From positions 1-61,293 of the forward strand of contig PFAP01000031.1 of the NCBI GenBank assembly GCA_002773615.1: DNA of 61,293 nucleotides, read 5' to 3'. The number at the start of each line of letters is the position of its first letter. The first letter of the stretch is position 1. Of the stretch, positions 1 through 61,293 are shown in pieces. A program made the translations under genes and the position numbers. The notes beneath the pieces were generated by a model. The model was not told where the DNA came from, ran no database searches, and saw nothing but the letters and a program-made list of their open reading frames with translations. This stretch comes from Candidatus Falkowbacteria bacterium CG10_big_fil_rev_8_21_14_0_10_39_11. Lineage in GTDB: Bacteria; Patescibacteriota; Patescibacteriia; UBA11705.

Positions 1-182
1 AAGCGCTCTTCTTTGATTGTTTTTGCCATAGATATTGCCATATACCAAGATTATACAGTCTTGGGCAAAAACCGCCATATGTGTCGGCACATTACAATGA
101 TCGCTTGACCAAAAAGAAAAAATAATCGTTTTATCAATAGATTAAACTGAATTTGATATAGCTTATAATTTTAAATTAAAAT

Positions 183-1289
183 ATGAAAAAACTTTTAGTT
201 TTTGCCATGCTTTTCAGTCTGTTTGTTTTGATCGCTCCGGCGGTTAAAGCCGAAGACCTGGCGGCTAATCTGAGCGGCAAAATTTTGCTTCAAGTAGAAG
301 ACAATGGTGAAGCTTGGTATGTTTATCCTGGGGATTTACATCGTTATTATCTTGGCCGTCCGGCCGATGCTTTTGATATTATGCGTGACCTGGGTTATGG
401 CATTACCAATGCTGATTTGCAAAAAATTCCCGTCGCGGCTAGCAATCTAGATACCGGCTTTGTTGATGCTGATAATGATGGCCTTAGCAGTATGGCTGAA
501 GCCTCCTTTGGGACTTCAGATTCAAGTCGTGATACAGATGGTGATGGCTACAATGATTATGAAGAAATTTTTATGGGTTATGATCCTCTGAGTTCCAGTT
601 TGACCCGAGTGACTGACGGCGGTTTTGCCGCGAGACAAAGTGGAAAGATTTTTTTACAAGTTGAAGCTCATGGAGAAGCTTGGTATGTGGATACGATTGC
701 TTATAATCGGCATTATCTTGGCCGGCCGGCTGATGCTTTTAATCTGATGAGAAATCTCGGACTTGGTATTACCAATGCTGATTTGTCCGCAATTCCAATT
801 GGAAACAGTTCTTTCAATCCTCAATCCGGTTGGCAAACATTTACTCGCAACATTTCTGATGTTAATTATACTTTTCAATGCCCACTGGATTGGTCAGTTG
901 ACTCTGCCATTGATTATGGTGGAGATGTTTCACTTACACAATGTAACAAGATTTATGCCGGACAGTATGCCTTGGACGACGGAATTACCGTTTCAATCGG
1001 TTTTGTTCCCAATTCTATTGGAGCCTATTATGAGGTGAATGGTAGTAACTATTCTTACTTCTTATTACAGAATATTTTGAATCAAAATAATGTCTCTCAA
1101 TATTCCAACAATTATTTCAATGGCGCTTATTCAATGAGTAATGAGCAACATACATTTCGTTTTCTGGCTCGACGTCAGGTTGGCAGTGGTTATATCGAAA
1201 TACAAGCCATTGCTTACGGCAATACGCAGACTGACAATCAATATTACAATGTTATTAATCAGATTATCGAAAGTGTCAATACTTATTAG
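183..1289 (+). CDS. Secreted repeat protein with two copies of a ~52-aa GKILLQVE..GEAWYV..YLGRPADAF..MR.LG.GI module and acidic DxDxDG repeats
   Basis: Track ORF. Signal peptide MKKLLVFAMLFSLFVLIAPAVKA. Module copies at aa 31-83 and 153-205. DADNDGLS / DTDGDGYNDYEE thrombospondin-type-3-like motifs lie between them. Confidence 0.8.
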   Translation: MKKLLVFAMLFSLFVLIAPAVKAEDLAANLSGKILLQVEDNGEAWYVYPGDLHRYYLGRPADAFDIMRDLGYGITNADLQKIPVAASNLDTGFVDADNDGLSSMAEASFGTSDSSRDTDGDGYNDYEEIFMGYDPLSSSLTRVTDGGFAARQSGKIFLQVEAHGEAWYVDTIAYNRHYLGRPADAFNLMRNLGLGITNADLSAIPIGNSSFNPQSGWQTFTRNISDVNYTFQCPLDWSVDSAIDYGGDVSLTQCNKIYAGQYALDDGITVSIGFVPNSIGAYYEVNGSNYSYFLLQNILNQNNVSQYSNNYFNGAYSMSNEQHTFRFLARRQVGSGYIEIQAIAYGNTQTDNQYYNVINQIIESVNTY

Positions 1290-1346
1290 CACAGCTCACA
1301 TGAAACAAAAGTCGCCGACTTGGCGATTTTTGTTTTTATCGTAAGC

Positions 1347-1375
1347 TTGCAAAATTATTGAGTTTATGCTATAAT
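1347..1375 (+). promoter_or_regulatory. Sigma70-type promoter (TTGCAA-17-TATAAT) for the cyclase gene
   Basis: Hexamers read directly with 17-nt spacing. It follows a hairpin plus T-run at about 1309-1335. Confidence 0.55.
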
Positions 1376-1471
1376 AAAACATTATTGACGTAGTTTCTGT
1401 AAAAAAGAATCTTTCATACATTTGTAAAATTCTTTGACTCAATTCAGTATTTCGCCTAAAATTAAAGTACT

Positions 1472-3112
1472 ATGACCGATAAGCCCAAAAACGTTTGCTG
1501 CCGTAATATCTCTATTATTGCTCGATATCTCAAACAGATGCTCGGCAGCGATAATTTGCTTTTTCAGGGATTACCACAATCGCGGAATTTTTTGCTTGAT
1601 GAAAACAATTGGATTACCTTGGCTGATTACAACCTAGTTATGGAGCGAGCCATTGATCTGTTAAAAGATCCCCAAGCTCCATACAAAATGGGGTTGTCTT
1701 CACGTCGATTGGAATCGTGGGGGGCTTTCAAATATATTGTGAATATTTTTGTCAGTGTGATTCTGGGTCCGCTTGAGGTTTACAAGCATGTTGGTCGCTA
1801 CAACAAATATTTCAACCAGACCAAGGATATTTCTGTTGTCAAAGAAGGCAAGGACAACTGTTATATAAAAATAAAATTTGCTGAAGATGTAAATGCTGTA
1901 GATGATTATTATAGTGACTTTTTTATTCAAGGTATATTATCCAGTATCCCGGAGATTTGGAACTTACCGTCAGCAGATTTTCGTGAAAACATGCTTGAGT
2001 ATAATTTAAAATATCTGCTAAAAAAAATTGGTGGATTGACAGATGGCGATTTTGAAATAAAAAATAAAAAAGTGTTTATCCGCGGTGAAGAATGTGGGCG
2101 GCCGGTTGTTTTACTGCCAGAAGTTGTTGCGAATCAAGAAGTCTTCCTTGGTCGCTATCGGGCTCTTCAGGGCAGTGACCAGGTTGATCAATTACCGATT
2201 GGAATTTTGATTACTAGGGATTATCCGGTAAACAAGTTGTTGACACTTAGAAGCGGTGAAATTTATAATGCCCCATATTTTATTTATTATGTTGATTGGA
2301 AAAAAATCAGTTGGTTCAAAAAAATTTATTATCTTTTGTTCCATTCACATATTAGTAAACGAGCGTATCTTGACGGCATGGAGTCTCAACTGTCTACAAT
2401 TAGAAATTACGTTGAAACCCTTGAAGACAAAGTGATCGAGCGAACCAAACAGTTGAACAAAGCTCGTAATGAATCTGAATATTGGCGAGCCAAGGCTGAT
2501 CATTTACTCAGCACTATGTTGCCACCAAAGATTGTCAGTCGCATGATGCGAGGCAAGTTGAAAGCGGAAAAAACTCGTGGCACCATTGTCTTTACCGATT
2601 TGGCGGGGTTTACTCAGTTTAGTCGTGATCTTGATCCGGAAGAGATCAATGAGTCATTGACCAAATATTTTACTGAAATGAGTGAGATTATTACTGCTCA
2701 TGGCGGTTGGGGCAACAAATTCCCTGGTGATGGCATCTTGGCGATGTTTGGGTTGGAGGAAAACGAAGATTACACCAAAAAGGCGGTTCAAGCCGCAATC
2801 GCGATGCAAAAATCTATGCACAAATATCCTTGGGGTAAACGAATTGGCGTCGCTACCGGTAAATTCATTACCGGTGAATTTGGTACCGCAGATTCTCGTC
2901 GCTTTGATTGCCTGGGGCATATTGTAAACCTGGCCAGTCGTTTACAGGGTCACTCAGAGAGCGGTGAAATTTTGACTTGTGAAGAAACCTATAAACAAAT
3001 TTCTACGGATTTTAATTTTAGTGAAAAAATAAAAATTTCACCAAAGGGTATTGGCGAAATTAACGTTTATCCCATTAGAAATATTATCAATAATGATAAT
3101 AATGAGACCTAA
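1472..3112 (+). CDS. Class III adenylate/guanylate cyclase with a large uncharacterised N-terminal domain
   Basis: C-terminal motifs FTDLAGFT, GDGILAMFG, RIGVATG and GHIVNLASRLQ. A coiled-coil linker precedes them. The N-terminal ~340 aa carry no motif I recognise. Confidence 0.8.
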   Translation: MTDKPKNVCCRNISIIARYLKQMLGSDNLLFQGLPQSRNFLLDENNWITLADYNLVMERAIDLLKDPQAPYKMGLSSRRLESWGAFKYIVNIFVSVILGPLEVYKHVGRYNKYFNQTKDISVVKEGKDNCYIKIKFAEDVNAVDDYYSDFFIQGILSSIPEIWNLPSADFRENMLEYNLKYLLKKIGGLTDGDFEIKNKKVFIRGEECGRPVVLLPEVVANQEVFLGRYRALQGSDQVDQLPIGILITRDYPVNKLLTLRSGEIYNAPYFIYYVDWKKISWFKKIYYLLFHSHISKRAYLDGMESQLSTIRNYVETLEDKVIERTKQLNKARNESEYWRAKADHLLSTMLPPKIVSRMMRGKLKAEKTRGTIVFTDLAGFTQFSRDLDPEEINESLTKYFTEMSEIITAHGGWGNKFPGDGILAMFGLEENEDYTKKAVQAAIAMQKSMHKYPWGKRIGVATGKFITGEFGTADSRRFDCLGHIVNLASRLQGHSESGEILTCEETYKQISTDFNFSEKIKISPKGIGEINVYPIRNIINNDNNET

Positions 3113-3147
3113 TGTTTGTAAAAATAAATTTTGATTTTTTATAAATC

Positions 3148-4629
3148 TCAACTTACATCTTCCAAGATTTTCCACCGATAATGTTTGGCTTTTCGCCTGA
3201 GCTCATCTCCGGGTTTGACGACCATGACATTGCCGACTTTTTCTAGGAATGGAGCGTCAGCGGCACTGTCAGCCAGCGCATAGCTATTCCTCAAGTCAAT
3301 GTTATTCTTGTGGGCAAAGTGTTGTAATAGATTTGCTTTTTCCTGACAATAGCAAAGTCTCGTAACCTTACCAGTATAATGGTGGGTTTTTTGTTCCATA
3401 AGAGTGTCTAGGCTGGCTTTGCCTTGGAACAAGTGCTGGAATTCTTTGGCCAGAGGGTGGATTATTTCAGAGACAAAAATTAGTTTATGACCGGCTTCGG
3501 TATGATCTTTTAGCATTGGCAACAAACCATAGTTGATATTTTTGATCAGCTTTTCATCAAATGTTTTATGTATCTCATGGTGTAATTCACCCACATCCCA
3601 GCCATGCAATACCCACAAGGCTTTTTTCATCAAATCAGTGTGGCGGAGTCGGCCTGCTTTTTCCAAATACAACCAATAAAATATCTTAAAAGCATCTCTC
3701 GCTTTGATTTTATGTAGCCAAAGTAGATATTTTATCAAATCCTGTTGAGAATAACCATCATAAACCGTGTTATCAATGTCAACAAATAGTCCAATATGCT
3801 TGTTTTGGGAAAAATAATATTTAGGCAGATAACGGCTAGGGAGCAAATTAACGACCGCTTTTTCCAAGAGAGTTCTTAGGATTCGTACATTGTCGGGATT
3901 GAATTCTGTTAGGGATAATTTTTCTTTTATAGGATACATTTTTTTGCCAAAAGTTACGGTGATTGTTCCCGGCCACATAATGTGATTCTCCGGTATTATT
4001 TTATCTGTGTTCGCGATTCCCACTGGTACTGTTGGCAGTTGAGATCCAAGACTGATTCGGGCTGTCCCAGTGTGAAAATAATGTAGCTCATGATAGTTTT
4101 CAATATGACCTTCAGGAAAAATTATCAATGAATGGCCGTCTTCAAGCATTTTTATTGATTGCGCAATAGCTTTTTTCGGTGATAGGGCATCTTGACTATT
4201 GGCGATATCTACTGCATCACGGAGCACTGCAATTGTGTTCATTCTTTTGAGCCAAAATTTTAGCAATCCTGGGAAATGATCAAATGGCATGGTGAACAAA
4301 ACGGCTTTGGGACCAATTATTGAGAGCATGATAAAGCCATCCAGTTCACTGCCATGGTTTGGCGCATAGATGACTGATTCGTCCAGAGCAAAATTATTTG
4401 GATTTTTTATTTTAACATCAATCTCATGCAAAAATAATACTGATTTTACAATCCAGGCCGCCATTTTGCGCCAGTAATAGCTTCGCTTTTTTTTGGCTAA
4501 AAACTTTTCAGTTATAATCATGTAAGGCAAAAAAACGGTCAACATGATTGCTAGGCCAGTAAAAAAAGATATATAGTGAAGTATTCCAACCAATTTTGAT
4601 TTATTTTTATAAAGCATAGTTATTAGCAC
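3148..4629 (-). CDS. Membrane 1-acyl-sn-glycerol-3-phosphate acyltransferase (PlsC-like) fused to a HAD-IB phosphatase-like domain
   Basis: HX4D motif NHGSELDG and FPEGH follow the N-terminal TM segments. The C-terminal half has DxDxT (FVDIDNTV) and ADSAADAPFL HAD motifs. Confidence 0.7.
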   Translation of the reverse strand: MLITMLYKNKSKLVGILHYISFFTGLAIMLTVFLPYMIITEKFLAKKKRSYYWRKMAAWIVKSVLFLHEIDVKIKNPNNFALDESVIYAPNHGSELDGFIMLSIIGPKAVLFTMPFDHFPGLLKFWLKRMNTIAVLRDAVDIANSQDALSPKKAIAQSIKMLEDGHSLIIFPEGHIENYHELHYFHTGTARISLGSQLPTVPVGIANTDKIIPENHIMWPGTITVTFGKKMYPIKEKLSLTEFNPDNVRILRTLLEKAVVNLLPSRYLPKYYFSQNKHIGLFVDIDNTVYDGYSQQDLIKYLLWLHKIKARDAFKIFYWLYLEKAGRLRHTDLMKKALWVLHGWDVGELHHEIHKTFDEKLIKNINYGLLPMLKDHTEAGHKLIFVSEIIHPLAKEFQHLFQGKASLDTLMEQKTHHYTGKVTRLCYCQEKANLLQHFAHKNNIDLRNSYALADSAADAPFLEKVGNVMVVKPGDELRRKAKHYRWKILEDVS

Positions 4630-4673
4630 TTCAGCATTAAGATTAAACTGAATCCCATCATAGGAAAATTATT

Positions 4674-4752
4674 CTCCGCCGAAGGACGGATTCGTCCTAT
4701 GGCGAATAAACTCTAATTAATCTCCGTCAGAGGACGATGCGTCATTCGGCGC
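4674..4752. repeat. Two GC-rich REP-like hairpins in an AT-rich spacer
   Basis: CGCCgaAGGACGgattCGTCCTatGGCG and GACGatgCGTCattcggcg. The core GACG-N3-CGTC-(C)ATTCGGCG recurs at about 31100-31125. Confidence 0.6.
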
Positions 4753-4910
4753 AAAATTTCGCTAAATAATGTCGAATTCTCAAATCATAATTAAAAAACC
4801 TTGGTACTGGAGATTTAGTCGGTCAATTAGAAACATTAGTCTAATTAGGTCAATTTATTGTCTTTATTATACAATATTTTTTTTAATCAGCCAAAAAATT
4901 ACACTTATTG

Positions 4911-4939
4911 TTGACAAAAAAGTATTATTGTGTTAATAT
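4911..4939 (+). promoter_or_regulatory. Sigma70-type promoter TTGACA-17-TAATAT
   Basis: Read directly. It lies about 32 nt upstream of the AAGGAGG SD site and the ATG at 4971. Confidence 0.6.
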
Positions 4940-4970
4940 ACTCTGTCAACCAAAGATAAAGGAGGATTCA

Positions 4971-5564
4971 ATGTCTCATACACGCCGTGCTGGATTGCCG
5001 CAAGTTGATCGCGACACATTTATTGAATTGCTTGAAACGATGAAGGCAAGCGCCCTCTCAGTCATCAATCGAGTTCGGAGTTTGTTTCATATCAAGGAAT
5101 CATCTTCAAGAGATTTTAGTACACCATTTGTTGCCAGTTCCAGGATTGACGCATCGGTCTTGCTTGCATTGGAAGCAGTTTTTACTAGCGGTTCAATTGA
5201 AAATGTCATGCTTCATGCATATGATCAGGTCATCGCATTTGAATCCACAGTTGGGCATGTTCCCAAGCAGGATATTCGGGTTGACTTTGAGGAAATTATT
5301 TATACTGATATCTATCTGCAAATGTGTTTTGCAAGTGGAGTTGGTCGTCCGTATCCATATTATGGAGATGTTTATTCTTTGTTTGAAGCTTTGCTGTATG
5401 TTGTGGATGTTTTCAAACTTGATGCTCTTCTTGACGAACATGAACCGGTCAAGAAAAAGGGTCTTCAGGAAAATGCCTGGCATCAGTTGAAGAAAAAGAT
5501 TGATCAAAATACAGAGTATCTGGCGTCTTTGCTAGGAAATTGCTTGATTGATGATGCGGCGTAA
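4971..5564 (+). CDS. Hypothetical protein (ORFan, 197 aa from the SD-preceded ATG)
   Basis: The track ORF 4908..5564 begins inside the promoter. The internal ATG at 4971 is preceded by aaggagga. Confidence 0.6.
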   Translation: MSHTRRAGLPQVDRDTFIELLETMKASALSVINRVRSLFHIKESSSRDFSTPFVASSRIDASVLLALEAVFTSGSIENVMLHAYDQVIAFESTVGHVPKQDIRVDFEEIIYTDIYLQMCFASGVGRPYPYYGDVYSLFEALLYVVDVFKLDALLDEHEPVKKKGLQENAWHQLKKKIDQNTEYLASLLGNCLIDDAA

Positions 5565-5632
5565 TTCTAGACAGATCAAAATCATCAAATCATCGGAGCC
5601 TTAGCATGGCTTTTCTACCGAGATGTGTGTTG

Positions 5633-5661
5633 TTGACGAGTGAGCAATATATTTATAATAT
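5633..5661 (+). promoter_or_regulatory. Sigma70-type promoter TTGACG-17-TAATAT
   Basis: Read directly, upstream of the SD site taggagga and the ATG at 5722. Confidence 0.55.
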
Positions 5662-5721
5662 GTTATTATAAATTGATTCGACATCGCTCTCAAAAAGATA
5701 ACCCCAATTTTAGGAGGATTG

Positions 5722-6045
5722 ATGCAAATAGCGGAAAGTAGAGAGGTTTTGGTTCAGCTTCGATCTGACGTCAGCAACTGGATTGCTACCAGCGAGCGTT
5801 GTGACCTGTCACCTTTTTACTCTCGAAAAATTTCTCAGATCAGTCACAAAGCACTTCCTTCTTTACAGGATTGTGTTGGTGATTATGATCAGTTTTGTCT
5901 CAATTATTCTTTGTTCATTGATGAAGTTCGAAACGCTTTGATGTTTTGGCGACACTGCGGAGATGCTGTCCTTTTGGCTTTTTGCAATTTGATTTTAATC
6001 AAGGTTCGACAAAGCGAACACAAAATTGATTGTCTCATAGTATAA
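5722..6045 (+). CDS. Hypothetical small protein (107 aa)
   Basis: Track ORF. Strong SD site (taggagga). A terminator hairpin overlaps the stop codon. Confidence 0.6.
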   Translation: MQIAESREVLVQLRSDVSNWIATSERCDLSPFYSRKISQISHKALPSLQDCVGDYDQFCLNYSLFIDEVRNALMFWRHCGDAVLLAFCNLILIKVRQSEHKIDCLIV

Positions 6046-6059
6046 CTATGAGCTTTTTT
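6034..6059 (+). terminator. Intrinsic terminator
   Basis: CTCATAG-tataa-CTATGAG followed by cTTTTTT. Confidence 0.6.
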
Positions 6060-6082
6060 ATCCCGATATTAATGGTAGACAA

Positions 6083-6111
6083 TTGACCGATTGATTACGA
6101 CACGTTATGAT
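6083..6111 (+). promoter_or_regulatory. Sigma70-type promoter TTGACC-17-TATGAT
   Basis: Read directly, upstream of the SD site agagagga and the ATG at 6147. Confidence 0.5.
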
Positions 6112-6146
6112 TTATTAGTACGAACAAAAAATAGAGAGGAAAACCC

Positions 6147-6479
6147 ATGGCTGGCATTGCTCTCAAGTTAAAGATCACACCCAGAATGAAATTTATTTGG
6201 GATTGTGATTCCCTAGATAGCTACATCAAAAAGTTGACTAGCTATGTTGAACATCATGTTCAATTCCCTGATGAAGTTATTGTTCTCCTGCAATGGGTGC
6301 GGACTACCAAGTTCTTTTCCGTCAATGGGACCGTTCAATTTCAATTCAAAGATCATGATTGTCGTTGTATGCGGCTTGAGTTGATTCGAACCTTGATTGA
6401 AACTCTGCGACGCAAGGGTGATATTGTTCTTGAGGAGTTCGCTTATCAGGAGGCCCAAAAACTGAGATTACTATTTTAA
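6147..6479 (+). CDS. Hypothetical small protein (110 aa)
   Basis: Track ORF with an SD site and its own promoter and terminator. Confidence 0.6.
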   Translation: MAGIALKLKITPRMKFIWDCDSLDSYIKKLTSYVEHHVQFPDEVIVLLQWVRTTKFFSVNGTVQFQFKDHDCRCMRLELIRTLIETLRRKGDIVLEEFAYQEAQKLRLLF

Positions 6480-6503
6480 CAGTACCAATGTGTACTGTTT
6501 TTT
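6478..6503 (+). terminator. Intrinsic terminator
   Basis: AACAGTAC-caatgt-GTACTGTT followed by TTTT. Confidence 0.65.
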
Positions 6504-6558
6504 CGACAAAAAAACAAAAATTTGCTTTAATATAGAAGTAAATAAATAATAAAAAATT

Positions 6559-8151
6559 ATGCGCAAAATTTTTACTTTGGCGGTCATTTTTCTGATTACA
6601 GTCGCATCCATGCCGGTTGCTCCAGCCCAGGCCATTTCCAGTGCGGCTCTCAATGCAACCGTTCAGGTTTTATGTCCGGATGATGCGGGCAATTGGTTTA
6701 GCGGTTCAGGTACCATGATCCACTCAAGCGGTATTGTGATGACCAATCGTCATGTTGTTCTCGACACTAATAGTAATGTTATTCCGTTTTGTTATGTTGG
6801 TTTGACTACCAGTCTGACAGAGGAACCATCATTTGATTATGTCGCTGAGGTCAAATATTGGTCAACGGATGAAGATATTGATGTGGCTTTTCTTTATATT
6901 GATAATAAATTGAATGAAAATTTTTCTGCCATTGACGTTTTTGCTTATGATACCAGCGGCTTACAATTGGGTGAAACCCTGGAAATTGTTGGTTATCCGA
7001 GCGTCGGTAGTAGTACCGTTACTTATGTTTCCGGTGTAATGAGTGGTTATTTTGGTGATTATATCAAATCAACCGCTCCGATTGAACAGGGGAATTCTGG
7101 TGGCGGAGCCTATAATGTCAGTGGTCAATTTATCGGTTTGCCAACGTTTGTTGTCGCTGGAAATTATAATACCATCAGTTATATTCTCAATATCAACAGT
7201 GTAAAAAATTGGTTGGTCAGTCAGTTCGGTAGTAGCTATCAGACACCGTTATATTCTGCTACCGCCGATCCATCAGCCGAGAGTAGTATTATTTCTCAAA
7301 CAGCAGATCAGTCTGCACCAGATGCTAATGATGTTTGGGGTTGGGTTTATACGGATTCGACGATGACCGAAGAAATAGAATATGAAGTGTATCAAAGCGA
7401 TTCTACACCATTTATGACGTGGGATGGTTTTTATGATGAAAGTGGCATTGAAGGTTATTATGTTTACTTTGGTCAAGATATAAATGCCAATCCGGCCACC
7501 GAAGGAATTTATTACAAAACCGATTCATATTCACCGCTTGTAAACAATGGCGATGGTATTTATTATTTGATTGTCAAAGCCAAAGATAATAATGGTAATG
7601 TGTCATCAGGGGTTTATTGGATGTATTATTATCAAGCCGATAGCGTAGTCACGCCGGATCCGGAGCCACAAGATTCTCCAGAGGTAATTGTACCAAATAG
7701 TACTCCTCCGGCTAGTACCCCAGATAGCAGCTATGATCCATATGAACTGAACCAACCAATCGCTACGACTCCAGGCTCATTGGCCGGAAGTTTGAGTGGC
7801 CGTATTTTGTTACAGGTTGAACGAAATGGTGAAGGTTGGTATATTTATCCGGAAAATAACAAACGATATTTCCTTGGTCGTCCAGCTGATGCCTTTAGCA
7901 TTATGCGAGAATTAGGTCTGGGTGCTACTCATTCTTATATTACAAAGTATACCGTTTATCCTCGTCAAGTTTGGGGCAAGATTTTATTAGATGTTGAAAT
8001 GAATGGGGAAGCGTATTATGTTAATCCGGTTGACGGCAAAGCCTATTATTTGGGGCGTCCGGATGATGCTTTTCGTATTATGCGAGAGCTTGGGTTGGGT
8101 ATTTCAAACCAAAATCTAGCCAATATTCCATTCGACATTCTTTCTCTTTAA
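6559..8151 (+). CDS. Secreted trypsin-like (S1 family) serine protease with a C-terminal pair of the ~52-aa GKILLQVE module
   Basis: Signal peptide. Catalytic-triad contexts MTNRHVV, DIDVAFLYI and GNSGGGAY. The C-terminus carries GRILLQVERNGEGWYIYP...LGRPADAFSIMRELGLG and a second copy. Confidence 0.8.
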   Translation: MRKIFTLAVIFLITVASMPVAPAQAISSAALNATVQVLCPDDAGNWFSGSGTMIHSSGIVMTNRHVVLDTNSNVIPFCYVGLTTSLTEEPSFDYVAEVKYWSTDEDIDVAFLYIDNKLNENFSAIDVFAYDTSGLQLGETLEIVGYPSVGSSTVTYVSGVMSGYFGDYIKSTAPIEQGNSGGGAYNVSGQFIGLPTFVVAGNYNTISYILNINSVKNWLVSQFGSSYQTPLYSATADPSAESSIISQTADQSAPDANDVWGWVYTDSTMTEEIEYEVYQSDSTPFMTWDGFYDESGIEGYYVYFGQDINANPATEGIYYKTDSYSPLVNNGDGIYYLIVKAKDNNGNVSSGVYWMYYYQADSVVTPDPEPQDSPEVIVPNSTPPASTPDSSYDPYELNQPIATTPGSLAGSLSGRILLQVERNGEGWYIYPENNKRYFLGRPADAFSIMRELGLGATHSYITKYTVYPRQVWGKILLDVEMNGEAYYVNPVDGKAYYLGRPDDAFRIMRELGLGISNQNLANIPFDILSL

Positions 8152-8172
8152 TTTTTGAATTAAATTATAATT

Positions 8173-8220
8173 GTCACCCTGAGCCCTGCCTGCCGATAGG
8201 CAGGGATCTCGAAGGGTGAC
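8173..8220. repeat. REP-like nested GC-rich hairpin (GTCACCCTGAG family)
   Basis: GTCACCCT-gag-CCCTGCCT-gccgat-AGGCAGGG-atctcga-AGGGTGAC. A near copy lies at 28621 and a partial copy at 27976. Confidence 0.75.
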
Positions 8221-8271
8221 TTTTGTTTTATCTTTAAATTGCTTAAATTAGACAAAATACATCCATTATTA

Positions 8272-8300
8272 TTGACAGAATTATAAAAATATGATATAAT
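8272..8300 (+). promoter_or_regulatory. Perfect consensus sigma70 promoter TTGACA-17-TATAAT
   Basis: Read directly in an AT-rich flank, about 57 nt upstream of the ATG at 8358. SD site ggaggagg at 8345-8352. Confidence 0.65.
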
Positions 8301-8357
8301 ACCAGTATTGTTAATTGACAACCATGATCACGGCCTAAACGGCCAGGAGGAGGTTCC

Positions 8358-9434
8358 ATGTCCAGTTCGATGAAGCTGTATCGTCTCGCGTCCTACGCTT
8401 TCCTGCTGGCGGTGTTCACCGCCGGCGGCGGACAGCGCTGCACGCCGGTCCCGACCGGACCACCGGTGGAGGACTGCCAGACCGACAGTGAATGCAGTGA
8501 GTTCAACCGCGTCTGCGGTCCGCAGGGGAACTGTATCCCCAGCGGCTGCAGTGACGACGACGGTTGCGCTGATCACGAGACGTGCTACCATGGCACCTGC
8601 TACCCGCAGGATGCGGCCTGGTGCGATACCGCCGACGATTGCTCGGACTACAATCCGTGTACCGTCGACGAGTGTACCCAGGACGGCAAGTGCATCTACA
8701 ATCGTCAGGAGCTGACCGGCGCCGTTTGCGGCTATGACTCGTTCTACGAAGATACGCGTGTGTGCTGGCTCGGTCAGTGTGTCCTGCCTCACGGCTTCTG
8801 CAACCCGTTGGCCGATCAGTCGGCCATCGAGGAGCAGTGCCAGGTTACCGGCGGCGACTCCGACTGGGGTTCGATCTGTATCCCGGACGGCCAGCAGAAG
8901 GGCGGTCGCGCTCTCGGCTGGTGCAATCAGTGCCTGCCGCAGACCGATCCCGAGACCGGCCTGGACATCGGTTGTCCGGCCGAAGCCCCGACTTGCCTGA
9001 CCGAAGAAGTTCCGTTCGTCAACAGCGAATGGACCCGCACGTGGTATTACTGTGGTCAGTCGAGTTGTGAGAGTGATACCGACTGCGCCGAGGGTCGTCG
9101 CTGCGAAGATGGCGCCTGCGTCGAGTACGAGCCCAGAACTTCCAACATCGCTTGCGGGCCGAATATGTATTGCCAGCCCTGCGACCTCGACAGCGAGTGC
9201 CAGGGCTTCGGATACTGCACCGGTCCCTACAACGATGACCCGAGCTGTACCAGCTACGGTATCTGCGATACCTGGGAAGCCCAGACCGTAATCCTCCCGA
9301 CCGGCCGTTGCAACCACAACATCGGCACCTGCATCATGGAGGTGTCACTGGTAGCCGATACCTGCAACGATGGCGACGCTACCACCTGGGACCACTGCGT
9401 TCCGGGAGACGGTTGCGCCAACGATCCCACCTAG
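8358..9434 (+). CDS. GC-rich, cysteine-rich (~41 Cys) secreted protein with C-x-D-x-N-x-C-T-x-D-x-C-type repeats
   Basis: Strong SD site and signal peptide (LASYAFLLAVFTAGG). Repeats include CSDYNPCTVDECTQDGKC, DTDCAEGRRCEDGAC and CNDGDATTWDHCVPGDGC. Composition is far above the flanks. Confidence 0.75.
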   Translation: MSSSMKLYRLASYAFLLAVFTAGGGQRCTPVPTGPPVEDCQTDSECSEFNRVCGPQGNCIPSGCSDDDGCADHETCYHGTCYPQDAAWCDTADDCSDYNPCTVDECTQDGKCIYNRQELTGAVCGYDSFYEDTRVCWLGQCVLPHGFCNPLADQSAIEEQCQVTGGDSDWGSICIPDGQQKGGRALGWCNQCLPQTDPETGLDIGCPAEAPTCLTEEVPFVNSEWTRTWYYCGQSSCESDTDCAEGRRCEDGACVEYEPRTSNIACGPNMYCQPCDLDSECQGFGYCTGPYNDDPSCTSYGICDTWEAQTVILPTGRCNHNIGTCIMEVSLVADTCNDGDATTWDHCVPGDGCANDPT

Positions 9435-9522
9435 GCGCAAACCTGCGCCAATCAATTCCCCAAAAGTTCATCGTAACTTTTCTTGACCGACCTATCAAAG
9501 TAGGCGGTTTTTGTTTTGCGTG

Positions 9523-9588
9523 GGAGGTGTTTCACACCTCATTCCGGCACCGCCTGGCGGTGCCGGAATGGTGGGCTACGCCCACCCC
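9523..9588. repeat. Cluster of three consecutive GC-rich hairpins (REP/BIME-like)
   Basis: GGAGGTGttcaCACCTC; ATTCCGGCACCGCCtgGCGGTGCCGGAAT; GGTGGGCtacGCCCACC. Confidence 0.7.
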
Positions 9589-9606
9589 ATGCAAACAAAA
9601 AACTCA

Positions 9607-10200
9607 TCATGTTTTTGATGAGTCGATCAATTTTCTTCTAAGATAAAGAGTCAAAGGCTTAGTTTTAGACGGCGGTAATTTATTGGCCAAATGATAAATC
9701 TCTTCAAGTTTACCAATAATTGTTTTCTTTGTTTTTACGTTGAAAGGCTGTATTTGTTCAAAGGATTCGTTAAGTTGATTTAGCCAAATCGCAGCTTTAA
9801 AATCATCAACTTTCCACCGACCATTGTGATCATTATGATTAAATTTTAATTTTGCTTGGCCCAGGAAATATCTAGTTTTTTCCAAAGCATAATCAAACCA
9901 TTTATTGTCGGTGGCTGGGAATTTGTTTTTTTCCAAGAGATTGATCAATACTTGAATTTTTTCGGTCGTAACATTTCTGGGCCAGAATCTGGACAAAGAC
10001 ACAAAGGCATTAAGTTTTCTCAAAACTTCAGCATGATCAAGAAAATTGATATTTCTGATGCTTTGGATCAACTGCAAGACCCAGTTGTACGCTTGGACAT
10101 CTTGGCTTAGAAAGGGCAGTTGGTTTGAGTCTTTCTTACAATCACGCATTTTTTTTAGGTGTTCAATCAGTCTGTCAAGCGAATATTCATACCACTTCAT
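9607..10200 (-). CDS. Hypothetical protein
   Basis: Track ORF with no recognisable motif. A hairpin terminator lies at about 9597-9625. Confidence 0.55.
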   Translation of the reverse strand: MKWYEYSLDRLIEHLKKMRDCKKDSNQLPFLSQDVQAYNWVLQLIQSIRNINFLDHAEVLRKLNAFVSLSRFWPRNVTTEKIQVLINLLEKNKFPATDNKWFDYALEKTRYFLGQAKLKFNHNDHNGRWKVDDFKAAIWLNQLNESFEQIQPFNVKTKKTIIGKLEEIYHLANKLPPSKTKPLTLYLRRKLIDSSKT

Positions 10201-10295
10201 TTTTGCTCCTTTGTTGAGGTCTCAACGTCTGAGTATATTTTGTTTATAAAAAAAGTCAACCAGATAAAAAAAACTATCCGCGGTTCACGAATAGT

Positions 10296-10787
10296 TTATA
10301 ATTTTTCTTCGTGGTGGTATTCGTAATAAAAATTCTCACTATTGTCCCTGGCGTGAAGTTCAACGTCTATAAAGTAGCCTTTGGGCGACCAGTACTCGAC
10401 CACTTCCGCAATAATATCAAGAAAGGTTTTATGATCGAACAAAATACGCCATTCCGCTGGGTATTTATTGTATTGTTCCTCGTAGACCAAAATCGAACGA
10501 GAGGGAAGTTTATGTTTACGGCCGAGTGTATATTTGTATTCACTAAATTCCCAGGTGGCGTGAAGTTTGACTTTGCGGAAAAATCCGATTGGAGCCCAAA
10601 GCAAAATAATGCACAGGACAATTTCATACGGTGTCATGTTGTGAAAGATCGTGTGCCATGCTTCATGTATTTCTCTTGGTACAATCCGAATGTTGCCTCG
10701 CCGATGCTCATCATTGATGATGCATCGAGAGCTCGGCACCATATGGTGCCTGGTTTTTTGAGTCGGCGTCGCAGCTTTGCTGGCCAA
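10296..10787 (-). CDS. HNH-like small nuclease domain protein with a C-terminal extension
   Basis: N-terminal RHHMVPSSR...N.RIVPREIHEAWHTIFHN resembles short HNH proteins of the form HH..P.S......N....H..H.LF. Confidence 0.5.
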   Translation of the reverse strand: MASKAATPTQKTRHHMVPSSRCIINDEHRRGNIRIVPREIHEAWHTIFHNMTPYEIVLCIILLWAPIGFFRKVKLHATWEFSEYKYTLGRKHKLPSRSILVYEEQYNKYPAEWRILFDHKTFLDIIAEVVEYWSPKGYFIDVELHARDNSENFYYEYHHEEKL

Positions 10788-10889
10788 TGGTGCCTCCTAT
10801 GTGAAGTTTTCTTTCCAGCAAAACATTAGCTCTATATTAATTTTATAATAGGTCAGACAAAAATCAAAATTAACCGGCTGTGTGTAAAT

Positions 10890-11543
10890 TTATAGCTTAA
10901 ATTTTAAGTAGTTGATTTTATCACCCTTGGCGCGGTGAATTTTTTCATAAGTTGTTTTAATGGCCAATATTTCTGGTAGATTAACAAAGTGATCAATGTC
11001 TTTTATCAGCAGCTGAATTTTCCCGTGAACCTCATCAATTGCTTCAATCGCTTTATCTATCAGTAATTCACTATCTGTTTTTAAGTGGATAGTATGATTA
11101 GGCTTTAATAATTTTTTGTACAGTTGTAAAAAGTGAGGTGAAATCAATCTTTTGTGGCCACGTTTATCTTTGGGGTGGGGGTCGGGGAAAGTTATCCAGA
11201 TTTCATCAATTGATTCTGGTTTGAAAAATTTTTCCAGAAATTCAACTTTTGCTCTCAAAAATAAAATATTTTTTAGTTTATTTTCTTTAATTTTTTCGGC
11301 TCCATACCAGAGTCTTTCTCCTTGATAGTCAATGCCAATAATTTGTTTTTTGGAATAAAGTTTAGCTAGGGCTACAGAATATTCACCCTTGCCACACGCC
11401 ACCTCCAGGATGGTTTCTTTTTTTGAATTCAAAAATTTCTTGAGCTTTTGGGGAGCACCAGAGTCAGTGTGTTCAATTACAGTTTTCATTTGATTCACTT
11501 GGATGAATTTTTGTAGCTTTGTTCTTGGTGACATAAAGTCCAT
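10890..11543 (-). CDS. trmB: tRNA (guanine-N7)-methyltransferase
   Basis: SAM-binding LEVACGKGEYS, IGIDYQ, and the family signature FPDPHPKDKRGHKRL. Confidence 0.8.
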   Translation of the reverse strand: MDFMSPRTKLQKFIQVNQMKTVIEHTDSGAPQKLKKFLNSKKETILEVACGKGEYSVALAKLYSKKQIIGIDYQGERLWYGAEKIKENKLKNILFLRAKVEFLEKFFKPESIDEIWITFPDPHPKDKRGHKRLISPHFLQLYKKLLKPNHTIHLKTDSELLIDKAIEAIDEVHGKIQLLIKDIDHFVNLPEILAIKTTYEKIHRAKGDKINYLKFKL

Positions 11544-11762
11544 TTGTCACAATATGGGATTTTGATTTTCTATTTAAGATGGAGTTATCCCCACCATGAT
11601 TGTTTATTGTTATTTTCTCTTATCTGTTTATGATTTATGGCTCTGCCGTCATTTTTGCCGGTTGAAGTTTTAGCCTAGACTGGGATTAAGGCAGAATGTT
11701 CTGATACTTTTATGTTTTCATGCTTTCATGATATAATAAAACCAACAAAAAGAAAAACAAAT

Positions 11763-13469
11763 ATGATTCTTGATAATATTTTTTATCAAATTAGTTTATT
11801 ATTAGGCATAGTAACCGCTATTTCTTTTGTCGTCCATTTGTTGCGTCAGCCTCTGATAATTTCTTATATTATTACTGGTATTGTTAGTGGGCCGGTTTTG
11901 CTTAATATTATTGATTCCAATCAGGGTTTTTATGAGGCCTTTTCTGAATTTGGCGTTGTCTTGTTGTTGTTCGTCGTTGGGTTGAGTCTTAATTTTTCTT
12001 ATCTCAGACAAATTGGTCGAGTTGCCGTCACCGCCGGTGTGGCTCAGGTCTTTTTTACGTCCAGTCTTGGTCTTTTGATTTTACTGAATTTTGGTTTTAG
12101 TTTTATTTCCGCTGCCTATTTGGCGATTGCGATTACATTCTCGAGTACCATTATTATCATCAAGCTTCTTTCTGATAAAAGAGAGATGGAGTCTCTCTAT
12201 GGTCGGTATACCATTGGTTTGATGTTGGTGCAGGATGTGATTGCAATTTTTTTATTGCTTTTTATTCCTTTAGTTTCCTCCGACACGCCATTCCTTACTA
12301 CTTTGGGTGTTTGGCTTATAAAAGGAATTATTTTGTTTTCAGTTGTAGCCAGTCTATCAAAATTTGTTTTACCTAGGCTACTCAAACGAATCGCCAAATC
12401 CAGTGAATTCTTATTTATTTTTACAGTTGGTTGGTGTTTTGGTGTCGCCAGTTTGGCTCACTGGGGCGGTTTTTCACTTGAGGTCGGCGCTCTAATGGCC
12501 GGATTGTCCCTGGGGTCAACGCCGTATCATTTCGAAATCAGTAGTCGTATCAAACCGCTCAGAGATTTTTTTATCATGATTTTCTTTATTATTCTAGGCT
12601 CCCAAATGAACTTATCTGATTTGGGTGGAGTGATCGTTCCTGGTCTGGTGATATCAATGTTCGTTTTGATTGGTAATCCATTTATTCTTTACATCTTATA
12701 TCGATTGCAACATTTTACTCGCCGCAACAGTTTTCTCGCTGGTATCACCGCAGCTCAAGTGAGTGAGTTCGGTTTTGTTTTACTTTTTGTTGGTGAAAGA
12801 TTGGGGCATGTCTCAGATAAACAATTGGCCACTTATACGGTAGTCGCTTTGGTTACGATTTTTATCTCGTCATATTTGATTACATACAACAAGAAGATTT
12901 GGACAATTTTTCAGCCGGTCTTTGCTAAGTTTGGCAAAGATCATGCCCACCATCAAGACGAAGAGGTTGTTGAATTTGATGCTTGGGTTTTCGGCTATCA
13001 TCGGATGGGCTGGAAAATTGTTGAAACGCTCAAACAAGAAAAAATGACCTATGCCATTGTGGACTTTAACCCTGAGTATGTCCGTAAATTGAAAAATCGG
13101 GGAGAAGCTGCCTATTTTGGTGACACGGCCGATGTTGAATTTTTGGAAGAGTTACCGCTGCACAATGCTAAGTTGGTGATAATGACCATGCCAGATCCCA
13201 GTGATCAGATAACCGCTATTCAATTCTTACGCAAACATGATCCAAAAAAGAAAATGATTATCATTGGCACCCTAAACCATGCCAGCCACATTGATGACCT
13301 CTATCGCGCTGGTGCCAGCTATGTGATGATGCCGCATTTGCTCAGTGGTTTTTGGATGTCATCTGTGATCAAAAAACAAAAACTTATCAAGTCGACTTTT
13401 GATAAACTTAGACGCGAGCAACTTCAGGAATTAAACGAGCGTATTAAAATAGCCCAATCTTCAAGTTAG
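11763..13469 (+). CDS. CPA2 (Kef-type) monovalent cation:proton antiporter with a C-terminal RCK/TrkA-N-like domain
   Basis: About 12 TM segments typical of Kef/CPA2. C-terminal VDFNPEYVRKLKNRGEAAYFGDTADVEFLEEL. I chose the ATG at 11763 (MILDNIF) over the track start at 11712. Confidence 0.75.
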   Translation: MILDNIFYQISLLLGIVTAISFVVHLLRQPLIISYIITGIVSGPVLLNIIDSNQGFYEAFSEFGVVLLLFVVGLSLNFSYLRQIGRVAVTAGVAQVFFTSSLGLLILLNFGFSFISAAYLAIAITFSSTIIIIKLLSDKREMESLYGRYTIGLMLVQDVIAIFLLLFIPLVSSDTPFLTTLGVWLIKGIILFSVVASLSKFVLPRLLKRIAKSSEFLFIFTVGWCFGVASLAHWGGFSLEVGALMAGLSLGSTPYHFEISSRIKPLRDFFIMIFFIILGSQMNLSDLGGVIVPGLVISMFVLIGNPFILYILYRLQHFTRRNSFLAGITAAQVSEFGFVLLFVGERLGHVSDKQLATYTVVALVTIFISSYLITYNKKIWTIFQPVFAKFGKDHAHHQDEEVVEFDAWVFGYHRMGWKIVETLKQEKMTYAIVDFNPEYVRKLKNRGEAAYFGDTADVEFLEELPLHNAKLVIMTMPDPSDQITAIQFLRKHDPKKKMIIIGTLNHASHIDDLYRAGASYVMMPHLLSGFWMSSVIKKQKLIKSTFDKLRREQLQELNERIKIAQSSS

Positions 13470-13494
13470 TCCTGATATTTTCAGGACTTTTTTG
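13470..13494 (+). terminator. Intrinsic terminator
   Basis: GTCCTGA-tattt-TCAGGAC followed by TTTTTT. Confidence 0.7.
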
Positions 13495-13583
13495 TCCTTA
13501 AACATCCTTGTTTTTCTTTTCTCCCGCATCCTTACTCTATTCACACAACCCTTAATTCCTTCCCACGGACAACTGGCTCCGAA

Positions 13584-13662
13584 TTACGTCTTACGAATTA
13601 CGCTTTACCAATTACTATATACTATTTATTAATTACTCTTTACCAATTACTAACTCACCCAT
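13584..13662 (+). promoter_or_regulatory. Heptad-phased TTAC array / SD-less leader
   Basis: TTAC (or a one-mismatch variant) starts at 13584, 13591, 13598, 13605, 13612, 13619, 13626, 13633, 13640 and 13647, exactly 7 nt apart. Confidence 0.5.
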
Positions 13663-13854
13663 ATGCCAAACATCAAAGCGTTCAAACAATTTGTCCGTGA
13701 AGAGCAGCACTACCCAGCTGGCAAATCTGATATTATTTCTAGTTGTACATATGCTGACAAGCTGACCGGTGATGATTGCACATGGCTAGAAACCAACTTG
13801 CCAGACAAAATTTATTACTCTGCTGATGAAATTCTCAAATCATTGACTTGGTAA
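13663..13854 (+). CDS. Small DUF2795-like protein
   Basis: 63 aa. The pattern ..YPAGKSDIISSC......D..WLE.NLPDKIYYSADEILKSL resembles DUF2795. Confidence 0.5.
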   Translation: MPNIKAFKQFVREEQHYPAGKSDIISSCTYADKLTGDDCTWLETNLPDKIYYSADEILKSLTW

Positions 13855-13911
13855 AATTGACAATGGAGCCAAGATCTTGTAAGTTTGAGTATCACCACCA
13901 AAGGAGAATAC

Positions 13912-14577
13912 ATGCAGTCGAAAACTGACAATATTAAACAGGTTGAAGATTATGTCAAAAGCATCATGCTTGTTGAGGTTGCTCATGACTTTAAACATGT
14001 TGACCGTGTCAGAAAATGGGCTTTACGTCTTGCGAAAAATGAAGGTTTTCAAGACCTGGAAAGTGTTGAAATTGCCTCTTTGATGCATGATATTGGTCTG
14101 TCACAAGCTCAGAGTCGAAGTATGCATGGTGAAGTCGGCGCCAATATGGCGGTGAATTTTTTATCGGAAAAAACCACACTTTCGCCACAAAGAATTGATG
14201 AAGTCGCGAATGCCATTAGGTTCCACAACTCTCATCGTGGTGGCAACGGAATCTTGTTGGCAATTTTACGTGACGCTGATATGTTAGACTTATTTGGCGC
14301 CGTTGGATTGATGAGAGCTTTGACATCAAAATATTCAAAGCTAGATTATGACCCAGAAAATATCAAGGGTGAAACCTGGCAGATGACATCATGTGATTTT
14401 GACCAGCGTTTTGCTTCTGGAGTTGGAATTGGTAATTATATTGTCGATCAGATCAATTTTCAGCTAAGTTGTGACTACAATTTGAATACAGAAACTGCGA
14501 AGCAATTAGCCAGGCCGATGATAGAATTTATGCGTCATTTTGTGCAGCAGCTAGAAGTCGAGGTTGCATCTGATTGA
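13912..14577 (+). CDS. HD-domain metal-dependent phosphohydrolase
   Basis: AHDFKHVDRV and LMHDIG motifs. ATG at 13912 is preceded by aaggag. Confidence 0.7.
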   Translation: MQSKTDNIKQVEDYVKSIMLVEVAHDFKHVDRVRKWALRLAKNEGFQDLESVEIASLMHDIGLSQAQSRSMHGEVGANMAVNFLSEKTTLSPQRIDEVANAIRFHNSHRGGNGILLAILRDADMLDLFGAVGLMRALTSKYSKLDYDPENIKGETWQMTSCDFDQRFASGVGIGNYIVDQINFQLSCDYNLNTETAKQLARPMIEFMRHFVQQLEVEVASD

Positions 14578-14697
14578 GTTGCCTCTTTCTTGATGACCAC
14601 AGGGCATTAAAAGGCGTTGGCCAAAGTGCTGCTCCTTCCCAAGAGCTTATTTATTATTCGAGATCTGGTCAAAGAATTCATTTTTAAGGATTAATTC

Positions 14698-14722
14698 ATC
14701 AGCTTAAATAAGCTGATTTTTT
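14698..14722 (+). terminator. Intrinsic terminator
   Basis: ATCAGCTT-aaat-AAGCTGAT followed by TTTTT. Confidence 0.7.
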
Positions 14723-14724
14723 GC

Positions 14725-14753
14725 TTGCAGAAATTTTATTTATCTGATATACT
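14725..14753 (+). promoter_or_regulatory. Extended -10 promoter (TTGCAG-17-TGaTATACT) for rpsB-tsf
   Basis: Read directly. It leaves a leader of about 220 nt before the rpsB ATG. Confidence 0.5.
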
Positions 14754-14981
14754 TTGAATATTCTCAATTTATTAATAGAAATCACATACTTTCTTTGGCT
14801 GATTTAAGCCAAAAATTACTGATTCCTGCTTGCTAATTTTAGTGAGTTATCAGTGATATTGAGAGAGTATAGGTCATGTGTTGCTAATTGCTAAGATTAC
14901 GGAAATTACTTAGACATATGTTAATTTGTCTTTGTAAAATTTGTAACCTTTGGTAGTTTTGTAACCCATTATTAAGGAAAT

Positions 14982-15737
14982 ATGCCAAAAATTCCGTCAC
15001 TTGAGGCAATGATGAAAGCCGGTGTTCACTTTGGTCATCCAAAAGCAAAATGGCACCCAAAGATGGCTCCCTTCATATTTACTCACAAAAACAAGGTTCA
15101 CATTATAAACCTTGAACAAACCCAAGTACAATTGGAAAAAGTTTTAGGTTTCATCAAAGAAACTGCCGCTCGCGGTGGTGTTATTTTATTTTTAGGCACA
15201 AAAAAACAAGCTCAAGGTATTGTCAAGGAGGCCGCCACTAAGTGTGGTATGCCTTATATTACCGAGCGTTGGCTTGGTGGCACACTGACCAACTCACGTT
15301 CTGTTTTGGCTTTGGCCCAAAAATATAAACGCATGAAAACTGAGCGCGACAAAGGATTACTGGAGCGTTATACCAAGCGTGAGCGTCTAAAATATGAAAG
15401 AAAGATCGATAAGTTAGAGCCACTTGTAGGTGGTATTGAGGATATGAAAAAGATCCCGGATGCGGTGTTTGTAGTTGACGTCAAAAATGAAAAGACTGCT
15501 GTCGTTGAAGCTAACAAGGTTAACGTACCGGTTGCCGCTTTATGTGATACCAACATTAACCCCAGTCGAATCGCCTATCCCATTCCAGCTAATGATGATG
15601 CTATCAAATCAATCAAATTATTGACAGATTTGGTGGCTGAGGCTGTATTAGAAGGAAAGGCCTCTGCCAAGGCTCCCAGTACTGTCACTCCAGCCGCAAA
15701 ACCGGTTGAAAAGGCAGCAGCACCAGTACAACAATAA
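14982..15737 (+). CDS. rpsB: 30S ribosomal protein S2
   Basis: MLKAGVHFGH-type N-terminus (MMKAGVHFGHPKAKWHPKM), ERWLGGTLTN, and canonical rpsB-tsf order. Confidence 0.95.
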   Translation: MPKIPSLEAMMKAGVHFGHPKAKWHPKMAPFIFTHKNKVHIINLEQTQVQLEKVLGFIKETAARGGVILFLGTKKQAQGIVKEAATKCGMPYITERWLGGTLTNSRSVLALAQKYKRMKTERDKGLLERYTKRERLKYERKIDKLEPLVGGIEDMKKIPDAVFVVDVKNEKTAVVEANKVNVPVAALCDTNINPSRIAYPIPANDDAIKSIKLLTDLVAEAVLEGKASAKAPSTVTPAAKPVEKAAAPVQQ

Positions 15738-15821
15738 TATTATCTCAAATTAAAGAGAGTTAGTTGCAGTTAATGAATTAAATTCTAATTTATTAATTCG
15801 CTAATTTTCTAAAATAGTCCT

Positions 15822-16607
15822 ATGGCCATTGACACACAAACAATTATAAAATTACGTCAAATGACAGGTGCCGGTATGGTTGATTGTAAGAAAGCACTTG
15901 TGGCAGCTGAAGGAGATCTTGATAAAGCGATCGAAATTCTTCGTAAAAATGGTGAAGCCAAGGCGGCCAAGAAAGCTGAGCGAGAAACCAACGAAGGTAT
16001 TATTACTTTAGCTGAATCAGACGGTAAGGTTGCTTACGTTGCTCTAAAAAGTGAAACCGATTTTGTCGCTCGTAATGAAGATTTTATTGCTGCCGGCAAA
16101 GAACTGGCTGAAAAACTTTTGACCGTGAGCGAAGAAGAATTCAAAACTCTTGCTGAGACCAAGATCAAAAATGAACTGGTCGTAAAGATTGGCGAAAATA
16201 TCCAATTGGGTGATTATGGTGTGGTTTCAGATAAAGTGGTCGGTGCCTATTTACACTCCAACAAAAAAGTTGCCGCCATTGTCACATTATCTGCTGGTAC
16301 CAAGGATGTCGCAGTTGATGTTGGCATGCAAATAGTTGCCATGAGTCCAGAATATCTAAAGCCGGAAAATGTTCCAGCCGAAGTTGTCGACAAAGAAAAA
16401 GAAATCGCAACTGAGCAATTGAAAAAAGAAGGCAAACCAGCCGAGATTATTGAAAAAATCATTGGCGGTAAAATCACTAAATATTATCAAGAAGCTTGTT
16501 TGACCAAACAGATGTTTATCAAGGATGACAAAGTTTCCGTGGAGGACTACGTTAAATCTGCTGCCGACGGTGCTGAAATTACTTCATTTATCAAAATTGA
16601 ATTGTAA
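15822..16607 (+). CDS. tsf: Translation elongation factor Ts
   Basis: UBA-like N-terminus IKLRQMTGAGMVDCKKALVAAEGDLDKAIEILRK. It lies downstream of rpsB. Confidence 0.95.
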   Translation: MAIDTQTIIKLRQMTGAGMVDCKKALVAAEGDLDKAIEILRKNGEAKAAKKAERETNEGIITLAESDGKVAYVALKSETDFVARNEDFIAAGKELAEKLLTVSEEEFKTLAETKIKNELVVKIGENIQLGDYGVVSDKVVGAYLHSNKKVAAIVTLSAGTKDVAVDVGMQIVAMSPEYLKPENVPAEVVDKEKEIATEQLKKEGKPAEIIEKIIGGKITKYYQEACLTKQMFIKDDKVSVEDYVKSAADGAEITSFIKIEL

Positions 16608-16641
16608 TTTTTCTCCAAACTAAACACTACAAGCTAAACGC

Positions 16642-17445
16642 ATGAATATATACGAAGTACAAACAAAACCTTGGGACACAATCTTGTGTATTGAATTAGA
16701 GGCTGATTTGGCCCTGGGTAGTTATGTCTGTATTGAAAATGAACTGGGGCGGGATTTGGCCAAAATTATAACTAAAAATTCTGTCACCAAGGACAATCTG
16801 GCTACCGGTGATCATACCGTAGTCAAATTTGTTGACTCTGCTAGTCGAGAAGATATTGAACATGCTTTGGAGCTCAAGAAGAAAAACAAAAAAGCTTTAT
16901 CAGACTGCAAAGCTTTTGTCAAAAAGCACAACCTGCCCATGAAATTGGTAGACGTGCATTTTTCTTTTGATGACAAGCGTTTGACTTATGCTTTTATTTC
17001 CAATGGGCGCGTTGATTTTCGTCACCTGCTCCGCGATTTGGTCAAAATGTACAAATTGAACATTCGATTGCAACAAATTGGTATTCGTGATGAGATCAAG
17101 ATCAATGGAGATCTTGGTTGTTGTGGCGAAGCCCTATGTTGTCAGGATTTTCTTCGAGATTTGGGCAATGTTTCTTCAGATTTGGCCGATTTACAGCAAA
17201 TTTCACACCGCGGTTCAGATCGACTCAGTGGAGTTTGTGGTCGGCTCAAGTGTTGTCTCAATTATGAAAAAGAATGTTATCAGGACTGTGCCAAATGTTT
17301 ACCCGCAGTCGGGACCAAGGTTCGAACGGACTCTGGTCGGGGCAAGGTGATTGGTTGGCATACGCTCAAAAAGTCAGTCGATGTTAGATTGGATGAAGGG
17401 GACACTATTATTGAAGTCCCCATCAAAAATGATCCGAAAAAGTAA
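16642..17445 (+). CDS. PSP1 C-terminal domain protein (YaaT/RicT-like)
   Basis: KLVDVHFSFDDKRLTYAFISNGRVDFRHLLRDL...RLQQIGIRD, then a Cys cluster GCCGEALCCQDFL...CGRLKCCLNYE. Confidence 0.8.
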   Translation: MNIYEVQTKPWDTILCIELEADLALGSYVCIENELGRDLAKIITKNSVTKDNLATGDHTVVKFVDSASREDIEHALELKKKNKKALSDCKAFVKKHNLPMKLVDVHFSFDDKRLTYAFISNGRVDFRHLLRDLVKMYKLNIRLQQIGIRDEIKINGDLGCCGEALCCQDFLRDLGNVSSDLADLQQISHRGSDRLSGVCGRLKCCLNYEKECYQDCAKCLPAVGTKVRTDSGRGKVIGWHTLKKSVDVRLDEGDTIIEVPIKNDPKK

Positions 17446-17460
17446 ACTTTACATACAAAG

Positions 17461-17495
17461 ATCGTCTCCAGCCAGTCTGGGGGCGATTTTTTTTG
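17461..17495 (+). terminator. Intrinsic terminator
   Basis: An 11-bp stem AUCGUCUCCAG / CUGGGGGCGAU (two G-U pairs) followed by T8. Confidence 0.7.
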
Positions 17496-17520
17496 AGCTA
17501 TTTTATGTGAACGGATTGAT

Positions 17521-17549
17521 TTGCGAAAATAAGCAAAAAGCTATATAAT
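17521..17549 (+). promoter_or_regulatory. Sigma70-type promoter TTGCGA-17-TATAAT for pheS
   Basis: Read directly. It leaves a leader of about 180 nt containing two stem-loops. Confidence 0.55.
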
Positions 17550-17737
17550 ATATGTATTATTTTGCCCAGTTTTGAAGCAAGAAAGAACAAAGATAATTGG
17601 GCAAAAAAGACAATTGAGCGCAGCGAAACGAGCGATGGATTTAATTGTCTTTCTTTTTATAAATTCAATCAACCGGTTACTGTTACCACCATTATCATTC
17701 ATTACACTTATATCTCTTATTTTACTTAACAAACAAT

Positions 17738-18772
17738 ATGCAAGAAAAGTTAAATAAACTTAAAGATCAAGCTATCAGGGAGTTGTCTTTGGTCAAGAAT
17801 ATCAAACAATTAGATGATGTAGCTCAAAAATATTTTGGCCGCAAAGGCGGTGATCTGAACAACATTTTAAAAGGCTTAAAAGACCTTGATCCAGAAGCCA
17901 GAAAAGAAATCGGTTCACTGGCCAATGAAATTAAAGAGGAGTTGGAAGCCGCTGTTGAAGCTATTCGCCAAACGTTGAATGCTAAAGAGGTTGAATCCAA
18001 ATTAGAATCAGACTGGCTTGATGTCACATTGCCGGTTGATACCAACCTGGGGCATTTGCACCCGATCAGCATTGTTCAGTATGAATTGGAAGATTTGTTC
18101 AAGGGGCTTGGTTTTAAAATTCTTGATGGTCCTGAACTTGAATCAGACTATTACAATTTTGAAGCCTTGAACATCCCAAAACACCATCCAGCCCGTGACA
18201 TGCAGGATACTTTTTACGTTGACAATTCCAAAAATACCGACAAATGGGTGATGCGCGCTCATACTTCAAATGTCCAAGTTCGGGCGATGAAAGAGTTTGG
18301 TCCGCCGCTTAGAGCCGTAGTTCCAGGTCGAGTCTTTCGTTGCGAATCGACCGATGCGTCTCATGATACTACTTTTGATCAGCTGGAAGGCTTTATGATT
18401 GATGAAGATATATCAATTGCTAATCTGATTGCTGTGATGAAGGTTATGCTTTCAGCTATTTTTAAACGAGACGTCAAAGTTCGATTACGTCCAGGATATT
18501 TCCCGTTTGTAGAGCCAGGCTTTGAATTGGACATGCAGTGTCTCATCTGTGGCGGCAAGGGTTGTAGTGTTTGTAAACAAGTCGGTTGGCTTGAAATAAT
18601 GGGTTGCGGTATGATTCACCCGAATGTCTTGAAGGCCGGTGGTATTGATCCGGAAAAGTATTCAGGGTTTGCCTTTGGTTTAGGTTTGACCCGTTTTGTT
18701 ATGATGCGTTATGGTATTGAAGATATTAGGCATCTCAATTCGGGCGATCTGAGATTTTTAAAGCAGTTTTAA
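17738..18772 (+). CDS. pheS: Phenylalanine--tRNA ligase alpha subunit
   Basis: Class II aaRS motifs HPARDMQDTFY, FRCESTDASHDTTFDQLEG and GFAFGLGLTRFVMMRYGI. Confidence 0.95.
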   Translation: MQEKLNKLKDQAIRELSLVKNIKQLDDVAQKYFGRKGGDLNNILKGLKDLDPEARKEIGSLANEIKEELEAAVEAIRQTLNAKEVESKLESDWLDVTLPVDTNLGHLHPISIVQYELEDLFKGLGFKILDGPELESDYYNFEALNIPKHHPARDMQDTFYVDNSKNTDKWVMRAHTSNVQVRAMKEFGPPLRAVVPGRVFRCESTDASHDTTFDQLEGFMIDEDISIANLIAVMKVMLSAIFKRDVKVRLRPGYFPFVEPGFELDMQCLICGGKGCSVCKQVGWLEIMGCGMIHPNVLKAGGIDPEKYSGFAFGLGLTRFVMMRYGIEDIRHLNSGDLRFLKQF

Positions 18773-18787
18773 TGTATAAATAAAGGT

Positions 18788-19507
18788 ATGAACAAAAATT
18801 TTTTATTAATTGCTCTAATGATGGTATTGGGCTTGACTGGTTGTACTAGTATTTATAGATCTCAGCAGGTTGTTGACCGGTATGGGGGTGCTCTTGATTC
18901 AAAAATAGAGTCGGTGAATAAAGTCGCTCAAACGGCTAGTGAATTGGCTAGTGTTACGGTTGATTTTTTCGATGAGCAAGCAACCGTGATCCCCATCCAT
19001 CATTATGATCCAGATACCAGTGGAAATTTGTTGCTAGTTCAAATGGAGGATCTAAAAAATCTTGGACATGCTAGTGACAAAAATATGGATTTATTATACT
19101 TCTCACCATTGCAAAGTGCCGTCGCATTTCTTGACCGGCAGACTGATTATGATGATAGTTTTTTACAGCCCGGTACGGCAGCTAATTCAATTCAAGTGGT
19201 TCAGAAAACAAAATATCTTGGTGTTATCCGCACCACCAAGTTTATAGATCCTGTAATTCAGCAAAATGATTGGGATGAAGTTGTTTTTGATGCTGGATCA
19301 TACACTGGAGACATTGTATTTTATAATCTCGAAAGTCAGAAATATATTGGAGCCTTTAACTTTTATGCGGAAAATAGTGATGGCTTAGATGTTTATGAGG
19401 GAGAGGAATTAAAAAATCTTCGGAATGATCTTTGGAGTAATACCCGAAAAGCAATCAATGCTAAATGGACAAAATATCAAGGTGAAAGCAGTTTACTATT
19501 AGACTAA
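18788..19507 (+). CDS. Lipoprotein of unknown function
   Basis: Signal peptide with lipobox LGLTGC. Confidence 0.7.
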   Translation: MNKNFLLIALMMVLGLTGCTSIYRSQQVVDRYGGALDSKIESVNKVAQTASELASVTVDFFDEQATVIPIHHYDPDTSGNLLLVQMEDLKNLGHASDKNMDLLYFSPLQSAVAFLDRQTDYDDSFLQPGTAANSIQVVQKTKYLGVIRTTKFIDPVIQQNDWDEVVFDAGSYTGDIVFYNLESQKYIGAFNFYAENSDGLDVYEGEELKNLRNDLWSNTRKAINAKWTKYQGESSLLLD

Positions 19508-19519
19508 GTTTCAGCAAAT

Positions 19520-20413
19520 ATGAGTTTTGAATATAAACCAGGAAAAAAAAATGAGCAATTAGCCAAAAATCGATCAACCAAGAATGAAAAACAGATCTCT
19601 GAGGCCAAACAAAGATTATTATCCAGTTTTGAAGCTATTGATGAACAGGGTCTGACTTTGCGCAAAGAATTGTTGCCCATGAAATGGGCAGATGTTATTG
19701 ATTTGGTTGTTGAGGATTGCTCCGACGACACCATTAAGGCCAGGCGCCGAGAGCTTTTGGAAGCAATAGATCCTGAACAATTTATCAAAGATTTTGATGA
19801 ACACACAAAACAACAATTGCATAGTTTCTCTGCTCTTCGTGGGTTGATTTTTGAAGCCCTGGTTTTACGAGAGTTCAATGAGAACGAAGACAATAGTTTG
19901 TTGGCTGATTTTCTTCTTCAAGCTTTGAGGTATCCCAAGATGGTCGGTATTAAGAAAAATCTCAAACGAAAAAATCCAGATCATCTGGCTGTTGTCGTTG
20001 ATCGTGAGAAGGGAATTGCTTATATTACCGGAATAATGGAAGTTAAAATTACCATGGCCAAAGGCAAACGGTTCAAAGAACAACTGGAGAATTTTTATGG
20101 CAACCTAGAGGAAGTGATTGAAGCCCTTAATAAAGATATTTCCGATTTAAAAGATAAATATGATCTGGATTTTTTACCAGAAAATGGAATTCAGCTTTTA
20201 CCGTTTAAAGAAATGAAAACTCTATTGGTGCGACCGCTCAGTCTGCGTGAAAAACTTTATTTTGAACCCACTACCAATGAAGATGGTTGGGAATATCGGC
20301 GCTCAATTATCGGTCAGCGTGATGCGGAGTGGATTACCGCTTTTATGATGAATCTCGCTCGCGAACGCAGTCTGGTCACCAAAGCCCAGGAGAGACAAAT
20401 GAAACTTAGTTAA
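19520..20413 (+). CDS. Hypothetical protein with a PD-(D/E)xK nuclease-like motif (paralog A)
   Basis: GLIFEALVLREF ... NPDHLAVVVDREKGIAYITGIMEVKI, read as E / PD / ExK spacing. Clear paralog of the next ORF. Confidence 0.6.
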   Translation: MSFEYKPGKKNEQLAKNRSTKNEKQISEAKQRLLSSFEAIDEQGLTLRKELLPMKWADVIDLVVEDCSDDTIKARRRELLEAIDPEQFIKDFDEHTKQQLHSFSALRGLIFEALVLREFNENEDNSLLADFLLQALRYPKMVGIKKNLKRKNPDHLAVVVDREKGIAYITGIMEVKITMAKGKRFKEQLENFYGNLEEVIEALNKDISDLKDKYDLDFLPENGIQLLPFKEMKTLLVRPLSLREKLYFEPTTNEDGWEYRRSIIGQRDAEWITAFMMNLARERSLVTKAQERQMKLS

Positions 20414-20417
20414 ATAT

Positions 20418-21428
20418 ATGAAACTTGAAGGAGTACAGCCAGTTTGGGAACCTCTTGATGAGTCTGGTGGGCCAGAAGTTATTCGTCGTCCCAAGGAAAA
20501 TAGAACGAATGAAAAAACTGTTATTGATGGACTCGATGTCGATTTGTCGGAAAGAGAACGGGCAAAAGTAGCCCAAAAGGCTCAACAAAGTTCGCGTAAA
20601 TCTGTTGAATTGGTGAGACGAAGGGGGCAAAGTCTCAGAGATTCTGTTCAGAGTCAAGATTTTGATAATGTTGTCTCTGCAATTATAAATACGAGTGAAG
20701 ATATTACTTTTCAGGAAAGAAAAAGGGAGTTGTTAGAATCATTTAATATAGAAAGTTTTGTTGCTAGTTTACCAAAAGAAGTTTATAAAATGATAGAAGA
20801 TTTTCGTTCATTCAGGGGGTATGTATTTGAGTATATTGCTAAAAGAGAATTCAATAGTAATGAAAAAAATAGTTTGTTGGCAGAATTCATACTAGAGTGT
20901 TTAACAAATCCCCATCTTTTTGAACTGGGGCCAGCTGGCTTCCGTAGCCCAGATAATCTAGGTGTCGTGGTGGATGTTGAGCGTAAAGTGGCCTATATTA
21001 CTGGCATGTATGAAGTTAAGTTTGGAGGAGTTGCTCACAAGACTACAACAAAGCAAAAAGTGCAAAGAAAAAGATTTTATGGTGATCTCCAGCGAATTTC
21101 AGAACGCATCAACAGTCATTTGAAGAGGTTAAAGGACAAGTATCATGTTGATTTTATCCCGGCTGGTGGTATCACAGTTTTAGCTCAAGATGAAATGGAC
21201 AAGTTTTATGTATATCCAATGCCCAAAGATGCATCTGATCTTAGACGAGTTGGAGACAAAAGAAAGGCTCTACAACGGTTAGGTTGGAAAATAAGAACAT
21301 CAGTTTTTTCTCAGGGCGATATTGAGATCTTAACAGCATTCATCATGAATTTTGCAGAAGAAAGAAAGGTCCAACCCAGATACGAAGAATTTGATTTGCG
21401 AGAAGACGGCACCATGATCAAAAAATAA
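20418..21428 (+). CDS. Hypothetical protein with a PD-(D/E)xK nuclease-like motif (paralog B)
   Basis: GYVFEYIAKREF ... SPDNLGVVVDVERKVAYITGMYEVKF. It starts 4 nt after the stop of paralog A. Confidence 0.6.
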   Translation: MKLEGVQPVWEPLDESGGPEVIRRPKENRTNEKTVIDGLDVDLSERERAKVAQKAQQSSRKSVELVRRRGQSLRDSVQSQDFDNVVSAIINTSEDITFQERKRELLESFNIESFVASLPKEVYKMIEDFRSFRGYVFEYIAKREFNSNEKNSLLAEFILECLTNPHLFELGPAGFRSPDNLGVVVDVERKVAYITGMYEVKFGGVAHKTTTKQKVQRKRFYGDLQRISERINSHLKRLKDKYHVDFIPAGGITVLAQDEMDKFYVYPMPKDASDLRRVGDKRKALQRLGWKIRTSVFSQGDIEILTAFIMNFAEERKVQPRYEEFDLREDGTMIKK

Positions 21429-21435
21429 TTTTCAA

Positions 21436-21496
21436 TTACAAATTACTTATTACATATTACTCATTATCCTTTACTCGTTACTAATTACTGATTTAT
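21436..21496 (+). promoter_or_regulatory. Heptad-phased TTAC array / G-depleted SD-less leader of pheT
   Basis: TTAC starts at 21436, 21443, 21450, 21457, (TTAT at 21464), 21471, 21478 and 21485. Only 2 G occur in the 68-nt spacer. Confidence 0.5.
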
Positions 21497-23932
21497 ATGA
21501 AAATTTCACTAAACTGGCTCAAACAATACGTAGATTTACCAAAAAACATCACTCCAGATCAGCTCGGAGTTGATTTGACGCTCAAAAGCGTTGAGATCGA
21601 AGGTGTGGAGAGTCAAGGTGCTGATTTGGATAACATTATCGTGGCCAAAATAACAGAATTAAAACCGCATCCCAATGCCGACAAATTGAGAATCGCTGTC
21701 GTTGATGATGGTGAACATAACGTACAAGTTGTTTGCGGCGGCTCTAATCTTGAAGTGGGAATGCTGGTCGCATTTGCCCGTGTTGGTTCCCGCGTCCGGT
21801 GGCACGGAGAAGGGGAGCTAGTAACTTTGGCCAAAGTTAAACTCCGAGGCGAAGACAGCAGCGGCATGATTTGCACTTCATCCGAAGTTGGCTTGGGTGG
21901 CATTTTCCCCGCCAAAGAAGAATCTGAGATTCTTGATTTGACTGAACAGAGTTTCAAGGTTGGTCAATCGATCGCTGAAGCTTTGAACTTAAATGACACT
22001 TTGCTTGACCTCGACAACAAAGCCATTACCAATCGACCTGACATGTGGGGCCACTATGGCATTGCTCGGGAAGTTGCGGCCATTTATAATAAAAAAATAG
22101 ATAAGTATAAGGTTAAAGACATAAAAACAGAGAAGCTTGAAGAATTATCAGTTGAAATTCAAGATCCCGAGCTTTGTCGCCGTTATTTGGGAGTGGTGAT
22201 TGACGGTGTCAAGGTTGGCCCATCTTCAGATTGGTTGGTTGAACGCTTGCAATCAGTCGGCCAAAAATCAATCAACAACATTGTTGATATCACCAACTAT
22301 ATATTGTATGACTTGGGTCAGCCTATGCATGCTTTTGATGCTGGTTTGATTTCAGACAATAAAATTATTGTTCGTCGAGCTGAAAAGGGGGAGAAGTTTA
22401 CCACTCTGGATGAAGAAGAACGCAAATTGACTGAAGAAAACCTAGTCATTGCCGACGGTGACAAAGCCGTGGCCTTGGCTGGAGTGATGGGAGGTTTGAA
22501 CTCTGAGATCAAAAATGAAACAACCAAAGTTATTCTCGAATCAGCCAATTTTGAGCCGTTTTCGATTCGCAAAACCGCCGAAAGTCTTGGTCTGCGAACT
22601 GAGTCATCAACCAGATTTGAGAAAAATCTTGATCCTGCCATGGCAGAGTTAGCCTTAAAAAAAGCTGTTGAGCTGATTCTCGATTGTTGCCCGGAAGCCA
22701 AGGTTATTAGCCCGGTTGTTGACGAGTACCCAACCAAAATTGAAACGGTCAAAATTGAAGTCGGATTTGATTTTATTAACAAACGAATCGGGGTTCAGTT
22801 GGAGAAAAAAGAAATTGAGAAAATTTTGGATCGCTTGGGTTTTGACTTAAAAGCAAAAGGAGATAAATTAATTGTTACCGTCCCTTCCTGGCGCGCCACC
22901 AAAGACATTTCCATTGCCGAAGATATTGTTGAAGAAGTCGCTCGGATGTATGGTTATGACAATATTGAACCTCAAATGCCGGCCGTTCCACTGTGCATCC
23001 CGCACCAAAACATTGAACGAGAACTTGAGAGAAAAATTAAGAATATCTTGGTCAAGGCTTGTGGTGCTACTGAAGTCCACAACTATTCATTTGTCGGTGA
23101 TGATGAAATTAAAAATCTTGGACTTGATGTCAAAAAGTATGTTGAATTGGAAAATCCTCTAACGGCTGATCAAAATTTACTTCGCCGAGAACTATTTTCT
23201 GGTCTTTTAAACAATGTTGTTGATAACCTCCGCTTTTATCCGGAGCTAAATATTTTTGAAATTGGCCATGTTTATTTGGCCGAACAACCCGGTCACGAAG
23301 CGGGCCCAGATAGTCAGGGCGTCTTGCCGGATCAACCATCAATCGCGGGTGGCATGACCGTCTGCAAAGATGATTCTTTTATGGCAGCCAAAAAATGTTT
23401 GGAAACTACCATGACGGAAATGCAATTGGATTTCAAAGCCTATCGGGAAAAAGAGGTTCCGGCCTGGATTCATCCCAAGCGTTATCTGCCATATTATGTT
23501 GGGGACAAACAAATTGCCTATGTTGGTGAAGTCCATCCATCAATCAGTAATGGCATGGATATTGATCAGCGAGTTGCTTTTTGGCGCGTTGATTTGAGTG
23601 CTGTGTCTGAGCTATACAATCGACAATATAAATATCAGTTAGTTAACAAATTCCCAAGTGTCGAATTGGATGCATCGATTACATTAGATGAAAAAGTTAC
23701 TTGGCAGGAAGTGGAACAAATTGTTCACAGCGCCGCGCCTCAATTTATCAAGAAGATTGTCTTGTTTGATGTCTATAAAAGTGATAAAATTGGAGTAGAT
23801 AAAAAGAGTTTAGCTTTTCACGTTGTGTATCAATCGGAAGATCGAACTTTAGAATCAGCTGAAGTCCAAAAAATGCACGATACCATGTTGAGTCAATTAG
23901 CCAAGAGTGTCAAAGCTGTAGTCCGAAAATAA
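21497..23932 (+). CDS. pheT: Phenylalanine--tRNA ligase beta subunit
   Basis: 811 aa. N-terminal MKISLNWLKQYVDL, tRNA-binding OB domain (HPNADKLRIAVVD), B3/4 and B5 regions, and a C-terminal FDVY...SLAF motif. Confidence 0.95.
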   Translation: MKISLNWLKQYVDLPKNITPDQLGVDLTLKSVEIEGVESQGADLDNIIVAKITELKPHPNADKLRIAVVDDGEHNVQVVCGGSNLEVGMLVAFARVGSRVRWHGEGELVTLAKVKLRGEDSSGMICTSSEVGLGGIFPAKEESEILDLTEQSFKVGQSIAEALNLNDTLLDLDNKAITNRPDMWGHYGIAREVAAIYNKKIDKYKVKDIKTEKLEELSVEIQDPELCRRYLGVVIDGVKVGPSSDWLVERLQSVGQKSINNIVDITNYILYDLGQPMHAFDAGLISDNKIIVRRAEKGEKFTTLDEEERKLTEENLVIADGDKAVALAGVMGGLNSEIKNETTKVILESANFEPFSIRKTAESLGLRTESSTRFEKNLDPAMAELALKKAVELILDCCPEAKVISPVVDEYPTKIETVKIEVGFDFINKRIGVQLEKKEIEKILDRLGFDLKAKGDKLIVTVPSWRATKDISIAEDIVEEVARMYGYDNIEPQMPAVPLCIPHQNIERELERKIKNILVKACGATEVHNYSFVGDDEIKNLGLDVKKYVELENPLTADQNLLRRELFSGLLNNVVDNLRFYPELNIFEIGHVYLAEQPGHEAGPDSQGVLPDQPSIAGGMTVCKDDSFMAAKKCLETTMTEMQLDFKAYREKEVPAWIHPKRYLPYYVGDKQIAYVGEVHPSISNGMDIDQRVAFWRVDLSAVSELYNRQYKYQLVNKFPSVELDASITLDEKVTWQEVEQIVHSAAPQFIKKIVLFDVYKSDKIGVDKKSLAFHVVYQSEDRTLESAEVQKMHDTMLSQLAKSVKAVVRK

Positions 23933-23933
23933 T

Positions 23934-24434
23934 ATGGATTTTAGAGAGACTATAAAAGAAAGTGGTGGGGATAAAGAATTTGATAAGGGGAACCTGTTCC
24001 GAGCTCTAAAGGAAGCTGTTAAGCTCGCAAATATCAAAGATTCAAATGCATTAGGCGTTATCTTGTATGGTAGCCAAACTCATGGAACAGCTCGTCCTGA
24101 CAGTGATGCTGATTTGTTGGTTATTCGAGCTACAAATGACTCTGATATCAATTACAAAAGCCCAGCTCGCGATGAATTGCAATTAGCTGCCAAATCAAAA
24201 TTGGAAGAGTTTGACATTGATGCCACATTTGAAAATCCCACAACTCTGGACTTGGATTGGGCCAGGAGTCATGCAGACAAAAAATTTGTTAGGGATAGTT
24301 TTTGGATGCTAGATGATGCTTCGATTATCATTGTTGGTGATGATGGCCTAGAAGAAGAAATAAGAAGCCTTTTAGGTTTTTCTGGCAGAAAATCTCAACG
24401 TGAGTTAATGGGAGATCCCAGATATCAAAAATAA
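23934..24434 (+). CDS. Pol-beta superfamily nucleotidyltransferase domain protein
   Basis: LYGSQTHGTARPDSDADLLVI (GS-x9-D-x-D motif). The start lies 2 nt after the pheT stop. Confidence 0.65.
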   Translation: MDFRETIKESGGDKEFDKGNLFRALKEAVKLANIKDSNALGVILYGSQTHGTARPDSDADLLVIRATNDSDINYKSPARDELQLAAKSKLEEFDIDATFENPTTLDLDWARSHADKKFVRDSFWMLDDASIIIVGDDGLEEEIRSLLGFSGRKSQRELMGDPRYQK

Positions 24435-24455
24435 AAAAAATAAAAATAAAAAAGT

Positions 24456-24746
24456 ATGTTAGAAAGCGGTGATGTTTTAAACTACGTCATAGCTGGTAGT
24501 GTGGTACTTTTTACCATATTCTTGTGCATCTTGTTGTTTAATATCATCAAGTTGCTTCGTCAGGCCAATCGTGCAGTGGACGAGGTTCGGCGCAAGATTG
24601 AGGCAGTTCATGAATTGATTTCCGGCGGATTTTCCAAGTTCGGAATGATGTCTGAAGTTGCCAAATATGCCTTGGGGCATTTTATGGGTGAGAAAAAGAA
24701 AACCCAGACCACAAAGGCGCGAAAAACAACAAAAAATAAAAAGTAA
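24456..24746 (+). CDS. Small membrane-anchored coiled-coil protein (DUF948-like)
   Basis: One N-terminal TM helix, then a helical segment and a Lys-rich tail. Confidence 0.5.
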   Translation: MLESGDVLNYVIAGSVVLFTIFLCILLFNIIKLLRQANRAVDEVRRKIEAVHELISGGFSKFGMMSEVAKYALGHFMGEKKKTQTTKARKTTKNKK

Positions 24747-24758
24747 AAAAATAATTCC

Positions 24759-27299
24759 ATGCCAACGGTTGAAATTGACTATAATTTTTGGTCTGATCTT
24801 TTATCAAATCCAATTTGGGGGCCACTTTTGCTGCTAGCCGTGTTTTTTATTGGCATTATAGTAGCATTTTTTATTTTCCGGCGTATTTTAATTACCGCCA
24901 ATGAACGCAAAAATTCTTTTGATACCATATTATTGTTAGTGGAAGTTCCACAGCTCGCTTCAGAACAAAAAGCCGGAAGTACTGGCGGGGGAGAGCACAG
25001 TATTCAACAAATTCAAGAAAAAATATCAGTGATGGAGACATTTTTATCCGCTTTGGCCGGATTGAAGGCGGAGTCTGGTATGATGGCTTGGCTTCGTGGT
25101 CGCAAAGATGTTTTTAGTTTTGAACTTGTTTCAAATGATAATAAAATATTGTTTTACATTTCTTGTCTCAAAAAAATGCAAGATCTGGTTGAGGATCAGC
25201 TCAACGCCCAGTTTCCGGCAGCCGTAATCGCACCGGTTGCTGACTATAATATATTTAAACCGGATTCTATTATTGACGGCCGAATTATCAAGTTTAAACG
25301 CGAGTTTTACATGCCGGTCAAAACTTACAAAAAGATGGATTCAGATCCTTTGAATTCAATGATCAATGCCCTTGGTCAGGTTGATGAGGGTGATGGAGTT
25401 GCGATTCAAATTGTTTTTCGATCAGCTCCAAAAAAATGGCATGATATGGGTTCCAAGGTTGCTTCCAAGATGCAGCAGGGGATGAAGTATGACAAAGCGC
25501 GCAAGGAAGTTGGCGGTAGTATTGCCAAAACAGCAGCTCGCGAAATTGGTAAATTTGCTGACGCCTTGTTCAATCGAAACAGTGCGGAGAAGGATCAGCT
25601 TGGTGGTAGCTCAGAACACCACCAGCTGTCACCAATGGAGCAGGAGATTATTAAAGGTTTGGAAGAAAAAACCAGCAAAGCTGGCGTTGAAGCTACCATT
25701 CGTGTAATTGCCGCCAGTTCAAAGCAGTCCAAGAGTGAAAATTATCTCAACAACATTACCAATTCATTTACTCAATACAATATTTATCAGTACGGCAATG
25801 CTTTTACGACCATTACGCCAAAATTGAAGAATTTTATCAATGATTTTATTTATCGGAGCTTTGAAAAAAATGTCAGTGTTGTTTTAAATACCGAAGAGCT
25901 CGCCAGTTTATTTCACTTTCCATTAGCTTCAATTACCGAACATCCGGCCATACACTGGCTCGAGGCTCGTCAGGCTCCAGCGCCGCTTGACTTACCCAAA
26001 GAGGGGATTATTCTTGGCGAAAATGTCTATCGTGGCGTCAAACGTGTTATTCGCATCACACCGAAAGATCGTCGTCGTCATATTTATGAAATCGGTAAGA
26101 CCGGTTCTGGTAAATCCTACATGATGACCAACTGGATGTTGCAGGATCTCAAAAATGGCTCTGGTATGTGTGTGATGGATCCACATGGAGAATTAGCTGA
26201 CGATATTATCAAATATGTTCCCAAAGAAAGAGCTGAGGATGTCATTTACTTTGATCCGTCAGATGTGGAGCGACCAATGGCCATGAACTTGCTTGAGTTT
26301 GAACGACCGGAACAAAAAACTTTTGTCGTTAATGAGCTTTTGAACATTTTTGACAAATTATACGACTTGAAATCCACCGGTGGTCCAATGTTTGAATTGT
26401 ATTTCCGTAATGCGGTTCTATTGGTGATGGAAGATCCAGATTCTGGCATGACATTGCTTGAGATCCCACGCGTTTTGGCTGACGAAGAATATCGAGCCTA
26501 CAAACTGTCAAAATGTAAAAATCAAACAGTCAAAGATTTCTGGCAGAAGGAAGCGGAAAAAGCTGGCGGTGAAGCTTCACTAGCCAACATGGTTCCTTAT
26601 ATTACCTCCAAGTTGACTCAGTTTATTTCCAATGATTACATGCGCCCGATTATCGCTCAGCAGACCAGCGCGTTTAGTTTTCGTGAAGCCATGGACCAAA
26701 ATAAGATTATTTTGTGTAACCTTTCTAAAGGTAAGATTGGTAGTTTGAACTCAGATCTATTGGGCATGGTTATTGTTGGTAAACTACTGGCTGCTGCTCT
26801 TAGTCGCGTGGATGTTCCGGAAGAAGAGCGCAATGACTTCTTCTTGTTTATTGATGAGTTTCAAAATTATCTGACCGAGGGGATTTCAATTATTCTATCT
26901 GAGGCTCGAAAATATCGATTGTGTTTGCACATTGCTCACCAGTTTATCGGTCAGCTCACCAAGAATAATGACACAATGATTCGTGATGCGATTTTTGGTA
27001 ACGTTGGTACTTTTATGTCTTTCCGGGTTGGTCCGGATGATGCTGAGTTGTTTGCCAAACAATATTCACCGGTCTTTAGTGAGTTTGATGTTATGAATGT
27101 ACCGAAATTCCAAGTATTTACCAAACTGCTGATCAACAATCAAAATCCACCGGCTTTCAATATGAGAATTCCAGCCAGAGACAAACCCGAACATCCGGAG
27201 ATTGCTGAAGCGATCAAGGAGTTATCCAGATTGAAGTACGGCAAAGATCGTGATATAATTGAGGCAGAAGTCTTAGAGAGAACTAAGATTGATTATTAG
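24759..27299 (+). CDS. Membrane-anchored FtsK/HerA-superfamily ATPase, TraD/VirD4 (type IV coupling protein)-like
   Basis: N-terminal TM helix. Walker A IGKTGSGKSY, Walker B FLFIDEFQNY, and YFDPSDVERPMAMNLLE. Confidence 0.7.
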   Translation: MPTVEIDYNFWSDLLSNPIWGPLLLLAVFFIGIIVAFFIFRRILITANERKNSFDTILLLVEVPQLASEQKAGSTGGGEHSIQQIQEKISVMETFLSALAGLKAESGMMAWLRGRKDVFSFELVSNDNKILFYISCLKKMQDLVEDQLNAQFPAAVIAPVADYNIFKPDSIIDGRIIKFKREFYMPVKTYKKMDSDPLNSMINALGQVDEGDGVAIQIVFRSAPKKWHDMGSKVASKMQQGMKYDKARKEVGGSIAKTAAREIGKFADALFNRNSAEKDQLGGSSEHHQLSPMEQEIIKGLEEKTSKAGVEATIRVIAASSKQSKSENYLNNITNSFTQYNIYQYGNAFTTITPKLKNFINDFIYRSFEKNVSVVLNTEELASLFHFPLASITEHPAIHWLEARQAPAPLDLPKEGIILGENVYRGVKRVIRITPKDRRRHIYEIGKTGSGKSYMMTNWMLQDLKNGSGMCVMDPHGELADDIIKYVPKERAEDVIYFDPSDVERPMAMNLLEFERPEQKTFVVNELLNIFDKLYDLKSTGGPMFELYFRNAVLLVMEDPDSGMTLLEIPRVLADEEYRAYKLSKCKNQTVKDFWQKEAEKAGGEASLANMVPYITSKLTQFISNDYMRPIIAQQTSAFSFREAMDQNKIILCNLSKGKIGSLNSDLLGMVIVGKLLAAALSRVDVPEEERNDFFLFIDEFQNYLTEGISIILSEARKYRLCLHIAHQFIGQLTKNNDTMIRDAIFGNVGTFMSFRVGPDDAELFAKQYSPVFSEFDVMNVPKFQVFTKLLINNQNPPAFNMRIPARDKPEHPEIAEAIKELSRLKYGKDRDIIEAEVLERTKIDY

Positions 27300-27366
27300 A
27301 TTTTAAAATAAAAAATAAGACCTGATGAGAATTTGATTCTTTTATAGGTCAAAAAACAAAAATAAA

Positions 27367-27966
27367 ATGTTCGGTTTTTTCAAAAAGAAAAAACCTCTCA
27401 AAACAGCCGTGAACCATTCAACCAGTAGCCGCCGAAGTGACGGACTGGAAAAAAGAATGGCTGCAATCGAAGCGGCTGTAGCTGAAATTAAGGAGGCAAT
27501 AATGGCCGGTTCTGATGAGAGCGATGATGATTACGACAGGGGTCAAACCGCTCCAGTCAAACAAACAGATGGACATGTCATGTCAAATGGCAGTGAACGC
27601 GTGATCGAAGGTGTGTTTGACGGTCAAAATATGATTGGGTCAGATGGTCAACAGTATGACATCCCAGCCAATTATGCTTCAAAATCAAAGTTAGTTGAGG
27701 GGGATATTCTCAAATTAACAATCAACAATTTAGGCGCATTTCTCTACAAGCAAATCAAGCCAATTGAGAGATCTCGCATGGTCGGTGATTTGGAACAAGA
27801 TGAGCACAGTCTGCAATACTATGTTGTAGCTGAGGGGAAAAAATGGCGCTTATTGACGGCCAGTGTGACTTATTTCAAGGGCGAACCTGGAGATGAGGTT
27901 GTGTTTTTCATTCCTCGTGACGGTGGTAGCCGCTGGGCTGCAGTGGAGAATATTGTCAAAAAATAA
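27367..27966 (+). CDS. Conserved hypothetical protein
   Basis: Track ORF. Acidic linker followed by a beta-rich C-terminal domain. No motif recognised. Confidence 0.6.
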   Translation: MFGFFKKKKPLKTAVNHSTSSRRSDGLEKRMAAIEAAVAEIKEAIMAGSDESDDDYDRGQTAPVKQTDGHVMSNGSERVIEGVFDGQNMIGSDGQQYDIPANYASKSKLVEGDILKLTINNLGAFLYKQIKPIERSRMVGDLEQDEHSLQYYVVAEGKKWRLLTASVTYFKGEPGDEVVFFIPRDGGSRWAAVENIVKK

Positions 27967-27975
27967 GAGTCTTGT

Positions 27976-28004
27976 GTCATACTGAGCTTGTCGAAGCACC
28001 GAAG
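27976..28004. repeat. Partial REP-like element (GTCATACTGAGCTTGTCGAAGCA)
   Basis: It shares GTCANNCTGAGCTTGTC with the element at 28621. Confidence 0.55.
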
Positions 28005-28027
28005 TATAGACATGATTTTAGTTTTAT

Positions 28028-28222
28028 ATGGTCAAGAAAATTGTTTTAATCTTAGGTATTTTATTTTCTTTTTGGGGTATTATTGCCTCGGTTATGTCTT
28101 TGAATCGAACCGGTTATCATGGCGGATTGGCTGAAGGTTATATGTTGTTGCTGGTTGTGCTGTCAATCAGTTTTTTATTTTTTGCAGCATTCATGTTGTA
28201 CAAAGATATAAAAAAGAATTAA
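28028..28222 (+). CDS. Small two-TM membrane protein
   Basis: Track ORF with two hydrophobic helices. Confidence 0.5.
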   Translation: MVKKIVLILGILFSFWGIIASVMSLNRTGYHGGLAEGYMLLLVVLSISFLFFAAFMLYKDIKKN

Positions 28223-28270
28223 TCAGTTTAAAATTATCCAGGAGGGTTTACTAATAACCATATAATTTTT

Positions 28271-28549
28271 ATGGAAAGTTCAATAGAATTCGAGTTATCT
28301 AAAAATCCTATTAAAGAAAGAGTTGACGAATTAAGACAGAAGATGATTGCTAAATTGCTAGAGATGAATGAGAAGGTAGAGAAAGCTAAAAAATTTGGTG
28401 CGGAATTATTATCTAGAAATTTACCGGATGGTCATAATGATATTGTTAAGTTTAATCAAATGATGGATCAAATCAAGGCTGAACAAGATGCCTATAATGT
28501 TTTAGCCGCGCAGATGTGGAATTTAAATATTGAAGCAAGTGGAAATTAG
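28271..28549 (+). CDS. Small coiled-coil protein
   Basis: Track ORF. A terminator AGGCTAgtttTAGCCT plus T-run lies downstream. Confidence 0.5.
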   Translation: MESSIEFELSKNPIKERVDELRQKMIAKLLEMNEKVEKAKKFGAELLSRNLPDGHNDIVKFNQMMDQIKAEQDAYNVLAAQMWNLNIEASGN

Positions 28550-28620
28550 ATCGTAATTGTTATTATACTTTTAGTTATATGAATAATTAGGCTAGTTTTA
28601 GCCTTTTTATTTTTGATTTT

Positions 28621-28669
28621 GTCACCCTGAGCTTGTCTGCCGGTAGGCAGGGCTCTCGAAGGGTGGGGG
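28621..28669. repeat. REP-like nested hairpin (GTCACCCTGAG family)
   Basis: GTCACCCTGAGCTTGTCTGCCGGTAGGCAGGGCTCTCGAAGGGTG is a near copy of 8173-8220. Confidence 0.75.
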
Positions 28670-28828
28670 TATCATCACTTTGCTATCCACTATTTTATTT
28701 GGTAAGATAGCTTTATAATCATCCAAAATTAATTCATAATTATCAAAATTATGGAAACTCGAAATATTGAGTCAACAAAAGGAAGCATGCCACATCTAAA
28801 ATACGGAACCAAAGTTGAGCAATGATTA

Positions 28829-29050
28829 ATGGGCGAAATCACTGGACGAGGATTCCCAATGATTCTGAAGCCACGACCATTTCCCGTCAAATTAAAACCA
28901 GAAGAAATTGCTGCCACGGCTGAAAATGCTCGAATTTTATTGGACAACGAAGAAATGTTGACAGAGTTCATGACTAAAAGTAAAACTTACCGAACAAAAG
29001 AACAAATTGTAACTTGGCTCCAAGGAATGCTTGCAAGTGAATCCGAGTAA
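28829..29050 (+). CDS. Hypothetical small protein
   Basis: Track ORF only. A competing antisense ORF exists and the start is uncertain. Confidence 0.35.
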   Translation: MGEITGRGFPMILKPRPFPVKLKPEEIAATAENARILLDNEEMLTEFMTKSKTYRTKEQIVTWLQGMLASESE

Positions 29051-29084
29051 CTTAATCTTTCAATTATCTCAAAATAATCCCACA

Positions 29085-29158
29085 TCTTAAATCTCAATTC
29101 CTAATTCCTGCCTCTAACTTACCATTTATTCTTTACCCCTTACTCATTACTGACTTCT
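29085..29158 (+). promoter_or_regulatory. Heptad-phased T(T/C)AC array / G-depleted SD-less leader of dnaX
   Basis: TTAC at 29119, (TTAT at 29126), 29133, 29140 and 29147. Only 2 G occur in the 108 nt before the ATG. The last 32 nt are 26/32 identical to the pheT leader. Confidence 0.5.
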
Positions 29159-30967
29159 ATGTCCGTCGCTCTCTATCGCAAATACCGGCCGCAGAAATTT
29201 TCTGACGTCTCCGGCCAAAATCACATCAAAGTAACAATTCAAAACGAGCTTGAAGCTGACAAATTGGCTCACGCCTATCTTTTTTGTGGTCCAAGAGGTA
29301 CCGGTAAGACGACCATGGCTCGGTTATTGGCCAAGGCGGTCAACTGTACAGATTTAAAAGAAAATGGAGAGCCCTGTAATGAATGTGATTCTTGTACAGA
29401 GCTAATGAGCGGTCGCGCGATGGATATTATTGAGATTGACGCTGCTTCCCACACCGGTGTTGATAATGTTCGCGAAAATATCATCAACAACGCCAGGTTT
29501 ACACCGAGCAAGTCAAAATTCAAAGTTTTTATCATTGACGAGGTCCACATGTTGTCAATTTCCGCCTTCAATGCTTTACTCAAAGTTTTGGAAGAACCGC
29601 CATCACACGTTCTCTTTATTCTCGCCACTACAGAAGTTCACAAAATTCCGGTCACTATTATTTCTCGCTGCCAGCGTTTTGATTTTCAAAAAGTCATTTT
29701 CAATGAATTGGTCAAAAGGTTGCAGTGGATCGTGGGCGAAGAGGGGATCAAGGTTGATAAGGTTGTGTTAGAATTGATCGCCAAAAATGCTGGCGGTTGT
29801 GTTCGTGATGCGGAGAGTTTGCTCGAACAAGTTTTGAGTTTGGGTGAAAAACACATTACTCTTGATCAGGTTTCCTTAATTTTACCCCGTTCATCTTACG
29901 AGACATTGGTTGAGTTTGCCACGTTTCTTTTTCGCAAAGACACAAAGTCAGGTATCATGCTGCTCAATCGGTTGATTGATGAGGGTGTGGATGTTAATAA
30001 TTTTTATAATAATTTGCTGGAGTTTTTACGCAAGGTCATGTTGGTCAAGATTACTGGGGACAGCACCGAGTTGTTGCAGGATGTGGACGACAACATGTTC
30101 AAAAAGATCAATGATATGGTTAGTGAAATCCCAGCCGCTGAAATTAACCGAATTATTACCATTTTTCTCAAAATTAAAGACTTATTTAAACATACAAATA
30201 TTCTCCAGCTCCCATTGGAAGTCGCCATTGTCGAGATCTCTGAGGGCGCAATGACCATTCCGGCCATTCCCACTCAATCAGATCAAAACACTGCGCCTGT
30301 CGCTCCTCCAGCCCCTCCAGTTGAGCCACCAGTTCAAGCAATAGCTCCAGAACCGGTCGCCAGTACGCCAGCTCAAACGCCTGAAGTTGAAGCCGAAGAA
30401 CCGTCAGAAGAAAAAATCGAAGAAGTTGAGACCGATTATTCCAATGACGATAACCCCGAACCTCCTGCAGCCGATTCACCGCAACCACCGGCTGACAATT
30501 CAACTCAAGAGCCAGCCGACACCGAACCAGTGACTCCAAATATCAAAAACAATAATGGCATGAGTGTTACTTTCAATCAAGTCTTGTCTCGTTGGGGCTA
30601 TATTGTTCAATGCATTATCAAGAAAAATTATACGCTGGGTATGTCTTTGAGTGTTGGTAAGCCATATGCTCTTGAAGGTAATACTTTGACCTTGGGGTTC
30701 ATTTTCAGTTTACAAAAAGATCAGGTCGACAAACCGGACAACTTGAATGCGATCAAGCAGGTTTTAATGGAAGAAATGGGCGCCCAAGTAAATATCGCCA
30801 CCATTGTTGACTCCGAGATCAAGCTGAGAGAGATCGCTCCTGGCGCTGAAAGACCGCCATTCAATCAGAATCTTCAGGCTGAAGTCAAAATTGAACAACA
30901 AGAAACCAAAGACCCGATCGGCCAAGTTCTCGACGCCTTCGGTGGGGCGGTTGTAGATAAGGTTTAA
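29159..30967 (+). CDS. dnaX: DNA polymerase III subunit gamma/tau
   Basis: YRPQKFSDVSGQNHI, Walker A GPRGTGKTT, a CxxC zinc module, Walker B FIIDEVHML, SRCQRF, and a Pro-rich linker. Confidence 0.95.
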   Translation: MSVALYRKYRPQKFSDVSGQNHIKVTIQNELEADKLAHAYLFCGPRGTGKTTMARLLAKAVNCTDLKENGEPCNECDSCTELMSGRAMDIIEIDAASHTGVDNVRENIINNARFTPSKSKFKVFIIDEVHMLSISAFNALLKVLEEPPSHVLFILATTEVHKIPVTIISRCQRFDFQKVIFNELVKRLQWIVGEEGIKVDKVVLELIAKNAGGCVRDAESLLEQVLSLGEKHITLDQVSLILPRSSYETLVEFATFLFRKDTKSGIMLLNRLIDEGVDVNNFYNNLLEFLRKVMLVKITGDSTELLQDVDDNMFKKINDMVSEIPAAEINRIITIFLKIKDLFKHTNILQLPLEVAIVEISEGAMTIPAIPTQSDQNTAPVAPPAPPVEPPVQAIAPEPVASTPAQTPEVEAEEPSEEKIEEVETDYSNDDNPEPPAADSPQPPADNSTQEPADTEPVTPNIKNNNGMSVTFNQVLSRWGYIVQCIIKKNYTLGMSLSVGKPYALEGNTLTLGFIFSLQKDQVDKPDNLNAIKQVLMEEMGAQVNIATIVDSEIKLREIAPGAERPPFNQNLQAEVKIEQQETKDPIGQVLDAFGGAVVDKV

Positions 30968-31003
30968 AATTTTTATCAGCCGGAACTTATTTTAGAGTAT
31001 AAA

Positions 31004-31034
31004 GGTATAAAGAAAAAACACGCATTTTACATGC
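31004..31034. terminator. Bidirectional intrinsic terminator
   Basis: A-run, then ACACGCAT-tttac-ATGCGTGT, then a T-run. Confidence 0.7.
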
Positions 31035-31045
31035 GTGTTTTTTCA

Positions 31046-31195
31046 TGGCTCGGAGGCCTGCTTTCGTTTAAACTTCAGCGGACAAGCAGGGACTCCCTTC
31101 GACGCATCGTCCATTCGGCGATTTGCACAGGGTAAACTTCTCGTCCCTGTCCACCGTGTATAATAAAACCTCCACCTGGTGGTGAAGATTATATT
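31046..31195. repeat. Duplicated tRNA-Gln 3' end (13 nt) plus a 137-nt GC-rich hairpin element
   Basis: ATGGCTCGGAGGC occurs at 31046-31058 and again at 31196-31208 (the tRNA 3' end). The intervening DNA carries REP-like cores (GACGcatCGTCCATTCGGCG). Confidence 0.7.
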
Positions 31196-31196
31196 A

Positions 31197-31270
31197 TGGC
31201 TCGGAGGCAGGGACTCGAACCCCGATACCTTGGACCAGAACCAAGAGTCCTACCATTAGACGACCTCCGA
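31197..31270 (-). tRNA. tRNA-Gln (anticodon CUG), CCA encoded
   Basis: Hand-folded 74-nt cloverleaf. Acceptor TCGGAGG/CCTCCGA, anticodon arm CTTGG-TTCTGGT-CCAAG, T-arm CGGGG-TTCGAGT-CCCTG. Confidence 0.9.
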
Positions 31271-31321
31271 ATAAGGTCAAATCGATTATAGCAAGAATAT
31301 AATCAAAGTTCAAGTCTTCAG

Positions 31322-31350
31322 TTGACAAAATATTTATTTAATGATATTAT
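31322..31350 (+). promoter_or_regulatory. Sigma70-type promoter TTGACA-17-TATTAT
   Basis: Read directly. The track ORF start at 31322 is actually the -35 hexamer. Confidence 0.6.
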
Positions 31351-31384
31351 TGATTGTTCCCCAACAGACCAAACTAGGAGGCAC

Positions 31385-31675
31385 ATGGCTGATCAGGAAT
31401 CCGTTAACTATCCGATTTTGCGGGAATTTGGCTTAAGTCCGGCTCATGGCTCTGATATCAGCCTTCTTTATGAGCGTCCTAATGGCTCTGTCGGCTTGGT
31501 CGTGGTGCCTTGGAACAGAATTAGTGATGGAACGATTCAGTTTATTGATGCTTCGGAAGGACCAAGTCGTATTGAGTTCAAAACAAAATCCAAAATGTTT
31601 GGGCACGGAGGTAAACGTGTTCTTCATCGGGTTTATCTGCAGCGGAGGTTCTCTGCGTCAGAAACTGGGGGGTGA
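31385..31675 (+). CDS. Hypothetical small protein (96 aa)
   Basis: ATG at 31385 is preceded by taggagg. The stop overlaps the next ORF start. Confidence 0.55.
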   Translation: MADQESVNYPILREFGLSPAHGSDISLLYERPNGSVGLVVVPWNRISDGTIQFIDASEGPSRIEFKTKSKMFGHGGKRVLHRVYLQRRFSASETGG

Positions 31676-32004
31676 AAATGCACGAAAAAATCAACGTTCC
31701 GCATTGTGATGAATTTGAAAATAGAACAGAGATTTGTATTTTGGAACATCCAAGATACATTACAACACAGCTAGGATTTGTCATCAGCTGGGAATTTCCG
31801 AAATATAGATTTGGTATTGTTGATGTTGAAGCACATAGTACTGAATTTTGGGACGTGAAAATTATTAGAGCGGTAGTTGATTTCTTTGCTCAAAGAGGTA
31901 TCGAAGTTGTTGATTTTGTTCCCAAGTGTTATGTCCAAAGTTCTGATAATGTATATCGACTAGAGGTAAAAGAATGGCTGGTTAAACTCGCACCAAAGTC
32001 ATAA
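31672..32004 (+). CDS. Hypothetical small protein (about 108-110 aa)
   Basis: GTG at 31672 overlaps the upstream stop; an alternative ATG lies at 31678. Confidence 0.55.
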   Translation: MKMHEKINVPHCDEFENRTEICILEHPRYITTQLGFVISWEFPKYRFGIVDVEAHSTEFWDVKIIRAVVDFFAQRGIEVVDFVPKCYVQSSDNVYRLEVKEWLVKLAPKS

Positions 32005-32031
32005 AACACACATGAAAAATCATGTGTTTTC

Positions 32032-32538
32032 TTATTGTATTTTTTTTATTGTATATTCAATTTGTTTCCCAATCCCCATATCAACCGTCACTTCATCTCC
32101 AACTTCTTTCCCAATCATACTGGCTCCCAGCGGGGAAGTGGTTGAAATTATTCCCGCGGACGGATTGGTTTCATGAAATCCCAGCAAGCGATAAGTTTTT
32201 TCTTTACCATTGATTTCAATGGTTACTTCATGACCCATTTCAACTTGGTCAGTATTTTTATTTGGTTGAATGATCTCAGCGTGATCAATCAATACTCGAG
32301 TTTTTAATATTCGATTATTAAGCCCCCTGAGCTTTCCTTTGGCGATTTGATAGGCGGCGTTTTCTGAGAAGTCTCCAAATTCTGCCAATCGTTTCACTTC
32401 ATTAGCCAATTTTGGTTGAGAATAATTTTCCATTCGGTCAAGTTTAGCTACCAGCTCGGCATATTTTTCTGGGGTCATAAATCTGTCCGGTTGAGTGTGC
32501 CGGACATTTTGTTCAGATTTTCGTTTGGGTATTTGCAT
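32032..32538 (-). CDS. greA: Transcription elongation factor GreA
   Basis: MTPEKYAELVAKL..., coiled-coil with GDFSENAAY, and a C-terminal domain ISTTSPLGASMIGKEVGDEV. The real start may be the internal Met at 32478. Confidence 0.9.
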   Translation of the reverse strand: MQIPKRKSEQNVRHTQPDRFMTPEKYAELVAKLDRMENYSQPKLANEVKRLAEFGDFSENAAYQIAKGKLRGLNNRILKTRVLIDHAEIIQPNKNTDQVEMGHEVTIEINGKEKTYRLLGFHETNPSAGIISTTSPLGASMIGKEVGDEVTVDMGIGKQIEYTIKKIQ

Positions 32539-32692
32539 ATAGTTTTATTTGATAAGCTAATAATAACCTAAATTATCTTATTTGTCATCTTTTTTATCAT
32601 TCATCCTCTCCGACCCAGTTTATTTCATGGCAGCAAATCGGGGTGAATGGGGCAACTCTTTACAAATTATAAAAATTAGGTAAAATAGAGGC

Positions 32693-33874
32693 ATGAAACG
32701 TTCAATTTTTGTCATATTACTAGTAATTTTGCTAATATTCGGCGGTTGGCTCACGCTCAATTTTTTTGGTTACAACCAAGCAAACAAAGAACTGAAAGCC
32801 GCCCAAAAAGAACGTGAACAACAAATTGAGAATCTACTTGATGATCGTCGCGCGGCCATTACCGACAACGAAGCAGCCGATGTCTTCGGCAAAGATGGCA
32901 AAGTTAGTATCCTTTTGATCGGTCTTGATTCTCGCCTCGGTGAAACCAATGGCCACTGCGACGCCATTCAATATATTACTATCGACAAAAATAATTCAAG
33001 CATTGACATCACCGCTGTTCCACGCGGCACCTACGTCCCATTGCCCGGTCGCGGTTACAAACCAACTGATTATTATGTCTCAAATTCATGTGGCTTGGTT
33101 AGTTTAGAATATGGCATTGAGCAGATGGAAAGAATCTTGGGTCAAAAAACTGATTATATTGCTGTGGTTGGTTTTTCCAGCACCGTTGGCATTTTGCGTT
33201 CTCTCGATCTGCCAACGACGGAAACCATTCAGTGGCTCCGAAATCGGCAGACTTATGCCATCGGCGAACCCCAGCGCGCTCACAATCACTCCACTTTTTT
33301 GAAAGAAATATTATTGGAATATACTGGTGATGAACAATCAAAACTTGATTCAGTCTGGCAGTTTTTAGCTTTCAAAATGATTGACACGGACTTATCTTTT
33401 GATCAAGTAAAAACACTTATATCTACCGTAGGCAGTCTGAATTTGTCCAACAAAGATATCAGTCTTCACATCCGACCATATCATGACGTCACTGACATTC
33501 AGTACGATCCAGATAATCTGGCCAAAGACTTGGATCCTTTGCAGCGAGTGGTACCGCTATTATCCGAAGCTGACTATAGCGGAGAAACTCAAGCTGAATA
33601 TCAAGCGCGAGTACTGGCTAATATCAAAGAAAAGTTGGCGGATGATGAATTTGTTGACTGGGCTTATGATCAATTTGTCTGGATGCAGATTGATGATAAT
33701 GACACTCGCGAATTTATACATTTTGATATTTTGAAACGTTATATAGAAATCATTGACGACAAAGAACAGACCGAACTTCTTTTGGCTGACTACATCAATG
33801 AAATGGAAGGCCGAGAATTGCCGGAATGGGCTAAAAAGGGCCGGGCATTTTTGGAGCAATTTATCGAGAAATAA
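32693..33874 (+). CDS. LCP (LytR-CpsA-Psr) family cell-envelope phosphotransferase with a C-terminal extension
   Basis: N-terminal TM helix. ILLIGLDSR...HCDAIQYITID...IDITAVPRGTYVPLPG. Confidence 0.75.
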   Translation: MKRSIFVILLVILLIFGGWLTLNFFGYNQANKELKAAQKEREQQIENLLDDRRAAITDNEAADVFGKDGKVSILLIGLDSRLGETNGHCDAIQYITIDKNNSSIDITAVPRGTYVPLPGRGYKPTDYYVSNSCGLVSLEYGIEQMERILGQKTDYIAVVGFSSTVGILRSLDLPTTETIQWLRNRQTYAIGEPQRAHNHSTFLKEILLEYTGDEQSKLDSVWQFLAFKMIDTDLSFDQVKTLISTVGSLNLSNKDISLHIRPYHDVTDIQYDPDNLAKDLDPLQRVVPLLSEADYSGETQAEYQARVLANIKEKLADDEFVDWAYDQFVWMQIDDNDTREFIHFDILKRYIEIIDDKEQTELLLADYINEMEGRELPEWAKKGRAFLEQFIEK

Positions 33875-34153
33875 AAACCCCTTGACAAATTTTTCCTTGA
33901 TTATTCTGAGATTACCGTTCGGATTAATGGAGTAGAACAACGCCTTTGTCTTGACACCGATATTACTTATTCCTATGAAATTTCCCCTTGTGATTCGCCT
34001 GAAACTCACAAATTGACGAATTACCAAGTCCCACCAAAACCTGAAGCAGAAGCTACGAATTGATTAAATAAATTTTAGAATCGGGAATTCGGTTCTTTTT
34101 TGTTTCTCGATTATGGCAATTTTTGATATAATAGATGTAAATAATAACCATCT

Positions 34154-37100
34154 ATGTCTCAAGAAAAAATTTCTTCGTCACGATCAGAAGTCAAAAGACA
34201 ATGCCCGGAAATTATTCCAGCCAAAGAAATCAATGTCGAACCCGGCACACTAATTTTATTAGTCGGTCCACCAGCCTCCGGCAAAAGTACTTTTGCGGCC
34301 GAGCATTTTCCGGTGGAATGTGTTGTTTCTAGTGATTATCTGCGCTCTGAGCTGACCAACAATCCGGGCAATCATATTTTATCTGACTTGGCCTTTGCTC
34401 GCGCCGGTCAACTGGTAGCTTCCAGAATGAAGCAGGGTCGAGTGACTGTGGTTGACGCCATGAATCTCAGACCCAATGCCCGCAAAGCATTTATCAAGTT
34501 TGCTGCAAAAAATAACCGACCGGTCATTGGGGTTCATTTTGATTTTGATCCAGCTGTATTACAGGCCAGAGATTTAGCTCGAGGCGGTAAAGTGGGTGAA
34601 AAAGCGATTGGACGCCGAGCCGGCAAAACCGCTGATATTATCATGCTTCAAAATGATAAAAATCTTGATGAATTGTATGTTGTCGATCAGCCTGACCAAG
34701 AGGTGACTGTTAATCTACCGAAGGCAGAACAAGCGTTATTTGAAACAGAAAAGGATTTTTATTTTGTCGCCACTAAAGCTGAAACTGATTTTTTTGAATA
34801 TGGCCGCCGGTATAAAGAACGCTTGAAAGATGAATCTTTACCAAGATTGGAAGTCCAGTCTGACTCAGTCAATTTTATTACCGACAGCCCGGAAGCAAGA
34901 ACGTTTTTACAAAACAATACCATTCCGACTCAAGTTATTGATTTGGAATTTTTAGTCAAACGTTTTGCTGTCCCCATTGATGATCCTTTGGTCATCAAGA
35001 CAGCTGAACGATTTTTACGTCATCGCTATGAATTAAATTTAGTAACCTTTGTATTGGTTTCAGATAAGACGTCTGAGATAGCTGCTCAGTTAAAAGAAAT
35101 CGCCGGAACTAATTTTGAGCATACCCAGTCAGTTGACATGGACTCTGAGCAGCTAAAAAAAGCGGTTATATCCATCGACAGAGGTGAATTAAAAGATGAG
35201 CCACTATTGATTCTCGGTGACATTCATGGCAGTCTCCAAGCGATGCAAAAAATGCGTCAGGAAGTGATTTTAGAAAAAAAAGATTTCCCAGATTTAGTTG
35301 AACGCAAAATGGTTCTTGTAGGTGATGTTCCGGATCGCGGGCCCTTCAACGCACAATCATTGCTTTATGCTGCCAATCTGGTCAAGCGGGGCAAAGCTGA
35401 ATGGATTCTTGGCAATCATGATGAAAATGTTCGGATCGGATTGCAGATTGTTTGGGATAAATTCTCCGAATCTGATAAAGATTGGGCTACTTGGATCAAG
35501 GAGGATTTCAAGGAAAGCATGCTGCGGGCAGAAGTTCGTTCCCGGGCCACCAGACAATCTATCAAAGAGTTAATTGAAATAATTGATATCTATGCCAAGG
35601 GTACAATGAAAAAACAAAGTCGTAGGCCTAGAATTAGTAAAAATGCTTTCAAAGAATTACTTGATACGATGAATGCTGCGCCCATTTACAAAGAATGGCG
35701 TCATTTGGTAGCGGTTCATGCTTCACTGCCGCATATCCCCAAGGAAGATGAAGAACTTGATGACAAACAAAAGATGATCATGACTCATGGCAAGAAAATG
35801 TGGTTGGGTCCGTCTCAAGAAAATCTCAAATTACGAACCACTACCGCCACCAATCCGGATATAATTGTTGTCGGCGGTCATACTCATGATCGCGAAGTTA
35901 CCATTGATTATCGTTCTGGCACCGTTGGTCTGGACGTTACCGGACCGACTTTACATGCTTTGAAATACCCGGAAATGGAAGTGATCAAACATGACGAGCC
36001 TCATCTGGTGGAGCTGTTTGAAATGGCCAAAAATCCAGAACTGCCCAGTGGTGAAAAACTCTGGCAGCTGGTAAACTTTTTTGAAGACCAGCTTATGCTC
36101 AAACTCAATTCCGGCAAGCGGAATAGCGAGTATGAAGGCCTGACCATTATTAGCTATCATGAATTAACAGAAGTTAACAGTACTTGGGAAAAATTCCCCG
36201 TGCTCAGAAACTTTCGCGGTTTGATTATTGATCGTAAGGGAAACATCGTTGCTCGTCCGTTCAAAAAAACCCACAAAACCGGTATTGAGATTTCTTTGGA
36301 TCAATTGGATTTTAAACCGGAAAAAGTGTTTGAAAAGGTTAATGGTTCCATGGGAATTTGTTATTTTCATGGAGGGCAGTGGCGAATAGCTACCAAATTT
36401 AGCTTTCACAACCCCGGCTACACCGTGCCGGCCACCGAAATGCTGGAACAGATGAATACTAACGCCCTGGATAAAAACAATACGTATTTATTTGAAATTA
36501 TTTTGCCCGAAGACCCGCATGTTGTTGACTATGAGGGGCGCAAGGAATTGGTCTTGTTAAATTCAAATATCACCGCGACCGGCGCAGATTTACCCTGGCA
36601 AAAGGTGGCCGATACGGCCAAAGCCCTTGGCTGTCGGACCGCATATGATTTGACCGATCAATTTGAAGACCTGACAATTGCTGAGATTTATCAAAAAGCT
36701 CAGACCGAGGGAGAATTGCACAATTTAGAAGGTTTGATGGCTATTTATCATGATCATGATACCGGAGAGCAAGTCACGGTCAAAGTAAAAGCCATAGAAT
36801 ATGACAACAAAAAATTTGTCCGCGATCGCATGAAGTGGGACAAACTGCTTGATCGTTTTGACTGGGAAAAACTTGAAATGTCAGATGATGACAAGGATTT
36901 GTTTATGTCTTACAAACGCGACAGTGAGTTTGTTGTTGCCGCATTGGAGACCAGATTGGAATGGATTAGAGATCAGGTAAAGTCAATCATCGAAAATTTC
37001 ATTGGTCAGTACAAAGATATAATCAAAGCCAGCCAATTGCGATATTTAACGTATATTAGAAATGGTGAATCTCAAGCAGATGCTATCACGAAATCAGTCA

Positions 37101-37300
37101 ATGATGCGTTGGTGATGTACCGATCGGCCGGCGGTAAAATGGATAAAGAAGATAAAGGGGTTCTATTGTCTTTTATCCGGAGTATTCGTGGCGGCCAGAA
37201 TCGCATGATGATCGCATACGCCAAAAAGAAAATTACGACCAGAATTCAAACAGAAACAGCCAAACGCGGCCAGGCGTCATTCTGGTTGCTCCCAGAATAA
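34154..37300 (+). CDS. Pnkp-like RNA repair fusion: P-loop polynucleotide kinase + calcineurin-like phosphatase + ATP-dependent RNA ligase
   Basis: Kinase: GPPASGKST and VVDAMNL. Phosphatase: GDIHG, GDVPDRGP, GNHDEN and GGHTH. Ligase: EKVNGSMG (motif I), YLFEIILPED, LVLLN and VTVKVKAIEYD. Confidence 0.75.
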   Translation: MSQEKISSSRSEVKRQCPEIIPAKEINVEPGTLILLVGPPASGKSTFAAEHFPVECVVSSDYLRSELTNNPGNHILSDLAFARAGQLVASRMKQGRVTVVDAMNLRPNARKAFIKFAAKNNRPVIGVHFDFDPAVLQARDLARGGKVGEKAIGRRAGKTADIIMLQNDKNLDELYVVDQPDQEVTVNLPKAEQALFETEKDFYFVATKAETDFFEYGRRYKERLKDESLPRLEVQSDSVNFITDSPEARTFLQNNTIPTQVIDLEFLVKRFAVPIDDPLVIKTAERFLRHRYELNLVTFVLVSDKTSEIAAQLKEIAGTNFEHTQSVDMDSEQLKKAVISIDRGELKDEPLLILGDIHGSLQAMQKMRQEVILEKKDFPDLVERKMVLVGDVPDRGPFNAQSLLYAANLVKRGKAEWILGNHDENVRIGLQIVWDKFSESDKDWATWIKEDFKESMLRAEVRSRATRQSIKELIEIIDIYAKGTMKKQSRRPRISKNAFKELLDTMNAAPIYKEWRHLVAVHASLPHIPKEDEELDDKQKMIMTHGKKMWLGPSQENLKLRTTTATNPDIIVVGGHTHDREVTIDYRSGTVGLDVTGPTLHALKYPEMEVIKHDEPHLVELFEMAKNPELPSGEKLWQLVNFFEDQLMLKLNSGKRNSEYEGLTIISYHELTEVNSTWEKFPVLRNFRGLIIDRKGNIVARPFKKTHKTGIEISLDQLDFKPEKVFEKVNGSMGICYFHGGQWRIATKFSFHNPGYTVPATEMLEQMNTNALDKNNTYLFEIILPEDPHVVDYEGRKELVLLNSNITATGADLPWQKVADTAKALGCRTAYDLTDQFEDLTIAEIYQKAQTEGELHNLEGLMAIYHDHDTGEQVTVKVKAIEYDNKKFVRDRMKWDKLLDRFDWEKLEMSDDDKDLFMSYKRDSEFVVAALETRLEWIRDQVKSIIENFIGQYKDIIKASQLRYLTYIRNGESQADAITKSVNDALVMYRSAGGKMDKEDKGVLLSFIRSIRGGQNRMMIAYAKKKITTRIQTETAKRGQASFWLLPE

Positions 37301-37314
37301 AAATTTTTGTTTGA

Positions 37315-37348
37315 GCCTGCCCGCCGAAGATTCATCGTAGGCGGGAAG
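37315..37348. repeat. REP-like GC-rich hairpin
   Basis: GCCTGCCCGCCgaagattcatcgtaGGCGGGaag. It shares CCGCCGAAG(G)A with the element at 4677. Confidence 0.55.
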
Positions 37349-37377
37349 TATGGGCAATTAAATATATTTAAAAGGTT

Positions 37378-37412
37378 AAGCGGCGATTCGTTTTACGAAT
37401 CGCCGCTTTTGT
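37378..37412. terminator. Strong bidirectional terminator between convergent genes
   Basis: A 13-bp stem AAGCGGCGATTCG-tttta-CGAATCGCCGCTT followed by TTgT. Confidence 0.75.
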
Positions 37413-37453
37413 ACTAGATTTTAAATTGTCGTACATTTTTTGTTTCCTCTCTT

Positions 37454-37801
37454 TTAGCTCTGCGCCAGCTCCCAGAACCGACGGATGTTGCGAATAGCGG
37501 CCAGCATACTGGGCTTGCCAACGCAGTTGTCGGAGTGAACCTTCAGAACTCTCGGTGGCGGGAAGTTGACATCGCAGTCCTCACCGCGGGAGAGCAGAAA
37601 GTACTGCTCCTCAAGCCAGTCGGTCACCGCCGTCCCCTTGATCTCGTCGCCCTGGTCATCCCAGAGGGCAATGTCGTGATCCAGGGAGAGCTCATCGACC
37701 GTACCGGTCTTGAGCATCTCGATCACCTCAGCCGGCGTACGGACGAGCAGCCAACCGACTGGCGGCTTACGGACATCGTCCAGAAAGATCTTGATTCCCA
37801 T
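37454..37801 (-). CDS. GC-rich cREC-like (cyclic-phosphate-processing receiver-like) domain protein
   Basis: KIFLDDVRKPPVGWLLVRTPAEVIEMLKTGTVDELSLDHDI ... VLKVHSDNCVGKPSMLAAIRNI fits the family pattern as I remember it. Hand-counted 58-63% G+C. Confidence 0.6.
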   Translation of the reverse strand: MGIKIFLDDVRKPPVGWLLVRTPAEVIEMLKTGTVDELSLDHDIALWDDQGDEIKGTAVTDWLEEQYFLLSRGEDCDVNFPPPRVLKVHSDNCVGKPSMLAAIRNIRRFWELAQS

Positions 37802-37879
37802 TTGATTGTCCTTTCCATTTGAGTGATGGGGTTGGTGGTTGAGAAAATAAATTGCAATTATCTGAATAGGGAATTGATA

Positions 37880-37908
37880 ATTATACTACATTTTTATAAA
37901 AATGTCAA
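37880..37908 (-). promoter_or_regulatory. Perfect consensus sigma70 promoter TTGACA-17-TATAAT (minus strand)
   Basis: The reverse complement of 37880-37908 reads TTGACAtttttataaaaatgtagTATAAT. SD site GGAAAGGA precedes the ATG. Confidence 0.65.
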
Positions 37909-37977
37909 CGACTCAGTGGCACTAAGTGGCGTTTATTATGTAAAATAAAATAAAAAAGACTATGTTTATAGTCTAGT

Positions 37978-38712
37978 TTAAGTAGTTTTCAGTCCAATTA
38001 GCATAGATTCTGATTCCACTGTAAAGTCAAATTCTTGTCTTGGTAGGGTATTGTCAGAGGTTTGATTGGGAACGAAAAGATCAAGTTTCTCAAGCAATTC
38101 TTTTCGGTTCAAGACCAGCAAGTGACACAGTTTGTTGAAATTAACTTCTTCGTCACAACTCATAGAATTAATGAAATTTAGATAAACCAGACATTCAATT
38201 ACAGTCGCATCAAATTCCATCCGTCGAACTTTATATTCTTCTTCTTTACAACCTTTCATTTTCTCTTGCACCCAGCTGGCAACGTCAGGATTCAATTGCT
38301 TGATAGCAAGAATATCACGTAATCCAATCAGTTGTCTCTGATCACTTTCAAACAGATAAAGCTGAACAATGTGACGCGCTTCGTGAAATATAACTTCCCA
38401 CAGAGCGAGAAAAAATTCTTTGGCTGAGATTTTATGATATAAATCCTGCAAATCTGCAGTATCCGTATCCAGAATTAAAAAATATTTTGCGACTTTTTCT
38501 CCGGTCGTCTTATCGATTGCTCTAACTTTAGTCACAGACGCTACCGATGTATATTTGGGCCTATTTTCTGGCTGGATATTCAAGTCTTTGATATTACCAA
38601 CAATGGCCTGAGGTGGTTCAACCATAAAAAGAGCGCAAATATTAAGAAAATTTTCTATAATAAACCGATAAACGTTAATTTTACCATTTTCCGGTTTGTA
38701 ATAGCCGTACAT
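37978..38712 (-). CDS. Hypothetical protein with an HExxH motif (possible metallopeptidase-like)
   Basis: FHEARHIVQ. The start is set at the Met preceded by AAGGAGAA (38712), because the longer track start would overlap the TrmH promoter. Confidence 0.5.
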   Translation of the reverse strand: MYGYYKPENGKINVYRFIIENFLNICALFMVEPPQAIVGNIKDLNIQPENRPKYTSVASVTKVRAIDKTTGEKVAKYFLILDTDTADLQDLYHKISAKEFFLALWEVIFHEARHIVQLYLFESDQRQLIGLRDILAIKQLNPDVASWVQEKMKGCKEEEYKVRRMEFDATVIECLVYLNFINSMSCDEEVNFNKLCHLLVLNRKELLEKLDLFVPNQTSDNTLPRQEFDFTVESESMLIGLKTT

Positions 38713-38818
38713 GTTTTCTCCTTTAGTGATGAGCGACGTTGAAGTATATCCATTTTTTTGTAATTTGTCAATGAGACAAAATTTCATTATTTGACTGTTT
38801 TTTGATATAATAATTCAT

Positions 38819-39568
38819 ATGAAAACAATAAATTCTACATCAAATTCAGTTGTCAAAGAAGTCAAAAAACTGCAACAAAAAAAATATCGGCAGGAAACCG
38901 GTTTGTTTGTCGTGGAAAATTTTAAAATCATCAGTGATGCTTTTAATTCTGGTTACATTCCAGTCAAAATATTTGTTACATCTGATTTTATCAAAAAAAA
39001 TCCGGAAATTGATTCAATAATTGGTAAAGTGGGGGAGGGGTATGAGATAGATGATAAAGTTAATAAATCAATCTCAAATTTGGATTCACCGGCTGGGATA
39101 TTAGCCGTATATTCTCAAATACCGGAAAAGTTTGACTCAGCAGTCAATTCTTTATACTTGAACGCCATCAGTGACCCGGGCAACCTTGGAACATTACTTC
39201 GCAGCGCAGTCGCTTTTGATTTCCATAATGTAATTTTAGACTCAGGCTGCGTTGACCTGTACAATCCCAAAGTTATTCACGCCGCCAAGGACGCGGTTTT
39301 CAAATTGAACTTTTCTTTCTCCAAACAATTGTCTGACTTAAAAGATGATTATGTTATTGTCAGTACGCCGGTTCATGATGGTGGGCGATTTGTTGCAGCC
39401 ACAAAGCCGGTTTGTCTTGTTCTCGGCAGTGAATCTCATGGCGTTGACTCCGAGCTTGAATTGTTAGCCGACCAAAAAGTCACTATAAAAACTTCCGGCC
39501 AAATTGAGTCTTTGAATGTTGCTATGGCCGGAGCTATTATCATGGAGAAGATATTTAATTTTAAATAA
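38819..39568 (+). CDS. TrmH/SpoU-family RNA 2'-O-methyltransferase (RlmB-like)
   Basis: NPGNLGTLLRSAVAF, LVLGSESHGV and IESLNVAMAGAIIM. Confidence 0.8.
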   Translation: MKTINSTSNSVVKEVKKLQQKKYRQETGLFVVENFKIISDAFNSGYIPVKIFVTSDFIKKNPEIDSIIGKVGEGYEIDDKVNKSISNLDSPAGILAVYSQIPEKFDSAVNSLYLNAISDPGNLGTLLRSAVAFDFHNVILDSGCVDLYNPKVIHAAKDAVFKLNFSFSKQLSDLKDDYVIVSTPVHDGGRFVAATKPVCLVLGSESHGVDSELELLADQKVTIKTSGQIESLNVAMAGAIIMEKIFNFK

Positions 39569-39654
39569 ATCATGTATGTTTGAACAACCAAGTGCTCCAA
39601 CTAAAGAAGTACCGCCAGAATTGATTAAGAAAATCACCGCCCTGCAAGCAGATT

Positions 39655-40257
39655 TTGATGCCAGATATGGTGATTCAGCTTGAAGCTGACCAAATATGGC
39701 GAGGTGATTATTTTGACAGTCTAGAATTTACTGAAAAGTTCCTAGATATTTTTGATGCAATTGAAACAGAAGCTACTGAGATTCCTGGAGGGAATGGTTA
39801 TATATTCAATGACTCCATAAAATTAGTAAATAATAAAATGGTTATTTTGAAGCGAGAATCTGATCCATATCATGATCATGGTGGTGATATTTCATTTCAC
39901 GTTTTGAACCAAGTCGAGATTGATAAAGCTAAAGAAAGGTTGGCTGATACAATAAAAAAATTTGGGGATACAATTGTAGTCCTGAAGGGTGAAATTATTG
40001 ATGCCATGAATAGGGGCGACAATTTTGAACAGTCCACCGGGTCAAAGAGGGATCATGAATCTCTGGGGGAGGATGTGTACCAACAACTAAAAGCATTGGC
40101 CAAAAAATATGATGAACTTGTCAGGGAGGGGAGCACGATTGAAAATAATCGGGTTTCTGGTGGTTCAAGATATTATATTGGCTATCGAACAGAATATGAC
40201 ATGGATGAAGAATCAGAGGCTATCAACAAAGCTCTTGGAGGTTTATATTATAACTAA
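39655..40257 (+). CDS. Hypothetical protein (start uncertain; possibly part of a disrupted longer gene)
   Basis: Track ORF. Open frames abut at both ends: 39576-39683 upstream and 40109-40498 downstream. Confidence 0.45.
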   Translation: MMPDMVIQLEADQIWRGDYFDSLEFTEKFLDIFDAIETEATEIPGGNGYIFNDSIKLVNNKMVILKRESDPYHDHGGDISFHVLNQVEIDKAKERLADTIKKFGDTIVVLKGEIIDAMNRGDNFEQSTGSKRDHESLGEDVYQQLKALAKKYDELVREGSTIENNRVSGGSRYYIGYRTEYDMDEESEAINKALGGLYYN

Positions 40258-40562
40258 CATCACTGCGTTTCAGGAGTTTGAAGTCCCTGGAGAATTTCCA
40301 GAGCAAAATGATAACATAAAAATGCTTGGGAATGGTCTGGTGCTACTCCAAAGGTTTTATCTGACTGATGACGGTGAAAATAATCCCACTTATCATTTTC
40401 TTTCTATGATCGACTCAAAAGTTGTTGCTCAACGATTGCGAAGCAAGATAGATTCGTTCAAGCAGTCAAAAGATCGGCTCGAACAAGTAAAATTGTAATT
40501 TAGTCGTCTCGTTTGAGTCGAGACATAACTCAATATTCCCAATTATCTTAATCTCAACAAAT

Positions 40563-41693
40563 ATGGAAGAGTTCCCTCAGGAACAACAAGAAAAAAAGCA
40601 GTTCGGTTTGGATGTCACTTTTGACCAATTGGCCGAAGCCTTACCTGATTTTAAAAAAATGATTGGCTTTGACCAAAAGAGCGATTATCATACTTTAACT
40701 TTGGATGTTCATACCAAGGAGTTGGTAGCAGCTTTAGAAAATGATCCATTTATTTTATCATTGGATCCAAAGTTACAGAAATTAATTCGTCTCGCTGGTT
40801 TGATGCATGATTTGGGTAAGACCACAGATATTGGCAAAAAAGGGGAGAGTGGTCGACAGATTCATCCCCAGGATCCGGAAAAAAGACGTTATGCCAACCA
40901 TGAATCTTTTAGTGCCAAGATGAGTCGCCGTATTTTGACAGAAAATTTTGATTTAAAACCCGAAGAGCTCGAATTTGTGGTCAAATTAGTTCGGATGCAC
41001 GGAGATATTATGCAGATCATGAATCATTTTATTGGCATTAAAAAAGATGAAAAAAGTAAACGCAAAAAAAGCCCCAAGACAAGTAAATATGATTTACCTG
41101 AAGGTAAAGATTTGACTTATTATGCAGAACGGATGGAACATGCAGATATGTTGCCAGTAGATTTGTCCATCAAAGATAAATTTAACATTTTATTCGCCTT
41201 TGGTCGAGCTGACAAGGGAGCCAATTATAACGAAGAGACTCGTGAACGGATGGAAAATTCATCATACGAAAATGAAAGATCCAAAATTAAGGACGTGGTT
41301 GAAAAATGTAAAGTTCAGATTGCTGCCATCAGTGAATTGGGCAAAGCCTTGCCTGCGATTGTTGATGCGGTTGAGGGAATGCAAGCTGGTGACAATGCTC
41401 GACCCAAAGTTGTTTTTCATAACGGTGAGTATGTATATGATAAAAATGTTAAAGTGGTTATTCCTGAACAATTGGGGAAAGTGCAGTCACTTGATGAAAA
41501 TCAGAAAAAAAGACTTGTTAAATCATTTATAAATTTTCAGCGCTATTTGGCCCAGGATGAGTTGGGTGCCATCAAGATGGCCAGTCATGGTTTGTTACGA
41601 AAAAATATGAAACTATCTGACGAGCAAATGGTTGATTTTCTAAAAGCGGTCGGTTTGACTGATGAACAGGTCGAAGTTGTCATTGCTAAGTAA
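40563..41693 (+). CDS. HD-domain phosphohydrolase with a C-terminal helical extension
   Basis: YHTLTLDVHT ... GLMHDLGKT ... RMHGD motifs. Confidence 0.65.
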   Translation: MEEFPQEQQEKKQFGLDVTFDQLAEALPDFKKMIGFDQKSDYHTLTLDVHTKELVAALENDPFILSLDPKLQKLIRLAGLMHDLGKTTDIGKKGESGRQIHPQDPEKRRYANHESFSAKMSRRILTENFDLKPEELEFVVKLVRMHGDIMQIMNHFIGIKKDEKSKRKKSPKTSKYDLPEGKDLTYYAERMEHADMLPVDLSIKDKFNILFAFGRADKGANYNEETRERMENSSYENERSKIKDVVEKCKVQIAAISELGKALPAIVDAVEGMQAGDNARPKVVFHNGEYVYDKNVKVVIPEQLGKVQSLDENQKKRLVKSFINFQRYLAQDELGAIKMASHGLLRKNMKLSDEQMVDFLKAVGLTDEQVEVVIAK

Positions 41694-41775
41694 TTTGCAA
41701 TTATTGCTTTTGTGTTGTAATATTATTGGAGTCCCCAAACAAACAGCTCTTTGTCTAGAGCGAGTAGGAGGTAGT

Positions 41776-42279
41776 ATGGGCCAGACTTTCAAGTCAGACT
41801 TTTTTCATGGTTTGAGTGAGGCTGACATTGCCACTGTGTTAATGTATTTTGAAGAAGCGGAATTTTTGAAGGATACGATGCTGATGACAGAAGGCGTAGC
41901 TGGCGATGAGATGATGCTCATCATGACTGGCCGAGTTTCAGTCAAGGTCCAGGGTTATTACGTTAAGAGTTTTGGCGCCGGTACGATTATGGGTGAAATT
42001 TCCCTGATTGATAATGGTGCGCGTACAGCGTCAATATTTGCTTTGACTGATGTCGCGGTACTTAAACTCACCACAACCAGCTGGTTACGATTGCAAAATG
42101 AGCAGCCGAAGATTTTTGCCAAGCTCAATTTCAATCTGAATTGCATCATGGCCCAAAAGTTCCGCAGTACAGTTCAAATGATCCATCAGCTACACGCTGA
42201 AGTTCATAAGCTAGAAGCCAAGCTTGGCGATGTTTCTTTCAAGAAGTTCAAACAGATTCTGACCAAGCCGCTGTTTTAA
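41776..42279 (+). CDS. Stand-alone cyclic-nucleotide-binding (cNMP) domain protein
   Basis: ATG at 41776 is preceded by gtaggagg. GEISLIDNGARTASIFALTDVAVLKL is a phosphate-binding-cassette-like motif. Confidence 0.7.
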   Translation: MGQTFKSDFFHGLSEADIATVLMYFEEAEFLKDTMLMTEGVAGDEMMLIMTGRVSVKVQGYYVKSFGAGTIMGEISLIDNGARTASIFALTDVAVLKLTTTSWLRLQNEQPKIFAKLNFNLNCIMAQKFRSTVQMIHQLHAEVHKLEAKLGDVSFKKFKQILTKPLF

Positions 42280-42478
42280 ACCGTCATAAAAATAGGCGGT
42301 CTTTTTATTATTGAATTTTAATGAATTGTTTGCCGTATATTTATTCAATTAGCAAGCAAGCAAAAATGAAATAATTGACCGTGAAACAGTGTTGTTCAAA
42401 CTATCAATTGGCTTACAAATTATTTTAAATGAAAATATAGTTTTATTACTTGGTGGTTTTGTGATAAAATACAATTAT

Positions 42479-42922
42479 ATGCAAAAAGGAATTTCCACCT
42501 TGGAATCAATTTTATTCGTATTATTTTTATTGGTCACATCCGGTATTGTTTTTATTATTCTCAATCCGATAATAAACGTCAGTCCAGATCCAAATGATCA
42601 AGCTTGGGCCGATGTTTTGGCCATTAGCAATGCCATTCAGGTCAACAAGATTGATTATCAGGGCCAGCTTTTGCCGACCATTAGGGATCTTGATATTAAC
42701 CGGGCTTATTTTGCGACACTAGACGGGGGCGGTGATGGTTTTTCTGATTGTACGGAAACTTTGTCAGGTATGGTAAATCTAACACAGTTGGTAGCTGGAG
42801 GGTATTTGAGTGGGCAAAATTTAATGTCCGCCGGCTACTATCTAAAGAAATCTGGTGATGATAAGGTCACGGTTGGGTCTTGTCAGGTGGGGGAGGGGGA
42901 ACGGATCGAAGTTACTCGCTAA
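42479..42922 (+). CDS. Type IV pilin-like / pseudopilin protein
   Basis: MQKG|ISTLESILFVLFLLVTSGIVFII is a prepilin-type leader with Glu at +5 and a hydrophobic helix. Confidence 0.55.
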   Translation: MQKGISTLESILFVLFLLVTSGIVFIILNPIINVSPDPNDQAWADVLAISNAIQVNKIDYQGQLLPTIRDLDINRAYFATLDGGGDGFSDCTETLSGMVNLTQLVAGGYLSGQNLMSAGYYLKKSGDDKVTVGSCQVGEGERIEVTR

Positions 42923-43107
42923 CAAAAGTGAGGGGATTTAGTTTTAAAAATTGGGATTTTACCCAGTTTATTTTTTTGCAACAAAATAGAGCATTTGTCA
43001 AACTGTGGATAACTTTTTTAGAAGTGGGGGATGTGGATAACTTTTTTGCCCGTTATGCTATTCATAATATAATGCAATTAGGAACCATTATTGATTTAAA
43101 CTATCAA

Positions 43108-43512
43108 ATGCCTAAAATAAAACAAAATTTATTTCGTGAAACTAATCAACGCCAATTAATACTTGATTATTTGCACCGCTCACTCGCCCACCCTACTGCT
43201 CAAGAAATTTTTCAGATCATCAAAAAAGATTTACCCCGGGTCAGTTTGTCGACGATTTATCGTAATTTAATTATTTTGGAAAAACAGGGCAAGGTCTCTT
43301 CCCTATCATATTCCAAAAATTTTACTCGCTTTGAGTTAAACCATGGAGATCATTATCATTTTGTCTGCCAAAAGTGCGACAAAGTGGAGCATATTGACTT
43401 GGATCCCCTCCTGGAGTTGAATTCTCAGCTGGCCAAACGCCACGACTTAAATGTTGAACGACATCAGTTAATTTTCTTTGGCCTGTGCAAAAATTGTCAA
43501 AAGAAAAAATAG
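43108..43512 (+). CDS. Fur-family metalloregulator
   Basis: Winged-helix region HPTAQEIFQII...VSLSTIYRNLIILEKQG. Metal sites HGDHYHFVCQKCDKVEHI and LCKNC. Start at the internal ATG at 43108. Confidence 0.75.
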   Translation: MPKIKQNLFRETNQRQLILDYLHRSLAHPTAQEIFQIIKKDLPRVSLSTIYRNLIILEKQGKVSSLSYSKNFTRFELNHGDHYHFVCQKCDKVEHIDLDPLLELNSQLAKRHDLNVERHQLIFFGLCKNCQKKK

Positions 43513-43530
43513 AGAAGTTAGTTCTCTATT

Positions 43531-44379
43531 TTATTTTTCATTGGCCAGTTTTACTTCGACAAAAACATATTCTGGTTTTAGGGCGTTGATGATAGTCGGA
43601 GTCAGTGCGTGTTTATTTTCTTGATAGTATGCGACCATCTTCTTGCGTAAACACTGGAGAGTTGGGTGGTGGTGCAGGTGACAGAAAAGGTATTCCAATA
43701 CCGCGACCACTTTGTTAACCAGTGCAACATCGGAGGTTGCAGCCTTATTGAAGTAGTTGCCGGCCACTAACCAGTCTTCTTGTTTCTTGGCTTTTCGAGC
43801 AATCAGCATATTGAGTGTGTACGTAGCTCTGGCTTCTTGCTTTGCAGTGAGTAGTCCCTCACTGCTACTTTTTTTGAGTAGGTCCCCATAGTCAGTGCAA
43901 TTTTTATTGTAATCAATAAAGTCAGCCACTGTCAGTTGTCGAGCGATTAATGCTTCTAGGCGGTATAGAATTTTGTCAGGCAGTTCGTTTCCGCGGCGGC
44001 TTATTTCGTAGGCCTCTTTAGCCAAGGATATTGCTTGTTGTCTGTGGTAGTCAAAAATTGCCAGGTGGCATTCCCCCATGGCTTGCAGCCATTCAATCTG
44101 GGATTGTTTATCACCAGGATGGATTAGTTCCAAGGCACCCATGGCTTCAACCGGTTCACCTTGACGTCTCATCCAGTCAGCTCTATGAATCATTACCCTT
44201 ACTTTTTCATCCTCAGCTGCTTGTGGATGATTCAAAATCAAGTCATAAATATGGTTTTTGATTTCAGGTTTACCGGCAAGTGCTGCTTGACTGGCCAATT
44301 CAAATAATTCAGTTGGGCTGATTGAATTTGGATCAATGTTTCCACTACAGATTTGTTCGTACTTAGGTCTTGTTTCCAT
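43531..44379 (-). CDS. Hypothetical helical-repeat protein
   Basis: Track ORF with a TPR-like helical pattern only. Confidence 0.5.
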   Translation of the reverse strand: METRPKYEQICSGNIDPNSISPTELFELASQAALAGKPEIKNHIYDLILNHPQAAEDEKVRVMIHRADWMRRQGEPVEAMGALELIHPGDKQSQIEWLQAMGECHLAIFDYHRQQAISLAKEAYEISRRGNELPDKILYRLEALIARQLTVADFIDYNKNCTDYGDLLKKSSSEGLLTAKQEARATYTLNMLIARKAKKQEDWLVAGNYFNKAATSDVALVNKVVAVLEYLFCHLHHHPTLQCLRKKMVAYYQENKHALTPTIINALKPEYVFVEVKLANEK

Positions 44380-44485
44380 TATTCCTCTCTGGTGGCTTTA
44401 TTAGTTCAATCATTATTATTAATTTAAGGCCTTTATCCCATCATATCAATCAAAGAGAAATGGAGAAGTTAGTTCTCTATTTTTA

Positions 44486-45436
44486 TTAGTGCCATGTAAT
44501 GTCGGTAATCCAGAACTTTTGTTTGACGCAATAGCCGACATCCAATAAAGTCAGTGCCCCATCCTTTTCTATTCTCTTCATTTTTTTTACTGCCCAGGCT
44601 TTATCGCAATATTCATCCTGGTAACAGTCTGAATCTAGGCGGCAGCGGCAATTGGCTAGATAGTATTCATCATCGCTCCTGGCTGTCAGGGAAACCGTAT
44701 CTTTGTCAAAGTGTCGTTTACATTCTCGAGGCAGTTTTTTGGGGTAGCCTTGTTTAAAATAGACAGTGTTGGAATGAGGATCTTTATCTAGGGTTTGCAT
44801 GATATATCTGGGGTCAACTTTTCCGGTTTTACCATCGAAGCCTTCGGGAATAACAAAATAATTACCATTGGGGCCATATTGAGTCTGATAATTCTGATTA
44901 ACACAGTAGCCTTGACCATGGAACGTTCCAGCTGATGTGTGTATTGCTCTTGATTTTTGGCAGTCTTGATTTTCATAGCAGCTGCTTTCCCTGTCACAAC
45001 CACAAAACTCCAGTTTATAAGTTTTTGAACTATGATGTATTGTCACAATACCTTCTTGAAGTTTTTTTATTTTGCATGGAGTTGTACGATCTGACGCGTC
45101 AGTATAAATTTTTAGAAGTTCCAGAATGCTCATGGCTTGCTGTCTGGTTTGCTGAGCTATTACCGTTTTCTTTTCCTGTCTGGCTTGAATTTTTGTATTG
45201 ACACTGGTTATATCCTTAACAAATCCCACGTACATTATTGCGGTAATGACCAGGGCAGCTACAGGGACGCCATATTTTACCCACGGAATCCAGCCAAAGA
45301 TCATTCCCAAGATTGCAGTTAAAATAATATAAACAACTATGAATGGAATTAAAGTCCCCAGCCAAAAAGCCCCAGCACAGCCACTAATAGTCATTATGCT
45401 AGTGATTGACAGGATCAGCGCAAGCTTCTTGTTCAT
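44486..45436 (-). CDS. Membrane protein with a duplicated Cys-rich extracytoplasmic module
   Basis: Lipobox-like ISGC, then 2-3 TM helices. Two copies of C.C...S.CY....C.K...GYCV.Q. Confidence 0.6.
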   Translation of the reverse strand: MNKKLALILSITSIMTISGCAGAFWLGTLIPFIVVYIILTAILGMIFGWIPWVKYGVPVAALVITAIMYVGFVKDITSVNTKIQARQEKKTVIAQQTRQQAMSILELLKIYTDASDRTTPCKIKKLQEGIVTIHHSSKTYKLEFCGCDRESSCYENQDCQKSRAIHTSAGTFHGQGYCVNQNYQTQYGPNGNYFVIPEGFDGKTGKVDPRYIMQTLDKDPHSNTVYFKQGYPKKLPRECKRHFDKDTVSLTARSDDEYYLANCRCRLDSDCYQDEYCDKAWAVKKMKRIEKDGALTLLDVGYCVKQKFWITDITWH

Positions 45437-45576
45437 TCTTCCTCCTTTTTGTTTTTCTCTATGGGTGTTGTTTTTGGTTGTAAATGAGCTTTATTAGGCA
45501 CATTACCAAAGATTGATAACTTTTACAAGTATAAAAAAGCTCGGTCTACCCGAGTTTTTTTGTTGTATTGTGTCTT

Positions 45577-46536
45577 TTAACCTCTAAATATTATGTATGT
45601 GATATAAGCGATGTATAGCAGTATGAAGCTTAGCCCTTCCCATCGTTTGAGGACGTGTTTTTCTCCAATAAAAATCGAGAAGAATAATATTATCGTCACT
45701 GCCAGAGCAATGAATACATCGATATTTAATGCGGTTGTAAATGGTAGCGGTTTGATGACAGCGCTCAATCCCAGAATCCACAGAACATTGAAAATATTTG
45801 ATCCGACAACATTACCAATAGCAATGTCAGCTTGGTCTTTGTAGGCTGCTACTGCCGCAGTAACCAGTTCCGGTATCGAAGTTCCAAGAGCTATGACAGT
45901 CAGACCAATTAGTGCTTCGCTTACACCGAGGAACGTGGCTATGATGATGGCATTGTCGACCACCAGCTTTCCTCCGACAGCCAAACCGACAATTCCGGCT
46001 ATGATGAAGATCGCTATTTTCAACTTGCCCATCTGTTTGATTTTGATATCTTTGCCATTCTGTGGCAATTTGGCAATCCCAAAAGTATAATACAAAAAGA
46101 TTATAAAGAAGCTCAATAGGATTAACCCATCAATTCTACTTAATACAGAAGAAGCCGCCCCATCAATGATTGCATCGTTAGCTAGAAAGGCCAAAACTAA
46201 AACGGCCAATAATGAAAGGGGTATTTCTTTCCAAGTGGTATTTCTTTTTACGGACATTTTTCTAATAATTACCGCTACACCCAGAATAAGTAGGATGTTT
46301 GCAATGTTGCTACCGACAATATTTCCCACGGCAATTTCTGAAGATCCTTGTAAGCTGGAAAAAATATTGACAATCAATTCCGGAGCCGATGTTCCGAATG
46401 CCACAACGGTCAGGCCAATGACGATGGTTGATATCCCCATTCGTTTGGCCAGAGCTGATGATCCGTTAATCAGGATTTCAGCACTTTTTATCAATACAGC
46501 AAATCCGGCCGCTAAAATTAAAAGGGCAATGAGCAT
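45577..46536 (-). CDS. CaCA-family Na+/Ca2+ antiporter (YrbG-like)
   Basis: Two alpha-repeats: GTSAPELIVNI / GNIVGSNIANILLILG and GTSIPELVTA / GNVVGSNIFNVLWILG. Confidence 0.85.
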   Translation of the reverse strand: MLIALLILAAGFAVLIKSAEILINGSSALAKRMGISTIVIGLTVVAFGTSAPELIVNIFSSLQGSSEIAVGNIVGSNIANILLILGVAVIIRKMSVKRNTTWKEIPLSLLAVLVLAFLANDAIIDGAASSVLSRIDGLILLSFFIIFLYYTFGIAKLPQNGKDIKIKQMGKLKIAIFIIAGIVGLAVGGKLVVDNAIIIATFLGVSEALIGLTVIALGTSIPELVTAAVAAYKDQADIAIGNVVGSNIFNVLWILGLSAVIKPLPFTTALNIDVFIALAVTIILFFSIFIGEKHVLKRWEGLSFILLYIAYITYIIFRG

Positions 46537-46538
46537 AT

Positions 46539-47129
46539 TTATTTTTCTATTATTGATTCAAGTTTATCAGCCAATGTGTCGATAAGTTTATCTCTTGTGG
46601 TTCTGTTTGGGTATCCGATGGCGCCATCACTTGGAAGTTTCATGAAGTCATCTTGATCTATAATCTTTATTTTATTGTCGTCTATAACAACCGCTCCGTT
46701 GTTACCATAATTAAAACCAACATACATTTTGAACCTTTGACGCAGTTCTTGAGGTATCAAAAGAATGTTTTGCTCGAGGAATGTTTTGAATTCCTCATAG
46801 TCTCTGCGCTCAGCATCTTCCGTATCTTCAAAAAACTCCAAACAAAGATGCAGACTGTTTACAAGACCTGTTTTCTTGTCAGCTGCGTATTCAGAGTGAG
46901 TCGTCTCAGTTCCCCAGCCCTGTCTTTTTGAAAAGATATTAGCTAATCTCCATATGATTTCGCGGTAAATATCAGCTTCAAAGTTCCATTCTTTCTCATA
47001 GTTATTCTTTGAGACACCAGCCTCATCAAGCATTGCCACAATCTGTTTCATGTCCAAGGTTTTTATTTCGGATTGCTCAGGCTTAGCTTTATCTATTGTT
47101 GGTTTATTGGGTTTCGGTTCATTTATCAT
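46539..47129 (-). CDS. Hypothetical protein
   Basis: Track ORF that ends 2 nt before the antiporter start, suggesting an operon. Confidence 0.55.
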   Translation of the reverse strand: MINEPKPNKPTIDKAKPEQSEIKTLDMKQIVAMLDEAGVSKNNYEKEWNFEADIYREIIWRLANIFSKRQGWGTETTHSEYAADKKTGLVNSLHLCLEFFEDTEDAERRDYEEFKTFLEQNILLIPQELRQRFKMYVGFNYGNNGAVVIDDNKIKIIDQDDFMKLPSDGAIGYPNRTTRDKLIDTLADKLESIIEK

Positions 47130-47286
47130 AATTTTGAGTTTATGAATTACTTATATCGTAAATTAAAAAAAATCATATTTTTATATAATCATTATACCGC
47201 ATTTTTTTCAAGAATTAAATATGGTATAATATATACAATTAAAACAGCGCAAGCGACTGAGGTGCTGTATCTTTAAGTTTTATAAA

Positions 47287-48456
47287 ATGAAAATTGCATT
47301 TATTGGACAAAAGGGGTTACCTGCAGTTACCGGTGGTGTTGAGACCCATGTTGAAAAGTTGGCTCTTGGTTTGGCTCGAGAGGGTCACAATGTTTTTGTC
47401 TATGCCAGACCTTGGTATGTGGCTAATCAGAGAAAAAAATATCAAGGTATTTTTATAATCTATAAACCTTCGATTAAAACCAAGAATTGGGATACTATTT
47501 CTCATGTCCTCTTAGCTTCTATTGATGCGGTCAGGCGAAATTTTGACATTATTCATTATCATGGAGTTGGTCCGGCTTTACTGGCCTGGATCCCCCGTCT
47601 TTTCTCCCCTAGCTCTCGGGTTATAATTACATTTCACAGTATAGATCGGCATCATGGCAAGTGGAATCTATTAGCTAAGATGTTTTTACTGCTCGGCGAA
47701 TGGTGTGCTGTCCATTTCGCTCATGAGACAATTGCTGTGTCCAAGTATCTACAGCGTTATTCTCAAAAAAAGTATGGCAAAAAAACCATCTATATTCCCA
47801 ATGGCGTTGACCCCAATAAGTCTGTCCCAGCCAATGAAATAAAGTTAAAATTTGGATTGGTGAAGGGTGGCTACATATTGTTTTTGTCTCGTCTAGTTCG
47901 GCACAAGGGCGCCCATTATCTGATTGAGGCTTATCAAAGATTATATCCAAAGAAACAATTAGTTATCGCGGGTGACTCAGCTTTTACCGATACGTATGTT
48001 GGTGAACTCAAGCTTCAAGCTGACAGTAATCCCAATATTGTTTTTACCGGTGGTGTAAAAAAAGACAGCCGGCTATGGGCTGAGTTGTATTCAAATGCTT
48101 ACCTCTTTGTTTTACCGTCTGAATCAGAAGGTTTGCCAATAGTCGTGCTTGAAGCAATGAGTTTTGGCTGTTGTTGTTTAGTCTCCAGCATCCCCCAGAG
48201 TACAGAGGCAATTGCCGGCGGCTTTGGTTTTGTCTTTAAAAATAAAAGTGTTTTTAGTCTGCAGCAAAAGCTGAAGTATCTGTTGGGGCATCCTGCTTTG
48301 GTTGAGCGCGTTGGTCGAGCAGCCCAAAGACATGTAATAAAAAATTATAGTTGGTCAGATATTGTTCGAGCCGTGAATTTTGTGTATGATTGTTCGCTTG
48401 ATTCCAAGCGGTCGCATTCTATTTCATCTTGCCTCAAATCAAATATTGCCAAGTAA
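47287..48456 (+). CDS. GT4-family (GT-B fold) glycosyltransferase
   Basis: N-terminal GGVETHV. C-terminal SESEGLPIVVLEAMSFGCCCLVS (E-x7-E region). Confidence 0.8.
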   Translation: MKIAFIGQKGLPAVTGGVETHVEKLALGLAREGHNVFVYARPWYVANQRKKYQGIFIIYKPSIKTKNWDTISHVLLASIDAVRRNFDIIHYHGVGPALLAWIPRLFSPSSRVIITFHSIDRHHGKWNLLAKMFLLLGEWCAVHFAHETIAVSKYLQRYSQKKYGKKTIYIPNGVDPNKSVPANEIKLKFGLVKGGYILFLSRLVRHKGAHYLIEAYQRLYPKKQLVIAGDSAFTDTYVGELKLQADSNPNIVFTGGVKKDSRLWAELYSNAYLFVLPSESEGLPIVVLEAMSFGCCCLVSSIPQSTEAIAGGFGFVFKNKSVFSLQQKLKYLLGHPALVERVGRAAQRHVIKNYSWSDIVRAVNFVYDCSLDSKRSHSISSCLKSNIAK

Positions 48457-48463
48457 AAATAAT

Positions 48464-48814
48464 TTAGTTTTGATCTTCAGTCTCATTTTTCTCTTGCTTA
48501 AGGACTTTGGGGTTTGGACTAAATTTTTTATTGCTTATTTTCCATCGATCCACAAACTGTCCAATTCCCTGTGAGTTTGTTTTGTTGCGGACAGTAGTTC
48601 GATTTTGAGACCACTCGACCAGGCTTTCAAAGTTGACTTTGTATCTAGCTTGGACCACAACATAGCGCAATTCCTGGCGTTTTATTGCTCTTCTTATCGT
48701 GTGTGGGTCAACTCCGAACAACCTTGCAGCCTCTGAAATGGATACACGTACTATTTTTTGTGGTAATTCCATAGATGATGAATATGAGCTGTTTGTATAC
48801 ACTAGTGTATACAT
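48464..48814 (-). CDS. Excisionase/MerR-type helix-turn-helix protein
   Basis: VSISEAARLFGVDPHTIRRAIKRQEL. The likely start is the internal Met at 48772. Confidence 0.55.
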   Translation of the reverse strand: MYTLVYTNSSYSSSMELPQKIVRVSISEAARLFGVDPHTIRRAIKRQELRYVVVQARYKVNFESLVEWSQNRTTVRNKTNSQGIGQFVDRWKISNKKFSPNPKVLKQEKNETEDQN

Positions 48815-49034
48815 TTACCCTTATATCGTATCAAATCAACGATTTATTGTCAAAAGTGGCTAGAATAGACTAATTTGACCGGTATTTACTTCGCGCAAGC
48901 TTTATGTCTTAATAGGCTATTTATCCTATTTTAGGTATTTACAAAAAAATAAAATTGTAGTATAATATTCCTATTAAACTTGAAAAATTAAACCGACTTA
49001 GTGTAATACTTCTTACACTCTTTCGTCTACATTA

Positions 49035-49589
49035 ATGAAGACCAATTCAATAAAAGAAAAATTTCTACTCTATAAGGTTCGTTACCAGCATGACGCCACA
49101 GCTTATGGTTTGTTATATGATTTATATGTAGCCAAAATTTTTCGTTTTATCTTATATAAAGTATCTTCAGTCGAAGATGCGGAGGATATAACTGCGGAAG
49201 TATTTTTGAAAAGCTGGCAGTATATTAAAACTACAGACAAAAAGATTAGTAATTTTAACGCCTTGCTATATCGAGTGGCTCGAAATGCAGTCATTGATTA
49301 CTATCGTCAAAAGAAACGTCAGGACTTACCACTGACCGATGAGGATCAGTATCACAATATTGTCGATTCTAGAGATGTTGAAAAGGATATTGATATCAAG
49401 CTTGAGGTTAAGAATATTGAACAGGCTTTAGATCAAATCAAAGATGAATATCGTGAAGTAGTTATTCTCCGTTATGTTGAGGGTTTATCAGTCAATGAAA
49501 TCGCCTCAATCATTAAAAAGTCAAAGAGTAATGTGCGCGTTCTGTTGCATCGTGCTATAAAAAGAATCCAAGAAATTTTGGGTGAATAA
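49035..49589 (+). CDS. ECF-type RNA polymerase sigma-70 family factor
   Basis: Region 2: DAEDITAEVFLKSWQ. Region 4: REVVILRYVEGLSVNEIASIIKKSKSNVRVLLHRAIKRI. Confidence 0.85.
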   Translation: MKTNSIKEKFLLYKVRYQHDATAYGLLYDLYVAKIFRFILYKVSSVEDAEDITAEVFLKSWQYIKTTDKKISNFNALLYRVARNAVIDYYRQKKRQDLPLTDEDQYHNIVDSRDVEKDIDIKLEVKNIEQALDQIKDEYREVVILRYVEGLSVNEIASIIKKSKSNVRVLLHRAIKRIQEILGE

Positions 49590-49603
49590 AAACATTATTT
49601 AAA

Positions 49604-50794
49604 ATGGATAAGATAATCAAGCAATTAAAAGACCTTAAGGGTGTAAAGCCTAGAGAAGATTGGACCAAAGCCAATAGAGATGTTTTGCTTGCGCAAATCA
49701 GTTCTCAAGGCTCGGCTCGAAAGTCTTCTTTTTTTGATGGCTGGAATTTGATTAGAATGATGGTTCCTATTAGTTTTATTAATTTTTTGGCCAAACCAAT
49801 CGGTATTGTTACAGTAGCGGTTTTGTTTGTGTTTGGCTCAGGTGCATTTACTGTTAATGCTTCAAAATCTAGTATCCCTGGAGACATCCTCTATCCGGTC
49901 AAGCTTACTTCTGAAAAAGTTCAAGTAGGTTTAACCGTTTCTGAGGATCGAAAAGCTGAATTGCATGTTGATTTTGCAGAAGAGCGAGTCAGTGAAATTG
50001 AACAAATCGCTGCGAATGAAACAGATCCTGTAAAAAGGCGAGAACAGATTTCCGTCGCTACGGACAATTTTAAAAAGAACATGGACAATATTCAAGAAAC
50101 ACTTGAAAAAGTAAAGACTGTAAAGGCTGAAAAGGACGTTGTTAATCGCTCTATTGAGGTGGTTAAACAGGTTGATTTGAAAGTAGAGGCAATTGCCAGT
50201 CGTTTAGATAATAATAACGATTTGAAAGGTGATCTTGCTGTCGTGAAGAATATAGATGCTGCTCAGGCTGAAATTGAAGAGACTCAAGCTAAAGCCGTTG
50301 AAGTTATTGTTGATAAGTATGACAAGGGTGAGGCTGAGTTATCAAGTGAAGAAATGCTTGAAACAGTTGAGGCTCAAATCAAAAAAGTCGGAGATAGGAT
50401 TACTGAAGTGGCAGAGCGAGAAAAATCAGTCGTAGACACTTCCGGTCAAGCTGAGGTCGATAAGGTTGCCCCAACTGATTCAGAAAAAACTGTAGAGACT
50501 ACTGATGTAACCGTTAAGACCGAGGTTGCCGGCTCAGAATCAGCTCAGAGATTACTTGATGAAGCCAGTTCCCTACTCAATCAAGGCGACTTGATCAATG
50601 CTCTTGAAAAATTGAGAGAGAGTTCGGCGATCGCTCGTGAATACAAAGATATTATAGATAGTAAAATTGAAGAACTTATTCCGGTTGATGAATCAAATCT
50701 TGAAGCTGCAAGAGTAAATACATCGGCTCCGGTTGTGCCAGCAGTTTTACCTGAGGATAATTCAGTTGATACGGATGATGCAATTGAGCTATAA
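49604..50794 (+). CDS. Membrane protein, DUF5667-like putative anti-sigma factor
   Basis: It lies immediately downstream of the sigma gene. One TM helix, PGDILYPVKLTSEKVQVGLT...HVDFAEERVSEI, and an acidic coiled-coil tail. Confidence 0.6.
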   Translation: MDKIIKQLKDLKGVKPREDWTKANRDVLLAQISSQGSARKSSFFDGWNLIRMMVPISFINFLAKPIGIVTVAVLFVFGSGAFTVNASKSSIPGDILYPVKLTSEKVQVGLTVSEDRKAELHVDFAEERVSEIEQIAANETDPVKRREQISVATDNFKKNMDNIQETLEKVKTVKAEKDVVNRSIEVVKQVDLKVEAIASRLDNNNDLKGDLAVVKNIDAAQAEIEETQAKAVEVIVDKYDKGEAELSSEEMLETVEAQIKKVGDRITEVAEREKSVVDTSGQAEVDKVAPTDSEKTVETTDVTVKTEVAGSESAQRLLDEASSLLNQGDLINALEKLRESSAIAREYKDIIDSKIEELIPVDESNLEAARVNTSAPVVPAVLPEDNSVDTDDAIEL

Positions 50795-50948
50795 TGCTCA
50801 ACAATGTCACTAATTAATTTATTTATAAAAAAATCCTGAAGAGTTTATATCTAAATATCGATTCAACAGGTTGTGCGCGTCTATAAGGTCGAGCTTGAGC
50901 AATCAAGTGACAGGCACATAAATATTATAAAAATGTGGGGGATTATTA

Positions 50949-50973
50949 TTAATTATTCCGATCGGATAATTAA
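50949..50973. promoter_or_regulatory. 25-bp inverted repeat TTAATTAT-t-CCGATCGG-ATAATTAA (candidate operator)
   Basis: Read directly. It ends 33 nt upstream of the ATG of the 1207-aa surface protein gene. Confidence 0.4.
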
Positions 50974-51006
50974 TGTATCTCTACACTGAAAGGAATGTAA
51001 TTCTCT

Positions 51007-54000
51007 ATGAATACACTTAAAAAGGTCTTTACCTTTTCTGTAGTGTTGACTACTATTCTTTGGTCAATGGGTGCTGCTGTGTTTGTACCAGTAGCTTCAG
51101 CTGTCACTTTGTCAGCTGGTGATTTGATCAAAGCCAGTGGGGCTGCAGTATATTATTATGCTGCTGACGGAAAACGTTATACTTTTCCAACCCAGTCAAC
51201 TTACATGACTTGGTATGGTGATTTTTCTGGTGTGAAAACCGTTACTGACGATGAACTTGCAGCTATCGAGCTTGCAGGTAATGTCGTTGCCCGCGCTGGT
51301 ACAAGACTTGTAAAAATTACAACTGTACCAAAAGTTTTCGCGGTTGAGCCAAATGGCATGCTCCGCCACATTGCTAGTGAGTCAGCTGCAGCAACTTTGT
51401 TTGGTGCAAACTGGGCATCACGTGTAATTGATGTTCCTGATGGATTTTGGGTTAACTACACAGATTCTGGTCTAGCTCTTGATGGTACTGAGTACCCAGC
51501 CGGTTCACTTGTGAAAATGGCTTCAGGTGCAGATGTTTATTATGTAAACACTGATGGAACTTGGTCAAAATTCGCAAACTCTGGTGCTTTTACTACCAAT
51601 GGTTTTGCTTGGTCTGATATTGTTACTGCTCCAAGCACTATGAGCTTCACAGCTGGTAGTGATATTGCTGCTTACACTGCTTCTCTTGTGGATACTTCAC
51701 AAGGTGGTGGTGCCGGTAGTGCTCCAACTTCAGGTGGAAACGTTATGTTCGGCTTGAGCTCATCAAATCCGGCTGGAACCCAAATTATTTTGGATTCTAC
51801 CTCAACTGATGGTTCAGAAGACATGACTTCAGTATTTAAGTTCTATGTTACTGCTTCAGGTGGTGACGCTGTGGTTGATTCAGTACGTCTACACAGAAAA
51901 GATATTACTTCAAATACTGACTTCGCAACTCTATATCTATATGATGACGCCGGAACTTTGATTTCTGACGCTCCGTCATATTCAAATAACTACTACACAT
52001 TCGGTACCAATTTTACTGTTTCAAGTGGTACTACCAAGACTCTTACATTGAAGTTAGACTTGACTAATGGTACGTCTGCAAACAAGACTCTATCATTCTC
52101 AGTTGATTCTGCTTCTGATGTAGTTCTTGTTGGTGGTGGTAGTGTTTCTGGAAGCTTCCCAGTTTCTAGTAACAAGTTCGAAACTGCACAAGTTAGCGAC
52201 CTAGGTAAGATGACCCTTGCTACTGCTTCAGATCCTGGAACTTCAATCGAAGCCGGATTGACTGATCAAGAGCTATGGAGATTCACTCTAGCCGCTGCTG
52301 ACCAAAAAATGCGTCTTGACAGCTTGAAATTAACTGCTGTTGGTACTCTAGAATCAGATACCTTTGAAAATCTATACCTATATGATGGTATTGATATTCT
52401 AGGTACTGCTACTAGTTTGGATTCAGCTAAGACCGTTACATTTGATGGTCTAAACTATGAGATCACAGCTGGTCAAACAAAAACTATTCAATTCCGTGGA
52501 GATATTGTGAAGGGTACAAACCGTACTTTCTATTTCCAAGTTCAAAATGGTTATGATGTAATGTCTTTTGACACCAACTATAGCCGTTATGTCCGTGTTA
52601 ATGCTTCTGATACTTATACTATCATCGCTGCATCTAACACAACTACTATTAGCACCGGTTCTCTACAAATCTCTAAGGCTATTGATTCTCCAAGTGGCTC
52701 TATCGCTGCTGGAACAACTAACCGTCTTCTAGGTAAGTGGAATTTCCGAGCTATTGGTGAAGATATCAAGGTAAGCAGTCTGATCGTGCGTACTACCGTT
52801 GGTGGTGCTCTAGATACAGATAACGTCGACAATGGTAAGATTCTTGTTAATGGTACACAACTTGGAACCACCAAGGATCTAGACTCTGATGCAACAGCTG
52901 ACGGTGATACCACCGATGATGACGCTGCTGCTGATGATGATACTACCTTTACTTTTGGCAACACCTTTATTATTCCTGCTGGAGCAATCTATGTAGTGGA
53001 GATCTATGGTGATGTCAAAACAGGTGCTAGTGTTGATATGGCTGCTGATGATACTATTCTTCTAACTTTGGAAGCCGGAACAAACAATTTCTTCCGCCAA
53101 AGTACAGGTACAACTGGAAGCAGCACCGCATCAGGTGCTAACGCTTTGACTGTTGCTGACGCTAGTATTACCCCAACATTGAACTCAACAGTTTCTGACA
53201 TGAGTGTCGTACAAGGTGCTCAAGATGTAATTGTTGGTTCATGGGTTCTTACTGCCGGCACAGCTGAAGATGTTGAAGTAAGTAGTATTGCTTTCGTTGA
53301 TGGTGGTGCTCAAGGTATTGGTGGCGGTTTCCAGAATCTATCACTTGTTATTGGTGGTGTAGAACGTGGAACCTCTGCAAACCCAAGCTCAACCAACGGT
53401 ACTTCTACCAGCATCAACTTGAGTCCTAGAATCACCATTTCTGCTGGAATGACTGAAACTATCACTCTATATGCTGATGTAAAGGATACTGCTAACGCTG
53501 GTTGGAACGATACAGATCCAATCGCCGTTGACTCTGTTTCTGGTCTAGGTATTGACACCAGTTCTACTGTGTCATACTCAACAGACGTACCTGGTCAAGC
53601 TATCACAGTTGTAACTGCTGGTACTTTGACTATTGCTGCTGCAGCTGCTCCTACCAACCCAACATCTAGTTATATTGTGGCTGGAAAGACAAATCAAACT
53701 GTAGCTGCTTGGGAATTCTCAGCTAATAATGTTGAGGATCTAATCGTTCACCGTTTACAGCTTACTGAAAACGGTACCGATGACAACCCAGGTAATGTTC
53801 AGAACTTAAAGTTGTATGTTGATGGTGTTCAAGTTGGTTCAACTCTTACAAGTTTGACTGACAGTACTGCTAACACCGGAGTGTTCTATAGTGCTACTGG
53901 ATTGTTCACCGTTCCAAAGAACGATTCTATGTATGTAGAGCTTCGTGCTGACGGTACTGCTACTGCCAATGCAACTTTCTTGGATGATGGTTCAGATCTA

Positions 54001-54630
54001 ACATTCCAAATTAGTAACGTGGCTACCCAAACTGACACAACTGCTGTTTCAGCCAAGGGTGCTACATCACAAACTTATGCTGCTGGTACATCTGCAAATT
54101 ATGCAGGCAACAACCACAAGTTTGTGAAGACAAAACCAACCTTCTCTCTAGAGAGTGGTGTATCTACTGTTTTGTCACCAACTACTACTGAAGTGTTACG
54201 TTTCCGAATTACAGCTGATTCAAACTTCAAACTCCTATTTGATACAACATCAAATATCCGAGTTACCGCTCTTGCCTCAGCTGCTGATGACACTGATAAT
54301 GATGAAACCTGGACTCTATATGAGTACGCTACTAATACGACTCTTGATACAAATACAGGTCTTGATACCAGTGATGGTACTGATACTACTGTTGAATTCA
54401 ACTTTGGTTCAGCCACTTCAACCATCCCTGCTGGTGGTTACAAGGTGTACTATGTTGAAGCCGGTCTTGAGGACTATGAAGATACTGGCGACTCTCTCCG
54501 CTTGAAGATTAACAATGCCGCCGCAGATCTTAGTTTTGATGATGGTTCAGGCAGTGGAACTGCAGACCTTACCAACGCTAGTTTCGCCGGTATTGGATTA
54601 CCTCTAAGTGGTCCAGCTCTAGTGAAATAA
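51007..54630 (+). CDS. Cysteine-free, Thr/Ser/Ala/Gly-rich 1207-aa surface (S-layer-like) protein with repeated beta-sandwich-like modules
   Basis: Signal peptide and no Cys in 1207 aa. The module ending ...Y.EL..D......A......L.F recurs. SD site aaaggaa and a strong terminator. Confidence 0.7.
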   Translation: MNTLKKVFTFSVVLTTILWSMGAAVFVPVASAVTLSAGDLIKASGAAVYYYAADGKRYTFPTQSTYMTWYGDFSGVKTVTDDELAAIELAGNVVARAGTRLVKITTVPKVFAVEPNGMLRHIASESAAATLFGANWASRVIDVPDGFWVNYTDSGLALDGTEYPAGSLVKMASGADVYYVNTDGTWSKFANSGAFTTNGFAWSDIVTAPSTMSFTAGSDIAAYTASLVDTSQGGGAGSAPTSGGNVMFGLSSSNPAGTQIILDSTSTDGSEDMTSVFKFYVTASGGDAVVDSVRLHRKDITSNTDFATLYLYDDAGTLISDAPSYSNNYYTFGTNFTVSSGTTKTLTLKLDLTNGTSANKTLSFSVDSASDVVLVGGGSVSGSFPVSSNKFETAQVSDLGKMTLATASDPGTSIEAGLTDQELWRFTLAAADQKMRLDSLKLTAVGTLESDTFENLYLYDGIDILGTATSLDSAKTVTFDGLNYEITAGQTKTIQFRGDIVKGTNRTFYFQVQNGYDVMSFDTNYSRYVRVNASDTYTIIAASNTTTISTGSLQISKAIDSPSGSIAAGTTNRLLGKWNFRAIGEDIKVSSLIVRTTVGGALDTDNVDNGKILVNGTQLGTTKDLDSDATADGDTTDDDAAADDDTTFTFGNTFIIPAGAIYVVEIYGDVKTGASVDMAADDTILLTLEAGTNNFFRQSTGTTGSSTASGANALTVADASITPTLNSTVSDMSVVQGAQDVIVGSWVLTAGTAEDVEVSSIAFVDGGAQGIGGGFQNLSLVIGGVERGTSANPSSTNGTSTSINLSPRITISAGMTETITLYADVKDTANAGWNDTDPIAVDSVSGLGIDTSSTVSYSTDVPGQAITVVTAGTLTIAAAAAPTNPTSSYIVAGKTNQTVAAWEFSANNVEDLIVHRLQLTENGTDDNPGNVQNLKLYVDGVQVGSTLTSLTDSTANTGVFYSATGLFTVPKNDSMYVELRADGTATANATFLDDGSDLTFQISNVATQTDTTAVSAKGATSQTYAAGTSANYAGNNHKFVKTKPTFSLESGVSTVLSPTTTEVLRFRITADSNFKLLFDTTSNIRVTALASAADDTDNDETWTLYEYATNTTLDTNTGLDTSDGTDTTVEFNFGSATSTIPAGGYKVYYVEAGLEDYEDTGDSLRLKINNAAADLSFDDGSGSGTADLTNASFAGIGLPLSGPALVK

Positions 54631-54662
54631 TTCTTTTCTCAATTACTGAGTTAAGATATAGG

Positions 54663-54696
54663 CAAAGCTCCGCATTACGCGGAGCTTTGTTTTTTA
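54663..54696 (+). terminator. Intrinsic terminator
   Basis: CAAAGCTCCGC-attac-GCGGAGCTTTG followed by TTTTTT. Confidence 0.8.
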
Positions 54697-54799
54697 TTTA
54701 TTTGTTTCTCGTCTCCAGCTTTGATTTTTCCTCAACACCTTGTTTGATAATATAGTTGTCAAGTGATATAATATTTCTATAAAATAAAGAAATTATGCT

Positions 54800-55483
54800 A
54801 TGGGTAAAAAACTGATTTTTATCATTGTTCTGGTCGTGGTTGTTCTTGGCGGCTATTGGGCTTATCAAGATTATTATCTATCGAACAAAATAAAGGATTT
54901 GTCGGAGCTTCCTGGCTGTGATTATTATTTAGATCGGTATCCGGATGCTAGTGAAATCATTAGGGAGGCGTGTGAGTATGAATCAAATCTTAGCGATGAT
55001 GTACCAACTGAAGAGGATCCTGGCCGGGTCACTTATTTGAATGCAGCGTTGACTTGGAAGAGTGCTGCCGATGTCTTGCCATTAGAACAGCGGGAAGAGC
55101 TGAATCGCCGAGCCGTTGATGTTTATCGATATTATGAAAATAAGTTTGATGATCACGCTTACGCTTTACGCTGGAACATAGCTCATCTTTATCAAGATTT
55201 AGGGGAGTATGAATTAGCAGAAGAGTATTATCTCAAGGCTATTGAGTCAAACAATGTTTCGTCCGAGCCATATGTTGCTCTCTATTATTTGTATGAAAAT
55301 GGTGATATAGAAAAATCTGTTGAAGAAGTAGATGCATTTTTTCAAAAAGCTTTTGATTTTGTTTCTGATAACCCAGATATTATATTAGATAGATATCTTG
55401 ATTTTCTAGAAAAAAATGGGCTTGATAGCAGGGCTGCAGAAGTTCGTGCTGAGCTAAGGACTCGCTATCCAAATCGTTATTAA
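54800..55483 (+). CDS. Membrane-anchored TPR-like repeat protein
   Basis: N-terminal TM helix and TPR-like segments (AHLYQDLGEYELAEEYYLKAIE). Confidence 0.6.
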   Translation: MGKKLIFIIVLVVVVLGGYWAYQDYYLSNKIKDLSELPGCDYYLDRYPDASEIIREACEYESNLSDDVPTEEDPGRVTYLNAALTWKSAADVLPLEQREELNRRAVDVYRYYENKFDDHAYALRWNIAHLYQDLGEYELAEEYYLKAIESNNVSSEPYVALYYLYENGDIEKSVEEVDAFFQKAFDFVSDNPDIILDRYLDFLEKNGLDSRAAEVRAELRTRYPNRY

Positions 55484-55502
55484 AAAATATAATTAAACAA
55501 AT

Positions 55503-57083
55503 ATGAAAAAGATAGGATTTATTATTTTAATATTTTCTTTCTTCTTGTTACCTGCCGGTCCAGTCTCAGCTGCGGTTGAGTATTCGGTGAATCCTCTTCT
55601 TAGCTCTGTTACGTATTCGTATCATTTTGATCACCCGGTATTTGACTTTGAATTGTCCGGTATTGACTTTCTTTATGCTTTGACCGTTGAGAATACTGGG
55701 GCTACTGCCAATATTGGAGTTGATAAACTCTGTCTTTATCAGGACGATGGTAATAATGTTTTTGATGGTATGGCCATCGACACCGATTTAGGCTGTGGGA
55801 ATTGGTCAGTCGATGGGCAGTATTGGTATTGGGATGATTTAGCCGTCTTTTTGGGCGACAACCCTCGACTTTTTATTACTGTCGAGACAACGACGTTAAG
55901 TCGAAGTATTCCTCTGCAATTAAGAATTCCGACATATTATGATCAGGCCGATGATGGGCTTTTTGATGCTGGTGTTGATCGAGGACTTTTTGTGCTCGGT
56001 GAGACGGGCCTTCCCCTCAGTGATTTGATGGACACATCGACTCATTATCTCGATTCACGTTCTGGTAGCAATGCGGATTTATTTGGACCAAAAATTGTGG
56101 TCACCAATCTTGATGATGGGGACACTTTACTTGATGGTGCTTATTATACAATCGAAGGACAAGCTCGTGATCAGGGGGGTTCATTGATTAATAGTCTTGA
56201 AGTTTGTATTGATGAAATCTGTCAGATTGGATTTGATTTGCAGGATAATTATTTGCATTGGGAGTATGATTGGGTTTTTGACGGTGATGGCGCTCATGAA
56301 ATTTATGTCAAATCTTTTGATAATGCCGGTAATTTATCCACCACCGATCCGATTACCGTTACCGTGGACAATAGTGCCATATATTCTCGAGAAAATTCTT
56401 CTTATGTCGTATCCAAGTCAGTTGCCGGTTTGAATGAGGTTGTCAGTATTAATTTTGATATTCGTGATGTGAATAATGATCCCAAATCAGACATATTTGT
56501 CGAGGTTAATCCATTCTCAACTGTCGGCGTTCGAATTGATAAGGAGTCTGGTTATTCTGATGAAAATGGAAGTATAGTATTTGAAACTTGGTCTAATGTA
56601 GCTGGAGAAGTCTCATATGATATTTATGTTGACGAGGTATATTTTAGTTCTTTTTACATCAACTATGAGGTTGCGGCCGTTGATTTTCCTGTCTTAGACT
56701 TTGAAACCGGTCGATTTATCAAGTTGGCAGATCAGCCAGCCGTTTATTTCCTTGGCGCTGACAATGTGCGGCACGCTTACCCGACTCAGAAAATCTGGGA
56801 GTCGTATTGGGGTAGTGATTTTTCTCAGGTTGAAGTTGTTACGAATGATGCTATGGCTGGATACAATCTTGGACGAAATGTCACCTTCAAAACAGGCACT
56901 CTCATGAAGATTCCATCAGTGCCCAAAGTTTATCAAGTCCAAAATACAGGCGAGATCAGATGGGTTCCGGATGAGTTGACAGCCAATCTTCTCTTTGGCG
57001 AGGGGTGGGCTTCCTTGGTCAAGGATTTGCCAGAATCATTCTTTACCGATTATGCTGAGAGCACTGTTCTTACTTCAGGTTAA
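55503..57083 (+). CDS. Secreted Ig-like-domain protein sharing a terminal module with the 1207-aa protein
   Basis: Signal peptide and a Big-like segment (ITVTVDN). The C-terminal ...VYFLGADNVRHAYPTQ...KIPSVPKVYQV...GEGWASLVKDLPESFF matches the N-terminus of ORF 51007. Confidence 0.65.
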   Translation: MKKIGFIILIFSFFLLPAGPVSAAVEYSVNPLLSSVTYSYHFDHPVFDFELSGIDFLYALTVENTGATANIGVDKLCLYQDDGNNVFDGMAIDTDLGCGNWSVDGQYWYWDDLAVFLGDNPRLFITVETTTLSRSIPLQLRIPTYYDQADDGLFDAGVDRGLFVLGETGLPLSDLMDTSTHYLDSRSGSNADLFGPKIVVTNLDDGDTLLDGAYYTIEGQARDQGGSLINSLEVCIDEICQIGFDLQDNYLHWEYDWVFDGDGAHEIYVKSFDNAGNLSTTDPITVTVDNSAIYSRENSSYVVSKSVAGLNEVVSINFDIRDVNNDPKSDIFVEVNPFSTVGVRIDKESGYSDENGSIVFETWSNVAGEVSYDIYVDEVYFSSFYINYEVAAVDFPVLDFETGRFIKLADQPAVYFLGADNVRHAYPTQKIWESYWGSDFSQVEVVTNDAMAGYNLGRNVTFKTGTLMKIPSVPKVYQVQNTGEIRWVPDELTANLLFGEGWASLVKDLPESFFTDYAESTVLTSG

Positions 57084-57105
57084 ACTGTAATTTATAATCA
57101 ATAAT

Positions 57106-57648
57106 ATGAAAAAACGTCATTTATTAATATTTACCTTGTTTGCTTCATTGGTTTTAATGGGGGCTTCATGTGAACCACAACCAGCAGTCACGCCAGATGC
57201 CGCCTTATTACCTATTGAGTCTGATACCCCGCCAGCTACTGCACCAGTTTCAAAACCAGCGCCAACTCCGGTTGAATCAGAACCGAGCACACCTCCCGAA
57301 GTGACCGTCCAGGACAGCCCGGCATCCAGTCTTCAAAATTTGAATGTTGTACCAGTTGCCCCTGTTTATGACAGTCCGGCCGCTGACCCCGACTCACTCA
57401 ACTGGGATGATCCTTCTGATGAAGACAGCAATTATGAGGATGTGACTTATTATGAAGACACTATCTATTATGATAACTCAACAGAAGTGTCTGATAGCCC
57501 CGAGTCAAGCCTAGATAGCGTCAATTGGAGCGACTCTACTGAGGTTATAAATTATGAGGACACACTTTACAGCGACACATATTACGATGATCCATCAACA
57601 AATGTTTACGACAGTTCGGAATCTAGTTTGGATGGTATCAACTTTTAG
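57106..57648 (+). CDS. Secreted or lipid-anchored Pro-rich, acidic repeat protein
   Basis: Signal peptide ending LMGASC. Repeats include DSPESSLDSVNWSD and SSESSLDGINF. Confidence 0.6.
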   Translation: MKKRHLLIFTLFASLVLMGASCEPQPAVTPDAALLPIESDTPPATAPVSKPAPTPVESEPSTPPEVTVQDSPASSLQNLNVVPVAPVYDSPAADPDSLNWDDPSDEDSNYEDVTYYEDTIYYDNSTEVSDSPESSLDSVNWSDSTEVINYEDTLYSDTYYDDPSTNVYDSSESSLDGINF

Positions 57649-57945
57649 TTGAAGCATCTTGAAAACATTTTGCTCGCTATTGGTTGAATCAATTGTTTTC
57701 CACATCAAACACAATTTCAAATAATCAAAAATGCCCTTGACAAAAGGGTGTTTTTTTTTGTTGCTCTGGTTCGACAAAAACCGGTCGTCATGATGACTAA
57801 TTCTTGTCACAATGTTAATAGACTAGACCACAAGAATTAATTTAAAAAATCTTACAAATACTTCGGCCGTTACATATCTGCAAATAATTTTTAGTCAAAA
57901 TTTGTTAAAAGGATATGTTCTGATTCGTAGTTTTGTAACTTTAGT

Positions 57946-58590
57946 ATGTCAACTAAAACAAAAGAAAAAACAGTCAATGAAACAATGGTGAAAAAATACA
58001 AAACACCTTTTCGTCAGGCTGGCGGTACTTATTTTTATTCAACAGCAATCAGTGGCAAGAAGAATATTTTTGTCTGTGAGGATTACATGGATTTATTGGT
58101 CAATGCTTTCAAGGTGGCTGAAATCCAGCATGATGTCAAGAGTTTAGCCTACGTCATTATGCCGAATCATTTTTATTGGATTTTTCGGTTGAGTGAAAAA
58201 CAAGATAATCCCAGTCAGGTTTATGGCACGGTAAAAAAAGAGGTTACATTGGAAATTTTAAAACTTTTAAGTGAAGAAGCCAAGGACGACAAGAATAAAA
58301 AGGGTCAATTGGATATTTTTCAAAAAAATCAAGCGGTCAAAAGATCTGATCCTCGAAAGATATTGTGGGATTTCAAGCAGATGGCCAAAGCTCTAGATGA
58401 TGGCAGAAAATATGTGGTTTGGGAGAAAAAAGGCAAGGTATTTCCCATTAATGATGAAAAGTCATTGATTAGAAATCTTCGGTTTGTCGCCGATGCTCCA
58501 ATCCGAGATCGATGGAATTTGGTTGAAAAGTCTCTGGACTATCCATACTTGTATGTAGCTGATGAGTTTATCTCAAAATTAGCGGTCTAG
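57946..58590 (+). CDS. Degenerate RAYT/IS200-like Y1 transposase homolog (HUH and catalytic Tyr motifs lost)
   Basis: It aligns with ORF 60606 (YVIMPNH..., RWNLV). It has NHFYW instead of NHIHL, and LRFVADAP instead of LNYIHNNP. Confidence 0.6.
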   Translation: MSTKTKEKTVNETMVKKYKTPFRQAGGTYFYSTAISGKKNIFVCEDYMDLLVNAFKVAEIQHDVKSLAYVIMPNHFYWIFRLSEKQDNPSQVYGTVKKEVTLEILKLLSEEAKDDKNKKGQLDIFQKNQAVKRSDPRKILWDFKQMAKALDDGRKYVVWEKKGKVFPINDEKSLIRNLRFVADAPIRDRWNLVEKSLDYPYLYVADEFISKLAV

Positions 58591-58607
58591 TTGATTAAAT
58601 ATTAACC

Positions 58608-58638
58608 CGCGGGTCGATAGTTTAGCTGTCGACCCGCG
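58608..58638. repeat. GC-rich 10-bp-stem hairpin downstream of the degenerate RAYT gene
   Basis: CGCGGGTCGA-11 nt-TCGACCCGCG. Confidence 0.6.
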
Positions 58639-58653
58639 TAAGAAAGGTTTTGT

Positions 58654-60585
58654 ATGAAAAATAAATTATATATTGTAATAATTATTATCAGTTTGATGAT
58701 TGTTGCCTCTCCGGTCCAAGCTGAAGAGTTGAACTTGGAAAATATTCCGGCGAGTTGTACTTGCACCTGCAATCTTAATTTGGATTATGACTTCTCTTCT
58801 TCCGGATCGGTTGACACAGTTCAAGCTGAGGACGAAGTATTAGACAATATGTCTTCTGCTCTGCCCGGCGATATCATTATTTCCGAATTTGTTTCCGATC
58901 CGGTTTCAAATGAATCCGAGTGGATTGAGTTGATGAATACGACTACTCATGATTTAGATTTGACCGATTGGTACTTGGAGGAGGGGGCTGGTTATCGCAC
59001 GTTTTTGCGTGATGTTATTACTGCCAAGGGCTATTTGGTTGTAGACAAAAGTAGTCTCAACAATAATGGCGATATTATTATGCTAAAAGACGATCAAGGA
59101 GTTATTATGGATCAAGTTGCTTATGGTGATTATGATGATGGCACTATTATTGATAATGCGCCCAGTGTCTCTGATCCAAATTCAGTAATTTGGCACGAAC
59201 AGAAATATTATTTGACCACCGTACCTACACCCGGTGAAGCAAATGTATTGGTTCCAATCAAAGTTGAGGTTGTTGATGAGCCTGAACCTGAGTTGGATCC
59301 CATTGAATCTGGCGGTGATGATCAAGCTATAATTCCAGAGGAAGAAAATGATGATGCCGGCTTTCAATTGAACACTACTCAGTACCAATTATCATCAAAC
59401 GTGAGAATTAACGAAATTTTCCCCAATCCTGAGGGGGCTGATTCTGATTATGAATGGATTGAATTGTATAATTTTGGTGGATCTTCATTGGATTTATACG
59501 GTTGGGTCATTGATGATATTGATGGTGGCAGTCAACCATTTATTGTTGAAGAGAGTACCGTAGTGCTTGGCGGTGATTATATTGTCTTTGGTAAAGAGAT
59601 GACGGGATTATCTTTAAATAATGGCGCTGACAGCGTTAGATTGATTGATCCCGAAGGTAGATTGATTGATAATATAAACTATGGCAATGCTCCTGAGGGC
59701 AAAAGTTTTAATTATTTTGAGTCTGGATGGCAGTGGACAGATCAGATTAGTCTCAGTCGTGAAAATGTCGTTGAAGAGGATAGTTTTCAGGTTTCAGGCC
59801 TTGTTGCAACGGCAGAAAAAGATATCAATGATGACGGTGGCAAATATTCATTAGTTAATATTTTTGATGTAAAGAACAGTGCAAAGGGCGATCTGGTGGA
59901 GGTTGAAGGAACTTTAGTTGTTTTGCCGGGTGTCTTTGGTGAGAAGGTCGCTTATTTGGATGGCATTCAAATTTACAGCTCAAAGTCAGAGTGGCCAGAA
60001 CTATTATTCGGGGATCGATTATCAGTCCGTGGTAAAGTTTCAGAGTATTTCGGTGAAAAGAGAATTTTGGTATCTTCAGTTGACGATCTGAATGTGATTG
60101 ATAATACAACCCTGGAGCCACTTACTTTGAATTCCGAAGAATTAAAATCAGGAAACATTGGTCGTTACATCCAATTTCAAGGTCAAGTCGTCGACAAGTC
60201 TGGTACCAAGTTGACTTTGGTTGATGATTTCGGTGAGGTGGTCATGGTCTTGAAAGCCAATACTGGCATCTCCAGCAAGAAACTAGAAGTTGGTGATAAT
60301 ATTTCAGTCAAAGGGATTTTGAGCCAGTACAAAGAAGAGGTTCGGATACTACCAAGGACACTTGATGATATTATTATTAATGAACTTGAGCAAAGACAGG
60401 CGGCTGGTGTTTTGGCTGGCAGTCAGAACGTCCCCCCCAGTTCAACGGATAATGCAATTCTGATTATTCTTTCTGTTGTATCGGTATTATTGTTATTGCT
60501 TGTCTGGCAACGCAAACTAATGCTTGGGTATATCAAAAGAGTATTATTGCTCTTCAAGTCAAGGGCCAATCAGCCAATAATTTGA
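58654..60585 (+). CDS. Secreted, C-terminally anchored protein with two lamin-tail domains and OB-fold-like segments
   Basis: Signal peptide. LTD signatures IIISEFVSDPVSNESEWIELMN..DLDLTDWYL and VRINEIFPNPEGADSDYEWIELYN..LDLYGWVIDD. C-terminal TM helix. Confidence 0.75.
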   Translation: MKNKLYIVIIIISLMIVASPVQAEELNLENIPASCTCTCNLNLDYDFSSSGSVDTVQAEDEVLDNMSSALPGDIIISEFVSDPVSNESEWIELMNTTTHDLDLTDWYLEEGAGYRTFLRDVITAKGYLVVDKSSLNNNGDIIMLKDDQGVIMDQVAYGDYDDGTIIDNAPSVSDPNSVIWHEQKYYLTTVPTPGEANVLVPIKVEVVDEPEPELDPIESGGDDQAIIPEEENDDAGFQLNTTQYQLSSNVRINEIFPNPEGADSDYEWIELYNFGGSSLDLYGWVIDDIDGGSQPFIVEESTVVLGGDYIVFGKEMTGLSLNNGADSVRLIDPEGRLIDNINYGNAPEGKSFNYFESGWQWTDQISLSRENVVEEDSFQVSGLVATAEKDINDDGGKYSLVNIFDVKNSAKGDLVEVEGTLVVLPGVFGEKVAYLDGIQIYSSKSEWPELLFGDRLSVRGKVSEYFGEKRILVSSVDDLNVIDNTTLEPLTLNSEELKSGNIGRYIQFQGQVVDKSGTKLTLVDDFGEVVMVLKANTGISSKKLEVGDNISVKGILSQYKEEVRILPRTLDDIIINELEQRQAAGVLAGSQNVPPSSTDNAILIILSVVSVLLLLLVWQRKLMLGYIKRVLLLFKSRANQPII

Positions 60586-60605
60586 CCAAAAGGCACTGAA
60601 ATAAT

Positions 60606-61157
60606 ATGGCAGTTCGTTATAAAATACCATTTGTCCCAAACAATATTTACTTTATTACATTTACAATACTTGGTTGGAAAAGTGTATTTGTTTCTGACCA
60701 ATCGTTCAGCTTAGTTTACAAGTGGTTCGATTATATGAAGTATAATTATGCAAATAAAGTCTACGGATATGTTATTATGCCGAACCATATACATCTGTTG
60801 CTCTATATCTCTGATAAATCTCCAGCAATTTCGAAGCTAATACAAAATGCTAAAAGATTTTTTGCATATCAGTTAATACCGTATCTTAAAACTGACAATC
60901 AAGGTGAGTTGATTAGATATTTCTCCAGTCAAGCCAAAGAGAATAATGGAGCTAAACATAAAGTTTTTGAAGATAGATATGATTCTAAAATAGTTGTCAG
61001 TAAATATTTTTTTCTTGAGAAGTTGAATTATATTCATAATAACCCACTACAAAAACGGTGGAATTTAGTTAAGGATCCAGAAGATTATAAGTATTCAAGT
61101 GCAGCAAACTATATTCTCGGAAAAGGTTTTTATGATATAGCTATAATGCTATTTTAG
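60606..61157 (+). mobile_element. REP-associated tyrosine transposase (RAYT) / IS200-like Y1 HUH transposase gene, motifs intact
   Basis: HUH motif YVIMPNHIHLLL, catalytic Tyr context LNYIHNNP, and a C-terminal YKYSSA. Confidence 0.75.
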
Positions 61158-61158
61158 T

Positions 61159-61293
61159 TTTGTCTAGCCGATAAGAGTCCCTTTCAGGAGACTCTTATGA
61201 GCTGGGAGTTGAAAGGTCTTTTTAGCAGCGTCTCCATTCGGGACTCTGCTAAAGGTCAAATCTTTGTCTAGCCGATAAGAGTCCCTTTCAGGA
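61159..61293. repeat. Direct repeat (104-nt period, second copy cut by the window end) of hairpin-bearing REP-like units
   Basis: TTTGTCTAGCCGATAAGAGTCCCTTTCAGGA occurs at 61159 and 61263. Hairpins: ATAAGAGTC-10 nt-GACTCTTAT and TTTAGCAG-18 nt-CTGCTAAA. Confidence 0.75.

Follow-up and report, generated by a model that had tools for sequence, protein, structure and literature searches.

Organisation of the cysteine-rich locus

The window (the whole stretch of DNA analysed, 61,293 nt) carries on its plus strand, at positions 8358-9434, a coding sequence for a 358-residue acidic, modular and Cys-rich protein predicted to be exported. Its ortholog and paralogs can be aligned in this frame, and Cys columns are conserved among them. 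The protein contains 41 Cys residues (11.4%), a count that the preliminary description had given approximately, together with three Lys and 11 Arg. An antisense ORF of 329 amino acids (8328-9317) was dismissed as a gene, because the GC3 periodicity and the indels in the ortholog fit the plus frame; antisense frames of GC-rich DNA commonly stay open in this way.

Positions 8358-8441 (plus strand) encode a Sec-type leader with the family-specific motif TAGGGQ[QR]C-x-P-x-P, which is present in all five GC-rich family members. As read from the sequence, the leader consists of a positively charged N-region (MSSSMKLYR), the hydrophobic core LASYAFLLAVFTA, within the 10-15 residues expected for Sec export, and a polar c-region (GGGQRC). 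It is conserved across all relatives of the protein, in agreement with the signal peptide proposed earlier, and residues 4-20 form a helix in an AF2 model, which was poor overall (five-sequence alignment, pLDDT 48, pTM 0.29). The lipobox [LVI][ASTVI][GAS]C of lipoproteins is absent, the first Cys being preceded by Gly-Gln-Arg (Gly-Gln-Gln or Gly-Gly-Gln in relatives). Both repeats quoted in the preliminary description were found in the translation: a CTDC-like repeat CSDYNPCTVDECTQDGKC at residues 95-112 (8640-8693, plus strand) and a second, related one, CNDGDATTWDHCVPGDGC, at residues 335-352 (9360-9413, plus strand). In addition, the spacing C-x2-D-x-[DE]-C-x5-C-x3-G-x-C occurs three times (residues 40-59, 63-80 and 237-254). 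The conserved Cys columns are as compatible with metal sites as with disulfides. With the window protein as query, a PDB profile search, NCBIfam and PHROG gave no match above threshold, and Pfam gave none at E ≤ 0.1.

The gene is preceded by a sigma-70-type promoter, TTGACA-17-TATAAT with an extended -10 element, at 8272-8300 on the plus strand (TTGACA at 8272-8277, TATAAT at 8295-8300, TG at -15/-14), which matches the consensus at 12 of 12 positions and is host-type and maximal, as had been claimed; transcription is predicted to start at about 8307. The 61-kb window has only three such 12/12 sites, two of them upstream of its two GC-rich genes. Equivalent promoters were found in the relatives described below, with 12/12 matches for the paralog in Candidatus Falkowbacteria UBA11705 (locus L003) and for the member at locus L009, and 11/12 for the UBA11705 ortholog. 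The 5' leader contains a conserved box ATTGACAACCAT (8314-8325, plus strand), identical in the window and L009, which may be an operator; the upstream stretch around it shows 77% mean column identity between these two loci, and their proteins are about 40% identical. The box is followed at 8332-8353 (plus strand) by a short GC hairpin, GGCC-TAAAC-GGCC, and a Shine-Dalgarno sequence AGGAGGAGG at 8345-8353, 4 nt 5' of the ATG, the ribosome-binding site of the gene being GGAGGAGG. Counterparts of the hairpin occur in L003 (GCGC-TAAG-GCGC) and L009 (GGCC-TTAGTT-GGCC). The fold of the leader on its own is not significant (z -0.68), and no conserved RNA structure was found in the 5' and signal-peptide-coding region, where the folds differ by member, are not significant against dinucleotide shuffles and have no match in Rfam.

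Downstream of the ORF, a small 3'-UTR hairpin, GGCGCA-AACC-TGCGCC (9434-9449, plus strand), includes a GCGCCAA motif that is kept after the stop codon in the UBA11705 paralog and at locus L008. The intrinsic terminator of the gene, GACCGACCTA-tcaaag-TAGGCGG followed by TTTTTGTTTT, lies at 9485-9518 (plus strand), and its sequence ACCGACCTA..TAGGCGGTTTTT is kept in both the ortholog and the paralog of UBA11705. A convergent gene for a 197-aa protein (9607-10200, minus strand) has its own terminator at 9601-9624 (minus strand). The two convergent terminators are separated by a 74-nt GC-rich junction of three hairpins (9519-9592, plus strand; -52.3 kcal/mol, z -6.8), which matches no Rfam family above chance and nothing in the window except itself. 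It is missing downstream of the UBA11705 ortholog and does not belong to the conserved elements of the cassette.

On the upstream side, a compound GC-rich hairpin followed by TTTTGTTTT occupies 8173-8229 (plus strand), behind the stop codon (8151) of a gene for a trypsin-like protease that spans 6559-8151. The hairpin proper (8173-8220; -34.3 kcal/mol, z -7.0) is a small palindromic repeat with one other copy, at 28621-28668, and is missing at the orthologous position in UBA11705. Since TTTTGTTTT stands directly 3' of it, the element acts as the intrinsic terminator of the protease gene, and it is a neighbour of the Cys-rich cassette, not a component. The bracketing by REP-like hairpins suggested in the preliminary description is thus only partly correct, because both hairpins exist but are mutually unrelated and the upstream one belongs to the protease gene. 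The AT-rich promoter, leader and terminator are conserved among family members. With the consensus promoter, short leader hairpin, strong ribosome-binding site, ORF and intrinsic terminator, the locus constitutes a self-contained single-gene expression cassette.

Base composition and relatives of the gene

The GC content in 100-nt windows is 0.56-0.70 from about 8350 to 9450, compared to 0.26-0.36 at 8100-8350 and 0.31-0.38 past 9600. Segmentation with two change points delimits a GC-rich block at 8329-9592, with a GC content of 0.614 within and 0.37 beyond. Both analyses confirm the abrupt GC island reported earlier, and the segmentation reproduces its edges, about 30 nt 5' of the ATG and past the downstream hairpin cluster. 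The Cys-rich ORF has a GC content of 0.622 (62%), with 0.56, 0.54 and 0.77 at the first, second and third codon positions, respectively. Its GC3 makes it a genuine codon-usage outlier, as each of the other 46 ORFs in the 61-kb window (minimum length 120 aa) has a value between 0.26 and 0.48. The four-fold degenerate sites contain 0.05 A, 0.5 C, 0.27 G and 0.17 T; NNC codons account for 0.70 of two-fold boxes, CAG and ATC are used exclusively (100%), and Arg is encoded only by CGT or CGC.

A second GC-rich gene of the window, a cREC_REC gene at 37454-37801, is unrelated to the Cys-rich gene and shows the same ORF-bounded pattern with a GC3 of 0.77, and a 181-aa ORF of yet another unrelated type at locus L010 also has a GC-rich codon regime (GC3 0.885). 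In six genes, the edges of the GC-rich segments coincide with those of the ORF to within tens of nucleotides on the 5' side, and the offset reaches about 160 nt on the 3' side. No GC skew was seen at the Cys-rich locus. A diversity-generating retroelement target shaped by adenine mutagenesis was rejected, as A is no rarer than T on the coding strand (0.189 and 0.188), and no reverse transcriptase or template repeat was found among the neighbouring ORFs. Avoidance of an ACA-type ribonuclease-toxin motif was rejected as well, there being no common depleted k-mer apart from the usual TAG.

About five relatives of the protein were found, all in AT-rich contexts. A phmmer search of 1.84 billion representative proteins gave five matches. 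A set of 5.8 billion proteins, searched by profile and by word match, yielded only the protein itself and P0002, and a second search of 5.8 billion proteins with the L008 protein as query found nothing. One locus was detected in GTDB genomes (UBA11705, attributed, like the window, to Candidatus Falkowbacteria of the Patescibacteria, candidate phyla radiation, CPR) and one in JGI metagenomes (L008). No relatives of the family were present in IMG/VR, INPHARED phages or PLSDB plasmids, and no homolog was found in any high-GC phylum. A literature search returned no paper on this family or on GC-rich islands in Falkowbacteria.

The UBA11705 protein P0002 is a syntenic ortholog (47% identity by BLASTP, 57% in global alignment). 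The trypsin-like protease gene lies on one side in both genomes and the genes for the 197-aa protein, a 162-aa protein and TrmB on the other. The flanking proteins are 66-81% identical, except for the hypothetical 197-aa protein (38%), and housekeeping proteins of the two genomes are only 75-81% identical. The common ancestor of this organism and UBA11705 already carried the Cys-rich gene at this place in the chromosome. The synonymous sites of the gene are as saturated as those of its neighbours: identical codons exceed the chance level by 0.10, compared to -0.04 to 0.16 in the flanks, and in the best-conserved protein segment (78% amino acid identity) the same codon is used for only 14 of 45 identical residues. 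GC3 is nevertheless equal in the two orthologs (0.769 in the window and 0.756 in UBA11705), whereas that of the flanking genes is 0.32-0.40 and 0.45-0.54, respectively, against host backgrounds of about 0.35 and 0.50. All five GC-rich members (the window gene, the ortholog and paralog of UBA11705, L008 and L009) have GC3 values of 0.76-0.84 and near-identical four-fold-site composition in flanks of 27-47% GC. The same UBA11705 genome also contains an AT-type paralog (P0005/P0008) with a host-like GC3 of 0.41, so the protein family does not need GC-rich codons.

Origin of the GC-rich codon regime

The reading that we favour, at a probability of roughly 0.55, is that the cassette is vertically inherited and lineage-specific, that a force specific to this gene keeps its codon regime GC-rich, and that it encodes an exported surface or matrix protein that is probably rich in disulfides. 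The shared ancestral position, the neighbour-like divergence and the unchanged GC3 indicate that the island was not left by a recent import. The Cys-rich gene has diverged as deeply as its neighbours, yet its GC-rich regime is unchanged in the two lineages, and also in the remaining GC-rich paralogs, although the backgrounds of the hosts have moved away from each other. The island would represent a gene-specific compositional equilibrium bounded by the ORF.

GC-biased gene conversion and selection at the mRNA level are candidates for the maintaining force. The two adjacent UBA11705 paralogs carry a gene-conversion footprint, with 27/30 identical codons within the first 65 codon positions, compared to 53/98 over the remainder; it is limited to the 5' 200 nt of this one pair, and the window copy is single. 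In local folding (120 nt), family members showed excess mRNA structure relative to dinucleotide-preserving synonymous shuffles with z values of -4.4, -0.8, -3.1, -4.0 and -4.9, compared to +1.2 to -0.9 for five host genes and -3.1 for a sixth. This excess is not positionally conserved, and it is lacking in one family member and present in one host gene.

A broader proposal, which we put forward tentatively, is that these AT-rich CPR genomes contain a class of single-ORF, ORF-delimited "GC-codon" genes, including the Cys-rich family, the cREC_REC gene and the 181-aa ORF, whose GC3 of about 0.77-0.89 may be actively maintained over long periods of evolution, independently of the host mutational equilibrium. 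Each member of the class may also have a near-perfect promoter and a strong Shine-Dalgarno sequence. If such a class exists, it would imply a gene-specific force at the nucleotide level. This could be strong conversion biased toward GC, selection that favours stable mRNA of high GC content, or a codon-based translational regime by which such mRNAs can still be decoded under particular tRNA conditions.

The common regime of these unrelated ORFs could equally mean a common GC-rich source of imports. The family might diversify in an unsampled GC-rich pool (a mobile element, a host organism or a further CPR lineage, for example the Peribacteria with 58% GC) and have entered these AT-rich genomes repeatedly, or in ancient times with very slow amelioration. 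We consider this unlikely, though it is the best of the alternatives. The cREC_REC gene has relatives in phages of GC-rich hosts (at most 37% identity), the AT-type and GC-type paralogs found together in UBA11705 would fit old and newer arrivals, and Peribacteria from the Rifle aquifer have 58.5% GC and are rich in secreted Cys-rich proteins (PMC4736985). However, no member of such a pool was found among 15 billion public proteins, in IMG/VR or in the phage or plasmid sets, the syntenic ortholog pair shares homologous AT-rich regulatory flanks, and it is improbable that separate insertions would have hit one site with borders that fit the ORF precisely. Our own two-state relaxation estimate predicts that, after at least one synonymous substitution per site per lineage, neutral GC3 in the window lineage would have fallen to about 0.45, whereas 0.77 is observed.

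Translational selection, by which very high expression would have driven the codons to a host-optimal set ending in C or G, is improbable. The maximal promoter and Shine-Dalgarno sequence and the codon choice described above (NNC in two-fold boxes, CAG, ATC, CGT/CGC) agree with it, and the genes for ribosomal protein S2 and EF-Ts of the host are mildly shifted toward NNC (0.32-0.39, compared to 0.16 in the protease gene). In these two benchmark genes, however, T is the preferred base at four-fold sites (0.44-0.46) and GC3 is only 0.34-0.37, which makes host translational optimisation an unlikely cause. Moreover, GC1 and GC2 are also shifted in the Cys-rich gene, GC3 is equal in two hosts with differing codon usage, and the near absence of A-ending codons (0.05), which are read by universal UNN tRNAs, is not predicted by such selection.

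Classical genomic islands are acquired horizontally, have atypical GC content and ameliorate over time, as in the concept of Lawrence and Ochman. The preliminary description had proposed a recent acquisition of this kind, from a high-GC donor of the Myxococcota or Planctomycetota type and later given a strong host promoter, an explanation that is contradicted by most of the present results and that we regard as very improbable. The likeness is that of a GC and codon-usage outlier in a homogeneous genome, and the Lys-poor composition (Arg exceeding Lys), the CTDC-type repeats and a sub-threshold match of L008 to the Myxococcales repeat Myxo_Cys_RPT (TIGR04201) also point toward a foreign donor. 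In contrast, the gene has a syntenic ortholog with unchanged GC3 and flank-like synonymous saturation in a genome whose housekeeping proteins have themselves diverged substantially, and no donor homolog was found among the 1.84 billion representatives. The island is a single ORF whose GC edges follow the ORF instead of delimiting a foreign DNA block, and the promoter, leader and terminator are conserved across the family. No integrase, transposase or direct repeat was found among the neighbouring ORFs and flanks, and the sole tRNA gene of the window is located at 31197-31270, away from the borders. Thus, of the features of recent islands, atypical composition and codon usage were observed, whereas absence or non-synteny in relatives, low divergence from a donor and mobility signatures were not.

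Finally, the abrupt change of composition at both ends could suggest reads of a GC-rich organism joined into a CPR contig, but such a chimera has practically no probability left, given that an independent assembly (L006) reproduces both junctions with four differences in 17,077 positions, none at a junction, that the protein (P0001) occurs on three contigs, that both GC islands of the UBA11705 relative read the same in six assemblies made from different samples and with different assemblers, and that a host-type promoter, Shine-Dalgarno sequence and terminators adjoin the ORF. As far as assembly comparison goes, chimerism is excluded.

Atypical GC content is routinely read as recent transfer, a shortcut that fails for this old, syntenic and ORF-bounded island, whose composition is one that host mutational bias should have erased. 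This calls for caution when composition is used to call horizontal transfer or to bin CPR genomes. Should the pattern prove genome-wide, it would offer a natural test bed for forces that hold the GC content of single genes off equilibrium, such as biased gene conversion and selection at the mRNA level.

Related systems and possible function

The locus of Borrelia vls is a GC-rich surface-antigen locus in an AT-rich genome. Raised GC3 in a surface or secreted family, nearby paralogs and the conversion footprint between adjacent paralogs are features that the Cys-rich family has in common with it and with GC-biased gene conversion, but here there is no silent-cassette array, no GC skew and no within-population variation across the six assemblies of the relative. 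In bacteria, GC-biased gene conversion links GC enrichment to recombination (Lassalle et al. 2015, PMC4450053); the GC3 rise observed here (+0.25 to +0.4) is far larger than the genome-wide effects reported for it.

A known counterpart is the repeat C-x-D-x-N-x-C-T-x-D-x-C of Dictyostelium CTDC proteins (PF00526, Dicty_CTDC), which include slime-mould extracellular-matrix proteins and are secreted, Cys-rich and modular, like the present family. P0002 and P0003 score 30.1 and 30.9 bits against PF00526 (gathering threshold 27) in a repeat homologous to window residues 95-115, whereas the window protein itself does not match this family at E ≤ 0.1. Unlike the PF00526 proteins, which have long tandem arrays of a 24-residue repeat, there is one scoring stretch per protein, and the two repeats recognised by eye in the window protein are 240 residues apart. 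Furthermore, the host is a CPR bacterium, and the leader motif, the central DAPMDMGE/DWG region and the C-terminal domain are without a Pfam counterpart.

The Myxococcales Cys-rich repeat (TIGR04201) has the same knot-like spacing as the window protein. At its cut-off of 25 bits it matches none of the window protein, P0002, P0003, P0004 and P0005, and the L008 match is below threshold (14.6 bits, E 0.028). Secreted Cys-rich proteins of Candidatus Peribacter riflensis (Anantharaman et al. 2016, PMC4736985), which contain 7-11% Cys, weakly resemble the Myxococcus repeats and have a proposed role in attachment, are likewise from a groundwater CPR bacterium and have a signal peptide. A disulfide-rich extracellular protein is thus less unusual for such an organism than the preliminary description had stated, since secreted proteins rich in Cys were already described in CPR bacteria (PMC4736985). 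The P. riflensis proteins differ in their average length of 1,655 aa and in a uniformly 58.5% GC genome, hence without compositional contrast (PMC4736985), and protein searches detected no sequence homology between them and the present family.

After export, the product would fold into small modules stabilised by disulfides or metal, formed by the CTDC-like repeats and the C-x2-D-x-[DE]-C-x5-C-x3-G-x-C knots. By analogy with these systems, it may have a surface or matrix role outside the cell, either in attachment to another cell or in an interplay with the secreted trypsin-like protease encoded by the adjacent gene. As an orphan, strongly promoted and probably exported Cys-rich family, it adds to the small number of proteins from uncultivated Patescibacteria that are candidates for a role at the cell surface or in interaction with a host. 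Small disulfide-rich modules common to Myxobacteria and CPR also include Pacifastin-like six-Cys domains, which were reported from structure alone in Myxobacteria and in CPR MAGs (PMC13388995, 2026); the searched text of the supplementary files of that study does not name Falkowbacteria. By analogy with such domains, a role as protease inhibitor is possible and would fit the neighbouring trypsin-like protease gene.

Composition, integrity and surroundings of the Cys-rich locus

The Cys-rich ORF at 8358-9434 (+) encodes a 358-aa protein and has a GC content of 0.622 (GC1/2/3 of 0.56/0.54/0.77), whereas the remaining 46 ORFs of the window (at least 120 aa) show GC3 values of 0.26-0.48. At the 100-nt scale, GC is 0.56-0.70 over the ORF against 0.26-0.36 immediately upstream and 0.31-0.38 downstream, and a two-change-point segmentation delimits a GC-rich block at 8329-9592 (GC 0.614 versus 0.37 outside). 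Codon preferences run opposite to those of the host (TGC 0.78 versus 0.26, CAG 1.00 versus 0.38, ATC 1.00 versus 0.25, CTG 0.60 versus 0.10), with almost no codons ending in A. These values bear out the GC island noted in the preliminary description, whose account of the locus is accurate. An assembly artefact, including the chimera considered there, is ruled out by an independent ENA assembly matching the window (L006; 4 differences over 17,077 nt, 0 at the junctions), by the presence of the identical protein on three contigs, and by six assemblies of the relative UBA11705 from different samples and assemblers, which are identical across 5.5 kb spanning two GC islands.

The surroundings are those of an ordinary CPR chromosome, with genes for S2, EF-Ts, PheS, DnaX, TrmB and a Na/H exchanger. 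Upstream of the Cys-rich gene, positions 6559-8151 code for a secreted trypsin-like protease (PF13365), and the hairpin at 8173-8220 with TTTTGTTTT folds as the terminator of that protease gene. The Cys-rich gene has its own predicted terminator at 9485-9518, and between this and the terminator of the convergent 197-aa gene (9601-9624) lies a 74-nt element (9519-9592) folding into a closed three-hairpin junction (-52.3 kcal/mol, z -6.8), which matches no Rfam family, has no further copy within the window and is not conserved in the relatives. The 8173-8220 hairpin has a second copy at 28621-28668, giving two in total; both carry a GC-rich compound palindromic element of about 46 nt, GTCACCCTGAGC...CTGCCGnTAGGCAGGGnTCTCGAAGGGTG, which is absent from the orthologous UBA11705 site. 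The T-run follows the 8173-8220 copy, which serves as a terminator, and is missing from the other. Both hairpin regions proposed earlier are real and very stable, but they are unrelated to each other and do not bracket a mobile unit. At the gene borders, neither mobility genes (integrase, transposase) nor a tRNA or direct repeat was found.

The host-type expression signals were also correctly recognized: the promoter TTGACA-17-TATAAT at 8272-8300 (+) matches at 12/12 positions with an extended -10 TG, and the 3' end of the ribosome-binding site AGGAGGAGG lies 4 nt ahead of the ATG. Near-consensus promoters are common to all GC-type family members. The upstream stretches of the window gene and the L009 member have 77% overall mean column identity, although the proteins are only about 40% identical, and both contain a ATTGACAACCAT box just 3' of the -10 (window 8314-8325; L009 124-135), a possible operator. 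The L009 leader also contains an inserted 41-codon mini-ORF (161-286) with its own signal-peptide-like sequence (MKSLIVVLIASLLLTGLTA...), which has no counterpart in the window.

A rare family and its age

A word-indexed search of 5.8 billion proteins and a family-profile search each recovered only the query and P0002 (426 aa, 47% identity, annotated as "hypothetical protein, Candidatus Falkowbacteria"). Exhaustive phmmer against 1.84 billion representatives gave five proteins: the query, P0003 (a fragment), P0004, P0005 and one FAS1 protein, which is probably spurious. GTDB genomes contributed one locus, from UBA11705, and JGI metagenomes one more (L008), with none in the IMG/VR, phage and plasmid collections; the family is extremely rare.

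P0002 is the positional ortholog, with the same protease on one side and the 197-aa, 162-aa, TrmB, Na/H-exchanger, S2 and EF-Ts genes on the other. In its UBA11705 locus (L003), two genes are inserted between protease and ortholog: that of a 262-aa paralog (L003:5533-6321) and that of an RtcB RNA ligase (L003:6513-7829), the latter sitting between the two Cys-rich paralogs. Gene callers are split on the strand of the paralog, placing it at 5464-6336 (-), 290 aa, in some assemblies and at 5533-6321 (+), 256-262 aa, in others, and the cluster look-up lists no NCBI accession for it; GC-rich ORFs within AT-rich MAGs are prone to mis-annotation.

Every GC-type member lies in an AT-rich context: gene GC and GC3 are 0.62 and 0.76 for the L003 ortholog and 0.65 and 0.84 for the L003 paralog (flank GC about 0.45 for both), 0.62 and 0.79 for L008 (flanks 0.32-0.43), and 0.63 and 0.77 for L009 (upstream flank 0.27). 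The family is so far known only from such contexts, and from Falkowbacteria where identified. Each GC-type member carries the leader motif ...TAGGGQ[QR]C-x-P-x-P; the window gene and both UBA11705 copies share the terminator ACCGACCTA..TAGGCGGTTTTT, and three genes (window, UBA11705 paralog, L008) have a GCGCCAA motif after their stop codons. A third UBA11705 paralog (P0005/P0008; DF272_01640, DF272_06270) has a host-like GC3 of 0.41.

The flanking orthologs of the two genomes are 66-81% identical at the protein level, except for the 197-aa hypothetical protein (38%), and their GC3 differs, at 0.32-0.40 for the window genome and 0.45-0.54 for UBA11705; a substantial shift in synonymous composition has thus taken place since the lineages parted. 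The Cys-rich pair (57% identity in global alignment) has GC3 values of 0.769 and 0.756, which have not shifted toward either host. Relative to what each gene's own codon usage predicts by chance, its excess of identical codons at identical residues is 0.10, against -0.04 to 0.16 in the flanks, and even the best-conserved segment (aa 276-335, 78% identity) uses the same codon at only 14/45 identical residues. Since codon turnover equals that of the flanks, the pair is as old as the genome divergence and its synonymous sites have turned over. By our own two-state relaxation estimate, rather than a tool output (starting GC3 0.85, at least one synonymous substitution per site per lineage), neutral GC3 in the window lineage would now be near 0.45. 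Saturated synonymous sites with unmoved GC3, together with the syntenic ortholog, are grounds to reject the recent horizontal acquisition proposed in the preliminary description and make plain slow amelioration unlikely. The gene is an old member of an orphan family of secreted Cys-rich proteins and has been inherited vertically.

Candidate causes of the GC-rich codon regime

The GC-rich regime is confined to the ORF and has been stably maintained, and the cause of this maintenance is the interesting part of the case. In six genes, the GC segments begin -73 to +29 nt and end -18 to +158 nt from the ORF ends, which favours a cause tied to the coding sequence or the mRNA over inserted foreign segments. 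GC-biased gene conversion, documented in bacteria (PMC4450053), is a candidate: conversion has taken place within the family, where the adjacent UBA11705 paralogs have 27/30 identical codons in their first 65 codons versus 53/98 thereafter, but the window holds a single copy and the required effect is large. Selection at the mRNA level would fit the local folding, which is stabler than in dinucleotide-preserving synonymous shuffles (simpler shuffles were also run) in four of five members (z -4.4, -3.1, -4.0 and -4.9), with the excess in the window gene falling within the first 240 nt. However, the fifth member has z -0.8, one host gene reaches -3.1 beside five host controls at +1.2 to -0.9, and the structures differ between members, so that the evidence is only suggestive.

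An unsampled GC-rich reservoir is possible, as the same confinement of a GC-rich regime to the ORF is seen in two unrelated genes, although the tracking of ORFs by the GC segments speaks against imported blocks. One encodes a 115-aa cREC_REC protein (37454-37801 (-); PF20274, E 2e-20; GC 0.59, GC3 0.77) with G-ending Lys/Glu/Gln codons in 17/17 cases, junctions identical in five other assemblies, and the only other intergenic 12/12 promoter of the window (TTGACA-17-TATAAT, 37908-37880 (-)). The other, in UBA11705 (L010 1617-2162 (-); GC3 0.885), encodes a 181-aa protein of no known family behind an 11/12 promoter and the ribosome-binding site AAGGAGGAGGAG. Convergent with the cREC_REC gene is that of a 1048-aa protein (34154-37300 (+)) that carries a P-loop kinase (AAA_33) at its N-terminus and a metallophosphatase domain in its centre, a Pnkp-like RNA-repair layout. 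Host translational optimisation is unlikely to drive the GC-rich codons, as the S2 and EF-Ts genes have T at a fraction of 0.44-0.46 of their four-fold sites and a GC3 of 0.34-0.37, and protein requirements are excluded by the AT-type paralog P0005/P0008, which encodes the same kind of protein.

The Cys-rich protein and its likely role

The acidic protein is poor in Lys (K 3, R 11) and has exactly 41 Cys (11.4%); the approximate count and both repeats reported earlier are present in the translation. Its N-terminus (MSSSMKLYR / LASYAFLLAVFTA / GGGQRC) has a Sec-leader layout conserved among relatives, in agreement with the signal peptide predicted previously, and no lipobox was found at the leader end. 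Invariant positions of the family alignment are mainly Cys columns. Three C-x2-D-x-[DE]-C-x5-C-x3-G-x-C knots and a pair of CTDC-like repeats occur in the window protein; in P0002 and P0003 the CTDC repeat reaches significance (PF00526, 30-31 bits versus a cut-off of 27), and in the window protein it stays below. Overall, it is a variant of the known CPR and myxobacterial-type Cys-rich exported proteins.

Judged from sequence, the protein would be exported and modular, and a surface or extracellular role fits because the orthologs differ by domain gain and loss and diverge faster than their housekeeping neighbours. Analogy with CTDC matrix proteins and with the secreted Cys-rich proteins of Peribacteria, proposed to act in attachment (PMC4736985), makes attachment or the formation of a matrix the most likely function. 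As a weaker alternative, the protein may be an inhibitor or partner of the neighbouring trypsin-like protease, a reading suggested by the gene order of both genomes and by pacifastin-like modules reported from CPR and myxobacteria (PMC13388995). Elsewhere in the window, a 1207-aa ORF (51007-54630 (+)) that matches no Pfam family combines an unusually high GC2 of 0.50 with a low GC3 of 0.28, and may encode another large surface protein.

What the first reader, a model, noticed from the sequence alone, without database searches (positions are those of the whole stretch)
21436..21496. Heptad-phased TTAC arrays forming G-depleted, SD-less leaders upstream of pheT, dnaX and a small gene
Directly upstream of three start codons the motif TTAC recurs at an exact 7-nt period. 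Upstream of pheT it starts at 21436/43/50/57/(64 TTAT)/71/78/85. Upstream of dnaX it starts at 29119/(26 TTAT)/33/40/47, with T-initial heptads traceable back to about 29085. Upstream of the 63-aa gene there are ten phased units from 13584 to 13647. The spacers between TTAC cores vary, so this is not a simple microsatellite. The leaders are almost G-free: 2 G in the 68 nt before pheT and 2 G in the 108 nt before dnaX. They lack any SD site. The last 32 nt before the pheT and dnaX ATGs are 26/32 identical, and the final TTAC sits 12 nt from the ATG in both. In contrast, accessory ORFs in this window carry strong AGGAGG sites. Periodic short motifs with variable spacers are how oligomeric RNA-binding regulators such as TRAP recognise targets. 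G-poor AUUAC-repeat leaders also recall the TMV omega translational enhancer, which works without SD in bacteria. This looks like an undescribed translation-initiation or regulatory element.
Basis: seen in the sequence. Interest (0 to 1): 0.65.

Follow-up and report, generated by a model that had tools for sequence, protein, structure and literature searches.

The report
Heptad TTAC repeats before start codons
Three genes of an uncultured Patescibacteria (CPR) bacterium are preceded by degenerate 7-base TTAC repeats that form almost G-free, unfolded leaders without a Shine-Dalgarno site; they belong to an already described but unexplained class of heptanucleotide repeats in front of start codons, and are not a conserved new regulator.

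Summary
TTAC recurs at an exact 7-nt period only on the + strand. It does so only in three places, each ending 9-13 nt before an ATG: a 63-aa ORF, pheT and dnaX. There are 8 matches to TTACN3TTACN3TTAC against 0 in shuffles. These leaders, plus the unphased pheS leader, are the four most G-poor and least structured of 58 leaders. They have no SD pairing and no upstream start-like codon.

The organism is a Falkowbacteria-like Patescibacterium that uses SD at only about 12-19% of genes. In the closest relative (PheT 73%, same gene order) the TTAC heptads are absent. There the pheS and dnaX leaders are still G-poor but carry AATTTC repeats at 8-11 nt spacing, the pheT leader carries ATTCGTA, and the 63-aa leader is 17 nt long. 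More distant relatives put GTAAT-type heptamers (the opposite orientation) before start codons. So neither phase, motif nor orientation is conserved.

Heptamer repeats just upstream of SD-less start codons are already described (TAACTGA in Beggiatoaceae, cyanobacteria and Bacteroidetes), without a proven mechanism.

Best reading: these are repeats of slippage or dispersed-repeat origin, kept because they give an open, start-codon-free landing zone for SD-independent initiation. A TRAP-like regulator is not supported.

The parts
13584..13660 (+). Array 1: 11 heptads in register (TTACGTC TTACGAA TTACGCT TTACCAA TTACTAT ATACTAT TTATTAA TTACTCT TTACCAA TTACTAA CTCACCC). The last 60 nt before the ATG contain no G.
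13468..13488 (+). Terminator-like hairpin with a T run, straddling the stop codon of the Na+/H+ exchanger gene (ORF ends at 13469). Array 1 lies between it and the 63-aa ORF. No sigma-70-like promoter was found in between.
13663..13854 (+). 63-aa ORF. It is conserved in the 73% relative (L288 4369-4560), where its leader is only 17 nt. There is a weak sub-threshold DUF2795 match.
17683..17737 (+). pheS leader. A 55-nt G-free run with 3 TTAC and 3 TTAT that are not in strict 7-nt phase; a fourth TTAC at 17677-17680 lies just upstream of the run and is counted in the 60-nt leader. A promoter-like site lies at 17521-17549.
17738..18772 (+). pheS (Phe_tRNA-synt_N and tRNA-synt_2d domains).
18788..21428 (+). 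Three ORFs (239, 297 and 336 aa) without Pfam hits, lying between pheS and pheT. This junction carries different ORFs in each relative.
21436..21491 (+). Array 2: 8 heptads (TTACAAA TTACTTA TTACATA TTACTCA TTATCCT TTACTCG TTACTAA TTACTGA). They fill the 68-nt spacer 21429-21496. Its period-7 autocorrelation of 0.69 is the highest of the 126 intergenic spacers examined.
21497..23932 (+). pheT (tRNA_bind, B3_4, B5, tRNA_synthFbeta and FDX-ACB domains). The start matches residue 1 of homologues.
29084..29153 (+). Array 3: 10 heptads in register (ATCTTAA ATCTCAA TTCCTAA TTCCTGC CTCTAAC TTACCAT TTATTCT TTACCCC TTACTCA TTACTGA). The 108-nt spacer 29051-29158 has 32 C and 2 G.
29159..30967 (+). dnaX (DNA_pol3_delta2, AAA, DNAX_ATPase_lid and DNA_pol3_gamma3 domains).
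16620..16641 (+). Three heptads of a different family (CTAAACA CTACAAG CTAAACG), ending 1 nt before the ATG of the PSP1-domain gene. They are a degenerate member of the CPR-wide AGCTAWM family.

Best explanation
The three arrays are degenerate heptanucleotide tandem repeats. They belong to the ATTAC-NN / NN-GTAAT family that is also found in relatives and in many other phyla. They most likely arose by slippage or tandem duplication in intergenic spacers of a Falkowbacteria-like Patescibacterium.

In this genome they sit on the sense strand and make up the untranslated spacer in front of pheT, dnaX and a 63-aa gene. The pheT array starts 8 nt after the preceding stop codon. No promoter-like site separates the dnaX array from the 73-aa ORF upstream. 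The 63-aa gene's array follows a terminator.

Because the repeats contain almost no G, the RNA cannot form G-C or G-U pairs and cannot contain AUG, GUG or UUG. The leader is therefore an open, single-stranded stretch without decoy start codons, and the first start codon a ribosome meets is the true one.

In an organism where most genes lack a Shine-Dalgarno site, such a stretch would act as a landing or standby zone for SD-independent initiation. This would probably work through the affinity of the 30S subunit and protein S1 for unstructured A/U/C-rich RNA, as with the TMV omega leader.

Shown here: the repeats, their strand and position, the G depletion, the absence of SD pairing, the absence of predicted structure, and the rapid turnover between relatives. 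Inferred: that the arrays are transcribed as part of the mRNA, that they promote initiation, and that composition rather than the 7-nt phase is the selected property.
For: - The arrays are real, strand-specific and adjacent to ATGs.
- The 63-aa, pheS, pheT and dnaX leaders have 0-2 G in 60 nt. About 0.25 such leaders are expected among 58; 4 are observed.
- The same four leaders rank 1-4 for lack of structure. The 60-nt leader has an MFE of 0.0 kcal/mol. The 90-nt window around the start has -0.6 to -3.8 kcal/mol, against a mean of -11.3. The centroid structure of the pheT leader is fully open.
- Shuffles fold equally weakly, so composition rather than base order explains the openness.
- These four leaders contain no start-like codon, against a mean of 2.1 per leader, and show no anti-SD pairing.
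- Only 7-11 of 58 ORFs have SD pairing. TGnTATAAT boxes lie 5-7 nt from some ATGs, which suggests leaderless mRNAs.
- The pheT array starts 8 nt after the preceding stop codon, and no promoter-like site lies in or between the arrays and the ATGs.
- In the 73% relative L288 the pheS and dnaX leaders are again G-poor (2 G in 60 nt) although built from a different repeat, AATTTC. That motif occurs 13 times in sense leaders and once in antisense. Orthologues of p96, DUF8128 and p199 keep A-rich leaders in all relatives. So composition is conserved while sequence is not.
- Across phyla, (TTACNNN)5 arrays have an ORF start within 40 nt more often on the TTAC strand: 31 against 15 (p=0.026). For G-free arrays the split is 13 against 4.
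- Literature: non-SD genes rely on low structure around the start (PMC5397173); S1 mediates SD-independent translation of the TMV omega leader and of U-rich leaders (PMC13577412); TAACTGA heptamers replace SD sites in Beggiatoaceae (PMC4679880).
Against: - There are no expression, TSS or ribosome data for this uncultured organism.
- If only composition mattered, the conserved TTAC core would be unexplained. Mismatches to consensus are 18 of 116 cells in positions 1-4 against 41 of 87 in positions 5-7, p=2e-6. The test is partly biased by how the arrays were found.
- In relatives the same heptamer family lies before start codons in the opposite, G-containing orientation: L288 pheT and rpsB; L295 PSP1, pheS, p203 and dnaX. 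Some of those arrays form hairpins with an inverted partner. The family as such is therefore not an RNA-strand-specific signal.
- Most cross-phylum arrays are not next to a start codon.
- The 63-aa orthologue in L288 works with a 17-nt leader.
- Only three arrays in 61 kb could be examined for this genome.
Confidence: 0.5

Rival explanations
1. The heptads are specific binding sites on the mRNA for a trans-acting factor that contacts about 7 nt per subunit or domain. Candidates are cold-shock-domain proteins, the OB folds of S1, or an unknown oligomeric RNA-binding protein. The factor would recruit or block ribosomes at a small regulon that includes pheS, pheT and dnaX.
For: - The 4-nt core is conserved and the spacers vary in three independent arrays.
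- The same motif recurs in several unlinked leaders of one genome and a different one in the relative. AATTAC occurs 10 times in sense leaders in the window. AATTTC occurs 13 times in sense and once in antisense in L288, and never in window leaders.
- In L288 the AATTTC spacing varies (8, 8, 10; 11, 8; 11, 11, 11), which argues for a motif rather than a pure tandem repeat.
- The last TTAC starts 12 nt before the ATG in both pheT and dnaX.
- CspB binds one protein per heptamer (reviewed in PMC4679880).
Against: - No candidate protein was identified in the window.
- The motif changes between genomes with 73% PheT identity, so a factor would have to co-evolve quickly.
- The same heptamer family occurs in the opposite orientation before start codons in L288 and L295.
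- The 26/32 identity between the pheT and dnaX leaders mostly follows from the shared register.
- The 63-aa orthologue has no array.
Confidence: 0.15
2. The arrays are functionally neutral. They are products of replication slippage, or copies of a dispersed repeat family, that accumulate in intergenic spacers because they are tolerated there. Their closeness to ATGs simply reflects short spacers in a compact, mostly co-oriented genome.
For: - Heptanucleotide repeats are the commonest long simple-sequence-repeat class in prokaryotes and are attributed to polymerase slippage (Mrazek 2007, as cited in PMC4679880).
- Lag 7 is the most frequent best period among 126 spacers of this CPR group: 27 spacers against about 14 expected. 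Exact 7-mer tandem duplicates are 3-6 times the shuffle level.
- Arrays turn over completely between syntenic relatives.
- The pheT and dnaX arrays fill almost the whole spacer, so being next to the ATG carries no information for them.
- Orientation is mixed across relatives.
Against: - G depletion recurs at the same genes (pheS, dnaX) in two genomes through different repeats.
- All window arrays are in sense orientation and free of start codons.
- The core is conserved while the spacers have diverged.
- The array is invariant in 7 samples, although these may come from one population.
- There is a cross-phylum bias towards the sense strand.
Confidence: 0.2
3. The C-rich, G-poor, unstructured spacers are Rho utilisation (rut) sites. 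They would couple transcription of the downstream gene to translation, giving polarity or attenuation.
For: The dnaX spacer has 32 C and 2 G in 108 nt, and the 63-aa spacer has 55 C and 14 G in 193 nt. Both are unstructured. That composition and length are typical of rut sites (general knowledge).
Against: - The pheT spacer is T-rich rather than C-rich (12 C in 68 nt).
- The conserved C lies in an AC context, not in the YC dimer bound by Rho's primary site (general knowledge).
- A constitutive rut site in front of essential genes would be costly.
- No rho gene or termination data were examined.
Confidence: 0.05
4. The repeats act on DNA, as tandem binding sites for a transcription factor or as part of a promoter, like the TTTTGAT heptads of the ctxAB promoter.
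For: - The same heptamer family occurs in both orientations upstream of genes in relatives, as expected for a double-stranded DNA site.
- Heptad repeats in promoters are known (10.1101/2021.05.14.444153, abstract shown).
Against: - No sigma-70-like -35 or -10 elements lie in or downstream of the arrays.
- The pheT array starts 8 nt after the preceding stop codon and ends 9 nt before the ATG, leaving no room for a promoter plus leader.
- A 7-bp period puts successive sites on different faces of the helix.
- Extreme strand asymmetry in G and C is not needed for binding to double-stranded DNA.
Confidence: 0.05
5. UUAC repeats pair with a non-canonical, lineage-specific segment of 16S rRNA and act as an alternative to the Shine-Dalgarno site.
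For: The only hint is that the motif differs between genomes, as a co-varying RNA partner would allow.
Against: - Canonical AGGAGG sites are used by some genes of the same genome, so the anti-SD is probably standard.
- No rRNA gene is present in the window, and the 16S of this organism could not be obtained.
- Only a 4-nt core is conserved.
Confidence: 0.03

Closest known systems
TAACTGA heptamer direct repeats of Beggiatoaceae, some cyanobacteria and Bacteroidetes (MacGregor 2015, PMC4679880)
   Same: - 7-nt tandem units in intergenic DNA.
- 'Forward' orientation, ending a few nt before start codons and taking the place of an SD site.
- Found in front of essential genes.
- No predicted RNA structure.
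- Arrays often interrupted by related heptamers.
- The last unit before pheT and dnaX (TTACTGA) differs from TAACTGA by one base.
   Different: - The core here is TTAC, with three variable positions and no fixed heptamer.
- The arrays are longer (8-11 units) and nearly G-free.
- The host is a Patescibacterium.
- Only three arrays were seen in 61 kb, against 169 sets per Beggiatoaceae genome.
- The function of the TAACTGA repeats is itself only hypothesised.
Heptanucleotide long simple-sequence repeats and cyanobacterial heptamer repeats (Mrazek 2007 via PMC4679880; Nostoc recF/recO, 10.1101/2022.06.06.494920)
   Same: - Period 7, intergenic, attributed to slippage.
- (TTACNNN)n arrays such as TTACCAA, TTACTCA and TTACGAA are common in cyanobacteria, Bacteroidota, Chloroflexota, Planctomycetota and some CPR.
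- Some end directly at an ATG.
   Different: Those arrays are mostly perfect or near-perfect repeats. The window arrays are degenerate, with 68-85% matches by Tandem Repeats Finder, and showed no copy-number variation in 7 samples.
TMV omega leader and S1-dependent SD-independent initiation (PMC13577412 and references therein)
   Same: - G-poor, unstructured A/U/C-rich leader lacking an SD site.
- From my own knowledge, omega contains ACAAUUAC direct repeats; the pheT array begins CAAUUACAAAUUAC.
   Different: - Omega is a viral 5' UTR with a (CAA)n core and no 7-nt phase.
- S1 binding and enhancer activity are untested here.
Structure-poor non-SD initiation regions of Bacteroidetes, cyanobacteria and others (Nakagawa 2017, PMC5397173)
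   Same: A genome with few SD sites and reduced folding around the start codons.
   Different: Those regions are described as compositional biases, not as phased repeat arrays.
TRAP (trp RNA-binding attenuation protein) and HutP target sites
   Same: Short motifs repeated with variable spacers on single-stranded RNA. HutP sites (UAG-N4) also have a 7-nt period (general knowledge).
   Different: - The motif is UUAC, not (G/U)AG or UAG.
- The targets are pheT and dnaX rather than trp or hut genes.
- No such protein was seen.
- The arrays are not conserved in relatives.

Membership tests
Start-codon-proximal heptanucleotide direct repeats (TAACTGA type; heptanucleotide simple-sequence repeats) | Tandem units of exactly 7 nt, at least 2-3 copies | tested here: met
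   8-11 units per array, with 0 expected by chance
Start-codon-proximal heptanucleotide direct repeats (TAACTGA type; heptanucleotide simple-sequence repeats) | Intergenic, oriented towards a downstream start codon and ending within a few nt of it | tested here: met
   all three arrays are on the sense strand, and the last TTAC starts 12, 12 and 16 nt before the ATG
Start-codon-proximal heptanucleotide direct repeats (TAACTGA type; heptanucleotide simple-sequence repeats) | No Shine-Dalgarno site between the repeat and the start codon | tested here: met
   anti-SD duplex energy is +0.6 to +2.8 kcal/mol for the four leaders
Start-codon-proximal heptanucleotide direct repeats (TAACTGA type; heptanucleotide simple-sequence repeats) | One fixed heptamer repeated identically (for the TAACTGA family, that exact sequence) | tested here: not met
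   only positions 1-4 are conserved (76-100%) and positions 5-7 are about 50%; the unit is TTACNNN, not TAACTGA
Start-codon-proximal heptanucleotide direct repeats (TAACTGA type; heptanucleotide simple-sequence repeats) | The same repeat present at many loci across the genome | tested here: inconclusive
   Three arrays plus one unphased leader in 61 kb, and none in the 10 kb downstream. The rest of the genome could not be reached.
TRAP / HutP-type oligomeric RNA-binding protein target | (G/U)AG or UAG triplets repeated with 2-3 nt (TRAP) or 4 nt (HutP) spacers | tested here: not met
   the core is TTAC and the arrays have almost no G; only the 7-nt period matches HutP spacing
TRAP / HutP-type oligomeric RNA-binding protein target | The cognate protein is encoded in the genome | not tested
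   Only 11 window ORFs have Pfam results here: 10 scanned (two of them re-scanned) plus pheT from the precomputed hits. None is such a protein. The whole genome is not available.
TRAP / HutP-type oligomeric RNA-binding protein target | The site is conserved at orthologous leaders | tested here: not met
   TTAC heptads are absent from the pheT, dnaX and 63-aa leaders of L288, L289, L294 and L295
S1-dependent SD-independent translational enhancer (omega-like) | Unstructured, G-poor A/U/C-rich leader without an SD site | tested here: met
S1-dependent SD-independent translational enhancer (omega-like) | Binds ribosomal protein S1 and raises translation | not testable with these tools
   Needs binding and reporter assays. 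Whether rpsA is present in this genome is unknown.
Rho utilisation (rut) site | At least 70-80 nt of unstructured RNA with C well in excess of G | tested here: inconclusive
   met for dnaX (32 C, 2 G in 108 nt) and the 63-aa spacer (55 C, 14 G in 193 nt); the pheT spacer is only 68 nt with 12 C
Rho utilisation (rut) site | Rho-dependent termination downstream | not testable with these tools
   No transcript data
Sigma-70 promoter | -35 and -10 hexamers at 16-18 nt spacing upstream of a transcription start | tested here: not met
   no + strand site in or after the arrays
Known structured RNA leader (Rfam) | Match to a covariance model | tested here: not met
   only a tRNA-Gln and one chance-level hit

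The most novel reading that the evidence does not exclude
In this branch of the Patescibacteria, short repeats with a roughly 7-nt footprint in front of start codons would be a true substitute for the Shine-Dalgarno site. The examples are AAUUAC here, AAUUUC in UBA11705, and the CPR-wide AGCUAWM element before ftsZ, dnaG, glyA and tsf. A trans-acting factor, such as OB-fold S1 or cold-shock-type domains or an unknown RNA, would read them. The preferred motif would drift between genomes, and the elements would spread like small mobile repeats.
Probability: 0.15. Interest if true: 0.7.

Novelty: new member of a known kind. Interest (0 to 1): 0.35.

Why it matters
How ribosomes find start codons without a Shine-Dalgarno site is still open for large parts of the bacterial tree, and almost nothing is known for the uncultured, small-genome Patescibacteria. 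These arrays are clean natural examples of G-free, structure-free and decoy-free leaders in front of essential genes. They extend the puzzling class of heptamer repeats before start codons from Beggiatoaceae, cyanobacteria and Bacteroidetes to the CPR.

If the repeats were shown to enhance or regulate initiation, they would offer a simple portable SD-independent leader. They would also explain why 7-nt repeats are so over-represented in some genomes. If they prove to be mere filler, the finding is ordinary.

Tried and rejected
- **Known RNA families:** Rfam found nothing in the leaders, at gathering threshold over the whole window or at E<=1 over 13300-29300.
- **Promoters:** the sigma-70 promoter scan found no + strand site inside or after the arrays. 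The promoter reading was rejected.
- **Direct orthologue comparison:** pheT homologues in GTDB species representatives and in JGI metagenomes reach only 46-47% identity. Most have pheS abutting pheT with no spacer, so they say nothing. The large protein search supplied the useful relatives at 73% and 50-54%. One locus had no DNA available.
- **Repeat-number polymorphism:** the 63-aa leader is identical in 7 samples and the pheT leader in 3. This gives no evidence for or against slippage; the samples may be one population.
- **Walking along the 96-143 kb contig:** Only 10 kb downstream and 1 kb upstream were added.
- **A shared module in the pheT and dnaX leaders:** the 26/32 identity is largely explained by the shared heptad register, which gives 17-23/32 at other in-phase offsets.
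- **16S rRNA complementarity:** no rRNA gene is in the window and the organism's 16S could not be fetched, so this was not tested.
- **The 63-aa protein as an RNA-binding autoregulator:** it has only a weak DUF2795 hit, and its orthologue lacks the array. Rejected.
Full report

Reading the three sites shows the stated TTAC/TTAT series at the stated coordinates.
- On the + strand, TTAC-TTAC distances of 7, 14, 21, 28 and 35 nt occur 15, 13, 9, 8 and 6 times, against a background of 0-4. On the - strand they occur 0, 0, 2, 1 and 0 times.
- Chains of at least 3 phased TTAC exist only at 13584-13650, 21436-21488 and 29119-29150, all on the + strand.
- TTACN3TTACN3TTAC has 8 matches against 0.00 in 100 dinucleotide-preserving shuffles.
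- A motif-free scan for period-7 self-similarity picks out the 63-aa and pheT arrays plus one A-rich stretch at 24404-24457, and nothing in shuffles. Tandem Repeats Finder reports the same two arrays with periods 7 and 14.
- Written in register, the 29 heptads have T at position 2 in 29 of 29, T at position 1 in 24, A at position 3 in 23 and C at position 4 in 22. Positions 5-7 agree with their consensus only about half the time. The heterogeneity test gives chi-square p=5e-5, and core against spacer gives p=2e-6. The arrays were ascertained through TTAC, which biases this test.
- G counts, the 12-nt distance of the last TTAC from the ATG, and the 26/32 identity are all correct. However, pheT compared with dnaX or the 63-aa leader at other in-phase offsets already gives 17-23/32. 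The similarity of the two leaders is therefore mostly a consequence of the shared register.

**2. What surrounds the arrays?**

The window comes from an uncultured Patescibacterium.
- PheT is 73% identical to that of Candidatus Falkowbacteria UBA11705 (GCA_003518055.1) and 45-57% identical to many Magasanikbacteria and Falkowbacteria MAGs.
- The same contig occurs in several groundwater-type assemblies.
- Gene order is Na+/H+ exchanger, 63-aa ORF, HD-domain gene, rpsB, tsf, PSP1, pheS, three unknown ORFs, pheT, further genes including a DUF8128 ATPase, then dnaX. This order is shared with relatives L288 (73%), L289 (54%), L294 (52%) and L295 (50%).
- Only 7-11 of 58 ORFs show anti-SD pairing. 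Several promoters of the TGnTATAAT type lie 5-7 nt from the ATG, which suggests leaderless mRNAs. Lack of SD is therefore the norm here, not a peculiarity of the three genes.

The array leaders are peculiar in composition and folding.
- The 63-aa, pheS, pheT and dnaX leaders have 0, 1, 2 and 2 G in 60 nt. At the mean leader G content of 14.8%, P(<=2) is 0.004, so 0.25 such leaders are expected among 58 and 4 are observed.
- They contain no ATG, GTG or TTG, against a mean of 2.1 per leader.
- They are the four least structured leaders. The 60-nt leader has an MFE of 0.0 kcal/mol. The 90-nt window around the start has -0.6 to -3.8 kcal/mol, against a mean of -11.3.
- Shuffled versions fold just as weakly. 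Openness follows from G depletion, not from the 7-nt order.
- The pheT array starts 8 nt after the stop codon of the preceding ORF. No sigma-70-like promoter lies in or after any array. The 63-aa array follows a terminator-like hairpin. No Rfam family matches.

**3. Comparative test.**

- In L288 the 63-aa orthologue has a 17-nt leader without repeats.
- The pheT leader there carries ATTCGTA three times, which is the reverse complement of the TTACGAA-type unit.
- The pheS, dnaX and p91 leaders are again G-poor (2, 2 and 1 G in 60 nt). They are built from AATTTC at spacings of 11 and 8; 8, 8 and 10; and 11, 11 and 11 nt.
- AATTTC occurs 13 times in sense leaders of L288 and once in antisense, and never in window leaders. 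AATTAC occurs 10 times in window sense leaders.
- In L295 the PSP1, pheS, p203 and dnaX genes are directly preceded by GTAAT-type heptamers (ATTCGTA, ATCTGTA, ATCAGTA). tsf is preceded by AGCTAWM heptads. A minus-strand tRNA methyltransferase gene is preceded by sense TTAC heptads.
- L289 shows little of this: none of its orthologous leaders is G-poor, and only one of its spacers (7807-7861) is strongly period-7. L294 has AATTTAG heptads before tsf and G-poor (3 G in 60 nt) leaders before pheS and pheT, built from other repeats.
- In L001 (46%) the pheS-pheT spacer holds GTAG heptads followed by CTAC heptads that fold into a -38.4 kcal/mol hairpin.
- Across 126 intergenic spacers of this group, lag 7 is the commonest best period: 27 spacers against about 14 expected, and 6 of the 12 strongly periodic ones. 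The pheT spacer is the most periodic of all. Exact tandem 7-mers are 3-6 times more frequent than in shuffles.

Heptamer repeats in spacers are thus a trait of the clade. Motif, phase and orientation at a given gene turn over quickly. What recurs at pheS and dnaX between the two closest genomes is G-poor composition.

**4. Beyond the clade.**

(TTACNNN)5 arrays are widespread in cyanobacteria, Bacteroidota, Chloroflexota, Planctomycetota and some CPR, mostly as near-perfect repeats. Of 110 usable arrays, 31 have an ORF start within 40 nt downstream on the TTAC strand and 15 on the opposite strand (p=0.026). For G-free arrays the split is 13 against 4. The bias is real but modest, and most arrays are not next to a start.

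**5. Known parallels.**

[quoted passage not shown] Most are in forward orientation within a few nt of start codons and take the place of an SD site. They are not predicted to fold, and they also occur in cyanobacteria and Bacteroidetes. S1, cold-shock proteins (one CspB per heptamer) or CsrA were proposed as readers, but nothing was tested.
- That paper also cites Mrazek 2007: heptanucleotides are the most abundant long simple-sequence repeats, possibly because of polymerase slippage.
- A Nostoc preprint reports heptamer repeats near start codons or promoters with unclear regulatory effects.
- Non-SD genes generally show reduced structure around the start (PMC5397173).
- S1 mediates SD-independent translation of the TMV omega leader and of U-rich leaders in E. 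coli (PMC13577412).

The element class is therefore described, although its mechanism is not.

**6. Interpretation.**

The best-supported reading has two parts.
- Origin: slippage or dispersed heptanucleotide repeats.
- Role: a G-free, unfolded, start-codon-free spacer that lets SD-independent initiation pick the right AUG. This matters most for cistrons that lost translational coupling, such as pheT, which is separated from pheS by an insertion hot spot.

I give this 0.5.

The conserved TTAC core and the genome-specific recurrence of one motif in several leaders keep a sequence-specific reader alive (0.15). The mixed orientation in relatives and the rapid turnover keep pure neutrality alive (0.2). 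Rho loading sites, DNA-level sites and alternative rRNA pairing are minor rivals.

**7. Verdict.**

The finding is a new member, in the CPR, of a known but unexplained kind. Interest is moderate to low (0.35).

**8. By-product.**

A second heptad family (AGCTAWM, with a 21-nt super-period) turned up.
- An identical 31-mer lies at different sites in L288 and L295.
- The exact 25-mer occurs in 18 genomes, nearly all Patescibacteria of many classes.
- It lies 6-10 nt before the ATG of genes that look by eye like ftsZ, dnaG and glyA, and before tsf.
- It also sits inside long ORFs without interrupting the reading frame (L303, L306, L309, L310, L311, L316), often with an inverted copy nearby.

This looks like a CPR-wide dispersed or mobile repeat. 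It deserves its own study, and it suggests that the TTAC arrays are part of a broader repeat biology rather than gene-specific regulators.

Noticed in passing
L288 5000-5030; L295 5729-5759; L303-L320; window 16620-16641: A second heptad family (AGCTAWM; 21-nt super-period TATAAGC-TAACAGC-TAAAAGC). An identical 31-mer lies at non-orthologous sites in two relatives. The exact 25-mer AAGCTATAAGCTAACAGCTAAAAGC occurs in 18 genomes, nearly all Patescibacteria of many classes. It lies 6-10 nt before the ATG of genes that look by eye like ftsZ, dnaG and glyA, and before tsf. It also sits inside long ORFs without interrupting the frame (read by eye as SYKLTAK in L306), often with an inverted copy 20-60 nt away. 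It looks like a CPR-wide dispersed or mobile repeat.
   Followed up: partly
L284 15480-15543 (same contig, about 4.9 kb beyond the window end): A C-free period-7 array, GATTTGA TATTTGA TTTTTGA ... TAGGATT TAGAGAT TAGAAAT TAGAATT. It lies between a 23S_rRNA_IVP-family gene and the next ORF, which has a GGAG site. Its last four units have the (UAG-N4) spacing of HutP sites.
   Followed up: no
L001 2868-3000: In a 46% relative the pheS-pheT spacer holds seven GTAG heptads followed by four or five CTAC heptads. They fold into a long imperfect hairpin (-38.4 kcal/mol, z=-2.4) that would sequester the region before the pheT ATG.
   Followed up: partly
window 18788-21428; L288 9084-10000; L289 7807-10000; L295 8442-10000: The pheS-pheT junction is an insertion hot spot in this clade. 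It holds three Pfam-less ORFs here, two small ORFs in L288, an IVP/NIF3/280-aa set in L289, a 506-aa ORF in L295, and nothing in L294 or most other CPR.
   Followed up: partly
window 24419-24455, 24720-24758, 27340-27366 and orthologous leaders in L288, L289, L294, L295: A-rich leaders (aaaaataaaaa...) precede the p96, DUF8128-ATPase and p199 genes and their orthologues in all relatives. Composition is conserved while sequence is not. This may be a second type of SD-less leader.
   Followed up: partly
window 38790-38818; L289 9975-10000 and 9110-9135: TGnTATAAT-type -10 boxes end 5-7 nt before the ATG (window 38819; L289 pheT and p280). This suggests leaderless mRNAs in this lineage.
   Followed up: no
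window 14578-14981: A 404-nt ORF-free region lies upstream of rpsB. It shares a 20-mer with L288 (window 14748-14767 = L288 5056-5075). It also holds three TTTGTAA(C) repeats (period 9) and an AAGGA site just before the ATG. It may be an rpsB leader or a small RNA. There is no Rfam hit.
   Followed up: no
window 8001-10000: An island of 51% GC in a window of about 39% GC. It contains ORF 8358-9434, which has the strongest SD site (GGAGGAGG) and a nearly full-length antisense ORF. It is probably foreign DNA.
   Followed up: no
window 13663-13854: The 63-aa ORF is conserved in L288 and gives a weak sub-threshold DUF2795 match (E=0.11).
   Followed up: partly
L284 10553-10898 versus L285 3731-4528: The spacer after the 183-aa gene is 346 nt in one assembly and 798 nt in another that encodes identical flanking proteins. 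This is an indel of about 450 nt between populations.
   Followed up: no

Follow-up and report, generated by a model that had tools for sequence, protein, structure and literature searches.

In classical bacterial Pnkp, a 5'-kinase, a binuclear metallophosphatase, and a ligase follow one another from the N to the C terminus; the ligase is of the Rnl4 type (PF16542) and carries a Hen1-binding insertion, the domain from which its dependence on Hen1 comes (PMC4411300). Phage T4 repairs tRNA with separate proteins, i.e., a Pnkp with a HAD (DxDxT) phosphatase that heals the ends to 3'-OH/5'-P, and the ligase Rnl1, which seals them and needs neither a 2'-phosphate nor a methyl mark. The fungal and plant enzymes Trl1/AtRNL (Rnl6) are single trifunctional polypeptides of the order LIG-KIN-CPD, in which a 2H cyclic phosphodiesterase leaves a 2'-phosphate, whereas the Pnkp1-Rnl-Hen1 system of Capnocytophaga gingivalis comprises three proteins, with a HAD phosphatase and a ligase whose insertion domain needs Hen1. 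Phage RNA-repair neighborhoods like those of Escherichia phage V5 and Proteus phage Mydo place a cREC gene beside genes that encode a nucleotide kinase, a calcineurin-like phosphoesterase, and an RNA ligase resembling that of T4 (Iyer et al. 2021, 2022).

We analyzed a window of 61,293 nucleotides from a bacterium of the candidate phyla radiation (CPR), Candidatus Falkowbacteria; the window contains an ORF encoding a 1,048-amino-acid (aa) protein. As described in an earlier note on this DNA, the protein comprises kinase, metallophosphatase, and ligase modules in that order and contains every motif quoted there, i.e., GPPASGKST (38-46) and VVDAMNL (99-105) in the kinase; GDIHG (355-359), GDVPDRGP (390-397), GNHDEN (420-425), and GGHTH (574-578) in the phosphatase; and EKVNGSMG (727-734), FEIILPED (780-787), LVLLN (799-803), and VKVKAIEY (876-883) in the ligase. 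These are not chance matches, because Pfam AAA_33 (1e-20) and Metallophos (2e-10) were detected and the 24 homologues, with identities down to about 35%, show no variation at the catalytic positions; in each of the three active sites they keep the residues or substitute them conservatively. The protein is probably a hybrid, in which a bacterial Pnkp healing unit is joined to a T4 Rnl1-type sealing unit (Table 1).

Table 1. Features of the fusion gene and its surroundings
Feature	Coordinates	Strand	Basis
35-codon remnant of a pilin-like gene	33893..33997	+	tblastn, L021 114-aa ORF: 60% identity over 35 aa, E 8e-9
Terminator-like hairpin, then T-run, upstream of fusion	34077..34096	+	terminator scan, sequence
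Extended -10-like element TGaTATAAT, 21 nt before ATG	34124..34132	+	read from sequence
Whole fusion gene (1048 aa): kinase / pseudokinase / metallophosphatase / Rnl1-like ligase	34154..37300	+	
Module 1 (aa 26-182), Pnkp-type P-loop polynucleotide 5'-kinase	34229..34699	+	PDB, Pfam, hhalign
Module 2 (aa 183-345), long helix and degenerate P-loop-kinase-fold domain	34700..35188	+	AF2, Foldseek
Module 3 (aa 346-612), Pnkp-type binuclear metallophosphoesterase	35189..35989	+	Pfam, PDB, hhalign
Module 4a (aa 613-880), Rnl1-type adenylyltransferase	35990..36793	+	phrog, Foldseek, profile
Module 4b (aa 881-1048), ligase C-terminal domain, all-helical	36794..37297	+	AF2 secondary structure
Other hairpin of the 153-nt spacer	37308-37364		
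14-bp GC-rich hairpin, A-run and U-run flanks, common to both convergent genes	37378..37408	.	folding
Stand-alone cREC domain protein, 115 aa, convergent neighbor of fusion	37454..37801	-	PF20274, phrog_1479
Perfect sigma-70 consensus TTGACA-17-TATAAT, upstream of cREC	37880..37908	-	promoter scan
HExxH (HEARH) orphan protein, 269 aa	37978..38787	-	homology to L021 gene

Judged from sequence comparison, residues 1 to 612 form a genuine Pnkp-type kinase-phosphatase. Against residues 3 to 404 of a classical Pnkp (P0011), this region gave an hhalign probability of 99.9% (E 3e-31), indicative of true homology, with BLASTP values of 2e-16 (kinase) and 7e-9 (phosphatase) and identities of 35% and 30%, respectively. 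More specifically, the kinase matched CthPnk in the PDB (4gp7) at 7e-16, and its key residues (K44, S45, D61, R64, D101, R139, and R143) were invariant or conservatively substituted, with R64K in 2 and R139Q in 3 of 24 members. Likewise, the phosphatase matched that of CthPnkp (4j6o) at 0.014; its key residues are D356, H358, D391, R395, N421, H422, H522, H576, and D594, and nine of the nine residues listed as essential for the CthPnkp phosphatase (PMC3675462) are present. Counting against our favored explanation, the histidine of the GDxHG motif is replaced by Gln in 9 of 24 members.

The assignment of the whole protein to the Pnkp type, correct for these two modules, did not extend to the ligase, which profiles and structural comparison identify as T4 Rnl1-like rather than Pnkp (Rnl4)-like. 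It matched phrog_562 (T4 gp63-type RNA ligase) at 4e-34; this match ends at profile position 317 of 377, and some Rnl1-family matches reach positions 345 to 394. Foldseek returned T4 Rnl1 (1e-9) and Trl1-LIG (2e-5), with no Pnkp ligase among the matches; the T4 enzyme is the closest match in both structure and profile. The ligase profile also matched 2c5u (0.023), in an alignment that included motif I and the N-subdomain. Residues at the predicted active site are R688, K705, and H707 in the N-subdomain, followed by motifs I (K728, in EKVNGS), Ia (K748), III (E781), IV (E859-G860), and V (K877 and K879); the position of Rnl1 Phe76 is Thr/His here, which again counts against our explanation. PF09511 matched one family member at 1.8e-10 and fell below significance on the window protein itself, and the next-best relatives among 1.8 billion representatives were PF09511 ligases of about 350 aa. 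In contrast, PF16542 gave no match, hhalign against classical Pnkp yielded a probability of 0.4%, and the full-length fusion scored 118 with TIGR04075 (cutoff 750). The spacing between motifs I and IV is 131 aa, compared with 217 aa in Pnkp, so the ligase lacks the Hen1-binding insertion. The neighboring genes that we scanned contained no Hen1-like gene, as previously noted; the premise that the ligase depends on Hen1 is nevertheless inapplicable to a ligase of this type, and the absence of Hen1 is therefore expected rather than anomalous.

Relative to classical Pnkp, only the fusion has a helical insertion in the phosphatase (about aa 430 to 510) and, between its kinase and phosphatase, an extra segment of about 165 aa. 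The latter had been noticed previously but left unassigned; it can be assigned as a degenerate P-loop kinase fold. It lacks GK[ST] and the Walker-B Asp, and its confident model (AF2 pLDDT 89.7) shows the fold of P-loop kinases although the P-loop itself is missing, which makes it a pseudokinase. The best Foldseek match of the model was CthPnk (4jt2; E 1e-3, prob 1.0), followed by APS, gluconate, and adenylate kinases. Sequence-level support for a kinase duplication is weak, in that the segment matched the kinase of the same protein at an hhalign E of 3e-4 (prob 18%). The segment is present in 24 of 24 long-form relatives, every one from CPR bacteria, with a P-loop in none; neither classical Pnkp nor the compact forms of phage and archaea contain it.

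These compact forms (740 to 800 aa, including the archaeal P0150) have the same domain order as the fusion. Staphylococcus phage Twort ORF008 (YP_238673.1, "RNA ligase," phrog_8238; 754 aa) is identically arranged (AAA_33, Metallophos, RNA_lig_T4_1) and collinear with the fusion over 646 columns (hhalign 99.5%, at only about 25% identity), but lacks the pseudokinase and the expanded phosphatase insertion. Thus, the architecture is not a peculiarity of a reduced genome; the compact form occurs in phage and archaea and the long form in CPR bacteria. The literature, as far as it could be searched, holds no biochemical data on either family. The predicted chemistry is that of phage T4, with the difference that the fusion is one chain with a metallophosphoesterase. 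Similarly, the fusion shares with Trl1 a trifunctional polypeptide, the motif I KxNG, and an adenylyltransferase with an Rnl1-like N-subdomain; unlike the fusion, Trl1 has the reverse domain order and its own type of healing, and neither its C-domain nor its 2'-PO4 requirement was detected here. Pnkp1-Rnl-Hen1 resembles the fusion in that a healing kinase-phosphatase is paired with an RNA ligase other than that of classical Pnkp.

We propose that the fusion is likely an autonomous, Hen1-independent RNA heal-and-seal enzyme. By homology, the metallophosphatase would open and remove 2',3'-cyclic, 2'-, or 3'-phosphates to leave a 3'-OH, and it retains H422, the phosphate-binding His that sets cyclic phosphodiesterase activity in CthPnkp. 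The P-loop kinase would phosphorylate the 5'-OH, and the ligase, adenylylated on K728, would transfer AMP to the 5'-phosphate and join it to the 3'-OH. The pseudokinase would be a copy of the kinase fold that has lost catalysis; its most likely function is that of a scaffold or a spacer that binds RNA, and it may also replace, within one molecule, the kinase-kinase dimer of Pnkp. A likely role of the enzyme is to mend tRNA or rRNA that ribotoxins or phage-related nucleases have cut, a task in which the cREC protein may assist without being required. One long-form relative (P0014) has a fused N-terminal 2H cyclic phosphodiesterase, which argues, though weakly, for an accessory activity that opens cyclic phosphates.

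It is conceivable, though in our judgment unlikely, that the cREC protein is a dedicated 2',3'-cyclic phosphodiesterase and opens the cyclic end, so that the metallophosphatase of the fusion has only to remove the monoester before its kinase and ligase act; the adjacency of the two genes would then be functional despite their convergence. The neighbor does carry a bona fide cREC domain, as first suggested from its sequence pattern (PF20274 cREC_REC, E 2.2e-20, 73.6 bits against a cutoff of 27, model positions 1 to 87 of 88; phrog_1479, 1.7e-16). cREC is predicted to hydrolyze cyclic phosphates, and in both phages and cells a link has been reported between it and T4-like RNA ligases, nucleotide kinases, and calcineurin-like phosphoesterases (PMC7824862, PMC9503650); the 2H domain of P0014 belongs to the enzyme class that cREC is proposed to parallel, and both gene families are rare, making chance adjacency a priori unlikely. 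However, the cREC activity is itself a prediction, and the phosphatase has all residues for a cyclic phosphodiesterase activity of its own. The adjacency occurs in this window only: none of 16 other fusion-bearing loci had a cREC-like ORF, even at E<=10, an outcome that the earlier note had itself named as speaking against its grouping of the fusion with cREC, HExxH, and TrmH genes. In the nearest relative (L021), HExxH and cREC are retained at the syntenic site, but the fusion gene is missing there. Compared with the phage cREC neighborhoods, the three enzymes here are one cellular protein, the genes are convergent and transcribed as separate units, the linkage is found in a single genome, and sirtuin, KptA, MazG, and Nudix genes are absent. 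A functional link is possible, but is not supported by conservation.

The Rnl1 family of the sealing domain is the sole pointer to RNA rather than DNA as substrate, and a healing unit of the RNA-repair Pnkp type is consistent with it. Processing of DNA or mixed DNA/RNA break ends, with PNKP and ligase acting on DNA nicks in connection with nucleotide excision repair, seems improbable. It would fit the position of the gene behind uvrB-uvrA-uvrC, either immediately or with RNase III in between, in the Uhrbacteria-type clade (L002, L006/L007, L014), and PDB 4mde is described as a CthPnkp kinase product complex with GDP and DNA, but the uvr linkage is confined to that one clade (3 of 85 flanking ORFs). 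The suggestion that the TrmH/SpoU protein stands in for Hen1, supplying 2'-O-methylation and activating a ligase otherwise inactive alone, is scarcely credible and largely refuted. A SpoU-family 2'-O-methyltransferase lies 1 kb away, and in one WWE3 locus such a gene lies about 3.8 kb from the fusion; yet the ligase lacks the module through which Hen1 acts, and the ORF at 38819..39568 combines SpoU_methylase with an MRM3-like, rRNA-substrate-binding domain (Pfam). It is an RlmB-like SPOUT rRNA/tRNA methylase with nothing tying it to the fusion, separated from it by two genes and in another transcription unit, not near cREC in the nearest relative, and not a recurrent neighbor in the 16 loci.

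The autonomous reading agrees with the layout of the locus. The fusion gene is a monocistronic accessory gene, patchy in CPR bacteria and with no obligate partner; it stands alone given that no partner recurs among 85 flanking ORFs from 16 related loci and that it is preceded by a terminator-like hairpin and a promoter-like element and followed by another hairpin. The upstream hairpin would insulate it from a LytR-like gene, and TGaTATAAT, missed by a two-hexamer scan because no -35 is present, is its putative promoter. The 153-nt spacer between the convergent genes folds into two hairpins (dG -48 kcal/mol, z -4.4), of which the common one is terminator-like in both directions, in keeping with the shared terminator described earlier, and the perfect sigma-70 consensus makes cREC a separate transcription unit. 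The place of the fusion beside cREC arose by lineage-specific insertion or replacement, a site apparently marked by the pilin-like remnant, the gene being intact in the nearest relative. The HExxH protein, for which 5.8 billion clusters contained one homologue only, is the sole cREC neighbor kept in that relative, where it is 46% identical to the 244/245-aa gene adjoining cREC.

The ORFs and all ten motif strings quoted in an earlier note were found in the window, in the order given there, and the kinase, phosphatase, and ligase modules follow one another from N to C terminus as that note had claimed, with Pfam AAA_33 and Metallophos matches for the first two and profile, structure-model, and PHROGs matches for the ligase. 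Folding of the 153-nt spacer between the convergent fusion and cREC genes gives a pair of hairpins (dG -48 kcal/mol, z -4.4); the downstream-lying one (37378-37408) fits the proposal of one terminator common to both genes. Upstream of the fusion lie a terminator-like hairpin and a TGnTATAAT element, and cREC has its own perfect sigma-70 consensus promoter (TTGACA-17-TATAAT); the two genes are predicted to form separate transcription units.

Features of the window and their coordinates (nt)
Feature	Position	Strand	Basis or remark
358-aa cysteine-rich protein	8358-9434	+	
ORF antisense to the cysteine-rich protein	8328-9317	-	
846-aa coupling-protein-like gene	24759-27299	+	
Remnant of pilin-like gene, 35 codons	33893-33997		
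Fusion gene, 1048 aa	34154..37300	+	ORF
GDxHG histidine of the fusion (aa 358)	35225-35227		
Second spacer hairpin	37378-37408		14-bp stem, A-run on one flank and U-run on the other
cREC gene, 115 aa, convergent with fusion	37454..37801	-	ORF; PF20274
HExxH (HEARH) protein gene	37978..38787	-	motif; without significant family (Pfam)
SpoU methylase with MRM3-like substrate-binding domain	38819..39568		Pfam
200-aa protein	39655-40257	+	
HD-domain protein	40563-41693	+	
Cyclic-nucleotide-binding protein	41662-42279	+	32-nt overlap with HD gene

The healing half of the fusion is of the Pnkp type. In the window protein, Pfam detected an AAA_33 P-loop kinase at aa 33-146 (1e-20) and a calcineurin-like phosphoesterase at aa 350-579 (2e-10). 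A PDB sequence search matched the N-terminal kinase to crystal structures of the Clostridium thermocellum Pnkp (CthPnkp) kinase (4gp7 and related entries, 7e-16) and, weakly, the phosphatase to the CthPnkp phosphatase structure 4j6o (0.014). As comparator we used P0011, an 831-aa, PF16542-bearing classical Pnkp retrieved by homology search. BLASTP aligned the two modules with it at 35% identity (kinase, 2e-16) and 30% identity (phosphatase, 7e-9), and the profile of residues 1-612 was collinear with P0011 residues 3-404 (hhalign, 99.9% probability, E 3e-31). Nine residues are essential in the CthPnkp phosphatase (i.e., Asp187, His189, Asp233, Arg237, Asn263, His264, His323, His376, and Asp392; PMC3675462), and the equivalents of all nine are present in the fusion (i.e., D356, H358, D391, R395, N421, H422, H522, H576, and D594). 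These matches bear out the earlier claim of a Pnkp-type kinase and phosphatase: like Pnkp (TIGR04075), the fusion has an N-terminal P-loop 5'-kinase homologous to CthPnk and a central binuclear metallophosphoesterase with the same nine residues, and its full-length score against the TIGR04075 equivalog (118.5 bits) is below the curated cutoff of 750. His264 of CthPnkp is a determinant of 2',3'-cyclic phosphodiesterase activity (PMC3675462); its counterpart in the fusion is H422, which argues that the fusion phosphatase should need no helper to open cyclic ends. Across an alignment of 24 long forms, with identity down to about 35%, the kinase catalytic positions are invariant or conservatively substituted, and the phosphatase positions are invariant save for the GDxHG histidine, where 9 of the 24 have Gln. 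The sequences with this substitution of a metal-binding residue are those of the Uhrbacteria-type clade.

The sealing half is predicted, by profile and structure match, to be an ATP-dependent ligase of the Rnl1 type, which would join 3'-OH and 5'-PO4 RNA ends, rather than the Pnkp-type ligase that had been claimed. Direct Pfam, NCBIfam, and PDB sequence searches with the C-terminal 430 aa of the window protein had no significant match; the ligase could be assigned only with a family profile, a structure model, and PHROGs. The clearest result came from PHROGs, in which residues 653-949 matched phrog_562 ('RNA ligase and tail fiber protein attachment catalyst', 4e-34), which we take to be the family of T4 gp63/Rnl1. 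Among PDB sequences, the C-terminal profile matched T4 RNA ligase 1 (2c5u) best, in an alignment that takes in the Rnl1 N-subdomain (RG...RP..K), motif I (EKaNGS versus TKEDGS), motif III, and motif IIIa. PF09511 (RNA_lig_T4_1) was significant in one of eight family members (1.8e-10), which is not the window protein. In Foldseek, the AlphaFold model of the ligase (pLDDT 79) matched T4 Rnl1 (1e-9) and the ligase domain of fungal Trl1 (2e-5), followed by Rnl3 enzymes, with Pnkp ligase structures absent from the matches; the global TM-score was only 0.40-0.45, with a large rmsd, the C-domain having been searched together with the rest of the ligase. This C-domain is all-helical in the AF2 model, and the phrog_562 match ends at profile position 317 of 377; the tRNA-specificity C-domain of T4 Rnl1 is the feature that parts Rnl1 from Rnl4 and Rnl6.

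The catalytic positions documented for Rnl1/Trl1 (PMC6379707) correspond in the fusion to R688, K705, K728, K748, E781, E859/G860, and K877/K879, and the catalytic positions of the ligase show, across the long forms, no change beyond conservative substitution. More specifically, nucleotidyltransferase motifs I (K728), Ia (K748), III (E781), IV (E859-G860), and V (K877/K879) are invariant in the 24 sequences, as are R688 and K705, the equivalents of Arg54 and Lys75 in the Rnl1 N-subdomain. The one Rnl1/Trl1 catalytic site that differs in the fusion is the Phe76 position, which is Thr706/His707.

Membership of the Pnkp (Rnl4) ligases was rejected on two counts, namely, profile comparison and motif spacing. 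The C-terminal 436-aa profile showed no similarity to P0011 (hhalign probability 0.4%), and motifs I and IV are 217 aa apart in P0011 but 131 aa apart in the fusion; the corresponding K99-to-E227 distance in T4 Rnl1 is 128 aa. PF16542 (Pnkp ligase) had no match in the window protein or in any relative. Whereas Pnkp (TIGR04075) ends in an Rnl4-type ligase with an alpha-helical insertion module, the fusion lacks that module. In both Hen1-dependent systems, an insertion domain keeps the ligase inactive, and Hen1 locks this domain open (PMC4411300; PMC3675462). Since this gating module is absent, the ligase of the fusion is expected to be autonomous.

These results bear on the absence of Hen1, which the earlier note had read as an anomaly in a Hen1-dependent ligase. 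Its observation was sound: whereas the Pnkp-Hen1 system has an adjacent, co-oriented Hen1 gene, none was found among the neighbouring genes in the window, nor is Hen1 a recurrent family among 85 flanking ORFs at 16 related loci. The anomaly disappears with a ligase that has no insertion module, has the shorter motif spacing, and is not Rnl4-type. A TrmH-type methylase had also been put forward as a stand-in for Hen1. The gene is there and encodes a SPOUT enzyme, with RlmB as top NCBIfam match, under the cutoff, but it lies beyond two other genes from the fusion, on its own strand; in L021 (a syntenic locus in the nearest-relative Falkowbacteria genome) it is not near cREC, and SpoU genes do not recur among the 85 ORFs that flank the fusion. 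Nothing supports a Hen1-substitute role for it, also because the ligase is without a Hen1-binding module.

The stretch between kinase and phosphatase (residues 183-345) has no counterpart in Pnkp or the compact phage homologue (hhalign) and is found in 24 of 24 long forms, where it measures 159-198 aa. The insert of about 170 aa noted earlier is therefore real, but it need not stay unassigned. Modelled alone from an eight-sequence alignment (AF2, pLDDT 89.7), it forms a 36-residue helix followed by an alpha/beta domain, for which the top Foldseek match was the CthPnkp kinase (4jt2, E 1e-3, probability 1.0, TM 0.46); further matches were APS, gluconate, and adenylate kinases and the Pnkp1 chain of 4xru. 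Profile-profile comparison with the fusion's own kinase domain was weak (E 3e-4, probability 18%), setting 'SVNFITD--SPEARTFLQNN' against 'LILLVGPPASGKSTFAAEHF'. A GK[ST] P-loop is present in the insert of none of the 24 family members, and the Walker-B Asp position is hydrophobic. We conclude that the insert is probably a duplicated, inactivated kinase-fold domain (pseudokinase), and, as such, a clear-cut example of a repair-enzyme domain that was copied and then lost its activity. In its crystals CthPnk forms a homodimer (PMC3675462), and because of this an intramolecular pairing of kinase and pseudokinase, which might be formed within the one chain, is an attractive reading.

The architecture is not peculiar to a reduced genome. 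Pfam found AAA_33, Metallophos, and RNA_lig_T4_1 together in proteins of 740-800 aa that lack the insert (P0053, P0125, and P0150); one such compact protein is on an archaeal contig, adjoining ribosomal proteins L15e and S8e. Likewise, these three domains make up ORF008 of Staphylococcus phage Twort, a protein of 754 aa whose annotation says no more than 'RNA ligase'. Fusion residues 33-894 and Twort ORF008 residues 3-699 are collinear over 646 columns (hhalign, 99.5% probability), with the same kinase-Metallophos-Rnl1 order, and phrog_8238, the family of ORF008, matches the fusion in three stretches (3e-23). The two forms differ in that the kinase directly abuts the phosphatase in the compact form, which totals about 750 aa, whereas the insert of the fusion is unmatched in ORF008. 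The occurrence of the same domains in the compact proteins and in Twort argues that the hybrid of Pnkp-type healing and Rnl1-type sealing is a pre-existing arrangement. Within it, the CPR long form makes up an expanded sub-family. In the searchable literature, we found no paper describing or characterising a kinase-Metallophos-Rnl1 hybrid.

The long form is rare and specific to CPR bacteria. A word-indexed search of 5.8 billion clusters returned only about ten full-length relatives, and an exhaustive ligase-module profile search of 1.8 billion representatives gave about a dozen long-form clusters (1016-1260 aa), below which scores fall sharply to thousands of proteins of ~350 aa; those checked were PF09511. 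Eleven loci were found in a scan of reference genomes, eight of which bear CPR (Patescibacteria) lineage names (i.e., Falkowbacteria, Uhrbacteria, Sungbacteria, Yanofskybacteria, Vogelbacteria, WWE3, and Parcubacteria). The other three (L011, L012, and L013) are in MAGs labelled uncultured Gammaproteobacteria or Pseudomonadales, and we suggest that at least one of them is a mislabelled bin. As to gene order, the fusion of the Uhrbacteria-type clade (L002, L006, L007, and L014) ends a uvrB-(HIT)-uvrA-uvrC-(RNase III) string, before an ECF-type sigma factor; the HIT-family gene between uvrB and uvrA is at L002:2478-2957. L013, which shares a contig with L006, has UvrC, sigma-70, and A2M-like giant protein neighbours, as at the Uhrbacteria locus. 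One relative, P0014 (1260 aa, L022:137-3919), has an N-terminal 2H 'Swiss-army-knife' cyclic phosphoesterase (PF22547, 3.5e-17) before the kinase, giving five modules in the chain.

The convergent neighbour is, as claimed, a cREC protein: PF20274 (cREC_REC) matches its full length (2.2e-20, 73.6 bits versus a gathering score of 27, model positions 1-87 of 88). The acidic residues of FLDDVR (D8 and D9) and SLDHD (D41 and D43) are present, are conserved in the homologue P0013, and would correspond to receiver-like active-site positions, following the description in PMC9503650. A setting in RNA repair or ADPr processing, without a histidine kinase, is characteristic of cREC. Published gene contexts tie the domain to T4-like ligases, nucleotide kinases, and calcineurin-like phosphoesterases, and a cyclic phosphodiesterase activity like that of 2H has been predicted for it, with no experimental test reported (PMC7824862; PMC9503650). 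The 2H module fused in P0014 shows that some family members recruit a dedicated cyclic-phosphate opener. Conservation of the adjacency with cREC, HExxH, and TrmH genes, which the earlier note had proposed as a check, was absent from the 16 loci. No relative has cREC beside the fusion according to precomputed Pfam and tblastn, and a small two-sequence cREC HMM run on six-frame ORFs found none in any fusion-bearing locus, even at E<=10. In L001 and L009, the 113-aa gene upstream of the fusion, which carries no annotation, does not encode cREC. The commonest families among the flanking ORFs occur three times each (UvrC, HI0933-like flavoprotein, and RimK-like ATP-grasp), and cREC, 2H, KptA, and Nudix are, with Hen1 and SpoU, not recurrent there.

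cREC has a single close homologue, 75% identical in BLASTP, in the Falkowbacteria genome with L021, where DnaX (69%), GreA (68%), a LytR-like gene (73%), cREC (77% by tblastn), and the HExxH protein (46%) match the window. The conserved pair is HExxH and cREC, found at L021:9094-10336 and, with both genes on the minus strand, in the window, and L021 keeps it without the fusion. The fusion's position in L021 is taken by a pilin-like gene and a coiled-coil ORF with a 190-N gap (11043-11232); no fusion-like sequence flanks this run of N, the true size of which may differ, and the comparison rests on it. The window retains a remnant of a pilin-like gene, which, with the lack of a fusion in L021, argues that the fusion-cREC adjacency probably results from a recent replacement or insertion. 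No repair gene is near the L021 cREC orthologue. The HExxH protein is an orphan, with one homologue in 5.8 billion clusters, and cREC likewise has one; PADLOC assigned neither of them, nor the fusion, to a defence system. We regard a functional partnership of cREC with the fusion as unlikely.

We infer all mechanistic steps of the fusion from homology, and on that footing it is best described as a putative autonomous kinase/pseudokinase/metallophosphatase/Rnl1-ligase RNA repair enzyme. A bolder reading, to which we give very little credence, would make the CPR long form a distinct, fully autonomous RNA repair machine, in which the kinase-pseudokinase pair replaces the Pnkp homodimer and positions RNA ends, and in which the cyclic-phosphate openers are interchangeable (2H in P0014, cREC here); if true, the window would give the first cellular pair to show cREC as an RNA 2',3'-cyclic phosphodiesterase with a defined ligase. 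Classical ATP-dependent RNA repair takes three forms, namely, T4 Pnkp plus Rnl1 as separate enzymes of a phage, the Hen1-gated complexes of bacteria (Pnkp-Hen1 and Pnkp1-Rnl-Hen1), and eukaryal Trl1. To these, the fusion and its compact cousins would add a fourth, with Pnkp-type healing and an ungated Rnl1-type ligase in one chain; RNA sealed in this way would receive no protective methyl mark. The presence of an elaborate 1000-residue repair enzyme, as an accessory gene, in some ultra-small CPR bacteria implies exposure to RNA-cutting toxins or phage-related nucleases. Most interesting to us are the pseudokinase duplication, the ungated ligase joined to Pnkp-type healing, and the opening that the locus gives for work on cREC.

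Several other genes of the window deserve mention. The HD-domain protein has Cas3-HD matches (PADLOC 6e-9), and the gene that overlaps it encodes a cyclic-nucleotide-binding protein with a cNMP domain resembling that of Pycsar TIR effectors (2e-13). The surroundings of the two showed no CRISPR or cyclase gene. The 200-aa protein has weak TIR-like (ThsB, PADLOC 8e-4) and Metallophos_3 (Pfam 0.007) matches, which are probably not meaningful. The cysteine-rich protein, which has a hydrophobic, secretion-like N-terminus and no Pfam family, occupies the only GC-rich patch of the window (51% versus about 39%), with no tandem repeat in the 8-10 kb stretch, and the antisense ORF overlapping it is probably a by-product of GC content. 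Finally, the 846-aa protein carries TrwB/TraG-type coupling-protein domains, and a similar DUF8128 and T4SS-DNA_transf gene is present in the syntenic relative; thus, the coupling-protein gene appears to belong to the chromosome and not to mark a mobile element.
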